Source: Schmidtea polychroa (Eukaryota). Taken from it: a stretch of DNA of 64,000 bases. The notes under the pieces were generated by a model, which had not been told where the DNA came from, did no database searches, and saw nothing but the letters and a program-made list of their open reading frames with translations. This document shows positions 1 to 64,000 of this stretch, one piece after another. Within the stretch, counting starts at the first letter, position 1, and the number at the start of each line of letters is the position of its first letter. The DNA is taken from contig CM097886.1 of NCBI GenBank assembly GCA_044892525.1, forward strand, positions 66,340,001 through 66,404,000, in the 5' to 3' direction. The translations under genes were made by a program, and so were the position numbers.

Positions 1-60
1 AGTCGATCAATTACACATGTATGCGTCAGAGAAGACAGAGATATATGCATAGTAACAGAT

Positions 61-747
61 ATGACACAAGACCACAAATTCTTCTGGGGAGAGGTCAAAC
101 CAAATACCCCTACTGTGGTATGCGCAGGAACCCAAGGGATAGTAGCATGTAAAGGAACAAGAACTGCACCAAGAAAAGACAAACCAAGGAGTATGGCAAT
201 TAAACAAGGTCCACTGATGGAGATAACAACCAAGAAGCCAAATAAATCAGTTAGTACAAAAACAACAACAGAGCAAAACCAAACTGAAGTAACAACAACG
301 GCAACAGGGATCAATGAAGTGATTAAGGATGAAAGACGAGAAGTGCATGTAACTATCAACCTCAACAAGAAAGGAGAAGAGGTAATTACAGTCAAAAACC
401 AAGAAGGAGAACCAATCATAAGGATATGCGTAATGGCTAAGACGGGAATAATCGACTGTACAACAACACCGATAGACAAAGGTGTAGACGTCAAAATAGA
501 GACAAGGAAACGAAAAGAGCGATATCAGGTATGTATCCTTAAGAAAGGAAGAGGAACCAGCGTATGTCAACCAATAACTCGACAAAAATCCCAATTAATA
601 AACATACCATGGATACCCCGAGATCGAGAAGGGGGAGAGAAACGAGAAAATCACAGTCACCTAACAGAGAAGGAGAAGGAACGACTACATCAAGCTTTTA
701 AGAAAATCAAAGCACCAGAAACGAATACCACAGGTAGTATAATGTAG
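61..747 (+). CDS. Hypothetical 228-aa cargo protein (beta-rich middle, basic patches)
   Basis: Open 228-codon ORF with the same A-rich codon style as its neighbours. AG lies 2 nt before the ATG. No recognisable domain. Confidence 0.55.
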   Translation: MTQDHKFFWGEVKPNTPTVVCAGTQGIVACKGTRTAPRKDKPRSMAIKQGPLMEITTKKPNKSVSTKTTTEQNQTEVTTTATGINEVIKDERREVHVTINLNKKGEEVITVKNQEGEPIIRICVMAKTGIIDCTTTPIDKGVDVKIETRKRKERYQVCILKKGRGTSVCQPITRQKSQLINIPWIPRDREGGEKRENHSHLTEKEKERLHQAFKKIKAPETNTTGSIM

Positions 748-962
748 TATAATGTAGGTAGTATAATGTAGGTAGTATAATCGAACTAGCGGAGGAAGGA
801 CTAACAATAGAAATACGATAGACGGATAGAGGGAAATTGTAGATATTTTGTAAAAACGGTGTAAAGTAATTGTAAAGTTATTGTATAAAGTAAAATAACT
901 CACCAAAACCATAAAAATTAGAAAAAGAAAAAATGCAAAAGAAATGACGAAATTTATTATAG

Positions 963-2141
963 ATGACTAATCGAGAGAGACCGAATATCCGAAAGAAAAC
1001 GATCACAATGAGAGAGGGAGAGGACGATACGCCATCTAGAAAGAGAGTGAGAGATGCGGAAGTTAGCGAAACAAAACCAAGTGGTTTCGCGTATTATCGA
1101 AGGATGGGAAATGATTATAGTTTAGTACATGGAAATTTGAAGCAGGGGAGTAATGAGCAATTCAAATGTGAGAACCAGAGATACCTGTCATTTGAACACC
1201 AGACCATTTTCACCAAGGAACAGAGCCGAGCGCTAGCACTCAACGGATTTTTCTTCTCAGGAAAACCAGAAATACCCGATCAAGTAACGTGTCACTTCTG
1301 TAATGGGAAATTAGCAGAATGGAAAAAAGGAGAACACCCAAAGAAGGAACATCGTAAACGAATCCCAACTTGTCCATTCATAATGGGATTTGATGTACAC
1401 AACAAACCGGAAATAAAATACGAAGCCTTGGAGAAATTGAAAACCGAAGATGAAAAAGGAGGGAAAATGACCATCGCGATAACCAGAATCATTGATGAAT
1501 ATGTCCCAACTTGTGAAGGTGAATTTCTCACGCAAATAGCAGATAATAGAATGAGAACGTTCGGAGACGATACGAGAGGACCTGAACTAGCAATAAGAGG
1601 ATTCTATCTAACAGAAAAGCAAATACTCAAGTGTGAAAGATGCGAAAGCCAACAGAGATTACCGGAGGAAGGCATACCAGAAATTAGACATCAAGCATGG
1701 TGCCTATATCACAACGAACAAGAAACCGAATATCCAGAAGTGTTAGTAACAGAAGAAGAGGTTGACGAAGTTGTAGACAAACCCAACATGTGCAGAGCGT
1801 TGAAAGCAGCCGGAATAGGCACGACAAGAGCAAAGAAAATGGTTAACGAGAGACTACAGAAAAACGTACATATACCAACAACAACGTACGATATGATCAG
1901 AGCAATTACTCAATACAGAGAAAAACCTGAAACAAAAATAAAAGAAGAATCAATGGTCAAAGCAGCTATCTTACGAGATATCAAATGTACTATGTGTTGG
2001 GAGATGAGTGTAGAAGTTATTCATATGCCATGCGGACATTTGATCGCATGTGCCACGTGTAGTAGAAAAGTAAAGGAATGTCCTATGTGTAGACAGAGGA
2101 TTGCGCAGCGAATCAAAGGATTTCGCTACGCCGATCAATAA
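963..2141 (+). CDS. Inhibitor-of-apoptosis (IAP/BIRC-like) protein: BIR, degenerate BIR, UBA-like segment, C-terminal RING
   Basis: BIR1 has canonical C-x2-C-x16-H-x6-C (CHFC..H..C, with ALALNGFFF). BIR2 is degenerate (ELAIRGFY..CERC..H..C). RING is C3HC4 (CTMC..MPCGHLIACATC..CPMCR). ALKAAGIGTTRAKKMV resembles the IAP UBA domain. Intronless. Confidence 0.92.
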   Translation: MTNRERPNIRKKTITMREGEDDTPSRKRVRDAEVSETKPSGFAYYRRMGNDYSLVHGNLKQGSNEQFKCENQRYLSFEHQTIFTKEQSRALALNGFFFSGKPEIPDQVTCHFCNGKLAEWKKGEHPKKEHRKRIPTCPFIMGFDVHNKPEIKYEALEKLKTEDEKGGKMTIAITRIIDEYVPTCEGEFLTQIADNRMRTFGDDTRGPELAIRGFYLTEKQILKCERCESQQRLPEEGIPEIRHQAWCLYHNEQETEYPEVLVTEEEVDEVVDKPNMCRALKAAGIGTTRAKKMVNERLQKNVHIPTTTYDMIRAITQYREKPETKIKEESMVKAAILRDIKCTMCWEMSVEVIHMPCGHLIACATCSRKVKECPMCRQRIAQRIKGFRYADQ

Positions 2142-2223
2142 CAAAAATTAAAATACCGTGTATAAAGTGTAGATAATAAATGTATGAAATAACAGTGGTA
2201 GTAATGGTGTAATTATTTAGACA

Positions 2224-3822
2224 ATGAATAAAGAATCACAAACCTATGTGGAAACCGAGATGCAACAACTCGAACAGTACAAATCCATCATACAAGCCTA
2301 CGAAGCAGAAAGAGTAAAGAGAGAAATAGAAATGTACAAAACCATGTATGAGAAAAAGCAACAAGAGTTAGAAGTGGAGAAGGCGGAAGCACTAGCAACA
2401 AAAGAGAAGTGGATGAAACAGGTAGAGGAATTAACCGAGGATGTGAGAAATACCTCAACATACCAAGAATTGGAGGAAGAGCTCTCAAATTTGCGAACTC
2501 AGCGGATTATGGAGATAGTTGGGTTATGCGGAGAGATAATAATGCAAAAGGCACAAATTAGAGAAGCAAAGGAGCAATACGAAGAGGAACAGCGTAAAAC
2601 GGAACGAATATAACTACAAGCGCAACAATGGAAACGAAAATACGAAACACTCCAAACGAGGCAGAATGATAGCCACGAACATCAAATACGAAGCTACAAG
2701 GCAGAACTAGAAGAAGCAAAGGACAAATGCGCAATGATGAAAGAAAAATGGGAAAGATGCAAAAAGACCCTAAACGAAGTCAGAGGGCAGGGGAGGAGAA
2801 CACCGCACAAAGAACCCATCGTTAAAGATAACGTATTAGAGCGAATTAACACACAAATAAAAGCCCAAGCTCAGAAATGGAAGTATAAATATCTAGGAAG
2901 TCAAACTCAAGTGCTCTATTGGAAAATCAGTAGTAAGGAACTACTGAGATTACGAAAAGCAGACCAAGAATTTTACGAAACAAGGGCTACACAGCGAGAA
3001 GAAGAAGAAGTAGAGTGGAGAAAACGACATCAGAGATTGGAGAAAACCGAAAAGTGTCTCAAGCATCAAGTCCGAAAATGGAAAAAGAATTGGAAAGAAA
3101 CCAAAGAAGAATTAAGACAGCTGCCCATGAGACTGATGGAGAGAGACGACTTCAAAATGTGGGAAATGATAGAAAACCAAAAGGAGGAGATTAGCCGATT
3201 GAGTAGAGAACATAGAATCAAAACGCGGACCAGCGACGGTAGACAGAGAATCATAAAGAAACAGACCGGAGAGATAAGAAGGTATGAATACCAGGAAAAG
3301 AGATGGGAACAACAATTGACAGACCAAGATCGACAGATCCGACAATTACAAACAGAAGTGGAGGAAGCCAATCAAGAGATGAACGGATATAAAGGTATGT
3401 ACACCCAAAGGGATGTGAATTGGAAGCACCAGATTGAACTTAACGCGAAATGTAGAGAGGAGTGTGATAAGGCAATTCAACAAGCCAATCAGGAAACTGA
3501 AATAATAAAACGATGCTTCGAAGAAAATGAAGCAAATCTGAGGGCAGAAATCGAGAAACTAAAAGCGCTTGAAAGAACCCAATGATTGGAAGAGGAATTA
3601 GACGAAATGATAGAAAACGAAAGTAGATTAACGTTTTTGTTGGATGAAGAAATAAACATCTCAACGGAATTGCGGGAGGAAGTAGATCGGTTAAGGAGAC
3701 AACCACCAATATTATTAATGCCGCTCTACCCGTTCCCGTTGCAAGTGCCACAGCCTGCCGAAGTCACAACAGATGAAGGCTTCGAAGAAAATAACGAACC
3801 AAATAACGCAACGTGTATTTAG
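2224..3822 (+). pseudogene. Long coiled-coil cargo ORF interrupted by two in-frame stops (TAA 2611-2613, TGA 3583-3585)
   Basis: Track ORFs 2224-2613, 2734-3585 and 3586-3822 are all in one frame, and E/K/Q/R-rich heptad-like sequence continues across both stops. Confidence 0.7.
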
Positions 3823-3942
3823 TCGAGGAGAGATGTTGCCTGTAAATAAGAATGAAAAAAAAAACCAAATAAAAATGACAAAACCAAAAGATTCAAATAA
3901 AAAGAAGACGAAAGGAAATATGATGTGTATATTTTTGTAGAT

Positions 3943-4710
3943 ATGAATTATTTAAAAGAAAGAGAATCAACGAGTAACGAAAGAAAGTCAAATGACCAAC
4001 CTGAACAAAGCCAGAATACGATACCAATCAAACAAGAACCAATGAAATATGATAGTAATAAATGGAGAGTCAGCAAGAAGTTGTTCAAAACAGAAATTGC
4101 AAATAAAAATGTAGAGATTACGAGATTGAGACAGCATATTGTTCAATCAAGGCGATTAATAAACATTGTCAAGCAAGAAATTTTGAGGGAAATAAATGAA
4201 TCGAAACGAAAAGAGACGGAAAATAAAAACCTGAGACAGGAGATAGTGGAATTGAGAGCTCAGGCAGTAATCGAAGATTATTGGAAATCAGAAACAAGTA
4301 AGTTGAAGAAGATTGTAAATATCGATCAAGTTTATATCGAACAGTTAGAAGCACAATACGCTTATGCAAAAACGAGAATGCGAGAAAGTAAACGAGTCGA
4401 GAAGAGAAATGCAAAACTCAAGGAAGAGATCAAGGAACAAAGAGAGGAAACAGAAAAACAATGGAAGTTGAAAGAAAATTATCGGAGAATTTTATATCAA
4501 AAGCGACGAAGCATGCAAACACTGCAGACGACAATGACCATCAAACAAAGAAAATGGAAAAGTAAAGAGAGGTAATTACAAGAAATACCAGAATTAAAGA
4601 AACAGTTGGTGGCAACACAACTCGAAGTAATAAGAATGAACGAGTTGAGTAAAAGACGAGCACCTGAACCTCCCATAAAATTAAGGGATGAGGTCGGTGA
4701 CTCCCAATAA
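3943..4710 (+). pseudogene. Second coiled-coil cargo ORF with one in-frame TAA (4573-4575)
   Basis: ATG 3943 follows ATTTTTGTAG. The frame continues past 4575 (LQEIPELKKQLVATQLEV..) to TAA 4708-4710. Confidence 0.6.
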
Positions 4711-4786
4711 ATGAGACAAACTAACCGTGTAAATAAATTGTAAATAAAGCCAAGTAATTATTATTAAAGTATATGTATATGTAAAG

Positions 4787-5844
4787 ATGAGAAGCCTAAT
4801 TGTGGTGATGATTATAATGGCATTGCCAAGAACCCTGCAAGCAGAAGAATCAATGATCAGATGCCAAAAAGAATACCCATACCGAAGAGAAGATAGCACA
4901 TGCAGTAGCTTTAAATCAATCTGCGAAAAACCCAATGAGGAATGCGAACAAATCAAGTTGCAATGTTCGCAATGTCCACCAACCACTGAAAGTTCAACGG
5001 AAGTGCAAATAGCTCAGACAATAAAAACAATCTTGGAGCAAGAAATGAAAGTTATCAGAACCCAGATAGCAGCATTGGCTAAACAATGTCAAAGCCAGAA
5101 ATCAAAGAGAGAATCCCAAACAGATCCAGCCGCAACCCAAATGAGAATGATGATAAAAATTAAAAACGAAATGACAAAAACCTTGAAAGAAATGACAAAA
5201 GAAATCCTCACTACCATAAATAAAAATCCGATGAACTCCGAAAAGATAGAGGAAATAAAACAACAATTAATGACAGCCGCCAATGGACGTGCAAGTAATT
5301 GCAGAATGGTAGTGAAATCGCTAGAGGAAATGAAAGGAAAAAAAAACCCAGCATTAAAAATGAGGTGACGAAAACCTTAAAAGAAATGACAAGAGAAATC
5401 CTAACTATCATAAATAAAAACCCAATGAACTCCGAGAAGATGATTAAAACCTTAGAGGAAATAAAGAAAGTTGTCACCTCGGAAGAAAACAAATTCAACA
5501 AACCCGAAAAATCAGAAGTTGCGGATACAACCCAATTGGGAGAAATGATGAACAAACCCAAAGTATTAGAACCCAGAGAGTCCGAACCCCTCACAATATT
5601 GATCCTATTAGCGGCAAGCCTAATGATAAACATCACCATACTGAGTCTAATTGCACTCAAACCCATTCCCAGTAAAGAAAGAAACAGAACCCTGAAACTA
5701 AAAGAACAATCACGAAGTATTCGTATCCCAATGGAAGAACAGCTAGTCCAAACAACAAACCAACCAAGATACTTCAAATCTTCTCCAAACATTGAAACCA
5801 GAGCCGTCATCGAGACGAGATCCCGAACAACAGAATTCTACTAA
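4787..5844 (+). CDS. Secreted or type-I membrane protein encoded in two frames joined by a -1 shift at the A9 run 5338-5346
   Basis: N-terminal hydrophobic signal peptide, Cys cluster, KSKR dibasic site, duplicated helical repeat, then in the -1 frame a TM-like segment LTILILLAASLMINITILSLIAL and a short tail. Confidence 0.6.
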
Positions 5845-5917
5845 TATGACATTACGACAGTATAAACATTTTGTGACATTATAAAACATTATCAAACGAT
5901 TGCGAGTCTAAGACTAA

Positions 5918-5998
5918 GCAGGTGAGCTCTATTGCTAAAACTACTCCCCATTGTATTTTCTCTTCGGGTTCTAGACGGCCGATAGAAGGTCTTACGTC
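5918..5998 (-). other. Conserved family block (TGACGTAAG.CCTTCTATCGGC..ATGGGGAGTAGT..GCTCACCTGC), copy 1
   Basis: The reverse complement matches 57553-57637 in four co-linear blocks and 12733-12795 in two blocks. Confidence 0.8.
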
Positions 5999-6860
5999 AT
6001 TGATCATTTTCTATTTTTACTTTTCTATCTCATTCGGTTATGGTCTTCATTTCTAGTTGTTTTCTATTGTTTCCTTTCAAAATTTTGTGCAGGGATGCGC
6101 CCTCATTTTTCTATTAATAAAGGTTGCTAGGTATTTCTTTTGATATTTATGAATATTTAAACTATCTCGCAAAAAAAATTTGAGCATGGATCGGCCCTTA
6201 TTTTCCAGCTAATAATTATTGTTCTACACTTCCTACAATATCTAAATTATCCTTTGAAAAATTTGAGCAGGGATTGGCCCTTATTTCCAAGTTAATCCGC
6301 GCTTCCCATAATATTTAAATTGTACTTCAAAAAAATTTGAGCAGGGATCTGCCTGTATTCTCAGTCCTAACCTATGTTTGGCCAAAGTACTTCCAGCGAT
6401 AGGACCCGTGAGGAAGCCCCCACATTTCGGCCCAATCCAGCTGCGTGATTGAAGAACCTCATGTCCACCGGCTGAGCTCCCGAAGGCACCTCATGCCATG
6501 ACATGAAGTTCCTCAACTCCACGTTACTATCGTTCACAATCAACAAATAATATAATTGAACTCAATAAAAACTATTATTTCAAACTTGAAACTAAATGAA
6601 ATTAAACAATAATGAAAAAAAAACTAAACTAAATTGAATATAAAATTTATTTAACTTTAAACATTACCTAAAATTTCATATTAAAATAAAATTACCAGTC
6701 CAATCCACAAGGGCATAAAATCGAAAATTGAGAGCATATGTTCGTTACCTGACAAACGATTTGTTGTGTAAAACTGAAAACTAATTTAACAAGTTGAACA
6801 ACTGAAATTTCAATCCGTATTTATACTGATTGAATTGTACGCCTACGCATTCTCTGCTAC

Positions 6861-6881
6861 TATATCCAATTAGAATGCGAG
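6861..6881 (-). promoter_or_regulatory. Promoter-like motif CTCGCA..AATTGGATATA of module A
   Basis: Same motif as 54488-54516 (+) and 30302-30327 (+). About 0.7 kb inside the shared terminus. Confidence 0.4.
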
Positions 6882-7558
6882 GCAATTCTGGTTAATTTTT
6901 GCATGCATGCATGCATGTGTGCAATTATTGTTTTTTTTAATTTAATTAATTTAGTTAATCAAAATTCTAATTTTTATTAACTTTTAAGATTTATTTTTAT
7001 AAATTCTATAATCAAAATAGTTTTTTGCTAATTTTAATTTAGTTTTACAAGTTTTGTAATTTAAATAAGTTCAGTTAATTTTACTTTAGTTTCATTAATT
7101 TAAACAATTTGGTTTTATAAGTTGTATAATTTAAATAATTTTGTTGGTTTTATTTTTAGTTTTAGTTTTATAAATTTTATGGTTTATCTAATTTTACTAC
7201 TTTCTTTCTACATTTTTTATTATTTCTCCAGTTTACTAGATAATTTATTTTAAATTTTAAATTTATTTATTTAGAAATTTCCCATATTATTAATTAATTC
7301 ATTACCCATTATTTTATTTATTATTATTTTAATTTTTAGTTGTTAGATATTCCGAATGCGATGTTTCTCCTAATTGTGTTAGTGATTGCGACCTTTATTT
7401 TCGTTCCTTTATTTTATCACCCGGGTCTTATTTATCATCAATGTGTTATGTACTTTAATTTGTATTGATTGGTGTTTTGATTTAACTTGGTGCGATTTTT
7501 ATGTTATGTATTTTTGATTCATTAAAACAAGCTCTCGATTCTCGGTTCTAGCCCAACA

Positions 7559-9113
7559 TAACCATCGACCACCAATTAATAAAATAATCCGAACTATTTA
7601 ACATATATCCTTAATTTAGGTTACCTTCAAAATTATAGTTGAAAAATTTGTCATCAAAGACCCCCAATAAACCATATCGTCATCAACTACCACCTAAATA
7701 TGCTAAATTGGCTTATCAGAATATATATTTAACTTATTTTATATTCAAAAATATAAATTGTAAATTTTCATGAATGACCCCCTCAACTTCATATAGTCAT
7801 TAATCACTACCTAAATATATTAAATTGGCTTATCAGAATATATATTCAACTTATTTTATATTTAAAAATGTAAATTGAAAATTTTTATGAATGACCCCCT
7901 TACAAACCATATAATCATCAACTACCACCTAAATATACTAAATTAGCTTATCTTAATATATATTTAACTTATATTATATTTAAAACTATAAATTGTACAT
8001 TTTCATAAATGACCCCCCTCAGACCATATAGTCATTAAGGATTACCCAAAAGTACTAATTTAATTTGTTTTCAGATATGTTCAACTTATATTACCTTTAA
8101 AAATATAACTTGTATTTTTATTTAACCGACCCCCCTCAAATCATGTAGCCATTAACTATTACGTAGGTATACTGAATTATATTATATTCATAGACAGTTA
8201 AATTATATTTCATTTAAAAATATAAATTCATAAATTTTTGTAAATTCCCCCTCCCCCCATATGTGGTAATCTTATACAAATATAAATTTATATTNNNNNN
8301 NNNNNNNNNNNNNNNNNNNNNNNNNNNNNNNNNNNNNNNNNNNNNNNNNNNNNNNNNNNNNNNNNNNNNNNNNNNNNNNNNNNNNNNNNNNNNNNNNNNN
8401 NNNNNNNNNNNNNNNNNNNNNNNNNNNNNNNNNNNNNNNNNNNNNNNNNNNNNNNNNNNNNNTATCACTCTCATTATTATTATTACTATTATCATTATTA
8501 TTATTATTATATTATTAAAATAATTATCTTTATTTCATGAAAATAAAATTATAAAACAAATTATTGATTTTGGAATTCCCCTATCTCTAAATTTAGTTTC
8601 AATGGCCCTATCTTCCAATAAAATTACGGAAAATCACTAATATCTATTTTTAGTAACATCCCCCCTTGAAACGACATCAACTATTATTAATTTAAATTAT
8701 ATCCATATATGTATATGTGTGTGGGTGTATATGTATATATATGTGGATGTGTGTATGTATATATAGATTTAGAAAATAACAAATACCATAATCTTCCCCC
8801 TCAAGACCCCTTTAAAGTAATAAAAATAGAATAATTTATAAAAATTATGGACAAAATTATGGACAAAATTATGTTCAAACTAAATCAAAAGACAAAACTC
8901 AATTGTAAACTAAATTTATTAATTCCAATCACCAAATTTATTTACATCATTGTCTCTTTGAATCATATTCATACCAAAAAGTCCTTCGAGCTCAGTTGAT
9001 GGACCATCCCGATGAAATACATTTCCTGGGGTTGGAAAATGGAAAACTTATATTAAAATATCTTTCAGAATTTCTTTTAGATTTCCACAATTAAATAATT
9101 CCAAATTATTTCT
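7559..9113 (+). repeat. Left arm of a ~1.5 kb inverted repeat, with five ~117-bp tandem subunits and an (ATT)n tract (gap)
   Basis: Near-identical reverse complement of 14876-16387. GACCCCC recurs at 7659, 7776, 7893, 8011 and 8128. Confidence 0.9.
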
Positions 9114-10420
9114 ATATAAACTACTATAAACTATAACCTATGTCAATTATAAAATATAAATCATGAATAGTGCTATATAAATAGTGAATGTATCCAATCC
9201 TTAAATACTTGTATATAAATTTATAAATTGTAAATAGTCATGTATAAATTATAAATGTATCGGGGTTATAAAATATAAGTTATAAATAATTATATAAAAA
9301 AAATTTTTTTTGATTATAAAATATAAAGTATAGATGGTTGCACCTAACTTATACATGTATCTTGATGCTCGAAAATAGAACCCATAATTAGCTATAGATA
9401 AATTCTGTCTACGAAATAGTAATTCTAAATAATTATATAAAATTTTTGATTACAAAATATAAAGTATAAATGATTGAATATAAATTATACATATATCTTG
9501 ATTTTATAAAAATAAACTATATATAAATTACAAAATTATATATAAATTTTGATCATAAAATATAAAGTATAAAATGGTTATATATAGAGGTTGAGTATAA
9601 AATATAAATAGTTATATACATATGTAACTTGTAAATATAGAACTAAATCATAACTGGCTATATATCAATTTTGATCGAAAACTATGAAGTATAAACAGCT
9701 ATATATAAATTGAGTATAGATCTTAATTAGTAAAATGCGAATTAGAGATAACCATTTGTAAAGTATAGAAACATAATTCATGAACCATACCTAAAGTATA
9801 AACTAGAATTCATATTAACTACCCAGGTTCCGAACGTAACCTGCCCAATTTGTAAAGTCTAATATCAGTCACCTCCAGAGATATGATCCTATGCCAAGGA
9901 TATGAAATATGAATTTTCGTTAAATTATAAATTCTAAATGCATACAAATTAAACTAAGAAATATAATTCGTATTAGTATTATCATTATTGTTATTATTAT
10001 TACTGTCAGTATTATCACTATTATTACCCTTNNNNNNNNNNNNNNNNNNNNNNNNNNNNNNNNNNNNNNNNNNNNNNNNNNNNNNNNNNNNNNNNNNNNN
10101 NNNNNNNNNNNNNNNNNNNNNNNNNNNNNNNNNNNNNNNNNNNNNNNNNNNNNNNNNNNNNNNNNNNNNNNNNNNNNNNNNNNNNNNNNNNNNNNNNNNN
10201 NNNNNNNNNNNNNNNNNNNNNNNNNNNNNNNNNNNNNNNNNNNNNNNNNNNNNNNNNNNNNNNNNAAAATCCAAATTTGATTGAATAATCGATTTAGGAT
10301 TTCCCCTCACAACTAAATTTAGAACCTACCCTTTTGCCCCAATAAGAATGATCATAATTCCTAAAGTCTATTTTTAGTAACACCCCCCCCTCGGAGAAAA
10401 TGCTAGGACTATTAATTAAA
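9114..10420 (+). repeat. Older diverged copy of the same repeat family (AT-rich tandem units, ATT tract, core)
   Basis: TTTTGATyAyAAAATATAAAGTATA-like units at 9.3-9.7 kb. The 10290-10420 segment resembles 8570-8700. Confidence 0.5.
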
Positions 10421-11417
10421 TAAGAACATGGGTGGATACATCTATATAGATATGTGTGTAAACGTGGGTAACTATACGTATATAATAAGTTAATTTAACC
10501 CAAGCTTGTCAGTGACGGATACATCTTAGTTAACTTAGCGGCCCCAGAAATTAAAAGCCATGTAAAGCCTACATTGTTGACTTAAACTAATTCATCGAGA
10601 ACACTAGGAATGCATTGAGACAGCCGATACCAACTATTGAACTCCACGGAATCAACTGCATGAATTATCGATAAATGACAAAAGTACATCTTACTTAAAA
10701 TTAAAAGCGTTATCAAAAGGGAATACTAAATTAAATTATTCAACAACATTTCTAACATAATTAGATACAAATCAAACTAAAGATACCAACACAGAGTCAT
10801 AAAAAATTCCTTAAAGGCTTTGAACAATCGGCCATTCCGTCCGAGTGAAAGATTTCCACCAAATATATCTAAAATCGAAAAGTTATTATTGATAAATAAA
10901 GTACTTACAAGTTAATCAAAGGGGATTACACCACTCATGACGAGCACAACCGAGGGATAAGTAAGTAAAATGAGGAGCTAGGCTCGTCAATGATACTTAT
11001 CGCCCCAGTGTACCCGAATTTAGTGGTAAATTACTAACAGGATCCGATTTCCTAAATTCGAAGAAAAAGTAAAGTATTAAATTTTGAATTACCAGCTAGT
11101 GGTAAACAAGATTTTGAAAATTTAAATGATTGAATTAAACAAAGTTAATTAAATTTAGGATATATTTAGTTAAAGTATGAGATTTACAAAAACTTTACTC
11201 AGGACTATTGAATTTTTTTTAAAAATAATTTCGGAAATCCAGGTTGTAATTGCAGTCGTTTTTTATTACTTCATTAAATTTCTTTTTAACTAAGATACAA
11301 CTATCAAAAATTTTAACTGTGAACGCAAGATTTTAATTATGAACTCCGTTGTCCGAGTCCCTTAAAGACTCATATCAGTCTGTGCCAAATGACCTAAATT
11401 AGATTTGCATTATAGAA

Positions 11418-11783
11418 ATGTCTCACTCCGGCGACTCAAACGGTGATGAAGCCTACAATCAAATGATCACGCGGCTCCGGACCCGGTACATCTGGTATCG
11501 GATACACGATTGGAACCGGGGGTTGGACCTCGATAATTACGGTCCGGTCATCCGAAGTGGCCCAGAGCCCGATGCCCCGGCGTGGGTGAAAATAGAGCCC
11601 ACCAACAACGTGTTATGGGAAGCCCGCGATCGAGCGGCCGACGAAGTAGTAGAGGCCCAGAAGCGGCTGAGGAGATTCGAGCTCCAGCTCAAAGCCGAAA
11701 TAATGGGAGTAACTCCTGAAGAGCTGGAGGAGACAGATGCCCCTCCACGAAAACGGGGAAGGCCCCGTAAGAACCCGGCCTAA
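11418..11783 (+). CDS. 121-aa protein with a C-terminal AT-hook (RKRGRPRK)
   Basis: GC-rich ORF in an AT-rich background, TTATAG 2 nt before the ATG, canonical RGRP AT-hook core flanked by basic residues. Confidence 0.65.
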   Translation: MSHSGDSNGDEAYNQMITRLRTRYIWYRIHDWNRGLDLDNYGPVIRSGPEPDAPAWVKIEPTNNVLWEARDRAADEVVEAQKRLRRFELQLKAEIMGVTPEELEETDAPPRKRGRPRKNPA

Positions 11784-12104
11784 CTTATCGATAGTAACAA
11801 TTCGGGCGAACTATTTAATCTAATTAGTGATACTGTGTGGTGTTTGACTTTTTGTTTTTGTAACAACTATGACGAACTGTAGCAATTTTTATTATTAAAA
11901 CTTTTACATCATAGTTGGTCGTGCGTATTCATAATATAATAAATCATCTTTGTCATTATATAGAAGTCTTATTGCGTATGGGGTGTCCCCAGGGACGGGA
12001 TGACCCACCCCCTTACTCTTCAGTTACTACTTTTATGAAAATAATCGAATTACCTTTATGCACATGGAAACGAGCGACGAAATTTTCATTATTGTTTTTC
12101 TTCA

Positions 12105-12578
12105 GTGTACAAGCTACTTGAAAATCTACGAAAAGACCGTGAACAGGCCCAGCAACAATCCGAGGACCTTCGAAGTCGAGTCGAGAAGCTCAAAATCAAG
12201 TGCCGAGAACTCGAAGGCACTTGGTTCAGTCCGGCTGAGATGAAGAAACGGACAACACACATCTCACAACTCCAGATCCAGGCGGGGCAAGATCAACTCG
12301 AAATCCGAGCGTTGAAGCTACAAGTACGCTCGCTCGAGAGCAAACTGAATGAAAAATTCATCCAGGACGCCCTCCAAGAGCAGATTCGTCCCCTTCCGGT
12401 GGAGCTAGCCAAGATATACCCACCTGCCCAGGCAAGCAAGCCGAAACGTAAGCGGCTAGGGCGGAATACCCGGGAAAAATTGAAGAGGGTCTGGCTGGCC
12501 GAGCAAGAAAAATCGAAAGAGCCTGCAGTCACTTCACGATCCCGAGGAACGTTTGAGAGTGTAATCCCTCCTGAGTAA
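12105..12578 (+). CDS. Coiled-coil/basic protein of an unrecognised family (LEGTWFSPAEMK); 5' end probably spliced
   Basis: Motif shared with 56491-57218. A strong acceptor TTTTTCTTCAG ends at 12105. Confidence 0.7.
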   Translation: MYKLLENLRKDREQAQQQSEDLRSRVEKLKIKCRELEGTWFSPAEMKKRTTHISQLQIQAGQDQLEIRALKLQVRSLESKLNEKFIQDALQEQIRPLPVELAKIYPPAQASKPKRKRLGRNTREKLKRVWLAEQEKSKEPAVTSRSRGTFESVIPPE

Positions 12579-12704
12579 AACATACCTTGTAATATAGTAA
12601 TGATTAAATAAATGATTCTTGTTGTCTAATGCATATGTGATCAAACTTTGTGATGGTCCAGAACCAGACGGTCGGCAGAAAGGCGTTTGGGGAAACAATC
12701 TCGA

Positions 12705-13325
12705 TAAGGGACCGAAATAAATCGGACACGTGCCTTCTATCGGCGTCCGTGAACCCATGGAGTACTCGACAATTATAGTGCCTTGAGGCGCTCACTTTTT
12801 GCGAGTACTCAACCCCTTGGTACAGTACCAACGTTGATTGCTCAACGGGTACCAAGAGGAAAACAATGTTGTATTCTGGGTTACGCTGGTAACAGCACCT
12901 AAACATTCAACCACCTGTAACCCACCAATATTGACATATCCATGTACTAAGTTCAAGTGTTTGGGAAAACAATTTGCTCGTTCTTGAATGCATATCACTT
13001 TATATCAGCTTTTACTCTCTCCTTTATATCTATTCTCGGGTTCTTTCACCAATTAAATTTTCAAATCCCGGCTGAGCCCCCAAATTTGTATGGTGGGTTA
13101 CTGATGATCAAATATTTTGCTCTTTAGTGCTGTTACCAGCGTAACCCAAGATACAACATTGTTTACCGCTTGATACCCGTTGAATGATCAACGTTGGTTC
13201 TGTATCAAGAGGGTGAGTGCTCGCAAAAAGTGAGCGCACTACTTGCACTGTAATTGTCGAGCACTCTACTGGGTTCACGGACTATCGTTTGAAGATATAT
13301 GTCCGATTTACGCAGGTCCCTTATT
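12705..13325. repeat. Imperfect inverted repeat, ~220-bp arms around a ~160-bp spacer
   Basis: Perfect complementary blocks 12877-12898/13127-13148 (22 bp) and 12788-12805/13220-13237 (18 bp), with co-linear partial matches out to ~12705/13325. Confidence 0.9.
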
Positions 13326-14126
13326 ATAATTACTTTCTCAACTATGCCTATACAAACTTTCTATCCTCAAACGATCATAAGTCATCAGGAATCATACATT
13401 AATCTATTAAAACCTGTTCATACAATACCACATCTAAAATGTTTGAATATAAATTAAGTGAAACATAGCCATAGTTTATTAAACATACCTTAAGAAAATT
13501 TTGAGGATAATGAATTTAATTAGAACACAATCAAAAAAAAAACAACTTATATATTGGTGAACATACAAATAAGGGTCAGAAATTTCATCAACCACAACAA
13601 CCAAATGTAATAACTTTACAAGAACCATGATTGTTTATGACCGCGTATTATTTGACTAAGCGTATTTCGCGGTGACTATGATTGTCCTAGTTGACCTACA
13701 ATGACACTCACCTTTGTTGAGCCCGGGTAGTTATAGAGATATGGTTAGATCAACAATCAAAATCTCACAATACATTTTTGTTAATATTATATTTTTAATT
13801 CAAGTTAAATAAATTCAAAATACATCAATAACTGTTACAAAACAATTCCCTATATAATTTTAAGAGATACTTCTAGAAAATTCAAATTGACTCAAACTTT
13901 ATTTTTTAAAAATTTGTTTTCTATTAATAATAGATTTTTTCTAGAATTTTAAGAAAATTTTAATTCAAAATTTATAATAATATTAAATTAATTTTACAAT
14001 ACTCGTTGCTTACATTTTAAACAAAACTTATACGTCAGTTTGAAGTATTTTAAACTTGTTTTAACTAATTATTTTTTAACAAACCATTTTTTTTTATTAT
14101 ATATTATTAATTAGTGATATTTTGCA

Positions 14127-14793
14127 ATGAAAATTTTATCAGTTTTTTTTTTCTAATCAATGTTCACTATGTAATGTCAGCTACAGTTAATGAAAATAAT
14201 TGCGAAGGTATTTGGCACTTATTTTTATTATATTTAAAAATTGTTCAGTTTGTGTGAAGTTTGTGAGACGCCTGAAAGATAGTCTAGATGGAGATGAAAG
14301 TACAAATATCGAAAATATTGAAAATAAATTCAAAGAGATGAGCAAAACAAGTAAAGGAAAAGAATAAAGTCTTGTAAGGTATTATAACTGATTAATATAA
14401 AATTGTAATTTATTTTTAGTGTTATTATATTGGAGGATTGGTAACATCTACTACATATATTGTAAAACATTTGTCTCAGCCTTTGAGTTGGGTTATGCCC
14501 GCTGAAAAAGTCTGAAAAACTAAAAGCAATGGATTCACAAATTTGTGAATTAAAATATGGTATGTTCAGTTAAGATTTTAAATATTAATTCAACTATTTT
14601 TCAGACAAACCTATTGATCTTACTGGTATTAATCTAAACAAAGCTCGCGTTAAAGATCTCAACAAATATTAGAAAGCTGGGGTGAAGAATGTAAAGGTTG
14701 TACAGAAAAAACTGATTTTATCCGATTAATAAATGAAAAATGCCCATTTATGATCCTAAAGCAGCCAAGCAAAGAAATAAAGCCGATTTGTAG
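14127..14793 (+). pseudogene. MANF: MANF/CDNF (ARMET) homolog, 4 exons (14127-14207, 14249-14373, 14420-14559, 14605-14793), with an in-frame TAA and four apparent frameshifts
   Basis: [45 protein letters not shown] and C-terminal ADL. GT-AG introns of 41, 46 and 45 bp. TAA at 14365-14367. Confidence 0.85.
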
Positions 14794-14875
14794 TTGGAGT
14801 TTTTTTTTCAGTTTTTTTTCAGGATGTTGTAATTAAATAAAATATTAAAATTCTTTTTGATCGAATATATTTGTG

Positions 14876-15546
14876 AGAAATAATTTGGAATTATTTAATT
14901 GTGGAAATCTAAAAGAAATTCTGAAAGATATTTTAATATAAGTTTTCCATTTTCCAACCCCAGGAAATGTATTTCATCGGGATGGTCCATCAACTGAGCT
15001 CGAAGGACTTTTTGGTATGAATATGATTCAAAGAGACAATGATGTAAATAAATTTGGTGATTGGAATTAATAAATTTAGTTTACAATTGAGTTTTGTCTT
15101 TTGATTTAGTTTGAACATAATTTTGTCCATAATTTTGTCCATAATTTTTATAAATTATTCTATTTTTATTACTTTAAAGGGGTCTTGAGGGGGAAGATTA
15201 TGGTATTTGTTATTTTCTAAATCTATATATACATACACACATCCACATATATATACATATACACCCACACACATATACATATATGGATATAATTTAAATT
15301 AATAATAGTTGATGTCGTTTCAAGGGGGGGATGTTACTAAAAATAGATATTAGTGATTTTCCGTAATTTTATTGGAAGATAGGGCCATTGAAACTAAATT
15401 TAGAGATAGGGGAATCCCAAAATCAATAATTTGTTTTATAATTTTATTTTCATGAAATAAAGATAATTATTTTAATAATATAATAATAATAATAATGATA
15501 ATAGTAATAATAATAATGAGAGTGATAATGTTACTGGTAACAATAC

Positions 15547-15620
<74 letters not shown>

Positions 15621-16387
15621 TTAATAACGATAATAATAATAAATATAAATTTATATTTGTATAAGATTACCACATATGGGGGGGGGGGGGGGAGGGGTCA
15701 TTTACGAAAATTTATGAATTTATATTTTTAAATGAAATATAATTTAACTGTCTATGAATATAATATAATTCAGTATACCTACGTAATAGTTAATGGCTAC
15801 ATGATTTGAGGGGGGTCGGTTAAATAAAAATACAAGTTATATTTTTAAAGGTAATATAAGTTGAACATATCTGAAAACAAATTAAATTAGTACTTTTGGG
15901 TAATCCTTAATGACTATATGGTCTGAGGGGGGTCATTTATGAAAATGTACAATTTATAGTTTTAAATATAATATAAGTTAAATATATATTAAGATAAGCT
16001 AATTTAGTATATTTAGGTGGTAGTTGATGACTATATGGTTTGTAGGGGGGTCATTCATAAAAATTTTCAATTTACATTTTTAAATATAAAATAAGTTGAA
16101 TATATATTCTGATAAGCCAATTTAATATATTTTGGTAGTGATTAATGACTATATGAAGTTGAGGGGGGTCATTCATGAAAATTTACAATTTATATTTTTG
16201 AATATAAAATAAGTTAAATATATATTCTGATAAGCCAATTTAGCATATTTAGGTGGTAGTTGATGACGATATGGTTTATTGGGGGTCTTTGATGACAAAT
16301 TTTCAACTATAATTTTGAAGGTAACCTAAATTAAGGATATGTGTTAAATAGTCCGGATTATTGTATTAATTGGTGGTCGATGGTTAT
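14876..16387 (-). repeat. Right arm of the ~1.5 kb inverted repeat, including an (AAT)n microsatellite ~15465-15640
   Basis: Reverse complement of 7558-9113. Related GGGGGTCAT subunits continue slightly beyond 16387. Confidence 0.9.
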
Positions 16388-17599
16388 ATGAATTAAAAGG
16401 GGGTCATGAAATTAAGAAATTATGCTTTCAAAGGAACTACAATTTAACCCTATATAAATGCGATATAATCTAATATTCTCAAGCAATCATTGACGATTTA
16501 AGTTATAATTTACAATGTAGGTAATTTATACTGCACAATTTATACTTGAAGAAGGCTTTTAATTTATACTCGATATATAGATTAAAGTTGCGATTTATCA
16601 TTTATAAGATCATTGTAAATTTTCATAAATACTCGCGTTCCTAATCCACATTTGAGGGACAAATTGGGTGGGTACGTAGTACTATTAATTCCGAAGTTAT
16701 AATTGGCAATTTGATACATTATAATTTAAGCAGAAAGAGGATATACGGTTCCGGTTCTTGGTCGTAATATAAATTTATCCTTAATGATTTATATAGCTTA
16801 GGTTTCTGGCTGTAGAAGAAATTTCTAAATAAATTCCTTTCATGATTGGCGATGTTAGGTATTTATACCTAATATAGAATTAGGTTTGACTCATTTTTCA
16901 ATGCTATCTTTCATTTTGTAGCCGATAAATATTTATTGATAACGATTTACAGTATATGGGACGATTTTTAATGCCAAATTAACACCATTTGATGATTGAT
17001 AATATGAGGGGTTAATTTTCTACACCCAGACTTTACATTTCAAGATTGACTTGGGCTTTAGTGATCTATATTTTAACCACGAGGTAAAGCTATATGACGG
17101 TTATTGAGGATTTTATAATTAATTAGGCTTATTCCGCATGTCGAACTTCTTTATGATATTATTATGATTAGTTACGAGAAAATCATTATGCTGTTACTAA
17201 AATTTTATCTACAAATGACATTCGACAAGCGTATAAGTAAAGTTGTTTTTAACTGACTACATTACTCAAATTGCGATTGTTGTGTTTAATTTAGGTCTGA
17301 GATCTACTCGATTAAACTTCTAGTGTGACTTAGTGTACCGAATTTTTAATGGTGATTTTAATTGTGTAATGCATTCATAGTCTGGAAGAATGCTTGCTTA
17401 CACGGCCCCACTGTGACCGCTACGACAAGCCCTACTGTAGTGTTGAGTCGAAACATCGCTGTCGACCGATAAATAATTATATGGAGCCATAGCGGAGGGG
17501 TTTTATCGACACAACTCCATGGTAGAACCATGAAGTGGCCGACCTCCGATGACCGAACAAAAAAATATATATAAAGGATATTGCATGTCTGCATGTGAA

Positions 17600-18549
17600 A
17601 TGATGATTTGAGGTGAATTTTATAAACGATCGAATGTAGGACTGATCAGAGACGCAGATGTATCAATACGCCGCTGATCCTTCTTACATTAGATAAAAAT
17701 AATAAGCAGGATTTGATCTAGACATAATTAATATTACCAATAACAATCAAAGTCAAATTATAATCAATAATATCATTAAACTTTAAAAATTCAAATAACA
17801 ATACTCACTATCAATGTGACCTTCAAGTTTTTCGCAACAAAAATTTGGCATAAAAAAGTGATTACTTGTGACTAGAATGCGTCGGTATATATACCTATTT
17901 TGTACACGTGTATGTATTGATGCATTAAAACAAACTCGAATTCTTTTTATTCCAGAATTTTCTATTTCGTGATTTTGATATTTTTAATGGCAATTTTAGT
18001 GCTATAATTTTTGTTTTTATTTTTAAATTTTTATTCTTTAATTATTTTTTCATTAATTTTACGTCCATGATGGATTTGGAACGGTTCCAGAACATTCTAT
18101 TTTATTTTTAATACAATTTTCATTTTAACTGCTGTTTTATAAATTTCTTTTTAAGATTTTTTATTTTTAATACTAATTTATTTATTTTCTCTAACTTTTG
18201 TTGTTCTAGATGGCCGTTGTGATGGTCGTCGCCATTTTATGGAATGTTCTGGGTTTTTCTGGAATCTTTTTACTGTTTTTATCGTCTTTTAAGTTATTCG
18301 AGTTTGCTTTTTGTAGTTCTATGTTTATTTGGTTATTTTTGAGTTAGGTTTTGCATAACTTCTTGCTTTTGTATAATTTTATTTACTTTGTGGGTTTATT
18401 ATTTTTGTTGTTTTCTCCTTTAATTACCATTGTTTATTTGGTGTAGGTTTTAATATTTAACTATACTTGGTGCTTTTTTACTTGCTGTGTACTTACACAT
18501 TTCAGTCACAATTAGTATTTTGGGTCTAGAAATCAGTTCTAGCCCAACA
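17600..18549 (-). mobile_element. Module D: LTR-like end of the same family
   Basis: GTTCTAGCCCAACA at 18536-18549 is identical to 7545-7558. T-rich tract, then TATATATACCTATTTT (17886-17901) ~0.65 kb inside, as in module A. Confidence 0.55.
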
Positions 18550-18554
18550 TACGC

Positions 18555-20790
18555 AATTGTTGCAACTCACATTTTTTGCTTTCATGGATTTTTGGTCCAA
18601 ATTTTTTTTTATCAGACTATAGTGAGGGGGTCTCGATGGTCCTGGGATTTTCAATACAAAAAATTTTTTTCCAATACAAAAAGGTGGTCTTCAATAAAAA
18701 AGTATGGAATTTTCAGACTATAGTGAGGAGGTTCTCGATGGTCCTGGGATTTTCAATACAAATTTGAATTATCAATAAAAAAGAGTGGTAATTTAAGGTC
18801 TCAGGATATTTTCAATACAAAAGGTGGTCTACACTAAAAAACAGTGGTAATTTAAGGTCTCACGATATTTTCAATACAAAAAAAAATTTGGTACTTATTT
18901 GTTAGCACCTAGTTAAAAATATTTAGTAACCGATTGTTGGGAACTGTTGAATTATTATTATTTTTATTATTATTCCATTTAAATTTTCATTTGACTTTGA
19001 AAAATATTTCTTTGAAATTAACTTAAAAAAAAAATTTACATTTAAATTTTCATTAAAAATTACATTTCTCAAAAATGTTGGTGGTTATTCAATCTTTTGA
19101 TAATAAATTTAAAAATCTTACTTTAATTTACTTATTTAGCTTTAATTTAAAATTTGAATCATTGGTTACTTAATTTTAAATTTTGAACCTTAATTTACTT
19201 ATTTAAAATTTTTAACTTTAATTACCTAATTATTCTTTATTTCTTAATTTTACACCTTATTTTCATATTTAACCAATAATTTCATGTGGTCATCTGGTTG
19301 TTAGGACTTGGTATCTAGTTGACAGTGCTTAGTACTTGGTATCTAGTACCTGGTTGATGTTGGTTGTGAGTACATAGTTGGTTGAAGGTACTTAGTAGCA
19401 GGTAACTGGTTGTTGGTAACTAGTTGTATGTACTTGGTAGGTGGTGGCTAGTTGTTAGCTGGTTGTTTTTCGTTGTTAGTACTTGGTATCTAGTTGGTTG
19501 CTTGTTTTTGGTTGTTAGTACTTGGTTGATAATGCTTAGTACTTGGTTGTTGTTGGTTGTATGTACTTGGTAGGTGGTTGTAGGTACTTAGTAGTTGGTT
19601 AATATTGCTTAGTACCTGGTTGATGTTGGTTGTATGTACTTGGTATGTGGTAGCTAGTTGTTAGCTGGTTGTTGTGGGTTGTAAGTAGTTGGTAGGTACT
19701 TAGTAGTTGGTAATTAATGCTTAGTACCTGGTTGTTGTTGGTTGTATGTACTTGGTAGTTAGTTGTTAGCTGGTTATTGTAGGTTGTAAGTAGTTGGTAG
19801 GTGGTTGTAGGTACTTAGTAGTTGGTAATTAATGCTTAGTACCTGGTTGTTGTTGGTTGTATGTACTTGGTAGTTACTGGTTGTTGGTACTAAGTTGTTG
19901 GTTTGTTGTTGAATTATTATTAAAATTTGTCTTTGAAAATTAAAAATTATTAAAAAAAAATTAAATAAAAATTACCATTGAAAAATATTTCAAAAAAATT
20001 TTCATTAAAAAATTTCAATTCTCAAACACCTATTATTTCAACTTTTTGTTAATAAATTTTAAAATCTTACTTTAATTTATTTATTACATTACTTTAATTT
20101 ACTTATTTAAAAATTATTACTTTAATTTACTTATTTAACTTTAATTTAAAATTCTTTTACCATTGATTACTTAATTTTAAAATTTATACCTTAATTAACT
20201 TTAATTTAATTTTTTAGAACCTTAATTTAGTTATTTGAGCCCATTGACTACTTAAATTAAAATCTTTGACCATAATTTACTGTAGTTCAGAAACCTGAGC
20301 CCATAATTTACTTTAATTTTAAAATTTGGACCATCATTTACTTTAATTCAAAAATCTTAACCCATAATTTACTGTAATTCAATTTTTAGACCCATAATTG
20401 GCTTTATTTTAAAAAATTTACCACGTTTCTTATTGAAGGCCACCTTTTTGTATTGAAATTCTCAGGACCAAGAAGACCTACATGAATTGAACTAGAAAAA
20501 TCCATGCTTTTTTAGTGGTAGTCGGATTTTTGTATTGAAAATATCCTGAGAACTTAAATTACAACTGTTTTTTAGTGTAGACCACCTTTTGTTTTGAAAA
20601 TATCCTGAGACCTTAATTTACCACTTTTTTATTGATAATTCAAATTTGTATTGAAAATTCCAGGACCATAGAGACCCTCTCACTATAGTCTGATAAAAAA
20701 AAATTTTGACCAAAAATCCCTGAAAGCAAAAAATGTGATTTGCAACAATTTTACCCCCCGGGGTGGGGGTAATTGTTGCGGTAAGCAACT
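18555..20790. mobile_element. Foldback- or Helentron-like non-autonomous element with modular inverted ends and a central GTT/AGT simple-repeat tract
   Basis: 18555-18880 is the reverse complement of ~20440-20750. Direct duplication ~18950-19280/19915-20250. Simple repeats 19300-19910. GC hairpin TTACCCCCC..GGGGGTAA just after 20750. Confidence 0.6.
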
Positions 20791-21427
20791 AACTACCTAC
20801 TCATTGATGTGGAAAAAATTTGTAAAATCAATATTTTTCTATATGGAATTTAGGGTAAGTAGCAAAAGAAAAAATAAATACTAATATAATAATAACAAAT
20901 CAATTTGCGGTTTAAATGCATAGTTTTTACAAAAACACATAATTGTTATTATTAAAACCTGGAAAAAGTATGTAAAAGGAAGATATAACAAATAATATTA
21001 AATTCAATAAAAGCTCCAAACAACAAAGTACAAAATTAATTAAAATTGAACGGGTAAAGGGGTTAGTGATACATCATATTCGTAAAGAATAAAATTCTTT
21101 AAAAGGTCTTCATTGAGAAGATAATCACTTAATTGAAACTATTATTGGCAAGTGTAATAAATTTTAATTTTTCAAACAGCAGTAACTAAATTGTGACTTA
21201 AACATGAATTTTCTAAAATATGTATCACCAGGGGTTGGCAAGAGAGGCTCTTTGATGATCTGTGTTGCTCCCGTTGAGATCTGATTTTTTAGTGATGTTG
21301 TTCTTTGTAATACAGGGGAAAATTGTATTTGGCTCCAGAGGACCTCATGCATGCCCACAATTGATATATATTTTTAAAAATTGAATTTATATAAGATGAA
21401 ACGCAATGATATATTTCGACCGTAAAA

Positions 21428-22924
21428 TCAAAGGCTGATCGTTTTGAAGACGTTCATACCATCCAATGCAGTACTCAACAGCAACCCTGGGATTTGTGGA
21501 TGCCAATGGAGCTCTTTGATTTCCTTCTGTCCCATGTGATTAAACAGCAGATGAACGGGGAATTCCTCTGAGCCCTGCAACTCCCCGGCATCTTGCTCCA
21601 TACTGATATCCCACAGTGTCAATTGATCATCGTCAGAACTGCACGCAAACACATATTGGGATTGAGGGCACCATTCGATAGATGTGATTGGATAATCCCT
21701 GTGATACTAATAACCAACCGTAAACCCGGTATAATTTACAACAAATCAACTCACGTCATACAAATGTGTATAAGCTGGCTGTGTTGTGCTCTTGAACATT
21801 CGTAAATCCCACACTTTCACAATGCCATCATCTCCTCCCGATACGAGGGAGAAAGCACAATTCTTTGACCAAGATATTACATTGACATCCTTGGTATGAG
21901 CGTCTGCCATCGTTACGTGGTGCTTCATGTCTCGGGCGTCCCAAACAAGAATGCTTCTGTCACTGGAACAACTGATAAGAATATTATCTTGATTCGGAGA
22001 CCACTGAATGTCTTCTACTGAAGAAGTGTGTTTGGATAGCGGTTGATTGATAACCTCAAATCCGTGCTCCTTTGCCTGGGTTACATAGATTTTACCATCA
22101 TTATCGCCTGTAGCTAATTGTCCAATTTTACAATTAGACCAATCCATTGCATATCCTTCTGTTGAATGATTTCGAATGGTATAAATAGGCTTGATTAGTT
22201 CATTTCGACCCATATAATCTGCCATGTATGCACTATCATTAACAGCCCATAATTGATTTTTTAAATCCCATATGTGAACCTAAACAATATTGAAACAAAC
22301 TTCATAAATGTATTGCTCATTACCTGCCCAAGATCTGACCATGAAGCTGCTACAGGATTATTGATCTGTTGGGTTCTGACCCGATTAACTCCACCATTGT
22401 GCAAGATATTAACGTGTGTTAATTACCTTTCATCATCTAAAAATTCATCTTCACTTTCTTCTTCTGATTCTTCATCACTTTCGGTATTTTCCTAATTGAA
22501 TGAACAGTGAAAATTATTATGTTAAATTTCATATTAACTTTTTGTTTTAATTTTTGCAAATTACTCATTTTCATAACAGTCAAAATATTGCTATGGCCTG
22601 CTGCATCTTCGCGGCCAGATATTGAATAAACTGTGTATGGGAATTTTTCAGATCTTTCTTCTCCGGTACCCAAGTTATCATTTATAATATCGAAACTTAA
22701 GCACGAGTGATCAAGTTTTAGCCTATGATGCAAAACATATGCAGATTCATCCATTTCTAACTCAGTATCATCATCGATTTTGTGTGTTTTGGGATTAAAA
22801 ACTTCTGATTCTATTTTAAGTATTTAGTAATTAAAGTAATTTACAAATTTCTACCTTGTTCGTTATCATCTAGTTCCATTTGTTCATTTTCACTTTCAAT
22901 CATTGCAACATTATCATCACTCAT
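21428..22924 (-). CDS. GRWD1: Glutamate-rich WD40 protein GRWD1/Rrb1, 5 exons (22855-22924, 22539-22810, 22324-22491, 21755-22279, 21428-21706), one in-frame TAA at 22423-22425
   Basis: [17 protein letters not shown], acidic tract, [51 protein letters not shown]. Introns of 44, 47, 44 and 48 bp. 438 codons in total. Confidence 0.93.
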
Positions 22925-23767
22925 GGTAAAAATTTAAAAAAATAAGAATATTAAAACAATATAACATTTAAACCTTTTACCTTTAATTTAATAATTTTTA
23001 AATTAATATTTGTAGGATTACAGATCAAAACAATTTATAAGGTAAACGATTAATTTTTATATATGTTATTCAAATAAATACTTAAATAATTTAAAATAAG
23101 TATTTCATTTAATTTTCAAACTGAAGAAAGTTTGATATTTAAAATAATATTGTTTACAATATGTAAATACAATTTAAATCAAGCACTCAATTATTGCACT
23201 TTCATTATTCTTTCCATGTATGAAATAGTGAGTTAAAATTTCGCCTTAGACTTAAATTTTAATTATTAATTATCGTATCCCTACACTCTCACAAAATACA
23301 TTTCCATTTGCGTTGATCATGTGCAGAACCTCTAAGAATCTTGAACTAGGGTAAACAGTGTTGACGCGACTACTTAACTTAATGTTCCCACAGGCTGGTG
23401 AAGACCAGTAGAAGATTTCTGTATTGTATAGTCCATATTTATACCTTGGCCTAAGAAAATACCTGTTTAATTCAAATGAATTTAATCAAAAATTTTTATC
23501 TGGTGAAAACTATCAAAGATGTTTGTTGTTCAAAAACTGCGAAAAATCCCGTTGTTTATCCAGCGCAATATCTCAGCATCAGAAAACGATAAAAAATACA
23601 CAAAAAATAGGCCAAGAATCAGAAAAATTAGGAAGTGTAGGGCTAGATAGTGCGAGTAAAGACGGATTATTTTGAAATTTTAATTAAACTTTTGTAATGT
23701 ATTAAGCTCCTAAATATTAATTTGGAAAGTTAAAACTGCGTTCAATTTTCCCAACAATGAATAAAAT

Positions 23768-23984
23768 CAGTGGTCTTCAAACTTCAAAAGCTCGCGGAAC
23801 TCTTATGTGAAATATAGATTTTATAGATTTTATTTAAGTTTTTTATGATATTCTTGAAATTTTTATTTATGTTTTTTTGGTGAGAAATGAAGCAATTTCT
23901 TTTAAATTATTGATTTTTTTTGGAACCCCTTAAGGGTTTTCATGAAACCCTAGGGTTCCACAGAACACAGTTTGAAGACTACAA
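23768..23984. mobile_element. Degenerate hAT-type MITE
   Basis: Ends CAGTGGTCTTCAAAC ... GTTTGAAGACTAC. No clean target-site duplication. Confidence 0.6.
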
Positions 23985-26592
23985 AATTAGATTTTTATTA
24001 TTTTTATTTTTATGATGAATAAAGGTCTCATAAATATGATTGAGTTTAGGAATATCTAGTATTATATAACATTTCACTTGGACTCGAGTTAACCGACATC
24101 CCATATAGACGACGACGTCCTTTTCAATTTGGATCAGGTTCTAGCAGAAGCCGAGGCTAGATATGTGTGACATTTCGACCTTCGTGTCTTTAATATTTTG
24201 ATTCTATCGACATTGTTCTGTCTCGTATACTTTGTTTTACTTGTTTATTTAGTTTTGATAGAAATAATATGACATATGAAATTTATTTAGTTATTTTATA
24301 ATTCAATTCTAATTTCCCAGGTCATGAAAGGTTTTGACATTTGTGAAATCCACTACCAATATAAATGTTATTAGAATAAGTTCCCACGTTCACCTAGACT
24401 TAGGGTCTTAATAAATTCTTAATCGTATCGAAACAAGAGACCTAACATTTTCTACCGGTCGTTCAGATTACAAGATGAGTATTAGTTGAGAGTAGTCTTG
24501 GTTACTGTCATGTAATTATAATGGGATATTTGATTTCCTTAACCTCTACTCTATATTATGTAATGCCTGCATGTGTGATTGATCATATTTTATTGTCTGG
24601 GTTATCAAATTATGTCACTGTTTATTATTTCCCAATAAGCTATTTCTGATTGTTTTGGTGTCCACTCACCGAACACTATAAATAGTACCACAATTTCCTA
24701 AATAAAGTTTTTGGAATTTCTCAAGTTATTGTTGTCGAACACGCTTTCAACTCAGGAATTATTATTGACAAAGGTATTTTCAAAAATTATTGCTCGTGAC
24801 GCCATGTTAAATATATAACATATATATGAAAGAAATATCTACAAAACTGATAAATTAAATTAATTAAATGAACTCCAAATTGAACTCCGTATTTTTAGTT
24901 AAGTTTAACTGTTTATTGTATAATATTTTATAATTTATATTTTAAAAATTGATATAAACAGAAATATACTGAAATTTTGTGTTTTTTGAAATTTGAATAT
25001 AATTTTAGATTTTTTTTTTTAAATTTTTTTTTTAATAAGTTGGACTTATAATTCATTACATAATGAGTAATTTAAAACCAAAACCTGGTGTCTAACCGAA
25101 ATAACGCTATATATAAAACAAGAGAGAAGCAAAATTATTTTCAGTTCTGGAAATAATCAAAGTATCCATTAAATCAAGTCAAGATTACTTTGGAATTAAA
25201 AATACATTCGGTAGAACTAAAATAATTATATTGACAAGTATAAGCGTGGGAAGTTTTAAATAGAGTTTTCATTCGTGTTAGCTACAAGATGGAAGAGTTA
25301 TTGGAAAGTTTTAAGCTGTTATTAAAAGTAATTTCATTTTAAACTTGAATCTAAAGATCATTTTTGTAGCGCGAATTTTATTGAAATGAGGAAGTCAAGC
25401 AAATACAAAAATTTGTAAGAGACATGATTTCACTTCAATCAAATAGTTGCCACACACAGTAAGATATTTTGGTTAACCCTTTTGTGTATGAATAGGGATG
25501 AAATTTGGGTAATGAAGCCATTTGTGTGAAATTAGACAGAATTTACATAGAATATACTTTTCGAGTTGAGAACTGAATAGCATTTTCCATTTTGCTTTTT
25601 TATAAACTCCTAATATTTAGGTTAAACACACAAAGAAATCCCCGACCACACCATCCATTATCAGAATTAAAGGGATCTGGAATATTATCTTCGCAGACGC
25701 TTTTACGCGCAACGAAGCTTGGTTGCTCTCAGAACTTTTATTAAATCTTGAGAGTCCAAACGAGCAGATTATTTAGCATTAAAGATACATTCTGATTGAG
25801 TAGGTTCGTGATTTAATTCATTTTCTTATCTGATTAGAGTGATTATAAGACTTAATGATAACTCTTTAAGTATAATAAATTCATGCATCATGTCATAGTT
25901 ATTTCCAAATTGCCAAAAGGTAACAATTGCTGACTTAGATCAATGGAGTTTCATAAGGCTACTAACACGATGATAATTACAACGCAAAATAAGTATTCCG
26001 TGAAATTGAATGGGCACATATTTTTATATTGGTAGCTAATAAATTCAGAAAGTGTGGTACTCTACAGATGATTGGAGTTCTGACCTTTCCATGACTTATC
26101 TATTTGGTATAGTACTGATATCTCTTGTTTGTGAATGTACAATGGGCATTCGATGCATAGTGCTTAGTGTTTTGAAAACTATGCTTTTGTCAGTAACCAT
26201 ATGTAGTTAGATCAATGCCCTAAACCACCTTCAACAGATCGCGAAATAATTATAAGAAATAATTTTAACCAAATCAAGTTGATCTTTTTGTTAAAAGTGG
26301 TGAACAACTGTTTATATGAAATATTTGTAAATTCTTAAGAAATGAATAACATTAGTAATTTCAAATAAAATCTATCAAAAAATGTTTAAAAAATTTTAAA
26401 TGTAATAATTAAAATAGAGTTGCTATATTATAGTACACAAGAACTTAAGTTTGTTAATACAGTATATAAAATAAAATAAGTATATAAATTGATTGTAGTT
26501 GTGTCATTTTAATTTAATTTTAAAAAACTTAACACTAATTATAAAAGATTGTTTAAATATTCATTAAATCTTCGAAAAAATTCAAGTTGAAT

Positions 26593-28300
26593 ATGAAAGT
26601 TAAAGATGCAAAAATATCTACAGATGTGGATTCAAGTAAATTTGATTATTATTATTTATTTAAAAATATATTTTTTAAAACATATTTATATATTTATAGG
26701 TAATTCAAGCAAAATTAAAATGGTAAAAAATTTAAACAGTAAACTAGATTGTAAACCTAACAAGAAACTAAATAGTTTTAAAAAGAAAAAACTCAAAAAT
26801 ATTCAAATTGAACCTCAAAATCAAATATTGATAAAGGATTTAGAAAATTTATTGTCTAAAAAAAAAGAATGTACTGAGACGGATATCGAGAAATTATTCT
26901 CAATAATGTATTGCCATTCTGAAGTTGCATCAATTTATTGTTTTCAAATTGAAAAAGGAATATTGGAATTTACTGATAGTTCATATTCTCTTAAATGTAT
27001 TCAACTATCTGCATTATGCATGAGCAGATTTGTTAATATAAAAAAATCAAATGGAGCCCAATTACTGCAAAGAGTTCTTAAAACACTGTTGAATATTGGT
27101 AAAGAATATTTCGATTTCTTTGATATTTCATCAAATCTAATTGAACTAAACTATGATTTTACAGTACCTCTTATAAATTTCCCTGAATTGGTTATCAATA
27201 ATGACACAATCCCGATTTTAATTAAACGAATTAATTTTCTTTTCTACGTGATTTATTTTATATTTGATGTTAAAAATGAATTATCTCTACCTAATATTTT
27301 CGAAGATTTAATTAAAATGTTTATTGCATTTCTATCTATCACACCCGATGAGCTGTTATGCAAGAAAATGCAAGAATCTTCAATGATTTTGTCAATTCCA
27401 TATACTGTCAATTCTAATTTATGGAAAATACTTGATTGTATATTTTTATCATTGGGTTTTAATAATTTTGAATATGTTCCAAAAATGTGCGGGATTATTA
27501 AATTATGCCTTTTGGATGATTTAATCGGAAATGATTTATCATATCATTTGTATATTTCCAATATGTTAGTGTTTTTATCCCATATAATCGACAAAGGAGG
27601 TGTTTTAAATCTGTCATCAGTGGCCCCCTTGATTATGTTGATTGTTCAAAGGATTGATGCGATTGTCAGTTTAGCTTGTACAAATAACCAACAAAATATT
27701 CTCACTTTATATTTACAAGTTTTGAATAAGTTCCTATCACATTATCGTGATAAAAACGTTGGAAAATGTATAGTGAATTTGGAAGGATCACTCATTCATA
27801 TTAAAAACAATCTCATATATTTAAATAGTAAATCAATCTATTCAAACAACGAATTCAAGGTCGAATATAGGCTGTTCTTAAATTCTTGTAAACTGTGCAT
27901 TCACAATAATTTCCATGAGCCTGAGATTTTATTTGATTATTTCAAAACCGAGGATTCAAATTATCAGAATAAATTAGAGGGTGAAATTTTGATGGAAACA
28001 AACAATGAATCACACGTTAATGATATTGAGCTAGAGGATCATTTAGAAATGGAAATTGAAAAGATTACTGATCAATATATCGAGGAATGTGAAGGCAATA
28101 TAGAGTTTCCTCTTGTTGAAGAAACCCCATCTTCTAATTCTATTCCAGTTCAAGAAACTGATGACATCTGTGAGATCATAAATCCGATGGCAGTTAACGA
28201 GGAGAAATCTGATTTACAAACCGATTCGAGTCAATTACAACTGAACGATTCGAAAGTTATGGATTTAGAAGAGATGTTGAAATCTTTTGTTCCAATTTAA
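26593..28300 (+). CDS. ~547-aa helical protein with acidic C-terminus, possibly PELP1/Rix1-like; exons 26593-26635 and 26700-28300
   Basis: 534-codon open exon. A 64-bp GT-AG intron joins MKVKDAKISTDVDS in frame. Leu-rich helical body, acidic tail ending DLEEMLKSFVPI. The family assignment is by resemblance only. Confidence 0.75.
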
Positions 28301-28619
28301 AAATATATATTTATATTTATTTTTCTTTGTTGTATTTTATAAACAATTTCTTAATGCTTAGGAAATTTCAATAATCAACAGTTACTAGATGATAAAATGA
28401 ACTTTACATCACTGCTTCATGAAATGGATACTGCCTCATTGGTCATATAAAGACCAGAAATCAATGGCGTGAGATGAATATGAAGGTCCTGCAACTATCG
28501 CAAATCATTGTTTAATAGTAATCATCAAGGTCTAACTCGAGTTTTTGTCGTAAATTATTTTAGATGAAAATGACAAAGAGTAATTGCATATGAATGAACA
28601 AACACAAAGTAGACTATTG

Positions 28620-28830
28620 CAGTGGTTCTTAAATTTTTTTCTGTATTGCGACCCCAAATTTTAAATTCCGTCTTTTGGCTACCCATAACCTATATATTTT
28701 TGAAAAATAATCGTTTTTTCAAAAAAAAGGTTAGATAGATTTTGGATAAATTTTAGCGTGTTGTTTTAAATTTTGGAATTTTCGCGACCCCATGAAAAAA
28801 TCTAACGACCACTAGTTTAAGTATTATTAG
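28620..28830. mobile_element. Degenerate hAT-type MITE
   Basis: Starts CAGTGGTTCTTAAA, with subterminal GCGACCCC repeats near both ends. Right terminus decayed. Confidence 0.5.
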
Positions 28831-28844
28831 ACATAAAAAGGTTT

Positions 28845-29900
28845 AAACTATGGACAGACCACAAACCAATAACGTTTATGTTGAAGACCAAGAAGCCAAT
28901 CACACCTCACTTTCAAACATGAATCATCCAATTAAGTGTTCTGAACATTGAAATGGAATAATGTAAAGGTGAAACGCATTCTAATGCAGATGCGCTATCG
29001 AGAACTGAATGTGAATTGTGCATACAATGTCAAACGATTCATGAGAAACCAAAAACAAAGATCTAGCACTCATGTGTCAAGAAGATGGAAAACTGTGGCA
29101 GCAAGATTCTAAAGAACTACAAAGTAAGAAAAGAGATATTCTAATTTTGAAAGAAACAAAATTTTTAGAAAGTAATGACATTATTCATTCAAGCAAAGAT
29201 AAAATATGGATTCCAAACGAAAGAAAAGAAGAATTTGTATTGTCCACTCATAAAAATTTGTGTCATGCTGGGGTAAAAAAGTTCATGAATATATTTCTAG
29301 GAAATTTGACATCAGAAACAGACAGAAATTTATTAAAGAAGTAGTCGGATCGTGCAAAATTTCTCAAAAAAGAAAGGCTTTGACTACACGAACAGCAGTT
29401 AACCATTTAAACCAACAGAATTTTATTTATTAAAATCAATTTTCATTGACTTTTCTGGCCCAATGAAAACTGCCAGTAGAAAGAAGTATATTTTGGTAAT
29501 TATAGACCAATCTAGTATATAAATTTCTTGATATGCAGTTTCTGAGCAAAATGAAAAGACAGTTGCAACAATTTTTAACGAAAAATGGATTTTGAAATTT
29601 GGTGTGCCAAGGAGTATTCATTGTGATACAGGGAAAGCATTTAAGTCAACTTTATTAAATGCATTTGCAGAGAAACATGGGATTTATTTAGTATATTCAA
29701 GTCAGTATCATCATTAAGCTAATGATAAAATTGAACTCCAATTTAGAATTATTAAAGATGCTATCCAAATTTCCTTAAATGAAAGAACGGACAAAGACTG
29801 GGTCAAAATACTTCCTTAAATTTGAATTTATTTTGAATGGGACAATTCAGAAAACTACTCATTTGAGTCCTGCACAAATTGTTTTTGGGGTAGGAATGGA
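28845..29900 (+). mobile_element. Ty3/gypsy pol remnant (RNase H end plus integrase), with stops and frameshifts
   Basis: HSNADALSR, THKNLCHAGVKK (HHCC region), IDFSGP, WILKFGVPRSIHCDTGKAF, HLSPAQIVFG. Confidence 0.88.
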
Positions 29901-29999
29901 AATTAGAAGGATTTCCACTACTAACATCGAAAAATAACTTAAAGATATCAATTATAGCCAAAAAACTGGAAAATTAAGTTAAAATGGAGAAATCCATCA

Positions 30000-30330
30000 T
30001 GGACGCCAAGTGATTTAACAAAGTTAACAAAAATGAACATCCAATAATTAAAATAACAAAAAGTAAAAAGAAATAACCTAAGAATTAAAAGAAAATGATA
30101 ATTGTGCACAAAAATCGACGAAAATAACAGAAAATAGTCTAAAGTGCTGATGTCAACCAGAGCGGAAATTTAATCAAAAATTAATAAAATATAAAAATCA
30201 GAATATAAACTTAATTTTTATTCACGAGAAAACGCCATCCAAAACTAAGTAGAATAAAAATAATTTAAATTTGTTTTACTGAATCCATGCACACACACAT
30301 ACTCGCAAACCAAAATTAGGATATATATAT
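30000..30330 (+). mobile_element. Module E: A-rich tract ending in the family promoter-like motif
   Basis: CTCGCAAACCAAAATTAGGATATATA (30302-30327) versus CTCGCATAAAAACAAAATTAGGTATATAA (54488-54516). Confidence 0.45.
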
Positions 30331-31476
30331 ATATATATATATATACAGATGCATTTTTGTCACAATTTAATCCAATCAAGCTAGTCTAAGCTATTTTGAA
30401 AACCAAGAGCCGAAAAATTCTCTTTTAAACTATTGTTTATGCCATTTGAATAGTGAGTGGATGTTGTTTTGTTGTTATCATATTTATATAATATTTTGGT
30501 TAATAGATTTGTTAGACGGGTTTTAGCTTTTCAATCATTTTCTATAGCGGAATCACTCTAACTCTAGATGACCAAGCTTATTGTGAGTTTATCGACCCCA
30601 CAACCAGCTACTACCACAAGGAAATAAGCTAAAAATATTACCGGGAGTGATGGTGGTACTGCGCTGTGTATCGGAACAGTTTTACTACTCTGTATATCAG
30701 GTACTCTGCGGCTACCATGGTAAATAATGGATATCATTGACGTTGAAACAGGGGACTTTAACTTCATACGTGGCTCTGAGGTCACCATATAACATGAAGA
30801 ATTCGCTGTACTGAGTTATGTAGACCGGTGAGACGAATAGTTTTATTAATTAATTAATTATCTATAGTGCAAGTTGACCACACATTGAAACTCAATCTAC
30901 AATCTATGAATAGGACACTAAGAGTTCGTTCCCCAAACGTCCAGTGGGCTGAGGGAAATGAACGGATAAACTCCATCTACGTAAAATCATACAAAAACAA
31001 AATCACAATTAACTACGTTGAAATTCTTAAAACCAACAAAATGAATTAACTAAAATTAAAGGAGATATCTGTCCAAATATTCTATCCTACCACATGCTTA
31101 ACCGTCCAGGAGCTAGGGTTTACAGATTTTGATAAGAAGGCCATTTACGATGATGGATAAATAAACTGATAAACTGCATATCATTAATTATATGGGTCGA
31201 ACTCATAAAACTATATACTTGACCTTTCAGTCGATAATTATTTTACAATAAATGTACAGAAATATATTATTGAAAAATTAAGTTGTAAGAACAAGAAAAA
31301 CCTTGATTATAATACCATAACGTTTAGTGGCCAAAAATTATCTTGCATTTTAATTAATATTGATTAATAAAAATTCTCCTGATTATATTGATATAATTAC
31401 AAAAGAAAAATTATTATTCTAATTTTTTAGTGAAGCATCAATTCATTTTGAGTTGTGTAATAGAAATAAATATAAA

Positions 31477-31686
31477 TGTTACCCCGACATGGAAAAACAT
31501 GGATGATGGTGCCGTCTCAAACAGCCTTGAGCGGTGAGAACGAGCTGGGAACCCAAGCACAAAAGCCTGGAACCAGCAGCTTTTCGTCACCGACAAAACC
31601 CTTTTATACAGCAATAATTTGCCAATTATATCTAAAAGTTAACCTGAAACATTAGATCAATTACACATAAGATTAATTACATTACA
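31477..31686 (-). mobile_element. Possible small solo LTR
   Basis: Minus strand reads TGTAA...TATAAAAGG...GTAACA. No convincing TSD. Confidence 0.35.
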
Positions 31687-32172
31687 AAATAATGTTTATT
31701 ATCAAAAAATTAGAAATATCTACTTCGTGGATGAGTTTACCACGACGATGAATCGAAAAAAGATTTGGTCGAGATTCGAGATCGGAAAACAGAGACACCA
31801 GGTTCTTTCTCTTGTAGATATGAGGAGCTCCGAGGAAAAGGGCGAACTAATAAATAAATAATTAATAAATAAATATAAAAAACATAAAAAATGAAAAATA
31901 TGTAAATGCAATTTACTGTTTTCATTATTCTTCATAAAATATTTTAACTTTTTTAATTCATTGTTTACTAGATTTGTTATAATAAATCAATCTTCACAAA
32001 TTTTACAATTCATGCCAATGAGTTTTTAAATTTTCTTATTTTTAACATTTCAATTTATCTAAATTACAAAAATTATTTTCCTATTTAATTTTGAATAATT
32101 TAGATATTTTTTAATTGATAATTTAAACTTATGTTAAGTAAAACTTATAAAAATTATTCGCTATAATTTTAG

Positions 32173-32537
32173 ATGGAGGCTATAGCTCTTCATGACTTTG
32201 TTCCTACAGATTCTGATGATCTAGGATTTAATAAAGAAGCTATAATAAATGTAAGTAAATCATTAATTTTATATAATTTAATTTACTAGTTGTAGATAAT
32301 AGATATGGAATCTGATCCAAATTGGTATCGAGCGGAATTTAAGCAAAAATCTGGACTGGTTCCGTTTAATTATATCCGGCTTTTACCTAATCCATGGTAC
32401 TTACCAAATTGCAGCCGCCAAAGAGCAGAAGAAATATTGCTAGAAAATACTGTGACAGGTATGTTTGTACAACCTGATGGGGCCTTTATATTACGACGAA
32501 GTGAACTTCTTAGTAATGGATTTAGTCTTTCCGTGAA
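32173..32537 (+). CDS. GRB2: GRB2-like adaptor, coding exons 1-2 (32173-32250, 32296-32537): N-SH3 and start of SH2
   Basis: MEAIALHDF..NWYRAE..GLVPFNYI; WY..SRQRAEEIL..DGAFILRRSE..FSLSVK. 45-bp intron. Confidence 0.9.
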
Positions 32538-34199
32538 GTGAGTATTTTAAATAAAAATTTATATCAAATCATTCTCAATTGAATTCTGAATTCCTTATAT
32601 TACCATTTTATTTATATATATATATATAGCATTATAATTATTTTTAAATTTTAACTAAAATAAATTAAAAAATTATCATAGTTAATAAACAATTTAGTTA
32701 ATTCTATAATGATCAAGAAATAATAATTACTAACCTAGTTAGTAGAAATTCACATACTAAATCGGATACATCATGCTTCAGTCGAAAATCAATGCTCTAA
32801 TATACTTTAAAATAAAATCATATAAAATTTAAATTTAAATTTAAACTTAAATTGGTTAATTATTGTGGTTAATTGTGACTACTCGAGTCTGTGTGCGCAC
32901 ACTTCTTCTTCCCTTTATGCAGACGCGAGTTCTGGAAATTCAATCTATTTCTATCTTGGAAATTTGACCAATATCGAATATAGGTCTTCTTTAATGATTT
33001 ATTTAATTAATTAATTATTCTATTATTTCATTTTAATAACTTTAGTTAATTTTTAATTTATTACATTTTATTAATTAATTATTATTTTATTTTAATGACT
33101 TATTTTTTTAATTAAATTTTTATTTTTGGTTTATCAAATTTTAATTATTAATATTATTATTATAATTATTTATTGATATTTTTATTTTTATTACTTATTT
33201 ATTTTTACTTTTTTAATGAATTTTTAATGAATTAATTTTATTTATTTATTATTATTTTTTTGTATATTTATTTATAATATATTGTAACAAGATCGTAAAT
33301 TATAGCAAAAATATTTCAATTAAAACAAAATTTTGAGTAGTAATTTTTCGATTTATTATAAAATAACGCCGAGCAACTTTTAGATAAAATGGGTAATAAT
33401 TAACAAAAATAATAATTCTTACTCAAAACTAATTATCTAAATTTGTTTAAATAAACAAATAAAAATTAATCGGACAAATGAATTATTAAATGATAAAACA
33501 CATTTTAATTAACTAAATAAAATTATTCACAATATATATTTCGTTATTCACATAGATTGCACATTCAATTATTAGAAGAATCATTGTTATTTCGATTTGC
33601 ATTAATTTCTTGGCAACAGTTGCGATAGTGACCGTAGGCATAGGTTTCATTACAATTGAACCGATACATTTTATCATCCAAACCAGAGGCTCCCAAACAT
33701 TTTTCTCTCGTAGACCACTTGCAATGTTTTCCGGTTTGAGGTAGACTCCCTGCTACTGAACGATTTACATTTCGAACTGTAGTGAAGTATAGTGGGAAAA
33801 AATAAAGAAACATGTTAGGTTTTATACATTTATTAATTAAATTCAAATTCAAATTATGTATCTGTTAGGGGTCATTGCATAATTATGTCACGCCAAAAAT
33901 GACCATTTTCATTTCAATCTGATCTTCTAACCATTTGTACACAGAAAGTATCTGAGATAAAGCCAATCCATATAAATTATTAACATCTTGGTACGTCATT
34001 TAGGTTGACTTATCTGCCTCAACATGTATTTTAAAATACAAAAATTTGAAGATTAGATAGTAGATGTGTGTGGACTCCAGCCCAATAGAAATTCTCCACT
34101 CTAACAATTTATTTGGGCGAATGGGGTACTTTTTAAATTTTGTTTTAATCGGTGATTACGTCATCGATTTTCATTTTTTAAGAACTTTTTATATCTATA

Positions 34200-35181
34200 A
34201 AGGTAACCCCCGTTCACCGCGACTCCGGTGAGTGCGAATTCGTTATAACTCGTGTTATGTACATTTATTCGGAAGTTAAGACGCTCTGTAATGCTTTTTC
34301 CATTGAAGTGTTATTTTTACGTCCGAATACCACTTCCATCTTACAGCCTATGGATCAAGGCATAATATCAGCTTTCAAAGCTTATTATTTAAGAGAAACT
34401 ATGCGTCAACATATTAATGAAACTGATGGAGGTGGTAAAGATGCCATGCGGCTTTGGTGGAAACAATTTAATATTATGAAAGCCATCAGAAACATCGACA
34501 AAGCGTGGAATGAAGTTACCCAGTCGTGTATGAAGGGTGTTTGGAAACGATTGTTCAGTGAAATTATAGAAATTCACTGCAATTATGAAAATAGTATTAT
34601 CGAAGAGCCTAGGCGTCTAGCCATTTCCAGAGGCATTGAAGGTGTTGATAAAGATAATTTTCATACTTTGTTAAAATCACACGGGATGCCTCGAATAATG
34701 AAGACCTACAGGGAATGGACTGTCATACACTTCTAGAAAATGACGTATTCGAATCTATTCCAGTCAGAAATTTGACTGTAAAAATTATCGAAAAGGCTCT
34801 TTCTCTGTAAAATCAACGCATGGAGTTGTTAGAAGAAAACGATGAAGATTACGAGCGAGTAAATACTGTCAAACGTGGCTGTAATGAATTGCTTGATGGT
34901 TATTGGCAAATTTTGCGCAATAAACATAGAGAAGCCAAACAAGGGAATCTAGATTCCTTTATACAACGTCGAGAAAAATTAATAAATTATTAATTTATCC
35001 ACTGTATTATTTTTTAATTCCTAATGTTATTTGCCTTATTATTGTTCTAATGTTTATTTAATAAATATTAAGTTTTTCGAGTCTTTAAATGTTTTTTTTC
35101 AAAAATCGCCCGTTGATCGCGATATTTCGCTTAACGCGATCTTGTCCAGAACGTATCCCCGCGTTGAACGGGGGTTACCTG
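34200..35181 (+). mobile_element. Internally deleted Tigger/pogo DNA transposon with DDE_1 transposase fragment (34257-34736)
   Basis: TIR (C/A)AGGTAACCCCCGTTCA(A/C)CGCG at both ends, TA TSD. FLRPNTTSILQPMDQGIISAFKAYY. Confidence 0.92.
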
Positions 35182-36387
35182 TACTTGAAATTAAATTCTA
35201 TTTAATGAGCTTATGACGTAATCAAAACTTTCATTTTTAGTACACCATTTTTGAATTTATTCATCATTTTAAACAACTTTAAATATTTTCACTCAAACAA
35301 TGTATAGATCGAATTTAATTCTCTACAAAATGTCATCATTATTTATTTCAATACTTTAAACAGCGCATTTTCCAGCCAACTTTTACATACACACACATTT
35401 CCAACATTTAAAAAAAATACATTACAAACTAAACATTTATTAAAATACCAGAGAAATTTGGGCGCTATCTACTTTCCAAAATTTTGATAAATATTTTTTT
35501 TGCCATCAGTCTTCCAACTTCTAAGTTTTTGGATCTACTTGTCAATCACAAATTCTATTCTCTATCAATAAATAAAACTAATGAATCAGTTAGCAAATGT
35601 TTTTTGAATAAAGAAATATTTTATGAACCGAGTCTTGTGATCATTAGGATATTGACTACCTCATTATTATAGTTTCCCAAATTTTTTGAAACAACTTAAA
35701 ATAACAGTTGTCATGAGAATGTTGATTTGCAATTTAGTCATACCGATATGTCTCTGCAATAGTTTTGGTATGCATACCTATGCCGGTGTCAACAAAACGT
35801 ACAGACAGCAAAATAATAATATTTGTTCCATAGGATTGTGTGATCAGTTATTTAATATCTTACTCTCGGTATTCATGAAATAAATAAAATTCTCCACCAT
35901 AACCAATAGATATTTGAATAAAACTTATATTCTAATCGATAGATAATTAATCAAACAATTTGTAAACAATCAAACTCTCGATCAATTTGCTAGTAATATT
36001 TTCATTCTACACAAGATAGTAATATACAACATTTCTATATTCAATTAACTATAGTCTGACAGATGTGTACACTGCCGGATAGATGTACACATAGCTTTTA
36101 GTGCCAGAAATACAGAACGAATGAAAAATACATTCTTCAAAATTATAAATGAGCTCACAAATTTAATTTAATTGTGTTTTGGTGCATTCTTTATTGAACT
36201 TCAACATCTGCTACAAGAAGTTTGAGATACAAACTGCTTGCTTATAGAAGATTCAATTTAGAAATAATGGATATATATATATATATGTTATTCTTCTTAT
36301 ACATACACATAAAACTAATATTTGCATTTTCAAATCAATATTAACACATCAAATATAGTGTGCAATAAAACATTACCCAAATACGAG

Positions 36388-36617
36388 ATAACCTATTTCC
36401 CAGGTGCGCAATAACCTATTTCCCAGGTGCGCAATAACCTATTTCCCAGGTGCGCAATAACCTATGTCCCAGGTGCGCAATAACCTATGTCCCAGGTGCG
36501 CAATAACCTATGTCTTAGGTGCGCAATAACCTATGTCCCAGGTGCGCAATAACCTATTTCCCAGGTGCGCAATAACCTATTTCCCAGGTGCGCAATAACC
36601 TATTTCCCAGATGCGCG
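36388..36617. repeat. Minisatellite, 10 copies of 23 bp (ATAACCTAT[T/G]TCCCAGGTGCGCA)
   Basis: Head-to-tail units every 23 bp with no spacers. Confidence 0.95.
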
Positions 36618-36912
36618 CTAAATCATCGACTCAGTTCGTGGCAACTTTATTCGCGAGATCGGGAATTTTGTGATGTTCAACGATATATCCGCGATAACTC
36701 ATAGTTGTTCAAAGTATTCATATCTACCTACTATGTGTGGTAACGTACGCCAGTATGAGGTGCTTTTCTAAATATTTAAAAAAATGACTACTATGTAACC
36801 TTTTGTCTATTTATGTTGGTTAACAGTTTTTTTGGCATATTTTTGACAATTTTTTTAAAATATAAATCCAAATGTTCAGTAATATTTACTTATAGAATAT
36901 TTAATAATTTAG

Positions 36913-37078
36913 ACAAGATCGAGAAATAATGCATTTCAAAATTTTGCAAGATGAAGTTGGTAATTATTATATATGGGCTCAAAAATTCGGTTCTATCAAT
37001 AAATTAATTGAATTTCATTACAAAAATTCCATTCACAATCGCAAATCTCTTTTGTTGCAGGATATGAAACCTTCTCGG
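36913..37078 (+). CDS. GRB2: GRB2-like adaptor, coding exon 3 (rest of SH2)
   Basis: MHFKILQDEVGNYYIWAQKFGSINKLIEFH. Phase-2 acceptor matches the end of exon 2, after a 4375-bp intron. Confidence 0.9.
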
Positions 37079-37818
37079 GTATTTTTCATTTCGTATTTGG
37101 ATTAATTTAATTAAACATGTTACATTACCAAAAGCTATAAAATAAGAAAATAAAATCCAGTCTTAATGAATGGATACCAATTTTTAGAGGTCGCGTTTAT
37201 AAAAAATGAAATCCTTTAGTGATATTTATATAACAAGAAATTATTCAATTTTCACAATTAATATCAAAGTTATCAAAATATTGATTGTCAGTGACATTTT
37301 CCAAATGACTTTATCTGTTGATATGTAATGCAGTTGTTATGATATTAAATTATGATATTTTCCCAATTAAATTTCCCCGATGTCATGTTTACTGAATTTA
37401 CATGATTTGGCCTGTTAGATCATTAAATGACTTTTGATACAAATTCATCAATTTAATATTCTGAAATGTTTTATTGTTTTTTGCACTGGAGTCGATCAAA
37501 TGTTGTTTTTTTTGTGATAGTTTAAACGAATCATTGATATTTTTATAATGGAAAATCTTCGAAAATAATTTTCTGTTAATAAAATTATTTCTAACAATTT
37601 CTGAATTCTAGAAAATAACAAATCTTATTAAAAAATATTTATTTAAAAAAATAATCATCAAATTCACTTGAAAAAGGCATTGACGAAAATTCGTGAATAT
37701 CAAAAACATCGATATATTTACTGATTTATAGTCAAGTTTTTTTATAAATGCAATGGGAAAAAAATCAGTGTTGAAATTTGAAATAAAAGTTCTTATATAT
37801 ATATATATATATATATAT

Positions 37819-38890
37819 TATTTACACAAATTGTTATAACACTGATCACATCATTCATCGAAATACAGCCCATCATTTTCAATGACTCAAATCCATCTTT
37901 CTGCCAATTACTCAATCCCGTTGCAATTTCAGTTTTGACCTTTCTCTCTTAACCAAAGCGTCTCCCTTGTAAAACGTGTGAAAGAGACCGAAACAAATGA
38001 TAGTCAAAGAGACAAGGTCTCTGGGCTTATACGCTGGGTTGGGGATGACTTCGATGCCTTGAAGTTCCTTGATTTTCTGCTTAACCTTTCGGGATGTATG
38101 AACTGGAGCTTTGTTATAATGTAGTAATTATCTGCCGCGACTTAAGAGTACTGAGTAACGAGTGTCTAAAGCAAAATGAACTTGCTGAAGTTATTCAGAA
38201 TAAAGGTTACAATCAATAGCTCGTCTATCCGGAACAAGTTCCCAGTGCACATTAGAGTTATGACCTTTGCACTTTTTTTCTCCCGTTTTTTTCATGGTGC
38301 TTTTTTATGAACTTCTTTGTGTAGATCACATTTTTTGCCGCCGGCATTAAAAAATCATAAATGGCAAAAATGTGATCTAGGCTTTTTTAGTTTTTCTAAA
38401 CAGTTTGAAGCTAATATTCCTATATACAAAAATTTAAAAACCCTAATTTGCAAGCTACATGTTACATTTAAGAAACTGTCCATTCTATGCCTTCAATTCT
38501 ATAATGGAAACAGAGTAACACTAATTCTTAATTAACTTATCTGATAAATGACTTTTAAAAATTAAAAATTAAGTTCTGATTTTAGCTGAAGAGTAAATTG
38601 AATCATATATAGGAGTCCTATATTATAGGATGTTATTTAAGTAATGTTTATTTTCCCGCTCATTCAAGTGCATTCTCATTTCTGCCCTGCACAGGTCCGT
38701 AATAATTCCACCAAACACACAATATGACTTTCTTTTCGAAGTGATCTGAAGAAACAATTGGTTGGGTTGACTGACTAGGGTTATCTTCATTAGACTTACG
38801 AAGGAAAGCCCACCTTTCGTCTCCTGTAATAATTCGCTTCCGAAAAATGCCTGTTTCTTGGGTTATCGAGTAGTTCGTTGCAAAGATCAA
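37819..38890 (-). mobile_element. Mariner (DD34D) transposase remnant, interrupted by unrelated sequence
   Basis: RIITGDERW, KKVILCVWWN, DYHLFRSLSHVLQG and ENDGLYFDE*. End abuts a TA run. Confidence 0.8.
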
Positions 38891-39450
38891 CTCAAAACTG
38901 GGATTGAATATTTGTCTAATTATGAAGAATTCAGAGTGTATTTTTATTTACATAACCCAGGTTATGCAGATGAGGAACAATGGCGTTTTGGGAATGACCG
39001 AGCTCCTCTGACAGCCTGTGGGTACTAGTACTGCTGCTCCAACCGAGCATGAAACTACTCTTTGTTCACCAATTATTGTCAAACTGAACGTTCCTGACCT
39101 TTAGGATTGGTATCCTACTGAGTTAAGCAACGAAACCACCACTGAGCTGTATTTTTCTTCAGCACATCCTTGCTTTGCAGGTGCAGATTTCTCGAGTCTT
39201 AGCTGCTGATGATAGGGTTTTGTTCCAATAATGTTCCAATAAGACACTTCAATCATTCTAAAATTTTAAAATAACTCAATGGAGTTTTGAAATTGTAGCT
39301 TTTGAAGTGTAGTTAGGTTCATCTTTTCAAGGTCTTTACAATGATACCAGATATTGCATATAAAAGTTATGTTTAAATGATCTGGTAAAACAATTACTTT
39401 AAATAACTAAAAACACATGAATAATAATTATTTTAAATATAATTCTTACA

Positions 39451-40030
39451 TATACCCGCTGTTTAAACGCTTTAACCATTCGACCTTTCTAATAATCAAC
39501 TTTCCGTATTAATTCATAATTCCTTTCATGTATCTTTTTCAACATTTTATAGGACCCAGCATATCAAAATCAGTTTTGATCATTTTACTGAAATTTTCTG
39601 CTTGTTGTTTTTGTTTCTTTATTGTGTATATTTCTGTTTTTCTTACATTTCTTCTAAAATCTTATTTCTCTCTATTTATTGGTAAAAGGTAAACTCAATC
39701 TCAGGCAATACCCCAACCCGATTCTTTTTTAACTTATTAAAACGATGTGATAATTAAAACTCTAATTGATTGATCCATATGGACTGGAAAATTGGAAACG
39801 AATTTTATGGTTTCTTACTAACTCTTTAATTAGACCGGATTCCAAGGTTTCCAACAGTCTACTTGTATTATTCGAAGTGCTCCATATTTTATAATCTATC
39901 TGCTGTTGTTTTTTGCACATATCAATAATTCTAAGAATGTTTTTTTAATATTCTTAGTGGCTCATAACAATCAATTGGATTAACTTCAAACGGCTGTACT
40001 ACCTTTTTTATTCTTACGATCTTCGGAAAT
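39451..40030 (-). mobile_element. Ty3/gypsy integrase 3' remnant, probably followed by an LTR starting TGTAAG at 39450
   Basis: Frameshifted KYGALRIIQVDC, HKIRFQFSSPY, LPEIEFT and GSYKMLKKIHERNYEL..RKVEWLKR. Confidence 0.6.
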
Positions 40031-41655
40031 TTATATATAATTTTAATAATATTTCATTTATTTTCATTTTGACAAAAGACCAAAAAATGTGTGTTGCCTA
40101 GAATTAGCAGAATGAAAATAAATACCATCAAAGGTGACATTTAAAAAAAATACTGATTATATATAATTTATTCGGCCTTCAACATTTGTAAGGTAAAGCA
40201 AGAATTAATTAATTATATTTTTCTAGTTATAGTAACAAGTTACATTAAAAATTATTTAAATGATTTGAAAATGAGGTAAAATTAGTTATTATAATCGAAT
40301 TTGTATATTACAATTACATTTTCAATAGTATTTTTATTATTAGAATAAAGGAATTAAGAGATTGTAATTTATTTCACAAATAAATTTTAAGTCCTTTAAG
40401 TTAAAATATGAGATGTTTGTTCCCTGAGTAATGTTCTCTAAATTACGCGGTTTGTTAATATTACCTGCAAACTTTCAAATTCGGACACTCTTCGTTTAAC
40501 AATTAGTAAATTAATTCATATGATCTAAACTGATTGGCGGAAATGTTAATTCAATCATAACTTTTTCGTTAGTTTGAAATAGTCACTCTAGATTCTTGAG
40601 TTTTATCTTTTCTCTAGTAATTTAACGGTGGATGTATAAAGTTGACAAAATGTGAAATTGATTTAAAGCCAAAGCCCCATGTGATGACTTTATCATTAGA
40701 AAAATAATACAACTATTAAATGTGAACATTGTGATATGTCAGCATTGCATGTTAATGAATTATATTGTCAAATATATGAAGATTTGTAATATTCATATAT
40801 TATTGTTAAAATTCGTATAATTTATATAACACAAAATTTTAAAGTTCTGTATGTAACCGTCATGTCATCATACAATCCTTGTTGTTGAAAGCAAGTTCGT
40901 AANNNNNNNNNNNNNNNNNNNNNNNNNNNNNNNNNNNNNNNNNNNNNNNNNNNNNNNNNNNNNNNNNNNNNNNNNNNNNNNNNNNNNNNNNNNNNNNNNN
41001 NNNNNNNNNNNNNNNNNNNNNNNNNNNNNNNNNNNNNNNNNNNNNNNNNNTTACATTAACATCACATAATCCAAAAACCAAATATAACACAGTTTGCACA
41101 ATTGCATGAAGCTGGTGTGTTTTTTTTGTTGTGTTACTCATTTCAAGGTACCGTTCGTTTCATTAAATAAGATATTTTACATATATATTTAAGATATATC
41201 ATATCTGTGTTAATTATTTTAAATTTCAGTTTGAGTAATATTGATGAATCATGTGTGATTTATAATCATTTTCAACCGTATTCATATTTTGCACAGTAAA
41301 AATCATTTTTATTTACATTGAAATAGATACTTTCATTTATGTAAATCAATTTTCTTACAACAATACTTTAAAATATGCGTATATATTCAACTCTAATTTT
41401 ATTTGTTTTATGCAAAGATGTAATTTGAGCTAGTTATTAATTTTGTTTTTTTTCATTTTATATATAAATAATTCTATAATTTTATATCATAAATAATTCG
41501 TGAAACTAATTTATTACACCTATGAGAGGTGGCCCAGCATGTTATATTTCGCAAATCTACAATTATATGAATTATTTATCAAATTAATTTGTGTGAAAAG
41601 TTATTGATAAGTTATAGCCTAGATCATTCTAAAGTTCATTATAAATTCAACTACG

Positions 41656-41656
<1 letters not shown>

Positions 41657-41721
<65 letters not shown>
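41657..41721. repeat. (TA)n microsatellite
   Basis: Uninterrupted TA run. Confidence 0.95.
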
Positions 41722-41723
<2 letters not shown>

Positions 41724-42197
41724 AATGATTGAAAATTATATGTTATGGCATTTGTATTATTTTGAATTATTTAAGAATATTGTATTAAATAATTCAAAAA
41801 TTCATTAATCGTTTATTTGTGTCAATTAAAACCGTTTTAAATATGGATTAATCGACTGTTTTTTATTTCGATTCCGATTACGATTATCAATTAAAAACAT
41901 TTACCATGATCCAAATAATTATGTTATATTTAGTGGAAATATACATTAAACAATATTATTAAAAAGAGAGTTTGAAGACTATAAATCCGTGAGTATTAAC
42001 AAACATCGATATATTACTGATTTATAGTTTTCAAACTCTCTTTTTAATAAATTCAATGGAAAAAATAATCAGTGGTGAAATTGGAAGAAAAAAGTTCTTA
42101 TAATAAACAATATTAACCTGAATTACAAAATTTTAAGTTTATTTAAAAAATAAATCGTTTAATGTTCGATATTTATCAAAATAACTATATTATAAAT

Positions 42198-43049
42198 CAG
42201 TGTTGTCCAAACTGTGTGCCGCGGCACATTGGTGTGCCATCGCGGGTGCCCAGGTGTGCCGTGAAATTTTTTTTTAAAAAAGTCAAAAAAACCGTTTTTC
42301 CAAACAACTTAATAAAAGGAAATTGAATTGTGGATATTTTAACAGTTATTTCAAATTTAAATTTTAATCAGTCAATTAAGTGCGAAATTTATTTGTTTAC
42401 AATCATATTTATATTTCTTACTAGAAATATTGACTATCTAAAATACGTAAGCAGCTTAATTATGTTTATTTAGAATCTTAAATATTAAATAATAATAATT
42501 TTTAGTGTAACCACGAAGAGATTTTTAGTTCAAACAAGTAATAACGCAGGACTTATGAAGACAGCAAAAAAACGCAAATATGATGATTACATTAAATATG
42601 GTTTCATAGCATCTGAAAAGGATGATTCAATTCCAAAATGCATAGTATGTTTTAGTACTCTTGCAAATGAGTCCATGGTCCCAAGCAAACTTGAATGACA
42701 TCTCCAACAAAAACATCCAGAATTAAAAGAACGTATGGTTAACATTGATCAAGAATTAAGAGTTTGTTTGTCAAAAATTCCACCACGATTGGAACTTATT
42801 TGTTCGGAACATCAAGCACATAAATCTCATTAACTATATTTTATGAATTTTTCATTCACTAATTTTTCTAAATTTAAAATTTTTTATATTAAATTTATTT
42901 CAAGTAAATAAGTTTTTCATTTCTTATTAAAACATTAATAAAAGTGCAATAAAAAAATTGCAAATAAAGCAAAAAAAAATTTAGGTGTGCCGCGAAAATT
43001 TTTAATTCAGTCAAATGTGCCGTGGCTCAAAAAAGTTTGGACAACACTG
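42198..43049 (+). mobile_element. Non-autonomous hAT (Buster/Charlie-type) element
   Basis: Perfect 15-bp TIR CAGTGTTGTCCAAAC and 8-bp TSD TTATAAAT. BED-finger N-terminus (KYGF..PKCIVC..LANESMVPSKL) fused to the C-terminus (QAHKSH*). Confidence 0.95.
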
Positions 43050-43371
43050 TTATAAATACAAACAATCTAATTTTGGAATGGAAAAGAACTAAATTCGTAC
43101 ACGTGAATAATACTTTCGTTTTGATTATTTCAGTACGATAAAAATAAATTATGTAAATATATCTTTTTTTCTTGACTATTCATTCAAATTTCATATTAAA
43201 GATAAAATATACATGATATAAGTATCCGGTATTATAAATCCACCACGAAATTACGAAAAAATCTTTTCATGAAATCCACTAAATACGTAGTGAAAATTTA
43301 TTAAAAAAAATCCTAATCGGTTAACATATTTGATTTAAATAAGAATTTGTATTTTTGAAATTTAATTTCGG

Positions 43372-45568
43372 AAAAAATATAATTTAAATAAAAGATCTCG
43401 TCTATTAAATTTTCGTATGTAATATAACCACAATTAAACTCACTGATGAGCTTAATCAAGCAGAAAATATTAAAATAATAATTGCACATTCAGAATAATT
43501 TGCTAATCCCTAAAAACTCAAGTTAAGTCCATATAAAATTTTTAATCTTTAAATGCTTTTTTCGCTATAATAATGTTAAAATGAATTGCCAATTTCTTGA
43601 CGACCTCCTATAAAAGAGGGAATGTATGCTGTCATTATTTCCAATACACAATTGGATCAGTCGACGGATTCATGCGTGGTTGATGAGCTTCTACAAAATA
43701 TTTCCAAATCTCGTCCTTGCATTTTATTTCAATGGATTATAGTGATTGATTTTCTTCTCTTTCATTTACTTTGAAAATTTTATCGTAGTATGAATCCAAA
43801 ATCGCCACTGATTTTTTTTCCACTGATTTCGCTGTCGCTAGATGGTGAGGTTACGTCATGGTTTGTATTGTTCGTTTTTGTAACTACTTCGGTCATTTCT
43901 TTAATTAACAAGTGCTTCGCATTTTCTTGTATCTCTGGTTTGAATGATGTAATTTTATACGTGAGGTCAAGAATTGTCGGAATAATATATTGTTTATTTA
44001 AAAGAATATCATAAAATCGATCAGATAGTTCATTAAGCATTGTAGAACGCATTATCTGTATACCCAAATCACCATTAAGATTGACAGGCTTATCTAATGT
44101 TGCCTGAAGAACTAACGGGGCTGAGAATAATCATGGCAGCTGTTACAGTAAATAAACTAGCATTCTTTGTTTCCTGTTCGAATGGACGTAGGGTATTCAA
44201 TAATTTCTCAATCAAACATCATTCGATATCCTTAAGATTTTTTACGTCTGTATGTTCTTGACAATACATTGCTAGTGATCTCTTCTCGAATATAATAAGT
44301 CGAGTTCCAACTCGTGGGTACATCCTGGACCAACCGATGAGGTAGGAATCCATGATCATCCGGATGCAAAGATTTCTGTATTTTTTCGAGTTATTCCGTA
44401 GCCAGAGTAGTATGATGAAAATGACCGACCTATATTCGCGCAGTACTTATAGAGTCAACCACCTCTTACTGAGGTTTAAGACTATGAACTACTACAAGTT
44501 ATATTGAATGGATAAAACAATCCAAATGACTTAATCCGGTTATTTTAGATGCTTTGATCATATTAGGACCAGTATCACGCACAAGAACACCACGCTTGTC
44601 TTCGAATATGGTCCATGCATTTAAAATATCCACTATAAACGACACAGGATAATTTCCAGCATGACTGGATGTATAACACAATCTGTCTGCGATTCCACTC
44701 ATTATCAACCCAATGCGCTGTAAGAGATAAATAGGTGGTCAAAGTATTGCTGCTTGTCCACACATCACGTGTAAAACTGATTTATGATGCTTTGTTCACC
44801 AAAATTTGAATTTTAGTTCTAACTGCTTCGAACATGTTAGGAATGAAAGTTCGTGAAAATGTATGCCTGGTTGGTATTACATATCAAGGTTCGAGATACT
44901 GTACTAGTCTTTTAAATCCAACATTCTCCACCATTTTAAAGGGAAGAATATCAACTCACATCATCTCTGTAATCTTTTTTGTAAAAGACAATTGTTGTAT
45001 TCATATGGTAAAATTTTCTCAATGCAGGTTTCGATAGTCTGCACCTTTCGGTTTCTTCGAGGCTGTGTGTATCCTTTTTTCTTACGCCTGTAATTTGATT
45101 TCAGCATAATCTATGCATTTTCTTCCAGGAATTCAAAGAATTAAGAGGTGCTAGGCCATTATAAGCAATTTCTTTGGTCCAGAATTGCTGAAAATAATCT
45201 GCAAGGAGGAATACTTTCAATTCTAGATAGATTAACAAGTATTCTAACATATTCTTGTAATTTTGCTGCGTCCAAATTTCTTGAGGCAGGATGTTTTGCA
45301 CGAAGGTGATAGATGTGGTTGTTAGCACTGAATGACCGAGATTCATTGCAACCCCGTTTTAATTTATTGTTGCAAATTAAACAAATTTGCCTAGGTTTGA
45401 TCGATTGAATTGATTTTGAAGAACTCCCAGATTTTACTTCTTGGTTGCGACATTTGATAAATGACTCTTTTATTTTTAAACTGAATTAGTGATATTTTAA
45501 ACTATGTATTATATATAACTATTGATTTCTTCATAAAAAATTACGATTAAAATATTGAATGTTATTTC
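43372..45568 (-). mobile_element. Degenerate Ac-like hAT transposase region, copy 1
   Basis: DVWTS..YLSLTAHW, RDTGPNM, CFIHSI and PTSWNSTYY, across stops and frameshifts. Confidence 0.85.
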
Positions 45569-46412
45569 AATGACTCAAATCCATCTTTCTGCCAATTACT
45601 CAATCCCGTTGCAATTTCAGTTTTGACCTTTCTCTCTTAACCAAAGCGTCTCCCTTGTAAAACGTGTGAAAGAGACCGAAACAAATGATAGTCAAAGAGA
45701 CAAGGTCTCTGGGCTTATACGCTGGGTTGGGGATGACTTCGATGCCTTGAAGTTCCTTGATTTTCTGCTTAACCTTTCGGGATGTATGAACTGGAGCTTT
45801 GTTATAATGTAGTAATTATCTGCCGCGACTTAAGAGTACTGAGTAACGAGTGTCTAAAGCAAAATGAACTTGCTGAAGTTATTCAGAATAAAGGTTACAA
45901 TCAATAGCTCGTCTATCCGGAACAAGTTCCCAGTGCACATTAGAGTTATGACCTTTGCACTTTTTTTCTCCCGTTTTTTTCATGGTGCTTTTTTATGAAC
46001 TTTTTTGTGTAGATCACATTTTTTGCCGCCGGCATTAAAAAATCATAAATGGCAAAAATGTGATCTAGGCTTTTTTAGTTTTTCTAAACAGTTTGAAGCT
46101 AATATTCCTATATACAAAAATTTAAAAACCCTAATTTGCAAGCTACATGTTACATTTAAGAAACTGTCCATTCTATGCCTTCAATTCTATAATGGAAACA
46201 GAGTAACACTAATTCTTAATTAACTTATCTGATAAATGACTTTTAAAAATTAAAAATTAAGTTCTGATTTTAGCTGAAGAGTAAATTGAATCATATATAG
46301 GAGTCCTATATTATAGGATGTTATTTAAGTAATGTTTATTTTCCCGCTCATTCAAGTGCATTCTCATTTCTGCCCTGCACAGGTCCGTAATAATTCCACC
46401 AAACACACAATA
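45565..46412. repeat. Near-identical copy of 37877-38724
   Basis: Offset 7688 bp. Only one substitution noticed. Confidence 0.95.
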
Positions 46413-48608
46413 AAAAATATAATTTAAATAAAAGATCTCGTCTATTAAATTTTCGTATGTAATATAACCACAATTAAACTCACTGATGAGCTTAATCAAG
46501 CAGAAAATATTAAAATAATAATTGCACATTCAGAATAATTTGCTAATCCCTAAAAACTCAAGTTAAGTCCATATAAAATTTTTAATCTTTAAATGCTTTT
46601 TTCGCTATAATAATGTTAAAATGAATTGCCAATTTCTTGACGACCTCCTATAAAAGAGGGAATGTATGCTGTCATTATTTCCAATACACAATTGGATCAG
46701 TCGACGGATTCATGCGTGGTTGATGAGCTTCTACAAAATATTTCCAAATCTCGTCCTTGCATTTTATTTCAATGGATTATAGTGATTGATTTTCTTCTCT
46801 TTCATTTACTTTGAAAATTTTATCGTAGTATGAATCCAAAATCGCCACTGATTTTTTTTCCACTGATTTCGCTGTCGCTAGATGGTGAGGTTACGTCATG
46901 GTTTGTATTGTTCGTTTTTGTAACTACTTCGGTCATTTCTTTAATTAACAAGTGCTTCGCATTTTCTTGTATCTCTGGTTTGAATGATGTAATTTTATAC
47001 GTGAGGTCAAGAATTGTCGGAATAATATATTGTTTATTTAAAAGAATATCATAAAATCGATCAGATAGTTCATTAAGCATTGTAGAACGCATTATCTGTA
47101 TACCCAAATCACCATTAAGATTGACAGGCTTATCTAATGTTGCCTGAAGAACTAACGGGGCTGAGAATAATCATGGCAGCTGTTACAGTAAATAAACTAG
47201 CATTCTTTGTTTCCTGTTCGAATGGACGTAGGGTATTCAATAATTTCTCAATCAAACATCATTCGATATCCTTAAGATTTTTTACGTCTGTATGTTCTTG
47301 ACAATACATTGCTAGTGATCTCTTCTCGAATATAATAAGTCGAGTTCCAACTCGTGGGTACATCCTGGACCAACCGATGAGGTAGGAATCCATGATCATC
47401 CGGATGCAAAGATTTCTGTATTTTTTCGAGTTATTCCGTAGCCAGAGTAGTATGATGAAAATGACCGACCTATATTCGCGCAGTACTTATAGAGTCAACC
47501 ACCTCTTACTGAGGTTTAAGACTATGAACTACTACAAGTTATATTGAATGGATAAAACAATCCAAATGACTTAATCCGGTTATTTTAGATGCTTTGATCA
47601 TATTAGGACCAGTATCACGCACAAGAACACCACGCTTGTCTTCGAATATGGTCCATGCATTTAAAATATCCACTATAAACGACACAGGATAATTTCCAGC
47701 ATGACTGGATGTATAACACAATCTGTCTGCGATTCCACTCATTATCAACCCAATGCGCTGTAAGAGATAAATAGGTGGTCAAAGTATTGCTGCTTGTCCA
47801 CACATCACGTGTAAAACTGATTTATGATGCTTTGTTCACCAAAATTTGAATTTTAGTTCTAACTGCTTCGAACATGTTAGGAATGAAAGTTCGTGAAAAT
47901 GTATGCCTGGTTGGTATTACATATCAAGGTTCGAGATACTGTACTAGTCTTTTAAATCCAACATTCTCCACCATTTTAAAGGGAAGAATATCAACTCACA
48001 TCATCTCTGTAATCTTTTTTGTAAAAGACAATTGTTGTATTCATATGGTAAAATTTTCTCAATGCAGGTTTCGATAGTCTGCACCTTTCGGTTTCTTCGA
48101 GGCTGTGTGTATCCTTTTTTCTTACGCCTGTAATTTGATTTCAGCATAATCTATGCATTTTCTTCCAGGAATTCAAAGAATTAAGAGGTGCTAGGCCATT
48201 ATAAGCAATTTCTTTGGTCCAGAATTGCTGAAAATAATCTGCAAGGAGGAATACTTTCAATTCTAGATAGATTAACAAGTATTCTAACATATTCTTGTAA
48301 TTTTGCTGCGTCCAAATTTCTTGAGGCAGGATGTTTTGCACGAAGGTGATAGATGTGGTTGTTAGCACTGAATGACCGAGATTCATTGCAACCCCGTTTT
48401 AATTTATTGTTGCAAATTAAACAAATTTGCCTAGGTTTGATCGATTGAATTGATTTTGAAGAACTCCCAGATTTTACTTCTTGGTTGCGACATTTGATAA
48501 ATGACTCTTTTATTTTTAAACTGAATTAGTGATATTTTAAACTATGTATTATATATAACTATTGATTTCTTCATAAAAAATTACGATTAAAATATTGAAT
48601 GTTATTTC
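46412..48608 (-). mobile_element. Degenerate Ac-like hAT transposase region, copy 2
   Basis: Apparently identical to 43372-45568 at offset 3040 bp. Confidence 0.9.
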
Positions 48609-48879
48609 TGATAACTTACTTCGAGCACACTCAATTTACTGAAAAAATATTAATATCCTCGCAAGATGCCCAAAACAATTCAAATGCATTTATGGTTTTT
48701 GTTTCAATCGGGTCAATTTCGTAATTTTAAAACTCAATTTCGTAATTTAAATTTTTGAAAGGTCATTTTCGTATATTGAAAGATCAAATTCGTAATAAAA
48801 AAATACAAGCATGTAAATGTTTTATTTGGGAAAAAAATAAATATATTAATACATAATAAATTAATAAATAATTTAAACA

Positions 48880-49232
48880 CTCAATTAGAAGGCAGATTTT
48901 CCATTGCAACTCGTAATTCACGTTTCGTGTGCCTATAATAACCGCCACAACCTTCTACAGTTATACTGTTCCATGTAATGTAATTCTATCTTTGAATTCT
49001 TAAGAGAACGAGATCTGGAAAATGTATTATGATTATGGATAACGTGGCATTTCACAGATGTACGTCAATAAGAACATTATTAGAAGCTAATGAGCATCAA
49101 GTGGTTTATTTACCACCATATTCCCCTTCATTAAATCCCATTGAGGAATCGTTTTCTAAATGGAAAAATGTTGTGAGAAGAGCTAGCTATGCTAATGTTG
49201 AAGATCTCATGGTGGCTTTTGAGGATGGATAA
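48880..49232 (+). mobile_element. Tc1/IS630-like (DDE_3) transposase fragments
   Basis: MDNVAFH..VVYLPPYSPSLNPIEESFSKWK (49029-49232, +). A C-terminal-like piece ITVEGCGGYYRH lies on the minus strand just upstream. Confidence 0.85.
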
Positions 49233-49443
49233 GAATATAACTTTAGGACAATATCTATGATTTTATATAAATATTCGTTGCTTAAACATGTATAGATTAA
49301 TGCATTGGAGTACTATAACTTAAGTTGTTACCATGAATTCGATGGTTTTTTACAAAACCAGATTCCATATAAAAACCCTTTGAAACGTATTCTTGCTCTT
49401 ACATTAAGTGATAATTTTGATTTTTTTTGTTATCGGTAATATA

Positions 49444-50620
49444 CAGTGGTGGGATTCTAATAATTTTACAACCGGTTCGCTACAAAAAAATGTGGTTGTT
49501 CTTTCATTTTTTTCTAAGCGAAGCTTTTTGGATTTCTTTATTTCTTTCAGATTCTTTTATTTGTAAGTTTTTCCATTCCTTTCGAGCATGTGCATTTTTA
49601 TTTTTTGTAAAATCATATTTCTCACAATATTCACAGCCTAACATTTTATTTAAAACTTTTAAACCATCATATTTTTCTTTAAAGCTTGTAAATTGTTGCC
49701 CAGACAAGCATTCAGGACAATTATCTTGGATTTCAGAACTATTAGTCTGTTCTGCTCCTTTAATTATTTGAGTGCTCTGTCTTTGAACATTTTTAGAGGG
49801 TTGTGGTTGTGGCTGATTTGTGTTATTTAATTCCGATTCGGAAACAAAAAAATCTCAGATAATGTTGTATTTTCATTGTTTCTGGGTGTTATGAAAATAA
49901 ATATGAAATAACAATAATTAAATTGAAGCACTAATAAAATATAGATTACTTATATTTAAATTTCCAAATTAAGTGGTTAATAAAACTTAACGAAATGTAG
50001 TTATTTTTAAATCAATTTATTTGAAGTTACACACCAAACTTAAATCACTTTATGTAATTGTTATATTGAACGCTTATTTCTCTTTAATTTTGATTTCTTC
50101 TATTAATTGAGAAATTAACGGTTTTTAAGAACAATTTCAACTAAACAAAACCAAAATGTTTTGTACACAAAGTTTTTTAGTATGTAAACAAAATCATAAC
50201 TGTTCTCAAATTTTAGTCTTCAAGTATTCAACTTCACGAAGTACGATATTACTTCTCTTTGTATTTTCTTTTCTTTTTCTGTCATACATACTATCTATGA
50301 TATGTAGATTTTATAATTATTTTTCAATTCTATTCTTCTATGTGTATTATGCATGAAAATTACAAACGTATATCTTCATCATGGTGCTGTATTTAAGGTC
50401 AATACAACTCTGTACCTATGTACAAAAAGCGTATATAAAAGAGATAAAATGTGGTATATCAATATCGTATGTCTATTTTTTTGTTGTATTTTTTTCCGAA
50501 TAATTTTATGAAGTAATTATGAAATTTAAAGTATTAATTTTTTATTTTTTACAACCGGTTCGCCGAACTTGGAAACCTTTTATGAAACGGTTCTAGCGAA
50601 CCGGCTGAATCCCACCACTG
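49444..50620 (-). mobile_element. Non-autonomous hAT element with an N-terminal transposase remnant
   Basis: Perfect 14-bp TIR CAGTGGTGGGATTC and 8-bp TSD GTAATATA. Subterminal ACCGGTTCG motifs shared with 62561. LGCEYCEK..EW remnant. Confidence 0.93.
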
Positions 50621-50984
50621 GTAATATAATATTTTTTGTCAATTGCAACATTTTGAAATAAAATTATTACAATAAATTTATTTTAAAATAAATAAATATT
50701 TATTGGTGAGTATAGGGTATTTCAGCTGCACAATTGGTGATGTTTATTATTATCATCATTTCAACGAAAATGTTTCTAAAATTCGGTTTAAAAATAAGCA
50801 GTGCTTGAGCCAGATAGATAAAATATATTTAATAAAACATTTGAACGTAAGAATAACGCAATGATTATTTTAATATGAATATGTTTTTTATGTCATCGTT
50901 TGAGATTAAACGGATTTTTTTTTAGAAAAGATTACTCAAATTTATAAGTGCTTCTGAATATGGTATTTTCTTTTGAGAATTTAA

Positions 50985-51180
50985 CCCTTTGCGGTCCGTA
51001 ATAAAAAAGTTGCCCACCAGGTCCACAATTGTTTTAATGATTTTTTGTATATATGATTTTCTTGAACTAAATTGGGTTTTTTTTTAATAAAAGGTATTCT
51101 TTGGAATTAAAATGTTATTTTGTGACAATCATACAATATAAATCATCTTTCAAAAAGACTCGACATAGGACCACAAAGGG
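50985..51180. mobile_element. piggyBac-type MITE
   Basis: TIR CCCTTTG(C/T)GGTCC. TTAA on the left, TTTA on the right. Confidence 0.7.
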
Positions 51181-52243
51181 TTTAATGAATTGTGATAAAA
51201 GTCTTCTGTGAAATATTTCTTTAAAATTCTGTCATTGAAACATGATTATAATTTCATCAGTATTAACTAACCGCTTCTACTGTGTCCTTAATGGATTTGA
51301 AAATTGTACTCGTGGTCTTATATTATGGAATTTTTTCAATTTAATTTTAATATTTATTATAATTTTTATTATCATAAATAATAAAAAATGAATTATTCTA
51401 TGTACCTCTATAACAGGGATTGGGTGAGTGCGACACTTGCTCCGAACACAAAGCTAGAAATGGCGCGTAGTAAAGTTTTGCTTTTTCAGTTTACTAAAAT
51501 ACTTGACCTATTTTTTAATTTGTATTTTTCCAAGCAAAAGTAGTTCTTGGAACGGCCGCTTTTAATCAATGCATTTGCTGTTATACTGCGAATGCTGGTT
51601 TTGAAGTCAGTGTGATAACTGTGTTCTCTGGATATATTTAAATTTTTTGTTTGACTATAATTGTCGAGAATGAAATATAAATTATTCATAAAAAATTATC
51701 TACTTTTAATTAAACTCTCTATATTAACTTACTTGGTATGTATGTTTGTATGAGCCACACAAATATTTTCAAAATATTAATAAAATGTTCCTTTTTAAGT
51801 AACTAGTTGATTTTGCGTAATATTAAATATTTCATAGCATTGCGCACGCATATTGAAATTTTAATTTTAAGAGAATGTAAAAGAATGAGATATAGAGTTT
51901 TATAAAGCTATGTTTTTACGGTTAGTTTTATTGTTTGAGGACGTCAAAAATGCTTAGTAACGGTTATTAGAATATCTTTTATGGTATTTCTAGTATTAAT
52001 AAGATTCGTAATTAAAGTTAACTATCCATAAAAACAATTGTTTTTAATATCTTTATTAACTTAGCAAAATTATGATTTAATTCATTCGATCAATCAAATT
52101 AATCAATCATAATCAATCCATTATTTAATTATTTATGAAGAATTATGAAATATTATTTTAACGTTATGAAAAAATAGCAATAATTTTTTAATTCATAAAT
52201 AAATTATTTAATTTTGAAATAAATTTATCATTCTTATTTTCAG

Positions 52244-52441
52244 CTTGTAGAATCTATTAGACAACCAACAATGAATGAGCGCAGAGTGATAGCAGCGTAT
52301 GATTATCAGGCGAGTAGTCCAGATGAGTTGTCTTTCAAAAGAGGAGATGTGATAGTTGTTACCGGTAAAGAGGATGCAAATTGGTTACGCGGTCGTTTAA
52401 GAGATAAAGAAGGAGTATTCCCGTTTAATTATGTTCAATAA
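52244..52441 (+). CDS. GRB2: GRB2-like adaptor, last coding exon (C-SH3)
   Basis: VIAAYDYQASSPDELSFKRGDVI..NWLRG..GVFPFNYVQ*. Phase-0 acceptor after a 15165-bp intron. Confidence 0.88.
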   Translation, partial: LVESIRQPTMNERRVIAAYDYQASSPDELSFKRGDVIVVTGKEDANWLRGRLRDKEGVFPFNYVQ

Positions 52442-54482
52442 ATTACATGTATCCCAGTGTGATGAATCGTATCGTGCCAATAATCTATTGTATTTGTGTG
52501 TTGTGTGGACACCTACCTGTACATGGAAATTTCTCATTTGTATTCATTGTACATTAAAAATAAAATACATAATATATCAAATTATTTTTAAACAAATGTA
52601 AATCGATTATATGACATTTTTCACTTATATTCTTATTTATTCTTGTATATATTTCAATTTGGTTATTTTCTCCAGAATGAATGCAATTGTACCGGTCAAA
52701 TGATTCGAGTATAATCGTTTTTACAATAAAATAAAAAATTTTATCAATAACTATTTTCACTGATATTATATTTAGTTATTTCTGTATTTAAAATTATATT
52801 AAATTATTTACAAGGTTGATGGGAAATAGAAAACAAAAGAAAATGATTTCAGAAAAATTCAAATAGAGAGAAGAGAAGGCTAGAAACAGAAAAATTTATG
52901 TTACTAAATTCGAATTCCAACCGAGTAATTCCATATGAAGCCCAGTCAATTGACGAAACAAATAAATTTGCAATAGAAAATCAATTTTGAATATTTAATA
53001 GTAAAATAAATATTTAGATGATTGAAATTATAATTTATTTGCGTCATTGCTTGTAAAAATATTATTTTTTTTTAATTTTTATTTCATACCTGCTTATTCG
53101 TAATAATTTTTCACAAAATTTTTTGGAAGTGCAAAAATTTTGTGAAAAATCAATATGAATAAGCAGGTAGGAAATAAAAATACAAAATTTAAATCTTAAT
53201 TATGTCAAATTATATCCTTTAAAAATCAAAAATTTTGGAGTTTGATAGGAAGTACAGTATCCGAAGTAAATTCTTTATAAGGAGCAGAAGATTTAGTCAA
53301 ATTTCCTCTACGGTTGTAAAAATATAACTTTAAATATTTCAAAGATTAATTGAAAAGTTATAAACGAGCGTTGTTGTTTTTATTAATCGTGTTGGGTAAA
53401 ATCTAAGGAAACCTACGTGGTAAAAAGGTGGAAAATAAAAAATTTTAACAAAAATCAGCAAAGAAAAGAAAAATAAATAAGTTTGAAAAAATGTAGAAAA
53501 TATAAATAAAAAATCGGAAATAGAAAAAAACATAAGAAAATAAAATAAAATGGAAAGTATAGATCAAAATCAAACAACTGAAATATTGAATGACCAAGCC
53601 AGAATAAAGCGAGCAACGTAGCGATGAAAAATGAAGAGGAACAGAGAAGAAATTCGTGCCAAATAATGATGCTTCCAGAGGTAGCATGGGTAAATTATGT
53701 CTAATTTTCTTTTTAACTAATGTAAATGAAATTTAAGTAATTTAAATAAATTCATGAAATTCAATTAGAATATTTAACTCGTTATTTAATCACATACAAC
53801 ATACTGCAAGAGGAAAATTGTAAAAATATACCCGGATTTGGTATATTTCAATCCTGGTGATCATGAGGAAAGAGCTATGGTGAGGCCCATAGGCAGAACC
53901 AATAGCTCAGTTCCCCGACATGCTATCCCACTGAACGATGCAGGCAGAAATCGAGCCGGTAGCAAAAGTTTACTTACAAAAACCAGGACCATAAAAATGT
54001 GAGCCGAGGTAGAAGATACAGAATTAAAAGAAAAAAAAAGTTGTTAACCAATGAAAAGTAAAGAAGTAATTCAACAAAGCAACGAATGACTGGAAAGTAC
54101 CAAAACAATTAGAAAGGACAAGTAGTAAGTCGTGTTAAGTTTTCTAATTGTTGGGCTAGAAAGTAAAGTAATAATTTAAAAAGCATAAGAGGAAAACAAT
54201 AAGAAATAAAATAAAAATTAGAAACAAATCAAAAATAAATAAAAATCAAGACAAATAAACAATAAAAATAAATAATAACAAATTAACCAAAGAGAATTAA
54301 AACAAAAAATAAAAACTGAAAAATTAAGATAAGAAAACCGGAAAAAATAGTAAAATAATGGAAATTAAATAATAAATAAGAAAATAAATAAAAAACAAAG
54401 AAAACAATAAGGAAACACTAAGAAAACCACGAAAAACAAAGAAACCAAATTAAATTAAAAAATTACACCACGCTCAATTTTG

Positions 54483-54517
54483 ATTGGCTCGCATAAAAAC
54501 AAAATTAGGTATATAAG
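54483..54517 (+). promoter_or_regulatory. Inverted CCAAT box and TATA box (TATATAAG) of module C
   Basis: ATTGG at 54483-54487 and TATATAAG at 54510-54517. Motif conserved in modules A, D and E. Confidence 0.45.
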
Positions 54518-56490
54518 GGAGACACTGAAACAGCATTATTAAGGTAAACGAAGCATTCTAGGATCAGCATTTCAATCAATAGGACTATTCCGAACTAATT
54601 ATTTTCAACAACAGATCACTCAAGGATTCAAATTTTGATTTTTCGTGAAGCAGTATTTACCAAGATAGAAAGTAAATTTTCATCTTTTGTAGAATTTTCA
54701 GTTACTATGGATAATTTATTCTAAATTAGATATTTTATAAAATGTTCAGTTTCCTTTGTTCACCATTAATTAAATTATAGTATTAGTAAAGTTTTCATTA
54801 ATTTTATCTTTAATGTTTGGTATATGCTTTGTAATTGTCTATCTTTAATAAAATTTACAGTACAAATCGAATTTTGTTTCGGCAAATTAGTATTTCGTAT
54901 GGGCTTTGCATAAAATTTGATAAAAGTGATGTCGTGAATTATATTATAATGATGATATGCGTATTGTGCGAAGCTGAGGTTCGGCAGGCCACCGCTCGAG
55001 GGACACTGGTTGTTCCTCTTGCGAGAAGGTCGGGTATTACTTCAGTAGGCGCAGTGGTTGAACACGGGTCATCATGGGGGTTTCCTCACTGATCCGTCAC
55101 CACGGGAAGAAAAGGTGTGAATTCAGAACCGTAAAGAGGAGAATAAAATGATGAAAGTGAGAAGAGTATAATATAGTTGTTCAGTATGATAAATCATAAA
55201 TCTTCGCAATGGGTAAGGTAGCCGAAACATCATTCATTTAACGCCCTTTCAGACAAAAGGAGCATCCAGTAGTAATCGTAGTTTTAAGTCATCTGAAAGT
55301 CAAATCTGACGTCAGTTCTTCCTTGTAGAATTTTCGGTCCATATATCTTAACCGGCAAGACTGTCATAAAGCTGCAAGGATCATAAATCGAGAAAAATTT
55401 CTAATCTCGCTGCAAATTGTCATCGATATCTAAATCACCCTAGAATATCTAAAAATTCCGAATTTAGACCTCGTCGAACTAGCAAACTTGTCTTGAAGAA
55501 TACTCTGAGTAGAATGGACCAAAGACCCGAACTTCGATATAGGTAATTCCATCATTTAAGATAACCAGATATCCACCAATCGATAATGCACTTTTAGGAA
55601 AATACACAATATTAAAATCCAGCTGTTTAGATTCTTTAAATACCATGGCCGATAATTTTGTCAATTAGATAGTTTGATAAGGCGACTACTGAATCGTGAC
55701 ATGAACCGAACATACATTGATGAGAATATACAGTAGAATTTTCCACATTTGTCGCAATTACACGTACGATCGCACATGGCTAATCAGTTAGGCAAAATCA
55801 CTAATACACAAATAATACGAACAACGATCACATTAGAAATACAGATAAGCCACCAGCATTTTCAATCACACCGATTCCTGATACAAACTCACATATCGCG
55901 CAAAATAATCACATGTGGAGATCACACCGAGGGGTTAGTAGAATAATTGCAACAATGATAAAACCCGACAGCAGACCACTGTACACTGATGAGATCGCGA
56001 CTGACGGTCGCACAGTAGAAAGGTCAATTTGTTTCTAAGAAATTAAATGCATGAATGTACTCTGATAATAAAGTTTTAATTAACGACTTAATGATTAAAG
56101 ATTCAATTAATAATTTAATGTTGATAAATATTCGGAGGAATATCTCGCTTCATAGTAATAAATAGGAACCCACTCATGAATGTCGTAGGGTTTAAAATTG
56201 GATTATGATTACGTTCCCCTCAGAGAAAAACCTGAATTTTCGTAAAAATTCCGAATGGCCGATCTAGCCCAGCGGATAAAGAATTATTTTTATTTTTCAA
56301 TTATCTATTTAAATTTGTCCGGCTTCCGACGTTTTCTAGTAGGTGTACGGATTATGTGTTTGTGTTTATTTTTCTTTTAAGCTATTATGATTTTTCCCTC
56401 CCAATAAAGTGGTGTTTGATTGAATATGATGATGGTTATGAGCTTGTTAGAAATAACTCATTCTTAATAGAATTTCCTTTAGTTGTAGAA

Positions 56491-57218
56491 ATGTCCAAGG
56501 TTCCAATCACCACAGTCATACGCCCATGTTTCGCTTGCGCGGACAAAAACCAGTTGATAAAGACTCTTCAGACTCAAAATGGCCTCCTGAAAAAGAAATC
56601 GGACTATTTAGAAGGGACGTATTTTTCTCCAGCCCAAATGAAGGAGGTAAGAACAAGGCTCACCCGAGTGAAGAAGTGTCGGGATGATGTATTGGAGGAG
56701 AACCGCGCTTTACGTACCTTAATCAAAGAGCAGTCCGAAGCGCTGCACAAGGTGTCTGTCCAAGCTTCAGTCACCAGAAAAATAGTAGATATCCCACTCG
56801 CAGAAGAGGACAATCTATTCCCGTCCGATCACTTCTCGGGCATCTCGTTGACAAAATCATTTAATCCGGCCAACTTAAGCCATGCGAGTCTCCCTCAGCC
56901 GACGATCCCATCCGAAGTTATCTGTACCGGCACAAGTCGCGCGGTCCCAAGGATAGTAGATTTAACAATCCCGATCACTCTCCCGGATGTAAAGAAAGCC
57001 AAGAAACGCCGGCAGCCATCTAGGGCCGAGCGTACTAAAAGGAGAAGGCCCTCCAAGCCGAAAGGGAAGCGGCTCTGATAGCCTCTGTTCAACTACCAGC
57101 TTCAATACCTTCAGCGGAACCCGCCCCGCAGTCTATTCCTATTTTCCGGGTAGTCCCGCCCGCCGATTTTTTCGATCTCGATGAGATCTTTGCTGGAACT
57201 TCTCCGAATACATTATAA
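56491..57218 (+). CDS. Coiled-coil/basic protein of the unrecognised family (LEGTYFSPAQMK), with a 1-nt frameshift near 57037-57040
   Basis: ATG 56491 follows TTGTAG. Adding one A continues the frame as KEKALQAERE..DFFDLDEIF to TAA 57216-57218 and restores alignment with 12105-12578. Confidence 0.7.
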
Positions 57219-57552
57219 TTTATACCCATGTTCCTTCTCGAAGTTGTATGACTCTGAAAAATGTATTTTGTGGTGGTAATCCATTAATATATTTTTCTGT
57301 TGTGACTTGTCAAATTAAATAATTTTGAATGTTTGAGCTATGATGAATGGTCGAATAGGAAATTGAATAATGAGTGATGGAATCAATATGTGGAAGAGAT
57401 ATGATAAAGCTGAATTTAGGAAGGATAGGAAAAATGGTAATGTGGTAAAATTTGCTGTTGAATGCTGAATACAGTCAAACTAGTGAGTTGAGTGTCGTGT
57501 TGGAGACTGATTGCAAATTGGGATGATACACGGAATCTTAGAATGATGTGTA

Positions 57553-57673
57553 TGACGTAAGTCCTTCTATCGGCAGTCGAGTATTTGTTAAGTCGAGTTA
57601 CGATGGGGGAGTAGTCCTAAGGCAGGGGCTCACCTGCTCCATCAGAGCTCGCCGACATGGCACAGTACCAACA
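57553..57673 (+). other. Conserved family block, copy 3
   Basis: TGACGTAAG.CCTTCTATCGGC, ATGGGGGAGTAGT, GCTCACCTGC and TGGCACAGTACCAAC. Matches 5918-5998 (-) and 12733-12832 (+). Confidence 0.8.
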
Positions 57674-60016
57674 TGATGTAAATCATGGGTGTCATGTTCG
57701 GAGTATGATCGTGTGGGTTTTGGCTAAGGGTCTAGTGGAAGGATGACATGCTATACGTGCGGTTAGGACTATCAACCCCTAGTGTGAATAAAGTATTTTC
57801 TGACCCAACCCAAGATCCAGTATAATAAAAAAATATTAAAGTCGATGTTTGTGACTCCACCTGTTCTATAAAAACAATTAGATAAACAATACCCAACGTA
57901 TATTTGTATTCAAATTCGTATAATCTACAATTTACAAAACTCCGAATATCGCAATAAAATTTCTTTTGTGACTATTCAATAAGTCTCACTGTGACCGCTT
58001 TAGTTCTGCACATTCTGCAATAATAATAACATCTTTCCCCACCGTGCGTTTACTTTGTGGTAATCATTTTCCGTTTTCCTATTACTCATGGTGTCAAGAT
58101 AATGGTTTTCCTTTCCTTTTCTTTCTGTCCACTAGCTCGGGTTTCCTTTAATTTATTAATTAACGATTTTCTGCTTCTGTACGTTTTCTTGCATTTCGAC
58201 TCTTTCTGAACATATTTTGATGAATCCATTTTCGCCATGATCTTCCCCATCCGCTCACCCGCATCTCACTCGTTTTTCAAATTTTAAAGCAATGATTTTT
58301 TGATTTGGAATTTTTAATATTCCTTTTTTAATTATTTGGAAATTTTAATAATTTTAACACTTAATCAGTTTTTTAGTAATAATAAATCTTATGTTTCAAA
58401 AGTCTTCTAACAATTGCTATTATGGTCTTTATTATTGTTGTTAACGTTGATAAAATAGTTATAGTGATCATCATCATTTTCAATTTTTGGTAAGCATTTG
58501 GGTATAAATGGCATAACTTAGACGAGGAACAAGGAAAAGATGAAGAAACAACCCTAAGTTAATGTAAAGAATTTTTTCTAGAAAAATAAAAGCTTTCATC
58601 TAGTCATCATTTGCCTTTTGAGTTTTAATAAAAATTTATCAGTCATTATTTTATTTTCGAGTTTTCATAGAATTGTAGCTACTATTCATTAGCTTCTCAT
58701 GAGTTCTGTACATAAAATTTCACTTTGTTCATGAGTTATCTCCACCTGAGTTTATTCTATTAATTAGAGCACCAGAAAGGGAGATCTCCCGTTGCGCAAG
58801 ATTGAGGCTGAAATTGAAAATTGTGCAGAGTAAAGAGTTATTTAAAGTAGTGTAAACTGAAATTGTTTCATTGAAGTGTGTAATAAATAAAAGTGTAATT
58901 GTAGTAATTTTGAATAAATATTATTGTGTTGGGTTGCTCGATTTGATTAATAAAATCAAGGAATTAGAAAGTGATACGACTTACACAAAGTACCCAACAC
59001 GATAGCGAAATATTCCTCTCATTTTAAAACCAGTGAGAATTTGAGTTTTCTCCCAAATGATTTACTTTTACAAAAAATATAATTGAATAATAACTTAATA
59101 TCCGGCTTAATTAAAAAAATGTATAATATAAATAATTTCATTGTATTTTCATCAACTTGATCGTAGGCATTTCAACAGTGGCCACAGGTTAATCTCGTAT
59201 TTCGTAATCTTTAGAACCACATTAAGTCAAATTTTCCGGACATGTAAATCTAAGGTAAAAGTTGAAGACGAAAGGTTAGGAATAGATAAAAAGATGATTA
59301 GAGGACATCAGGAAAATAGGGCGTAACACCTTCTACGTTAAGCCCATAATTGTTTCTTACCAAAACTATTTAATTAAAATTTTTAATTGTATAAATTTGA
59401 AAACAAAATCCCATCTAGCCGGATTAGTATTGGTTTGACAAGCGCGGAAAAATATATTAAATTTAAAGGTTTTTTGAAAAATGGTAATTGAAAAATGCAG
59501 ATGTGTTGGATTAATGTTGGGTTAATCAAGTCTAATTTGAGGTTTCTTGTCGGTGGACGATTACCAAAATTAGAGTGTTTAATGTTATTGATTGGTACAG
59601 ATTACCTAGTAATTACGTAGTGTAGATAATTTGAGGTAGATCAGGTTTGCATTACAATAGTTTGAGACGGTTTCCCTTAGGATTTTCTAATGTATTTAAA
59701 AGTAGAAAAAAAGCATGGTTAGCCATTATTGATGAGCGAAGCTTTGAAATTGCTATATTGAAAATAAAACTAAAAAATATCAAAATAGTTGGGAGCGACA
59801 ATCAAAGGTTAAAAAAAAAGTTATAGCCAATTAATGTATATAAAATGAAAAATGAGATTAACAGAAAATCGATAAACATTTAATTAATTTAAAAAATAAT
59901 GTCGATACTAATTAATTAATAGAGTTAAAGAAAACGAGAAGTAAATATTATTTTAATTCAAAAATTAATTTCGTGAATTGATAAGAAAAAGCATCTTGTT
60001 TAAAATGAACAATTAA

Positions 60017-60260
60017 CCCTTTCTAAGGTGGTGGCAATATACTGTACACCATTTTAAACTAATAAAAATATCCAAGTGTAACGCTGTCGGTAATCATTTT
60101 TACTTTTGGTACAACTACTGACATATATTGAGCCACAAGAGAACAAATTTATAGTATTTGAAACCATAGATGTGTTTTTTTATGATCATTTGTAACTATA
60201 TAATTATTATTAATAAACTTTGAGTATTACGTCACTTAGTTTTCTTTGCCTTAGAAAGGG
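60017..60260. mobile_element. piggyBac-type MITE
   Basis: Perfect 12-bp TIR CCCTTTCTAAGG with TTAA on both sides. Confidence 0.9.
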
Positions 60261-60469
60261 TTAAGAGTGCCATTATATAAATACACTACCGACCTTGAGA
60301 TTACTTTAATGCGCGCATTATCATTTACTATTGAAAATAACATACGAAATTTACAAGCTAGTTAAAAATTAATAAATTATATCCTTTAAGAATGCTGTGA
60401 ATTTACACTCATCACCTCTCCTTCCAGGAGACTAAATTTTAATGACTTTGTAGAATTGTTTCATGGTAC

Positions 60470-60800
60470 ACCTCGCATTTTCTTCATTATCCTAACTTTT
60501 GTAATCAACCATTTTCTCTCAAATCTCTGGGTATGTGATCCGGATTGAGGATCGACATAATGCCTTTGATGGTTCACGGCCTAGTGCATAAGTCTTACCT
60601 GTTTGAGTGACCGGTAAGCAGACCACCCATCCAAATGAATATGCGAATCAGCTTCTACTTCTCGTTTAATAATCAGGATTTCCCGATTGCACTTTTCCAC
60701 GACAAAAAAAGTACATCAATTCAATTACCATTGTTTTTGTTGTTCTCTACTTCAGAATCGGAGTCCTCTAATCCAGCCGGTGTATTCCCCTCGAAAAGAC
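60470..60800 (-). mobile_element. Merlin (IS1016/ISXO2-like) transposase remnant
   Basis: IHLDGWSAYRSL..VNHQRHYVDPQSGSHTQRFERKW matches the Merlin D-G-W-x-A-Y / VNH / HTQ-x-x-E pattern. Confidence 0.75.
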
Positions 60801-62560
60801 CAAAATAGAATAACTCCACGAAACAAAAATTTGATAAAATAATAATATACTTTCTTAAATGTATATTTAAATAAACATTTAGCTATTAGACAATGAAAAT
60901 GACCGCGAGGTGAAGATTGTCAAATAGAGACTTACTCAAAACCCTATTAATCAATGCGATTATTTCAACTATATAAATAAACTAAAACTTAGGAACAATC
61001 TGGATTTTGCCTCAGGTAGAATCGACAATTTGACAGTGTGTTATAAAAAGAAGATTAGAATCAGAAGATAGAATCAACGGAAGTGAAAAGAAAAGGATAA
61101 AGTCACAATAAAACAATCATAATGGCACAAATGTTTTTATTTTATAACCATTTCAATTCATGTATCAAAAAATATCAGTGTCAAAATCTGAATATTTGGC
61201 ATCAATCAATTGATTTGACACTAGAATATTAAAAATTCCAAAATTTGGAGTTAATCGCTTTGGATTGTAAATATCTCAATTAGAGAAAATAATATGAATG
61301 GGCATTGATTGTTGAGTGGGAAATATAATCCACCTATAAAATTATTATCAGAAATTAAGTGGACCAAACAAAAAATTGAGTAGAAAACATGTTAGATATA
61401 AAACAAAATACTGATCGATAGAGAAAATAAATTCAATTATAACAAAGAACACGAGCAGCAACATAAACTTTCATAGATTTTTCTAAAAGAACAGGCGTTT
61501 AAAAAATCAGATTCATAATCAGTCTCAAAACTTAACTGTGACAAATTACTAATTATATGAATTTAAACGTGGATTAAATATTTATAATTATGTTTTATGC
61601 ACAATGAAATACAAGTCATGTTTTTATTAACAGTAAAACATATTTCAAAATTATCCCAAAAATCTCAATTGACATTATAAATCGATTTGTGAACCTCGGA
61701 AGGATTCATATCCATAAATGAAAATTGAAAGTTTTCATCCACCGAAAATACATCTACAAGATACTTAAATATTTCTTAAAATTAACATTTAACCTGCAAT
61801 ATGATTGTACGATTCATGAGGAAGAACTATGTTGAAATTCTTGATCAAATAAATTAATACCATTAATAAACCCATTATAATAAGAGTCAATGGTCCAATA
61901 AGTGACCAATATCTAGAATGCAATTTTAACAAATTAAACTTCTTAGTATCTACCTATTTGGTAAATATGTTAGACCAATTAAATGTAAATAATCGTGTGG
62001 AATATATGAGAGTATTAAATAAATGCCTGTGTTTTTATGATTTAAATTTGAAAAATCAAAATATTACCTAACATTATCCAAGCTGATAAATATATAACAA
62101 ATCCATATATAGCTCGGTGTGGAGCAGGACCAGGTTGTGGGTCATTGGCCTAGTTATCATAAGATTAGTTAAGTTGACATAAAATAATAATCATTAATTT
62201 AATATTTAAAACATTAAAATTTTTTTTTATTATAAAATTTCATTAAATAAATTAAAACAACCTTTTAATGATTAACAGTTTTTATTAAATGTTTTTGAAA
62301 GATAGCATATAGTTAAGAGTAGTTAAAATAAAATTTATATTACATAGTTAAAAGAAAGAAAACAAAATGCGAAAATTTATTTTACCAATATTACCATATA
62401 AATTACTTTACACATAAATATAACATACGATTCCACAAGCGTATGAAGTTTTAACAAAATTCACATAGTTGTTGAACTAGCGCTGAAAACTGAGAGCATA
62501 AAGTGGTGAGAAAGAGCTAAAAATGAATTTTTATAGGGTATATATATATATATATATATA

Positions 62561-63270
62561 CAGGGATGCTTTCCTACCGGTTCGCACCGGTTCGTGCGAA
62601 CCGTTAGATGTAAATTCTATGGTTCGTGCGAACCGGCTATTAAAATAAGCGGAAAAAAATTATTTAAATTTTATCAAGTTACCATAGATAGATATATATG
62701 TAAAAGTTAAATCTAAATATTTCATTTTATCGGCTGCTGGATTTGATACAAATTATTTAAAACTGAATTTAATAGGATTCTGTTCTGGTGGTGCTAGCGT
62801 AATGCTCGGTTGTAAATCTGGAGTCAGCGTACGAATAAAAAAGATGTTTCCAAATGTTATTATTTGGCACTGTCTCAATCACCGTCTACAACTTGTTTTA
62901 GATGATTCCATAAACGATATCAAACAGGTTAATCATTTTAAAGTTTTCATGGACAAAATATATTGTATTTTCATCAATCTAATAAAAACCAAAATGAGCT
63001 GAATAATATTTTCCAGGAGCTTAGTTTTGAAATAATTAAGATTGGAAGAGTGTTAGGACCAAGATGGGCTGCGTGCAGCCTAAGATCTGCTCTTGCTGTA
63101 TGGCGGAGCTACCCTGCTTTGTATACGTTGTTCTCTTCTAACCAAAAAATGTCTGGAATGGCAAAACGACTACAAAACAAATGTTTTCTAGTAGATTTTG
63201 CTCTAATGATTGACATTCTACAGGATTGCTCTCTACTATCTAATACCCTTCAAGCTAGAAATATAAATGT
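62561..63270 (+). mobile_element. Internally deleted hAT element (ZNF862/KIAA1586-like transposase)
   Basis: Starts CAGGGATG with ACCGGTTCG subterminal repeats. SGGASVMLG (catalytic D lost), [10 protein letters not shown] and RWAACSLRS. Confidence 0.85.
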
Positions 63271-64000
63271 TACAATTTTTTTTGGCGGCCCTTCATTTCA
63301 ATTCCAATTTTTATGCAGCTTTATACCCTAATAGTTTGTCTAGGCCTGGTCTACTTTCAAAGGATAAATTTTTCCAAAATTTCATTATGCCCTATTAATT
63401 TTAATATGAAACCATTTGTTCAAATTTTCGACATAAAACTAATATGTTGACTTTGGCGAATTTTATTTTGTATTTTAAAGATGACGCTCAAAATCTCTAC
63501 CAAAATTTAGCAGTTCCCTTATGTGAAAGAGTAATTTCTAAAAGTAGGACATCCATAATAATAAAATGGCATAAAATTTTTATGAATTTCACCAAGTTTT
63601 TATTAATTGAAATCCATTTAAAACATTTTTCCTTATTACATGTTACATAATAATCCATTTTAAACTTGGATGTATAAATGGATATGTCTATATTCATAAA
63701 ACCAGTAACTCTCAAAAATATTTAAAAAATCATAAAATCTGGATTTTCAAGCAGAATACGAAAACAAGAAAGAATATTTTCTTTTTGATATATAACTCCT
63801 TCAATGACAAATTTTATTTTTCTTCCAAAATTATTTTCAAAAATAATGGATTTTTATCTTTTGTTGATTTATTCTCTCGCTTTCAAAAATTCGTTATTGA
63901 AGAACTTTCAAATTCTGAAATCACACTAGGTTTACTTTGAAATACAGGTACTTCCGTGTTACCTTACCCCAAAAAATTAAATTAAAAAAGAATACATATA

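Follow-up and report, generated by a model that had tools for sequence, protein, structure and literature searches.

Conserved acceptor-like sites and spacer motifs in the accessory gene cassette of a giant planarian Gypsy element, a likely basis for separate leader-bearing mRNAs

Introduction

The question raised by this locus is how a giant LTR retrotransposon expresses the genes that it carries in addition to gag and pol. The window, i.e., the whole 64,000-nt stretch of Schmidtea polychroa contig CM097886.1 that was analyzed, contains a damaged copy of a Burro-like element. Elements of the Burro type are described, in the accessible text of one study, as abundant in planarian genomes and as PIWI targets there (PMC8532177). 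In the literature searched, no account was found of how a single promoter gives rise to as many as ten proteins; supplements of these papers may hold splice or poly(A) data on Burro. Our analysis indicates that this giant retrovirus-like element keeps a splice-acceptor signal just before each extra gene and a conserved RNA motif shortly past the stops, an arrangement that probably lets every gene yield its own mRNA via a short leader. If the leader is the element's own, the result would be an adenovirus-like leader-plus-poly(A) programme, and if it is the host spliced leader (SL), an SL operon inside a mobile element; either would be unusual for an LTR retrotransposon. In both cases it has to be asked how a genomic RNA of ~31 kb can avoid some ten acceptors as well as several poly(A) signals. 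The acceptor coordinates are exact, so the leader question can be tested in one experiment.

The element and its damaged copy

The region under study holds the 3' cargo of a Burro-like Gypsy LTR element, ~37 kb long and present in the genome in hundreds of copies. In the copy covered by loci L161-L164 and L062 the LTR measures 5.8 kb and the internal region 25.3 kb; the LTRs begin with TG and end with CA, and 4-bp target duplications were present in both copies examined at both ends. Pfam searches of natural copies (L162, L163, and L167) gave the polyprotein order gag(CCHC)-MATH-fusion(env)-PR-RT-RH-IN-ankyrin on the + strand; the cargo comprises BIR, RING, MATH/TRAF, and coiled-coil proteins. 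BCL2-like, Ubi/SUMO-like, and dUTPase-like segments had no Pfam match at E<=0.01, and the published review obtained some of these solely by HHpred. By the description in PMC6431247, the element resembles the Burro-type giant Gypsy elements. A Maverick-type origin was rejected. The features of the window are as follows, in window positions.

1..744, + strand: C-terminal portion of the frame for the giant gag-env-pol polyprotein, already open in L024 and running on into the window
744..777, + strand: junction of a private deletion, filled with short repeats (window 743 = L062:1223, window 778 = L062:3680)
778..821, + strand: final codons of ORF B (TRAF-like) with its stop, by alignment to L062
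822..962, + strand: true B-IAP spacer, with several TGTA words, AGTAAA/TATAAA, no AATAAA, and an acceptor-like AG at 961-962
963..2141, + strand: intact IAP-like gene, BIR + RING, 392 aa (Pfam BIR E=9.5e-15, RING E=1.7e-11)
2142..2223, + strand: spacer with TGTA at 2159, 2168, and 2181, AATAAA at 2175, and an acceptor-like AG at 2219-2220, 3 nt before ATG
2224..3822, + strand: coiled-coil gene CC1, 532 aa in intact copies, broken here by stops at 2611 and 3583
3823..3942, + strand: spacer with TGTAAATA at 3841, AATAAA at 3868 and 3896, an A-run, and an acceptor-like AG at 3939-3940, 2 nt before ATG
3943..4710, + strand: coiled-coil gene CC2, 255 aa in intact copies, with a premature stop here at 4573
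4711..4786, + strand: spacer with TGTAAATAAA twice (4728, 4739) and an acceptor-like AAG ending at 4786, ATG immediately after
4787..5844, + strand: last cassette gene, 328 aa in intact copies, out of frame here with an internal duplication
11410..12927, + strand: distal LTR part of the same family, likely the rearranged 3' LTR of this copy (96% identity, counted against the intron-less LTR L306 from the L306 splice junction onward)
11418-11783, + strand: LTR ORF1, AG 2 nt before ATG
near 12106, + strand: phase-1 acceptor of LTR ORF2, mapped via L023

The private deletion of ~2.45 kb took out the end of pol, the accessory ORF A (151 aa), and the larger part of ORF B (474 aa), and its junction, including the TAG at 745-747, is absent from every other fetched locus. 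Intact copies extend the polyprotein frame ~127 codons beyond the window's version and carry seven internal accessory genes, namely RING (upstream of gag), A, B, IAP, CC1, CC2, and the last gene; A, B, and RING are additional to those visible in the window. Selection was detected on the six cassette ORFs, and the IAP-like gene shows a third-position excess of variation. The product of the last gene has a signal-peptide-like start, a Cys-rich part, and a hydrophobic segment; these features weakly resemble those of TNF-receptor-like proteins (score 0.82), which is a lead only.

An earlier note on this DNA had read five cargo ORFs, each starting behind an AG, as a trans-spliced operon and had suggested that it is antisense to any full-length genomic RNA. 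The AGs at 57, 961, 2219, 3939, and 4785 were confirmed in the letters, as were TGTA at 2159, 3841, 4728, and 4739, AATAAA at 2175, 3868, 4732, and 4743, and CCGTGTA at 2156 and 4725. Four of the five starts are real. The first ORF (61-747) was rejected as a cargo gene: its frame continues from the upstream polyprotein, ATG 61 is an internal Met, and the AG before it occurs in just 10 of 32 aligned copies. The spacer lengths of 215, 82, 120, and 76 nt are correct as lengths, although the first does not describe the true spacer before the IAP gene (822-962). By frame and Pfam the accessory cassette lies sense to gag-pol, and therefore it is not antisense to genomic RNA; that orientation was rejected.

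Selection on acceptors and spacer motifs

A T-rich AG 0-3 nt before the ATG was also found for A, B, and RING of intact copies, so that seven true starts share the pattern. A bare AG in this position is frequent on the cassette strand (34 of 84 internal in-frame ATGs, 40%), whereas an AG with at least four T in the preceding 10 nt, a threshold chosen after the sites had been inspected, precedes 4 of 84 internal ATGs and all six cassette starts. Against dinucleotide shuffles, the AATAAA count was not above chance (8 vs 6.0, P=0.24), TGTA was enriched (24 vs 10), and TGTAHATA occurred nine times against 0.67 expected, a count reached in 0 of 2000 shuffles. The spacer motif is strand-specific, found seven times in sense and never in antisense, and it sits just past stop codons.

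Forty copies were considered for each spacer. The final 12 nt of 822..962 are identical in 38/38 located copies, the pattern of 3823..3942 is present in 37/37, and that of 4711..4786, which contains a 27-nt invariant block, in 38/38; the features of 2142..2223 occur in 40/40 copies picked on that very stretch and were kept in 29/29 BIR-picked copies. In the five spacers that played no part in choosing the 39 copies, 1 of 40 acceptor positions and 3 of 86 positions of the TGTA/AATAAA motif were variable, compared with 157 of 473 other spacer positions and 572 of 2138 third codon positions. Conservation tests on acceptors and motifs gave P values of 1e-4 to 3e-10. The acceptor bases and the TGTA/AATAAA bases are under purifying selection, and conservation of the spacer motifs across genomic copies, the check that the earlier note had called for, goes beyond neutral expectation. 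Given this selection and the TGTAHATA enrichment, each gene likely has its own spliced mRNA.

AATAAA is conserved in five of the six spacers, 20-45 nt past the stop in most and ~35-55 nt ahead of the AG in three. It is missing from the B-IAP spacer (0/38 copies), which in L062 holds one-mismatch variants of kinds listed for planarians. Spacer lengths are operon-sized, with medians of 76-148 nt across copies. The cassette acceptors are weaker than that of LTR ORF2 (6-8 vs 8-10 pyrimidines of 12). Poly(A) retrocopies were sought for two spacers and none was found. The AGs noted earlier behave like selected splice acceptors. The reading of TGTA as a CFIm signal is doubtful because in a 3P-Seq study (PMC5068929) UGUA is reported not to be enriched ahead of the poly(A) signals of planarians, although a CFIm25-family gene is present in the host genome (G000). 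A second fusion-protein Gypsy family (~48% aa identity, no DNA match) had no cargo cassette in the three copies read, and it therefore offers no cross-family test of the spacer pattern.

A leader exon in the LTR

Within the LTR lie a TATA box and a short exon with a conserved donor, the GTRAG being present in all 37 TATA matches (some loci overlap). In 19 of 23 distinct sequences the stretch from the leader ATG to the donor has a length of 3n+1; the remaining four all contain stops. The ATG of LTR ORF1 lies 2 nt after an AG, in frame with the leader phase, in 6/8 subtypes. In 9 of 12 rows LTR ORF2 has a strong YAG|TG acceptor, which lies 107 nt ahead of a fixed motif and needs this phase as well; three of these nine have no Met of their own there. 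Since both acceptors are phase-matched to the leader, one LTR donor likely serves the two as alternatives; in L162 an AATAAA lies between them. In L306, and its near-identical duplicate L307, exon 1 is joined exactly to LTR ORF1, and the unspliced twin L023 has a 3,273-nt GT-AG intron at the site precisely lost in L306. To judge from these genomic copies, L306 shows the LTR donor cis-spliced onto an AG-NN-ATG acceptor, for LTR ORF1 only. A second exon-1 copy at the intron end was not seen among the Burro-like family loci.

Furthermore, gag has an ATG-less 5' extension with a conserved AG in frame with the leader phase in 35/38 copies. Selection seems to begin 15 codons upstream of this phase-1 AG, right after an invariant TAG, and five of the seven shared changes in that part are third-position. 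Among the seven internal accessory genes the leader AUG is in frame with A and CC2 only; in RING, B, and the last gene, use of this AUG would create an out-of-frame ORF of ~10-46 codons that overlaps the gene. Genome pattern searches gave no leader-to-cassette, leader-to-gag, or leader-to-ORF2 fossil; the few matches were intron sequence or a random deletion. Leader-cassette fossils are rarely expected, because such RNAs have no primer site and would rarely be copied.

In the adenovirus major late unit, a poly(A) site is paired with the last acceptor. We hypothesize that the cassette genes are expressed in a similar way, a reading to which we give somewhat less than an even chance: each would have its own short mRNA, in which the LTR leader exon is spliced in cis onto the acceptor just upstream of the ATG and the RNA is ended in the next spacer. 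The same donor would have to reach internal acceptors 20-29 kb away, the 3' ends would form inside the next spacer by such pairing, and unspliced genomic RNA would bypass all acceptor and poly(A) signals. It would be no surprise if the SL were also trans-spliced to these acceptors to some extent. As the leader received by the cassette genes, the element's own is most likely and the host SL second. Several observations speak against the own leader. Its out-of-frame AUG in RING, B, and the last gene contrasts with the phase-locked LTR ORFs, no leader-to-cassette fossil turned up, the cassette acceptors are weaker than that of LTR ORF2, the spacers are operon-sized, the LTR donor would need to skip many acceptors, and the invariant TAG in the gag extension suits a leader ending on a codon boundary. 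Separately resolved mRNAs, as proposed earlier, are likely, but that proposal left out the element's own LTR leader, a strong rival with an already-spliced donor.

Alternative explanations

The cassette may instead be an SL-resolved operon, a real but lesser possibility, in which a sense precursor is cut at the poly(A) site of each spacer and the next gene is re-capped by the host SL, the LTR donor serving only the LTR-borne ORFs. The host background invoked by the earlier note was found. SL RNA genes lie at L117/L118 (SL exon, then GT), and dozens of SL-tagged inserts occur in the host genome, for two of which unspliced host parents were traced. One parent (L232) has TTTTAG directly before the ATG, the same geometry as the cassette, which favors SL use; in the other (L262) the main ORF begins 13 nt after the AG, not 0-3 nt, which does not. 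The SL ends in AUG, in frame with four of the seven internal genes. On two of the seven it leads to a stop after one codon, overlapping the gene's own AUG, and it conflicts only with B; the fit of 4/7 is not significant (P ~0.17). The invariant TAG that opens the gag extension is in frame with the SL AUG in 32/38 copies, which also supports this reading, as do spacers below the 300-bp flatworm operon threshold (accessible text of PMC12582326) and the precedent of Cer1, whose Gypsy subgenomic RNA can take SL1 (accessible text of PMC3315495).

On the other hand, a working donor exists upstream, and in nematodes trans-splicing mainly affects genes whose acceptor lacks a donor upstream of it (cited in PMC8629364); the LTR ORFs may use up the LTR donor, so its presence makes SL use less likely rather than impossible. 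The distance of ~35-55 nt between AATAAA and AG in three spacers leaves little room for one molecule to be both cut and branched. Moreover, none of the 26 + 25 SL-bearing genomic matches continues into a cassette gene. Contigs X1-X4, of uncertain RNA status, gave no SL- or leader-like loose end among the 24 matches listed on L049, and of 174 X1 contigs on L059 nine were partly aligned, none of which is a leader. X1 contigs span four spacers, although contigs show neither absence nor single transcripts, and X1 may be DNA because depth is near copy number and higher in the LTR; these contig results are given no weight here. For X5, likewise of uncertain RNA status, six rows were among the matches listed on L059, and its poly(T) tails coincide with genomic A-rich stretches, as expected from internal priming. 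A protein search for SL-extended N-termini found no homologue for CC1 and only two mollusc IAPs for the IAP gene. At the UQCRB locus no enolase-like frame lies within 1.5 kb, so there is no host operon control. A two-tier system is about as probable as the SL operon itself: the LTR leader would be cis-spliced to LTR-borne genes, the six-gene cassette (TRAF-, IAP-, and possibly TNF-receptor-like) would be an SL operon, and the SL AUG would possibly start Gag.

It is unlikely that each spacer holds a small internal promoter, with TGTA(T)AAA as a TATA-like or factor-binding word and the AGs incidental or part of an initiator. TATAAA does lie 60-80 nt before the ATG in some spacers (884, 2161), and TGTAAATA can also be read as a forkhead-type site. 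However, three of the six spacers lack TATAAA, the motif is strand-specific and just past stops, selection on 8 nt ending in AG is left unexplained, and the actual LTR promoter looks different.

Improbable to a similar degree is that the cassette stays part of long RNAs that have their 3' end in the 3' LTR, with acceptors perhaps used, no internal 3' ends, and TGTAHATA only a Pumilio-type site. TGTAHATA matches the PUF element, which would suit this explanation, together with AATAAA that is neither enriched by count nor present in the B-IAP spacer, and with the reported absence of UGUA from planarian poly(A) sites (accessible text of PMC5068929). Yet the conserved motif positions include the bases of AATAAA, which in most spacers lies 20-45 nt past the stop, and the L062 B-IAP spacer has the planarian-listed variants. 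Chance or composition, for which the frequent bare AG and the one spurious site of the original five could speak, is hardly credible, since seven true starts share the pattern and the conservation tests largely refute it.

Comparison with known systems

The Burro / GYPSM1 giant Gypsy-like LTR elements of planarians (review PMC6431247, citing Grohme 2018 and Jurka 2007) share with this element a size above 30 kb, an internal region of ~25 kb, and hundreds of copies. They also share one huge polyprotein with Gag zinc knuckles, MATH, an in-frame fusion glycoprotein, PR, RT, RH, IN, and ankyrin, and a BIR, RING, and coiled-coil cargo. The acceptors, spacer motifs, LTR leader exon, and intron-less LTR are absent from that description, which makes no mention of trans-splicing and says nothing on expression of the Burro accessory ORFs.

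Flatworm and nematode SL operons, as far as the accessible texts go (PMC12582326, PMC8629364), likewise have same-strand genes <300 bp apart, poly(A)-type words followed by a T-rich AG, and the host SL machinery; they differ in that the present cassette sits in a retroelement with an upstream cis donor. The UUNYAG motif of parasitic flatworms is matched by just 3/7 element acceptors (accessible text of PMC12582326). Cer1 of C. elegans is a Gypsy element with a spliced subgenomic mRNA, with and without SL1, and a long RNA that skips splice sites, but it has one spliced mRNA and no multi-gene cassette (accessible text of PMC3315495).

The element's leader differs from those of common-leader systems in carrying a frame-conserved AUG. 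Common-leader splicing is known from the adenovirus major late unit and from complex retroviruses. Adenovirus requires no full-length RNA genome, and the subgenomic RNAs of complex retroviruses share the LTR 3' end, whereas the element's genes have their own candidate 3' signals. Like these systems, the element combines a short 5' leader and one major donor with numerous weak acceptors that all lie immediately ahead of an ATG, and with an unspliced genomic RNA that must be kept.

Element identity and structure

The strongly A-rich stretch at window 1-5900 is a repeat in the S. polychroa genome (G000), where a 301-nt probe returned 313 candidates, with 97-100% identity among the best 40 of the 313. 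Natural copies are more complete than the one in the window, with LTRs of 5.8 kb ending in TG...CA, an internal region of ~25 kb, and 4-bp target duplications in both of the two copies read at both ends. By Pfam, the polyprotein contains Gag knuckles, MATH, a viral-type fusion glycoprotein, protease, RT, RNase H, integrase and ankyrin repeats; a RING gene is located 5′ of gag, the IAP gene encodes BIR and RING, and ORF B encodes TRAF zinc fingers and MATH. The gene order in intact copies is pol, A, B (TRAF), IAP, CC1, CC2, the last gene and the LTR. This combination of LTRs, polyprotein and cargo matches the description of Burro/GYPSM1 (PMC6431247), and the element class is already known. The earlier note suggested that the cassette is antisense to the genomic RNA; however, gag, MATH, RT, RNase H and integrase frames lie upstream on the same + strand and, with the element's anatomy, therefore place it in the sense orientation.

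Between subtypes, LTR interiors are ~70-85% identical versus 92-98% for the internal region (LTRs in fetched loci L161-L173, L032 and L033), and this greater divergence suggests LTR swapping. An ordinary polypurine tract is absent just before the 3′ LTR (L062:9035-9056, L162:3775-3800), a position whose sequence shows partial complementarity to the primer-site region that follows the 5′ LTR; it is the leader ahead of the RING gene that carries a purine run resembling such a tract. Another Gypsy family (L181-L225) is also abundant; ~48% identical to the studied element on the amino acid level, it has a fusion glycoprotein in frame within a 3,334-aa polyprotein, and the cargo cassette is absent.

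The window copy is damaged. Between 743 and 778, ~2.45 kb present in other copies is missing: the 3′ end of pol (~127 codons), the whole of ORF A (151 aa) and the greater part of ORF B. The first of the five proposed cargo ORFs (61-747) is not a cargo gene: ATG 61 is an internal Met, preceded by AG in 10 of 32 aligned copies, and the stop at 745-747 lies at the deletion junction, which occurs in none of the other fetched loci. ATG 61 therefore provides a built-in negative control. Stops or a frameshift are present in CC1, CC2 and the last gene, and the LTRs of this locus are rearranged. Other features of the window are as follows.

4787-5844, last cassette gene (L062:7714-8700 in another copy), weak resemblance to TNF-receptor-like proteins (grindelwald, TACI/BCMA; score 0.82), a lead only
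5917-14000, local segmental duplication and inversion relative to L022/L023, >99% identity; both LTRs of the window copy were broken by this event
21746-22754, - strand, host-like WD40-repeat gene in exons, with a second copy in L021
26606-28300, + strand, host-like 564-aa frame
46106, - strand, TATA-exon-donor unit, LTR piece of the same or a related family
56491-57078, ORF2-like frame, LTR piece of the same or a related family

Given the TRAF, IAP and RING genes beside the last gene, the cargo might act as a mimic of a TNF-receptor signalling module.

Acceptors and spacer motifs

Forty copies were compared (39 fetched and the window), and counts cover those with both spacer ends located. An AG was found within 5 nt of the spacer's 3′ end in all of them (30/30, 34/34, 38/38, 40/40, 37/37 and 38/38; the 34 for B include one small-deletion copy), at an offset from the ATG of 2 nt for A (3 in a few copies), 1 for B, 3 for CC1, 2 for CC2 and 0 for IAP, the last gene and RING. 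Thus, of the AG reported before all five starts, that at the cassette starts is upheld and that at ATG 61 is not, and a bare AG is common anyway (34 of 84 internal ATGs). Under a threshold set only after inspecting the sites, AG preceded by at least four T occurs at 6/6 cassette starts versus 4/84 internal ATGs.

Third-position variation predominates in all six ORFs. With the spacer used to pick copies excluded, variable positions amounted to 1/40 in acceptors and 3/86 in TGTA/AATAAA, versus 157/473 in other spacer and 572/2138 at third codon positions (P 1e-4 to 3e-10, guides only because the copies are related). Among 29 copies picked by BIR, the values were 0/16, 0/41 and 31/165 for acceptor, motif and other spacer (P=0.08 for acceptor versus other spacer). 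The acceptors and TGTA/AATAAA signals are real, and the proposed conservation of spacer motifs across copies was borne out. The enriched word is TGTAHATA (9 versus 0.67 shuffled; a single occurrence within 7,845 nt of coding sequence and a single one on the antisense strand), and AATAAA showed no enrichment by count. TGTAHATA is also the PUF element and may serve in 3′-end formation or as a regulatory site. The genome encodes a CFIm25-family protein; planarian poly(A) signals reportedly lack a preceding UGUA (PMC5068929).

The LTR leader and the gag extension

In all 37 matches, an invariant TATA box ~660 nt into the LTR precedes a short exon, itself variable, and then a GTRAG donor. Of 23 distinct sequences of this exon 1, 19 have an ATG placed 3n+1 nt from the donor (34-55 nt); stops occur in all four sequences off 3n+1 and in one of the 19 on it. 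LTR ORF1 starts 2 nt past an AG in six of eight subtypes and 1 nt past it in two, and the strong YAG|TG acceptor of LTR ORF2 requires the same phase in 9/12 rows (~7 subtypes), the other three being a more distant LTR type, one in phase 0. A pattern search revealed a locus, L306 (G000:C1:74857131-74860223), in which exon 1 is fused exactly to the ORF1 acceptor, without the 3,273-nt GT-AG intron present in its twin L023. Its LTR is 95-96% identical to the window's own subtype, and a near-identical duplicate (L307) lies on a small contig. L306 is reverse-transcribed RNA with the leader cis-spliced onto an AG-NN-ATG acceptor, which is direct DNA evidence of one event.

Upstream of the first gag Met lies an ATG-less 103-codon frame (L170:7283-7591 and 37 other copies). 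Changes among the 38 copies are mainly synonymous or conservative and shared indels are absent, a substitution pattern indicating purifying selection, while shared frameshifts and stops are found 5′ of the invariant TAG before the frame. The start of this frame must be supplied by a leader or lie at a near-cognate codon, the latter being possible. A leader with a codon-boundary end, such as the host spliced leader (SL), fits the TAG in 32/38 copies, and the LTR exon fits a T-richer AG 15 codons past it in 35/38; these fits do not decide between the two.

Expression of the accessory genes

It is likely that each accessory gene yields a separate spliced mRNA. The main route onto their acceptors would be the LTR's own leader exon, which we place just short of an even chance because splicing from its donor is proven and probably reaches two alternative acceptors already. 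Against this extension to the cassette, pattern searches of G000 detected no leader-cassette fossil, and the leader's AUG is in frame with A and CC2 only.

The SL operon proposed in the earlier note comes second, at roughly one chance in three; in its favour are the frame fit, the size of the spacers and the weakness of the cassette acceptors relative to that of LTR ORF2. The SL terminates in AUG, in frame with four of the seven internal genes versus A and CC2 only for the LTR leader; for two others it gives one codon then a stop, and for B a 17-codon out-of-frame ORF. Using a planarian SL motif from the PMC10899757 supplement, 26 exact SL-bearing sites other than SL genes and 25 matches of the SL tail followed by ATG were found in G000. 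Among the 25 are two SL RNA genes, four sites already counted in the first set and no fewer than two matches due to chance. None of the sites in either set runs on into a cassette gene. Two parents of SL inserts were traced, one with TTTTAG immediately before the ATG and the other with its main ORF 13 nt past the AG.

Dozens of dispersed SL-tagged inserts (L080-L130, L231-L266) are retrocopies of trans-spliced host mRNAs, with several genes recurring at independent sites. Many share an identical 8-nt TG-initial word abutting the SL 5′ end, which differs from the LTR start of the studied element and may reflect capture by another LTR family.

Internal promoters are unlikely, and equally so the use of the acceptors with internal 3′ ends absent. 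Chance is scarcely credible given how few acceptor and motif positions vary relative to other spacer.

An account of Burro-type accessory-gene expression was not found in the literature searched, the two primary Burro papers lying outside it. The present analysis contributes a test for selection, a comparison of reading frames, a host control for the SL and an LTR that has lost its intron, and it corrects the first reading. Whichever leader is used, the genomic RNA would have to bypass every acceptor and candidate 3′ signal; the long RNA of Cer1 likewise skips splice sites (PMC3315495).

Follow-up and report, generated by a model that had tools for sequence, protein, structure and literature searches.

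An intronless IAP gene in Schmidtea polychroa, probable cargo of a Burro-like giant retroelement

A 64-kb stretch of Schmidtea polychroa DNA, hereafter the window, carries an IAP gene whose product is a predicted IAP-family RING-type E3 ubiquitin ligase, composed of a BIR, a non-canonical BIR, a UBA-like domain and a RING. It is probable that this gene is among the accessory genes of a Burro-like giant element, and that the array of ORFs in which it lies is a decayed fragment of the accessory block, bordering on the 5′ end of a different LTR element that is truncated. That a retroelement can include an IAP domain is already known, having been published in outline for Burro (PMC6431247), and the finding is therefore of limited surprise to a specialist. 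The features on which our reading is based are collected in Table 1.

Table 1. Features of the IAP, of the surrounding array and of the adjacent LTR. Window positions are counted from the first base of the 64-kb stretch.
Feature	Position in protein	Position in window (strand)	Basis or description
ORF-A		1-747 (+)	Frame open from first base of window; start left of window; no break inside window
Spacer motif before IAP		858-890 (+)	Short tandem of TGTAAAG/TGTATAAAG-type TATA-like units, about 80 nt 5′ of ATG
IAP gene		963-2141 (+)	392 aa; unbroken ORF, no intron needed
BIR1	aa 65-150	1155-1412 (+)	Pfam, PDB matches, alignment, AF2 pLDDT >90
BIR2, non-canonical	aa 190-250	1530-1712 (+)	Alignment and AF2, pLDDT 83-93
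UBA-like helical domain (putative)	aa 262-320	1746-1922 (+)	AF2 and profile-profile match
RING, C3HC4, C-terminal	aa 340-385	1980-2117 (+)	Pfam, PDB; followed by tail common to P0004
Coiled-coil gene 1		2224-3822 (+)	About 530 codons, one frame; 2 in-frame stops
Coiled-coil gene 2		3925-4710 (+)	About 260 codons, one frame; 1 in-frame stop
Membrane-protein-like gene		4787-5844 (+)	1 frameshift, associated with internal 89-nt duplication
Equivalent spacer motifs		2157-2197, 3841-3850, 4726-4749	Other three array spacers
Tandem units		6080-6370	About four imperfect units of about 83 nt; array on one side, LTR on other
PBS-like block (TGG...)		6402-6422 (-)	Directly downstream of minus-strand LTR
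LTR, about 1.1 kb (predicted)		6423-7558 (-)	13-mer at 7558-7546, A-rich part, ATTGG / TATA-like pair

Predicted domains of the IAP protein

The IAP ORF reads through without any intron. An AlphaFold2 (AF2) model, built on a 53-sequence IAP alignment, contains four confident modules at aa 65-150, 190-250, 262-320 and 340-385, with pLDDT mostly >90. Its best fold match in the PDB is 3t6p (cIAP1 BIR3-UBA-CARD-RING), followed by many single BIR domains, and the top solved-structure matches of the protein are NAIP, cIAP1 and XIAP. BIR1 is recognized by Pfam (BIR, aa 77-140, E 9.5e-15), and fold matches between the modeled domain and PDB structures reach target TM-scores of 0.7-0.8. The zinc site of BIR1 is canonical, C110-x2-C113-x16-H130-x6-C137, with all four residues in conserved columns of the alignment. 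At the C-terminus, Pfam identifies an IAP/MDM2-type RING (zf-C3HC4_3, aa 340-382, E 1.7e-11) which also matches the cIAP and XIAP RING structures in the PDB.

BIR2 has the ligands C224-x2-C227-x15-H243-x3-C247, in which the spacing is H-x3-C as opposed to the canonical H-x6-C. All four residues (C224, C227, H243 and C247) are invariant across the 53-sequence IAP alignment, and the sole Pfam match in this domain is a weak, BIR-like zf-C3HC at aa 207-242.

For the helical domain at aa 262-320, a UBA-like label is plausible, though not proven, on the basis of position and a profile-profile match. The domain sits where the BIRC2/3-type UBA sits in cellular IAPs, and MAFFT aligned aa 275-320 onto the cellular-IAP segment that corresponds to Pfam UBA_BIRC2-3 (PF21290). 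When the UBA-position segments of four family members were compared with those of 16 cellular IAPs by hhalign, the match had a probability of 82% (E 1e-5, 44 columns), and the reversed control gave 0.2%. Pfam detected no UBA in the IAP protein, the isolated domain had no match by phmmer against the PDB, and with aa 255-335 modeled separately (helices at pLDDT of about 80-87) Foldseek did not find a UBA, the best E-value being 2.7. An earlier note on this DNA had described a complete, intronless BIR-BIR(degenerate)-UBA-like-RING ORF; the ORF, BIR1, the degenerate BIR2 and the RING all stand, and the UBA-like label does so only in part.

The A-rich array and the neighboring LTR

All long ORFs of positions 1-5850 are on the + strand. 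Besides the IAP they comprise ORF-A, two coiled-coil genes and a membrane-protein-like gene, and Pfam assigned no family to any of these four, nor was a homologue found for any of them. The membrane-protein-like gene is laid out as an N-terminal signal-like segment, a Cys-rich part, a heptad region and a C-terminal hydrophobic segment, and no homologues of its first reading frame were found. On the + strand, A accounts for 44% of the bases at positions 1-5850, where the AT skew is +0.40 to +0.44 and the GC content 0.36-0.39; the rest of the window has no AT skew and about 28% GC, consistent with the >70% A/T reported for Schmidtea (PMC11410931). The fraction of A at third codon positions is 0.44 for the IAP; the remaining ORFs of the array have 0.45-0.52, and the host-type exons of the window 0.27-0.34. 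In its 44% A, its common strand and its third-position A bias, the A-rich ORF array described in the earlier note was confirmed. Since the IAP shares the third-position A bias of the array, it appears to have been under the same mutational regime for a long time, as opposed to being a recent host retrogene, and the composition of the array speaks against recent capture of a host IAP.

The same observations bear on whether the IAP is a host retrogene, or a piece of some unrelated integrated element (virus-like or DNA), with transposons as no more than its neighbors. Such an origin would fit with the lack of any retroelement enzyme in the window, with the frequent occurrence of IAPs in large DNA viruses and with the nature of the region, which is a dense repeat mosaic. 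However, the array ORFs share one strand and an extreme A bias unlike that of host exons, three co-oriented neighbors of the IAP are decaying in the manner of a dead element copy, genes of DNA viruses were not found, and the closest full-length relative of the IAP is located in a Burro-like retroelement, as described below. We consider an origin of this kind highly unlikely. A DNA-virus origin of the baculovirus type was rejected in view of the same-strand A-biased array and the absence of DNA-virus genes. The non-canonical BIR2 and the helical domain, with no DNA-virus genes nearby, also set the protein apart from baculovirus-type IAPs.

The neighbors of the IAP in the array carry four breaks, three in-frame stops and one frameshift, distributed across three genes. 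It had been pointed out that the IAP, unlike its two coiled-coil neighbors, is still intact, and this is true of the ORFs but has no statistical weight: the IAP makes up 22% of the coding length of the array, and four breaks would miss it by chance at p about 0.37. The intactness of the IAP is therefore not evidence of selection, and we rejected the proposition that an intact IAP implies selection.

Beyond the array, an LTR can be read at positions 6423-7558 of the minus strand, in the opposite orientation to the ORFs. It starts with a 13-mer that occurs in three exact copies in the window, at 7546-7558 (-; site A), 18537-18549 (-) and 54149-54161 (+; site C). At all three sites similarity ends exactly at the outer end of the 13-mer, and inward of it they share only A-rich low-complexity sequence. 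The 15-nt core of the PBS-like block, at 6408-6422 (-), lies 1137 nt downstream of the 13-mer at 7558 and recurs once more in the window, at 55075-55089 (+), after the site C LTR; the chance expectation is 0.06, and conservation around the block at the two sites extends over about 40 nt. No tRNA gene with which to compare the block was found in the window. Read from its 13-mer, the site C LTR (within 54149-55100) runs through about 300 nt rich in A, then an ATTGG / TATATAAGG pair and AATAAA, ends in ...CA after 926 nt, and is followed by TGG and the conserved PBS-like block. This promoter-to-polyA order, with ...CA and then the TGG block, is characteristic of a 5′ LTR with a primer-binding site behind it. 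We rejected the view that the three 13-mer sites are copies of one LTR, as they have in common the 13-mer, an A-rich composition and, at two sites only, the PBS-like block.

The earlier note described the array as bounded by a repeated TG..CA-type terminus. Such a layout would make the array the 3′ end of a plus-strand element, with 5850/6423-7558 as a 3′ LTR that ends in ...CA at 7558. The terminus is indeed repeated, in the form of the 13-mer, and its conserved edge at the exact outer end of all three sites (7558 here), the + sense strand of the array and a purine-rich run on the + strand just left of 6423 are all compatible with this layout. On the + strand, however, the LTR would have to begin at 6423 without a starting TG, and at site C the motifs ATTGG, TATATAAGG and AATAAA occur in that order ahead of ...CA, TGG and a ~20-nt block conserved with site A. 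This is the signature of a 5′ LTR and PBS and not that of a PPT and 3′ LTR. The 13-mer appears to start an inverted LTR instead of ending the array's own 3′ LTR, and the plus-strand layout is distinctly unlikely.

The array could alternatively belong to the minus-strand element itself, as an antisense cassette in the leader that follows the LTR and PBS-like block (6402-7558), with each gene served by its own TATA-like spacer promoter. This arrangement would require no truncation event to explain the order of LTR, PBS-like block, 83-nt repeats and array, and on the Burro-like contigs as well the IAP precedes gag, at the upstream contig end. It would also give a role to a TATA-like motif of the type TGTA(A/T)A(A/T)A(A/G), which is present in every one of the four spacers (as a small tandem in three), 48-102 nt before the next ATG, and was not found in the coding parts of 1-5960. 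The motif is, however, short and without window-wide enrichment, and we treat these putative promoters as only a lead. Two further observations count against the cassette. The array ORFs are A-rich at third positions on their own coding strand, which is the sense-strand bias of a reverse-transcribed genome, whereas antisense genes would be expected to show the complementary bias; and the accessory ORFs of the Burro-like contig L001 are in sense. We regard the cassette as unlikely. On this reading the array would constitute a set of independently promoted host-manipulating genes (IAP, coiled-coil, membrane protein) placed antisense between 5′ LTR/PBS and gag, and we know of no antisense accessory block in this position in Burro or in any other animal retroelement.

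In our preferred reading, the minus-strand LTR at 6423-7558 would be the 5′ LTR of another, truncated element that abuts the array, the array being that element's antisense cassette only as the less likely alternative. The truncated element would belong to a family with two further copies in the window that have the terminus, and at site C the PBS-like block, in common with it. Near 5850-5950 the strand composition reverses, which is what a junction of two converging units would produce, and the LTR with its PBS-like block lies 560 nt from the end of the array. The copy in the window would then be a partly decayed fragment of the IAP-carrying element, whose own gag-env-pol and LTRs would lie outside the window. 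The array runs off the left edge of the window, and a Pfam scan of ORFs within the window detected no RT or IN domain. Searches with the proteins of contig L001 did not detect relatives of gag, env or protease in the window, no second copy of 5850-7558 was found in the 64 kb, and a same-orientation LTR pair around the array was not seen in the 7.5 kb that are visible. Neither a second LTR nor pol was found within the window to the right of the site C LTR. The lack of any gag, PR, RT, IN or env relative within the window, together with an adjacent LTR that is single and in opposite orientation, was counted against the Burro-like reading, as were the failure of the other array ORFs to match contig L001 and the fact that gag does not come after the IAP here.

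The remainder of the window contains several other repeats. A large inverted repeat (7558-16387), broken by N runs at 8295-8462 and 10032-10265, starts at base 7558, where the 13-mer of the LTR ends. Its arms, 7558-9113 and 14876-16387, are 97-100% identical and contain 117-nt tandem repeats, and its center holds GC-richer ORFs at 11418-11783 and 12105-12578 (+). A second inverted repeat (18555-20750) has its arms at 18555-18882 and 20527-20750, with G/T-rich tandem repeats between them at 19286-19911, and begins 6 nt after the second 13-mer, so that two of the three LTR starts adjoin an inverted repeat. The ORF at 12105-12578, inside the large inverted repeat, is related (33% identity over 72 aa, E 2e-7) to an ORF at 56356-57078 that lies inside the element starting with the LTR at 54149. 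A local duplication mosaic is formed by 43372-45568, which is repeated at 46412-48608 (100% identity, 2197 nt), and by 37877-38724, repeated at 45565-46412 (99.9%). The ends of this mosaic (37877-38724, 43372-48608) are not TG..CA, and either segmental duplication or an error of assembly may account for it. We also noted a DDE_1 (pogo/Tigger-type) transposase remnant at 34257-34736 (+; Pfam E 6.8e-18), about 15 tandem copies of a 23-nt unit at 36312-36667, and a host-type WD40-repeat exon at 21746-22225 (-) with a codon-3 composition clearly unlike that of the A-rich array.

Relatives of the IAP on Burro-like contigs

A homologue search of 1.84 billion representative proteins with the IAP gave 6841 matches, nearly all of them cellular multi-BIR IAPs that align domain by domain. 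Only P0004 and P0117/P0152 aligned in a single colinear stretch. P0004, a 169-aa UniParc entry, is 40% identical over IAP aa 224-392 and has the same C-terminal tail; P0117/P0152, with 403 aa, are 27% identical over aa 37-391. The ligands of BIR2 are kept in both P0004 and P0117, and these proteins have the H-x3-C spacing in common with the window IAP, which indicates that the three form one lineage. A word-indexed protein search, using the single IAP and a family profile, returned only molluscan and insect IAPs in addition to P0117. The exact IAP sequence was absent from the protein collections searched, and a contig carrying the exact P0004 sequence was not found. When the family alignment was used for locus scans, the giant-virus MAGs (viral contigs) yielded nothing beyond RING matches and the JGI metagenomes no match at all.

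P0117 and P0152 are encoded on contigs L001 and L004, which come from two different ENA metagenome assemblies. The gene order on L001 (1-13302) and L004 (1-6828) is RING ORFs, IAP, dUTPase, RING and a giant ORF, all as separate sense ORFs, and the IAP is upstream of gag, in the same sense and near the upstream end of the contig. On L001 the giant ORF exceeds 3857 aa; a weak Retrotrans_gag match is followed in it by Monjiviricetes_fusion (E 1.4e-73) and, further on, by a retroviral aspartyl protease. Like the array, L001 is A-rich on its sense strand. By tblastn the IAP matches L001 with E 5e-26 over 321 aa, the reciprocal search giving E 7e-22; in tblastn comparisons of all array pieces with L001, and of all L001 proteins with the window, the IAP and RING were the only matches. 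Neither the 13-mer nor the PBS-like block was found in L001.

The placement of env in one giant ORF with gag and pol, in frame and flanked by the two, was reported as the first case of its kind and as a hallmark unique to Burro (PMC6431247). The ORF with gag, mononegavirus-type env and protease on the P0117/P0152 contigs thus has a layout published only for Burro, and this supports the proposal that the IAP is retroelement cargo. In their 2019 article, Arkhipova and Yushenova noted the accessory ORFs of Burro, citing Jurka 2007 and Grohme et al. 2018 (PMC6431247), and reported BIR, RING (AIR1), Smc, MATH/TRAF, ankyrin and BCL2-like motifs in Burro1/GYPSM1 and Burro2-4 (PMC6431247). The statement in the earlier note that giant Burro Ty3/gypsy elements of Schmidtea mediterranea were reported to carry an anti-apoptotic domain was correct, as BIR, RING, Smc and BCL2-like motifs are all published (PMC6431247). 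Our literature search found no further paper on a planarian retroelement IAP. As to the broader suggestion that the IAP is cargo of an LTR element, it gains from the presence of its relative as an accessory ORF on Burro-like contigs and from the array-type A bias, but the LTR next to the array, being inverted, does not bear it out.

Proposed role and comparison with known systems

If this reading is correct, the element carrying the IAP would be a giant, endogenous retrovirus-like Ty3/gypsy element of the Burro type with several accessory genes. By analogy with cellular and DNA-virus IAPs, BIR1 may bind pro-apoptotic partners, and a RING dimer could, as in those proteins, ubiquitinate either the pro-apoptotic partners or the IAP itself. 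The expected effect, again by analogy, would be a delay in the death of cells that express the element. To our knowledge, retroelements with apoptosis and ubiquitin regulators are rare outside the Burro elements of planarians. They are relevant to the persistence of endogenous retrovirus-like elements in animals with continuous stem-cell tissue renewal. What is added here is a defined, stand-alone IAP gene with a putative UBA-like domain, a conserved non-canonical BIR2 that marks a retroelement-borne IAP lineage, and evidence for this lineage in two independent metagenome samples, again on Burro-like elements, along with the caution that the neighboring LTR does not appear to be the 3′ LTR of the array.

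Compared with baculovirus-type IAPs (BIR-BIR-RING), the likeness is a functional analogy to a virus-borne, intronless apoptosis inhibitor with two BIRs and a RING. Baculovirus IAPs differ in having two canonical BIRs and no UBA and in residing in dsDNA virus genomes, whereas the carrier here is a retroelement-type array. With cellular IAPs of the cIAP1/2 and XIAP type, the window protein shares the BIR fold, a helical domain at the UBA position and an IAP-type RING. The cellular proteins have three BIRs as opposed to two, and the window IAP has a shortened BIR2 spacing, no CARD, a different C-terminal tail and a putative UBA that Pfam and Foldseek miss.

The array resembles Burro elements in the presence of accessory ORFs with BIR, RING (AIR1), Smc-like coiled-coil and other apoptosis/ubiquitin motifs, in an A-rich sense strand, in an AT-rich planarian-type host and in decayed copies with stops and frameshifts. 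It differs from Burro, as known to us by published description, in that BIR and RING share an ORF of their own, of 392 aa, together with a putative UBA-like domain, and also in that gag-env-pol is absent from the window and the neighboring LTR is inverted. Burro elements are characterized by PR-RT-RH-IN of the Ty3/gypsy type, with gag-env-pol in a single giant ORF, by a pair of LTRs in the orientation of the genes, and by thousands of copies in a planarian (Dugesiidae) host. Relative to P0117/P0152 on contigs L001 and L004, identity is 27%, and the surroundings are not the same: dUTPase and RING ORFs flank the IAP there, with gag downstream, whereas here it lies beside coiled-coil genes and is not followed by gag. 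Both are nonetheless intronless, separate ORFs that encode a canonical BIR1, a BIR2 with H-x3-C, a helical linker, a RING and a similar tail.

Follow-up and report, generated by a model that had tools for sequence, protein, structure and literature searches.

Do three identical 13-bp sequences, embedded in modules of DNA that otherwise hardly align, mark the ends of one kind of mobile element? The window, i.e., the whole 64-kb stretch of Schmidtea polychroa DNA that was analyzed, contains three such modules (A, C, and D), together with two others (B and E) that share some of their features. The explanation that we consider best, and probably correct, is that large Ty3/gypsy (Burro/GLT-like) LTR elements of three lineages, by now diverged, have their outer ends at A, C, and D, and that B and E are further relatives. 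The features on which this reading is based are listed in Table 1.

Table 1. Positions in the 64-kb window of the termini, signals, reading frames, and foldback components discussed in the text.
Feature	Position	Strand	Remarks
Open-ended A-rich ORF of the A array	1..747	+	no family
IAP-type ORF of the A array	963..2141	+	BIR + C-terminal RING; intronless, stop-free, 392 aa; toward A terminus
K/E/Q-rich ORF	2224..3585	+	one in-frame stop at 2611-2613
K/E-rich ORF	3943..4575	+	no family
Last ORF of the A array	4787..5844	+	hydrophobic N-terminus, Cys cluster, helices, C-terminal transmembrane stretch
Block 1, A copy	5917..6000	-	ATGACGTAA, CCTTCTATCGGC; one donor-like word per strand
Block 2 (TGGGGGYTTCCTCAC), A copy	6408..6422	-	2 matches, chance mean 0.06
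AATAAA of A	6646..6651	-	215 nt past motif, then T-rich DNA; aligns with AATAAA of C
CTCGCA..AATTGGATATA motif of A	6861..6881	-	not a consensus TATAWAWR box
A-skewed terminal tract of A	6882..7545	-	T-rich on ORF strand; no alignment with C or D
Copy A terminus, 13-bp att-like end	7546..7558	-	exact match; junction with truncated left arm of foldback F
Foldback DNA element F	7559..16447		arms 7559-9113 and 14876 to at least 16447; A inserted in left arm
121-aa ORF, interior of F	11418..11783	+	AT-hook-like end (Pfam E 0.18, below cut-off)
Homologue of C small ORF, interior of F	12096..12578	+	begins behind splice acceptor
Diverged block 1 copy, interior of F	12704..12927	+	repeated inverted at 13091-13324 (79%)
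Promoter-like region of D	17866..17952	-	TATATATA at 17886-17893; alignable to B
Copy D terminus	18537..18549	-	exact match; 5 bp from left arm of second foldback (18555-20750)
Decayed gypsy-like RNase H-integrase fragments	28821..29934	+	upstream of B, same strand; rve E 3.2e-5 and RT_RNaseH E 0.014, neither reaching cut-off
Module B	30252..30365	+	same motif and A-rich tract; no 13-mer
Related terminus E (TGTTGGGTA)	53390..53398	+	with A-skewed tract
Copy C terminus	54149..54161	+	exact match
CTCGCA motif and one-directional TATATAAG box of C	54488..54517	+	box at 54510-54517
Block 2, C copy	55075..55089	+	
Small ORF of C	56491..57078	+	195 aa; on motif strand
Block 1, C copy	57552..57638	+	
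Possible right half of E	58503..58999	+	TATAAATG, several AATAAA; ends TACCCAACA (inverse of E start)

Exactly three exact copies of TGTTGGGCTAGAA are present in the 64-kb window, compared with a chance mean of 0.01, and none of 100 shuffles yielded three; the copies and places reported in a first-pass annotation were thus borne out. Allowing two mismatches added only a single match in the window, where 1.17 would be expected by chance. A, C, and D all begin TGTTGGG, which fits TGTTRNR, the consensus given for the terminal attachment site (att, or SIR) of the Metaviridae (Benachenhou et al. 2013, PMC3601003). According to the same source, integrase specificity lies in the last 8–15 bp of an end, and the U3 of Metaviridae LTRs shows hardly any conservation besides the TATA box. 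The perfect identity of 13 bp found here is longer than the ~7 bp typical of Metaviridae, but it still lies inside that 8–15 bp integrase footprint (PMC3601003). The 13 bp may thus be an attachment site that would stay constant, because it is bound by one type of integrase, while the body of the LTR drifts and keeps nothing in its interior but promoter, poly(A)-like, and splice-donor-like words. The att consensus and a barely conserved U3 together account for the whole pattern that had originally been noticed. Neither the 13-mer nor its complement was found in the literature searched.

The terminus of A is the exact junction of an insertion, at 7558/7559, the break falling at the terminal dinucleotide. 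On the other side of this junction lies F, a foldback DNA element of 8.9 kb whose 1.5-kb arms are built on tandem units of 117–118 bp and whose left arm is cut off by A, so that the left end of F, and with it any target site duplication, is out of view. Seven unit anchors can be placed in the right arm of F, but the left arm lacks a counterpart of the outermost one (at 16399), the end of A being found there instead. The 60 nt beyond the right arm match are still unit-like, with a score of 40.5 that was reached by none of 3000 random stretches, whereas the corresponding 60 nt of the left side do not rise above background (score 18.0, reached by 1185/3000); A was therefore inserted into the left arm of F. 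The converse, a later insertion of the foldback at a TA site at the edge of A, was rejected on the same grounds, as the right arm continues. The reading of these modules as element ends of the LTR type thus stands, both on the att consensus and on this junction, and the sharp homology boundary at the 13-mer that the first-pass annotation had named as its own test is found at one copy, A. D lies 5 bp off the arm of a neighboring foldback, a hint of an insertion boundary that is suggestive only. That second foldback has ~300-bp arms made of 59-bp units around a GT-rich tandem array of the 7/21-bp type, and a short hairpin (20742–20782) follows its right arm.

The outer arms of F are identical at 726 of 746 columns (97%), and the insertion of A that interrupts them was therefore probably recent, although arm homogenization or assembly collapse near N gaps could inflate the arm identity. 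The family had been called old, a description that is not supported for copy A, which both interrupts this foldback and borders a stop-free ORF for an IAP of 392 amino acids. The interior of F is a composite. At 14200–14833 (+), it includes ARMET/MANF exons with short introns and frame breaks (Pfam ARMET_N and ARMET_C, both above cut-off), which on sequence grounds appear to be a captured piece of a host gene. It also has a small ORF homologous to one in C, adjoining a diverged copy of block 1 and the 121-aa AT-hook-like ORF. Because F carries host exons as well, capture is the simplest reading of how the small ORF and block 1 got there. Its 1.5-kb arms of tandem units, together with the captured ARMET exons, small ORFs, and block 1, give F a likeness to Pack-MULE and foldback capture elements, but no transposase was found in F.

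Inward of the terminus, each module is skewed toward A (over 300 nt, +0.35 in A, +0.48 in D, and +0.62 in C), and windows matching or exceeding these values numbered 129, 43, and 1 of 2490, respectively. A TATA-like motif follows 692 nt (A), 655 nt (D), and 361 nt (C) from the terminus. The annotated combination of an inward A-rich tract and a motif 0.36–0.7 kb in is thus real, and the further motif copy at 30302–30327, in B, was seen directly, as was the D variant at 17886–17901. CTCGCA..AATTRGRTATA matches A (6861–6881) and C (54488–54513), and two matches were reached in 0 of 100 shuffles, a control that is flattering because the pattern was derived from those same two sites. Calling the motif TATA-like is right only in part: it is present in A, C, D, and B, but that of A is not TATAWAWR on either strand, those of D and B are palindromic, and only in C is it one-directional. 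Similarly, the sequence between terminus and motif had been described as not alignable, which holds beyond composition for A–D, A–C, and D–C (7, 46, and 35 of 60 local shuffles, respectively, reached the observed score) but not for D–B, which can be aligned in the tract and around the motif alike (0/60). B has no 13-mer, nor any TG-starting match with five or fewer mismatches, in 29501–30312.

A and C are collinear, both running from terminus through tract, motif, AATAAA, and block 2 to block 1. The LTR plan described for the Metaviridae is TATA, then AATAAA, then GT/T-rich DNA (PMC3601003), and this order is seen in C; A has it without a consensus TATA. Overall, the modules are like Metaviridae LTRs in their TGTTRNR end, a weakly kept TATA, AATAAA, and a poorly conserved body (PMC3601003). 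No A(A/T)TAAA lies within 700 nt of the B motif, and the first in D is 532 nt away. From AATAAA to block 2, A and C show a weak link (nhmmer E 0.0023, with high bias), and their copies of block 1 are identical at 71% over 87 nt. Block 1 lies 1559–1642 nt from the terminus in A and 3404–3490 nt in C, so that the 1.6 and 3.4 kb given in the first-pass annotation are confirmed as distances, though LTRs of such lengths are putative. It holds one donor-like word per strand in both A and C (in A, GAC/GTAAG facing inward and CAG/GTGAGC outward), and the A copy also has ATGACGTAA, which we take to be a CRE-like site. A structured RNA in block 1 was rejected (z −0.85 in C and +1.19 in A), as was either block as a primer binding site (PBS), there being no conserved CA end in front. 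Between block 2 and block 1 of A, at 6174–6359, there are 3–4 diverged copies of a ~83-bp unit that is enhancer-like by position only.

The ends of E (53386–53398 and 58991–59003) form a perfect 13-bp inverted repeat containing TGTTGGGTA. They thus include a 9-bp pair of the SIR type, but the flanks are inverted and there is no direct target site duplication (TSD); the pair is one of six such inverted-repeat loci in 24001–64000, a count made without a shuffle control. For the right half of E, there is no alignment above chance with A, B, C, D, or the left part of E (60–77 of 100 shuffles reached the score). E is possibly an older LTR into which C nested.

Several hallmarks of a complete element were sought within the window. 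For A, C, and D, no second LTR, credible 4–6 bp direct TSD, PBS, or polypurine tract (PPT) was found there, and A runs off the left edge. Searching after CA for a TSD with each outer flank gave isolated matches that had no terminal likeness (e.g., C at 55800 and D at 12887), and candidate ends of C at 57876, 58999, and 59346 were rejected as likely due to chance. None of the CA+TGG sites considered as PBS candidates is conserved between copies, and no tRNA gene was found in the window. No inner end of A, C, or D matches YNYAACA, the candidates for a complementary SIR at the opposite LTR end have 2–4 mismatches and none has a direct TSD, and no two of the three 13-mers in the window face inward as a pair. 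No reverse transcriptase, integrase, or gag is linked to any 13-mer copy; the RNase H-integrase fragments adjoin only B, which is without a 13-mer. With E ≤1, an Rfam scan of the whole window gave five matches, none of which came near the gathering score and none of which was a ribozyme, and there is therefore no evidence for a Penelope-type pLTR.

The DNA inward of block 1 in A (1–5844) is a one-way array of A-rich ORFs on the + strand, pointing toward the terminus. IAP proteins are among the homology matches of the IAP-type ORF, and its domains are clear (BIR, E 9.5e-15; zf-C3HC4_3, E 1.7e-11). The next ORF (2224–3585) belongs to no family and is probably a coiled coil. The last is in two frames, split near 5300–5370 around an internal duplication (5159–5247/5353–5441); its transmembrane stretch has a KD19 value of 2.61, but the structure model is of low confidence (pLDDT 56.5) and too poor for a fold search. 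A profile search found no other copies of the long ORFs of A in the window. At four-fold sites, the long ORFs have 54% A and 12% T, which is like the gypsy integrase pieces (53/24) and unlike host exons (39/36). An AG ends 0–3 nt before the first in-frame ATG in all six ORFs with a visible start, compared with 154 of 822 background ATGs; this count leaves out the open-ended ORF, two continuation frames, and the exon at 12096, which lies behind an acceptor but has no ATG. Beyond block 1 of C, at 57950–58320 (−), an A-rich decayed frame lies opposite the motif strand, where A has its ORF array.

It was originally thought that the family keeps only its cis-signals, but C holds an ORF common to other elements, and D and B share alignable promoter DNA. 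The small ORF of C, which is predicted to fold into two long helices with a break at a GT(W/Y)FSP turn and an Arg/Lys-rich tail, is 33% identical over 72 amino acids to its counterpart in F (E 2e-7). It belongs to no Pfam family above cut-off, there were no fold matches at E ≤1e-3 in PDB and BFVD, and its Atlas look-alikes had scores of 0.80–0.82, which is chance level. Within the window, its profile matched only C and F, plus a weak match near 61.3 kb (E 0.035). Among 1.84 billion proteins, four relatives were found at E ≤1e-3, and a profile search gave four among 7998 scored candidates, two of them new; none of the total of six relatives outside the window has a descriptive name.

Judged by their sequences, the modules look as though they work like gypsy LTR ends. 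The TATA-type motif would then be a promoter firing inward, and the ORFs may be expressed as spliced subgenomic RNAs, as the AG acceptors at 6/6 ORFs would suggest. Both strands would be transcribed: the IAP, coiled-coil, and membrane protein array would come from one and the small basic ORF from the other.

Which end of the LTR the terminus represents is more finely balanced. We lean slightly toward TG as the start of U3, the array then being an antisense accessory region behind the 5′ LTR, and give somewhat less than an even chance to CA as the end of U5. In its full form, the latter reading places the terminus at the end (..CA) of U5 in an LTR that is either solo or 3′, and it makes the IAP array a sense 3′ accessory region that ends in a membrane ORF in the env position, and the TATA motif an antisense promoter driving the small basic ORF; as a whole, this is possible but we do not favor it. 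In its favor, the coding strand is A-rich in the long ORFs and in the spacers between them, as it is in integrase, the last ORF with its hydrophobic N-terminus and transmembrane stretch sits where env would, and block 1 has kept a CAG/GTGAGC donor on the ORF strand in both A and C. U5 is also described as beginning with GT-rich DNA (PMC3601003), and planarian constitutive and stem-cell promoters as T-rich upstream (PMC10558129), which is opposite to what the tract would be if the end were U3. However, the stretch from the last ORF to block 1 yielded neither a TG start nor a PPT, and the TATA box of C points inward only, with AATAAA following the motif in both A and C. Furthermore, B follows the gypsy RNase H-integrase fragments on the motif strand, and in the E pair, if it is one LTR, the A-rich tract adjoins the TG end while TATA and then AATAAA precede the CA end. 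The box of C, the AATAAA, and the arrangements of B and E all speak for TG as the U3 start.

An altogether different class of element would be a large DNA element with TG-starting ends, Ginger-like or Polinton/virus-like, carrying the IAP and cargo ORFs. The small ORF and block 1 in F would then be a family property rather than captured DNA, and F, an inverted-repeat element, does have both in common with C; the absence of a retroelement enzyme linked to a 13-mer copy and the perfect 13-bp inverted repeat at the ends of E would also fit a Ginger-like or Polinton/virus-like origin. We nevertheless judge it quite unlikely. The arms of F share nothing with the 13-mer ends, the ARMET/MANF exons indicate that F captures foreign DNA, and neither a transposase, polB, or capsid gene beside A, C, and D nor inverted 13-mer termini around an integrase or transposase gene, as in Ginger-like elements, were found; in addition, the inward order of TATA, AATAAA, and T-rich DNA is that of an LTR (PMC3601003). 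The flanks outside 7558, 18549, 53390, and 54149 end in the self-complementary dinucleotides TA, TA, CG, and AT, and the flanks of E, if joined with an overlap of 2 bp, would restore a palindrome of 6 bp, which might point to a tyrosine recombinase or to some other integration at short palindromes that leaves no TSD. Four cases spotted post hoc, without a shuffle control, may of course be chance; the pre-insertion site of A, as read from the other arm of F, does not form a longer palindrome, no recombinase ORF was found, and this type of integration is very improbable. Still less credence is given to unrelated decayed repeats with a chance word in common, or to an artefact of an assembly that has three N gaps and near-perfect duplications at 37877–48608. 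Most of the module bodies are indeed unalignable, but the absence of three copies in 100 shuffles, the collinear blocks of A and C, and the exact junction in A argue otherwise, and for A and C the idea is already contradicted.

The surrounding DNA is a mixture of host and mobile sequences. Exons of a host GRWD1/Rrb1-like WD40 gene lie at 21746–22823 (−), a long host-like exon with no Pfam family at 26597–28300 (+), and exons that by eye resemble a GRB2/drk-type SH3-SH2-SH3 gene at 32176–32540 and 52246–52440 (+), with a very long, element-filled intron. The near-perfect duplications comprise 37877–38724/45565–46412 (99.9%) and 43372–45568/46412–48608 (100%), each copy with a BED-finger-like frame, and they are either recent or an assembly artefact. 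A DDE_1 (pogo/Tigger-like) remnant with short inverted ends occupies 34182–35180, and ten copies of a 23-bp unit (96% matches) lie at 36358–36616. By eye, there is also a hAT-like remnant after a TA run at 62563–63331 and a possible further TG-starting LTR fragment at 31477–31650. The GC content of 1-kb windows ranges from 20 to 46%.

LTRs that cannot be aligned except for a conserved TG end and TATA follow the textbook pattern, and much of what is described here is thus expected biology from a family that has likely already been published; what is new is the terminus of A as an exact insertion junction in a foldback arm. The 13-mer provides a practical handle of 13 bp for collecting the ends of a giant family that is hard to align. 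Of more biological interest is the DNA behind the ends, with its anti-cell-death (IAP) gene and small unnamed proteins, and both the probably recent IAP-bearing copy and the small-protein family common to LTR ends and a foldback would be testable handles on how the elements are expressed and regulated.

Complex retroviruses have spliced and antisense accessory genes, HTLV-1 HBZ and foamy virus bel among them. The modules would parallel these in having a small basic ORF on one strand and acceptor-led ORFs on the other, donor-like words on both, and a CRE-like site, but this is an analogy only, with no match in sequence or fold. A bolder, and on balance unlikely, reading extends it to a clade of giant retroelements built like complex retroviruses, in which a bidirectional LTR and donors on both strands would feed the acceptor-led array (IAP, coiled-coil, and membrane protein) and opposite-strand regulators embedded in the LTR (an AT-hook and a basic two-helix protein), whose trans-acting targets would be the A-tract and block 1. 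Lineages that share one integrase end could therefore cross-mobilize, and the regulator module would have moved into foldback DNA transposons.

The closest known systems are planarian. The giant gypsy-like retrotransposons known as Burro carry accessory ORFs as well as motifs of the BIR and Smc types (PMC6431247), and Burro1 is reported to have a RING+BIR region that protects planarian stem cells (PMC13465017, citing Lee et al. 2026). In appearance, A is like a portion of a Burro-type element, with Burro compared by description only: both have an element-borne BIR+RING gene, coiled-coil-type and accessory ORFs, and multi-kb terminal regions in an AT-rich animal genome. However, the IAP here has an intronless ORF to itself, one of an array of short ORFs that are each led by an acceptor, whereas Burro1/GYPSM1, from Schmidtea mediterranea and other Dugesiidae/Geoplanidae, is >30 kb with a 4,873-aa gag-env-pol polyprotein (PMC6431247, PMC13465017); that polyprotein and the MATH, BCL2, and ankyrin motifs of Burro are absent from the window by the same comparison of descriptions rather than sequences. 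The literature searched gave no description of Burro or GLT LTR ends, which Grohme 2018 and Lee 2026 may already contain, or of GLT structure or class. A likeness of a GLT probe to the ORF at 11418 was too weak to claim. The GLT2 probe of S. mediterranea (Li et al. 2021, PMC8532177) was read by eye, not by a computed alignment, over the first 400 of its 485 printed letters, and its reverse strand encodes a peptide that resembles the small ORFs of F and C at ~19 of 58 ungapped positions, i.e., about one-third identity, with a KCRxxExTWxxP core. Also by eye, this peptide lies behind a splice acceptor of the same phase as that of the small ORF in F, and GLT2 is among the transposons that are de-repressed tissue-specifically upon loss of SMEDWI-2 (PMC8532177).

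Follow-up and report, generated by a model that had tools for sequence, protein, structure and literature searches.

Two reading frames of a planarian genome encode members of one protein family that is real and old and that appears to be transposon-borne. The copies, named B and C after the modules that hold them, very probably represent two deep lineages of an accessory gene that lies near the end of large GLT2-type planarian transposons and is read from spliced RNA. Their product is tentatively viewed as a nuclear regulator that the element encodes and that binds RNA, its likeness to Tat and Rev being one of analogy only.

The window, meaning the whole 64,000-nucleotide stretch of Schmidtea polychroa DNA that was analysed, is AT-rich (GC 0.304) and contains intron-bearing host genes and many repeats. 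Four related modules lie within it:

1-7558: module A
10267-13341: module B
16388-18549: module D
54149-58999: module C

Two Diverged Copies of One Gene

The family gene and its parts are placed as follows:

11418-11783, plus strand: AT-hook-tailed ORF upstream of B, 121 aa, with ATG directly after an AG acceptor
12105-12578, plus strand: copy B, a subfamily I frame of 157 codons that opens behind an AG splice acceptor and lacks a starting ATG
12210-12245, plus strand: motif LEGTWFSPAEMK of B, the turn between predicted helices 2-37 and 43-93
12438-12488, plus strand: basic motif of B, 5 R and 5 K in 17 residues, extending into a separate predicted helix
56491-57078, plus strand: copy C, subfamily II, 195 aa, with ATG directly after an AG acceptor
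56608-56643, plus strand: motif LEGTYFSPAQMK of C, the turn between predicted helices 6-42 and 47-106
56992-57036, plus strand: basic motif of C, mostly ahead of the frame break, 7 R and 3 K in 17 residues
57039-57218, plus strand: second open frame of C, 59 codons, with the acidic-aromatic DFFDLDEIF at 57165-57191

A preliminary description of this DNA reported the motif LEGT[WY]FSPA[EQ]MK twice, 44 kb apart, and it is indeed encoded at 12210-12245 and 56608-56643. The two proteins align with 24/72 identities (E 7e-8) and are reciprocal best matches among the 1365 six-frame segments of the window, with E 4-6e-5 by blastp (next best 0.18 and 0.58) and E 2-4e-6 by phmmer over the same 1365 segments. 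Identity by codon position is 0.49/0.46/0.28 over 65 core codons; because the third positions are near background (0.28), conservation is at the protein level, as had been proposed.

The frame at 12105-12578 is a family member, but probably not a complete gene by itself. It has no ATG at 12105 and is preceded instead by an AG acceptor at 12103-12104, and for these two reasons B is read as an exon whose start codon probably lies in an upstream exon. The neighbouring ORF at 11418-11783 has the same orientation as B and ends in RKRGRPRK, which resembles an AT-hook but stays below the Pfam AT_hook cut-off (E 0.18).

Copy C had been described as an ORF spanning 56491-57218. Both of its parts are open, but one frame stops at 57078 and DFFDLDEIF sits in the second, at 57039-57218, which is the probable continuation of C. 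The second basic motif that was said to appear after repair of a 1-nt frameshift matches the family in either reading, and most of it is already upstream of the break. Against eight relatives, its mean BLOSUM score over 12 positions is 22.9 for C and 15.8 for B, figures that stand without a matched null. Over the 12 positions past the break the means are -0.6 vs 0.2, which does not separate the two readings, and the null of this comparison covers post-break columns only. Coding-like GC that continues up to 57218 (0.49, then 0.30) and a PP-x-aromatic-DL motif common to 2/10 relatives favour the second frame as an old continuation. The case is weakened by stop-free frames in 1842/20000 shuffles (9%) and by the end of the unshifted frame, where SKPKGKRL resembles SKPKRKRL of B (19/21 bases).

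Relatives and Transposon Origin

Run against 1.84 billion representative sequences, a profile made from B and C gives 11 matches, ten of them motif-bearing relatives; P0014 was added by a later search. The eleventh match, P0009, is a YDG-repeat protein that matches only the last 39 profile positions and was rejected. A word-indexed search with B alone finds no relatives among 52 candidates. When the window is searched with a profile built from the ten database relatives alone, C is recovered at E 1.4e-27 and B at E 2.4e-20, with 2/1365 segments matched and nothing else below E 1. The profile search that the preliminary description had suggested as a check therefore recovers a diverged family outside the window, with core identity of 12-83% among the first ten relatives.

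In a tree of 13 proteins, B, P0003, and P0012 separate from C and nine others with support 100/100. The two window copies are therefore distant lineages and not a local duplicate. P0003 is a stand-alone 157-aa protein, 48% identical to B over 97 residues. Of the 11 relatives, nine are fused, at either end, to nine different unrelated host domains (SNF, CRAL-TRIO, GDC-P, actin, L21, subtilase, tyrosine phosphatase, calponin homology, and ABC). Fusion to nine unrelated domains means that the relatives are read as transposon exons that appear to have been joined into host gene models. Whatever its mechanism, the family accounts for a number of chimeric gene models and offers a protein by which a poorly described class of repeats can be recognised.

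The family matches no known one in the collections searched. Its module reaches no curated Pfam or NCBIfam cut-off, the Pfam matches of B and C being generic coiled coils below cut-off, and no gag, capsid, retrotrans_gag, CCHC zinc-knuckle, or ORF1 match is found in Pfam or among PDB sequences. A phage collection holds no match. In the ESM Atlas, P0003 falls among generic coiled-coil clusters (best 0.95, 157 shared features) with no common family, and P0006 scores 0.82 or less. The literature searched describes neither the family protein nor its exact motifs, and Repbase or other papers may describe the ORF. Across Pfam, NCBIfam, PDB, Rfam, and the literature, neither the family nor the RNA-like hairpin discussed below was found.

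By eye, a relative can also be read in a named transposon. The probes given in Table S1 of PMC8532177 include one against GLT2, a transposon of Schmidtea mediterranea, for which the paper names Repbase as its source. On the reverse strand of this probe (400/485 nt, by eye) an AG acceptor is followed by TG, as in B and in the same phase, and the frame fits the subfamily I pattern gap-free, with 14/39 residues identical to B and 15/39 to P0012 by hand count. The core pattern consists of the residues common to B, P0003, and P0012, and the probe was compared with it by eye, with no alignment program. The chance of the pattern is 2e-7 to 2e-6 in 30 rows of 400 nt, for a pattern written after the probe was seen. 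Because of this relative, GLT2 likely encodes a homologous ORF and a transposon origin of the family is likely. The available passages of PMC8532177 do not describe the GLT2 protein or element class, and the Repbase entry may annotate the ORF. The same passages report GLT2 RNA by FISH in neural tissue of smedwi-2(RNAi) animals, and GLT2 is in use as a neuronal marker for the loss of PIWI.

A separate probe in that table, named GLT, has on its reverse strand aromatic-RI-x-D and WE...VV-x-A spots that resemble, by eye, the ORF at 11418-11783. It is a weak lead that GLT-type elements may carry both the family gene and the AT-hook ORF.

The preliminary description regarded the proteins as element-encoded and outside known gag and host families, and the absence of any Pfam or NCBIfam assignment at cut-off, the nine unrelated fusion partners, and the GLT2 relative bear this out. 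The relatives do come from protein sets with host domains, and B is intact amid captured-looking host sequence, as might be expected of a host gene family or of domesticated genes that do not move. Such an origin is nevertheless very improbable, given that the fusion partners all differ, that a relative is present in a transposon probe (GLT2, PMC8532177), and that C lies between a repeated terminus and a repeated block.

Architecture of the Protein

The layout common to the members puts the motif at the turn of a predicted helical hairpin, which is followed by a linker and an Arg/Lys-rich helix; some members add an acidic-aromatic tail. In the predicted models of B and C, a long helix, a turn of 4-5 residues at the motif, and a second long helix are followed by a low-confidence linker and a separate basic helix. 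Model B has a pLDDT of 80.7 and pTM of 0.38, and model C 70.6 and 0.45, from 12-13 sequences; the helical hairpin itself is mostly at pLDDT 77-95 in these single-chain models. The motif had been placed inside a predicted coiled coil, and the region is helical in both models, with the motif forming the turn of the hairpin. This turn region is the best conserved part of the family.

The basic 17-mer contains 7-11 R/K in 12/13 proteins, with up to 11 arginines, the exception being a protein that is cut short. Its register is fixed as P-x-basic-N/A-x-R, and B (5 R) and C (7 R) are less Arg-rich than most relatives. A nuclear role would fit this conserved motif. An export-signal-like pattern C-terminal to the basic motif is present in 2/13 proteins (P0005 and P0006), and no leucine-rich export pattern follows the motif in B, C, or the second frame of C. 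Pfam REV is weakly matched by 2/12 members (best E 0.00072), with P0010 missing the cut-off at 19.1 vs 22 bits and the window copies unmatched; a weak REV match is expected for any Arg-rich stretch.

Known structures give the predicted fold no specific counterpart. The PDB sequence search returns only two designed peptides (E 0.5-0.8) that share an FSPEE turn, Foldseek at E 0.001 matches neither model to a PDB entry and finds nothing for B in BFVD, and VIA-align returns many unrelated antiparallel hairpins at Z 9-11, none prominent. A coiled coil with a basic segment is also the build of LINE ORF1 and of the hepatitis delta antigen, and the oligomer-prone helical hairpin and basic helix predicted here could belong to a structural nucleic-acid chaperone, a nucleocapsid-like protein that coats element RNA nonspecifically. 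The lack of any gag, capsid, zinc-knuckle, or ORF1 family match, the lack of a specific fold match in PDB or BFVD, and the organization of the gene as a small stand-alone spliced unit make such a protein quite unlikely.

An acidic-aromatic tail, once likened to an activation domain, is found in the second frame of C, P0005, and P0006, but subfamily I (B and its two closest relatives, P0003 and P0012) ends without it. The reading of the protein as a transactivator arises because of this tail, which half of the window pair does not have.

Element Ends and the LTR Question

The repeated signals and the candidate promoter around the genes are placed as follows:

963-2141, plus strand: BIR-RING (IAP) ORF in the A-rich gene cluster of module A
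5978-7558, minus strand: end of module A, with its terminus at 7558 and block at 5978-5999
12733-12744, plus strand: CCTTCTATCGGC block of B, 155 nt past the stop of B
18537-18549, minus strand: TGTTGGGCTAGAA terminus of module D, the third copy
54149-54161, plus strand: module C terminus, TGTTGGGCTAGAA, leading into an A-rich tract
54508-54560, plus strand: candidate promoter facing gene C, with a TATA-like box, a donor-like GTAAAC, and GCATTCTA
57553-57574, plus strand: TGACGTAAG and CCTTCTATCGGC block of C, ~345 nt past 57218

The TGTTGGGCTAGAA terminus occurs three times in the window (54149 plus, 7558 minus, and 18549 minus) where 0.001 is expected. Each copy is followed by an A-rich tract and then, 400-680 nt inward, by GCATTCTA, a placement reached in 25-43/5000 shuffles for each copy with a motif that was picked by eye. 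The CCTTCTATCGGC block also occurs three times (0.04 expected) and is immediately preceded by TGACGTAAG in modules A and C. Module C has the order terminus, TATA-like box, gene, and block, and the proposal that the gene is expressed from a terminal promoter is plausible for C. It does not extend to B, whose upstream side enters an N gap and resembles no terminus (similarity z at most 1.7). The claim that the genes lie inside LTR-like modules divides in the same manner, with C placed between its TGTTGGGCTAGAA terminus at 54149 and its block, and B followed by a block but running into the N gap upstream.

The word LTR is used here as a label only, because neither a matching target-site duplication nor a TGG primer site outside the three termini was found. 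No gag or pol is present in the 21/37 long ORFs scanned, no polypurine tract was found either, and the modules are partial owing to the window edge and the N gap. A solo LTR of 4.85 kb might run from TGTTGGG at 54149 to CCCAACA at 58999, but the flanks mismatch. A 13-bp perfect inverted match, ATCGTGTTGGGTA, joins 53386-53398 to 58991-59003, and another TGTTGGG start, likewise accompanied by an A-rich tract, lies at 53390; a related end may therefore enclose module C. GC-rich, strongly folding windows are found ~0.8-1.1 kb inside each terminus, at 6440-6560 (minus), 17480-17600 (minus), and 54940-55120 (plus), with z of -5.3, -3.9, and -3.4 and no sequence similarity among them.

The block is the place where a DNA-level transactivator would act: the basic motif would bind DNA or only import the protein, and the acidic tail would activate a promoter at the block. 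The tails of C, P0005, and P0006, the TGACGTAAG directly ahead of the block in A and C, and the AT-hook-like end of the neighbouring ORF are in keeping with such an activator. The TGACGTAA element, which we take to be CRE-like, is absent from the block of B, however, and no DNA-binding family is reached at cut-off. In bZIP proteins the basic region directly precedes the leucine zipper; here the order is reversed, with the basic motif well after the coiled coil, and bZIP_1 is matched by 1/12 members at E 0.036. With B, P0003, and P0012 also ending without the tail, an activator of this kind is improbable.

A Bulged Hairpin Beside the Gene

Past the block, the DNA on the gene strand can fold as a bulged RNA-like hairpin:

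12687-13341, no strand assigned: inverted repeat of module B, arms ~79% identical, with a second hairpin copy at 13169-13209 on the minus strand
12816-12856, plus strand: hairpin of B, an 8-bp stem, the 8-nt bulge AGTACCAA, a 6-bp stem, and a 4-nt loop
57656-57696, plus strand: hairpin of C, its bulge again AGTACCAA, its stems differing from those of B by compensatory changes

The hairpin lies 83-93 nt past the block in B, in the inverted arm of B, and in C, its bulge reading AG(T/A)ACCAA, and it starts 240-440 nt beyond the stop codon of the family gene. The order of gene, block, and hairpin is common to B and C. All 42/42 cells of the alignment are paired and 7/14 pairs are changed on both sides across the three copies, a level of covariation reached by 1/500 shuffles; slid controls pair at 26-43%. 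Three copies make up the alignment, two of which belong to a single inverted repeat, and the same three served to derive the structure. Folding is stronger on the gene strand (z -4.9, -4.5, -2.5) than on the other (-3.1, -2.3, -0.2).

The hairpin model finds no further copy within the window. Rfam matches neither 12680-12950 nor 57450-57800 at E values up to 10 and gives nothing at cut-off across the window, and hammerhead or Penelope-type ends, which were considered, were not found by Rfam. In B as in C, a poly(A)-like hexamer follows the stop and precedes the hairpin, which may therefore be missing from the mRNA. The preliminary description did not mention this covarying hairpin, which speaks for RNA as the target no less than for DNA.

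Module A contains no family gene between its terminus and block and no hairpin (z +1.4), and module D has no block, family gene, or hairpin in the 2.2 kb that is present. The database relatives carry no genomic context, and linkage of the gene to terminus, block, and hairpin is known from this window alone.

The separability of gene and block in module A would suit an accessory protein directed at the host, in which the helical hairpin binds a host coiled-coil partner such as a chromatin, silencing, or apoptosis factor. The high conservation of the hairpin turn and the host-directed IAP gene of module A, which has its like in published descriptions of Burro elements, agree with this. Such a protein is unlikely, and equally so is its corollary that the basic motif serves as a nuclear or nucleolar signal only while the RNA hairpin has a separate job. 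Gene and RNA hairpin occur together in B and C and are both absent in A, a pattern of three modules only, and the fixed P-x-basic-N/A-x-R register appears to exceed what plain import would need.

Proposed Role and Known Systems

A Tat/Rev-like loop is suggested because an oligomer-prone hairpin and an Arg-rich helix are combined with a bulged RNA stem adjoining the gene. A promoter inside the terminus would yield a spliced mRNA, and the protein would oligomerise through its helical hairpin and enter the nucleus by means of the basic motif. In read-through element RNA, the same motif would bind the bulged hairpin that lies 240-440 nt beyond the stop codon of the gene, and the bound protein might then promote elongation, 3' processing, or export of the element RNA. 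The acidic-aromatic tail of subfamily II could contact a host factor. Counting against this RNA-binding regulator are the missing export signal in B and C and the persistence of the block in module A without gene or hairpin. The lack of both gene and hairpin in module D, the lower arginine content of B and C, the small number of hairpin copies, and the poly(A)-like hexamer ahead of the hairpin count against it as well.

Complex retroviruses are characterised by feedback switches made of a protein and an RNA, and the invertebrate precedent found, CERV, is unrelated in build. That planarian giant transposons independently evolved a switch like Tat/TAR or Rev/RRE is a doubtful proposition. Such a switch would comprise an old, diversified helical-hairpin Arg-rich family with each gene beside its own covarying bulged hairpin, and it would control element RNA in somatic cells where elements wake after PIWI loss. 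If true, it would add another case of independent origin, one whose candidate RNA target adjoins the gene and which planarians would allow to be tested directly.

HIV Tat-TAR pairs an Arg-rich motif with a bulged stem-loop RNA. Unlike it, the family has no Cys-rich core, the bulge is 8 nt, and the hairpin is downstream of the gene. With Rev, Rex, Rem, and Rec, as portrayed in sections of PMC5568270, the family shares an Arg-rich motif and would also share a small spliced product, predicted coiled-coil helices, and a candidate structured RNA near the element end. Unlike those proteins, it has no homology beyond the Arg-rich stretch, a ~95-residue hairpin domain apart from the basic helix, and window copies without an export signal after the basic motif. 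Membership among the Rev-like proteins fails on homology and export signal, and the resemblance is analogy only.

Regulators encoded by invertebrate and plant LTR elements are already known, as with CERV, or proposed, as with TRP28. By its description in parts of PMC10309623, CERV of the C. elegans element Cer1 is likewise a nuclear regulator of an invertebrate LTR element, made from spliced RNA and containing a helix-hairpin-helix domain. It differs in being large, in sharing exons with gag, and in having two globular domains and a Cys loop, and it is reported there to have no homologues outside nematodes. The TRP28 antisense ORFs of plant Retand elements, in the text seen of PMC11963269, are extra ORFs near the 3' LTR that run opposite to the main genes and are proposed regulators. 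As with TRP28, the family gene faces the A-rich gene strand of module A; the domain and kingdom of TRP28 differ.

Closer to planarians are the giant gypsy-like LTR elements Burro and GYPSM1, which in excerpts of PMC6431247 and PMC13465017 carry accessory ORFs and a BIR-RING gene, as does module A, and are large elements in an AT-rich genome, like the modules here. Unlike them, these modules have no gag, pol, or env found, and the likeness is by description, not sequence. The excerpts name no protein like the B/C family. A Burro-encoded IAP is reported to help planarian stem cells.

Genomic Setting

The gene cluster of module A runs toward its block from the opposite strand. It occupies 1-5844 (plus), is A-rich (AT skew 0.42) and intronless, and comprises an unknown ORF, the BIR-RING IAP, stop-broken coiled-coil ORFs, and an ORF that looks like a signal-peptide/transmembrane protein. 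An AG acceptor before several of its ATGs suggests splicing to a common leader. The best matches of the IAP are mollusc IAPs. Adjoining the block of module A, four diverged GAGCAGGGAT-like units lie at 6060-6360.

The host genes include the following:

~21500-22930: intron-bearing WD40 gene

A GRB2-like host gene, read by eye, spans 32170-52460 (plus) with very large repeat-filled introns, and module C starts 1.7 kb past its end. A decayed gypsy-like integrase region, recognised by eye only, lies at 28900-29990 (plus). Direct duplications are found at 43372-45568 and 46412-48608 (100%) and at 37877-38724 and 45565-46412 (99.9%), and are either recent insertions or an assembly artefact.

An inverted repeat of ~1.5 kb, 7558-9113 and 14876-16387, is 97-99% identical between its arms and contains 117-118 bp tandem units. 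It encloses module B and a broken MANF-like gene at ~14100-14790 (named by eye), and looks like a foldback element with cargo. The termini at 7558 and 18549 lie at, or at most 5 bp from, the outer edge of long inverted repeats (7558; 18555-18841/20508-20750), a position that possibly reflects target preference.
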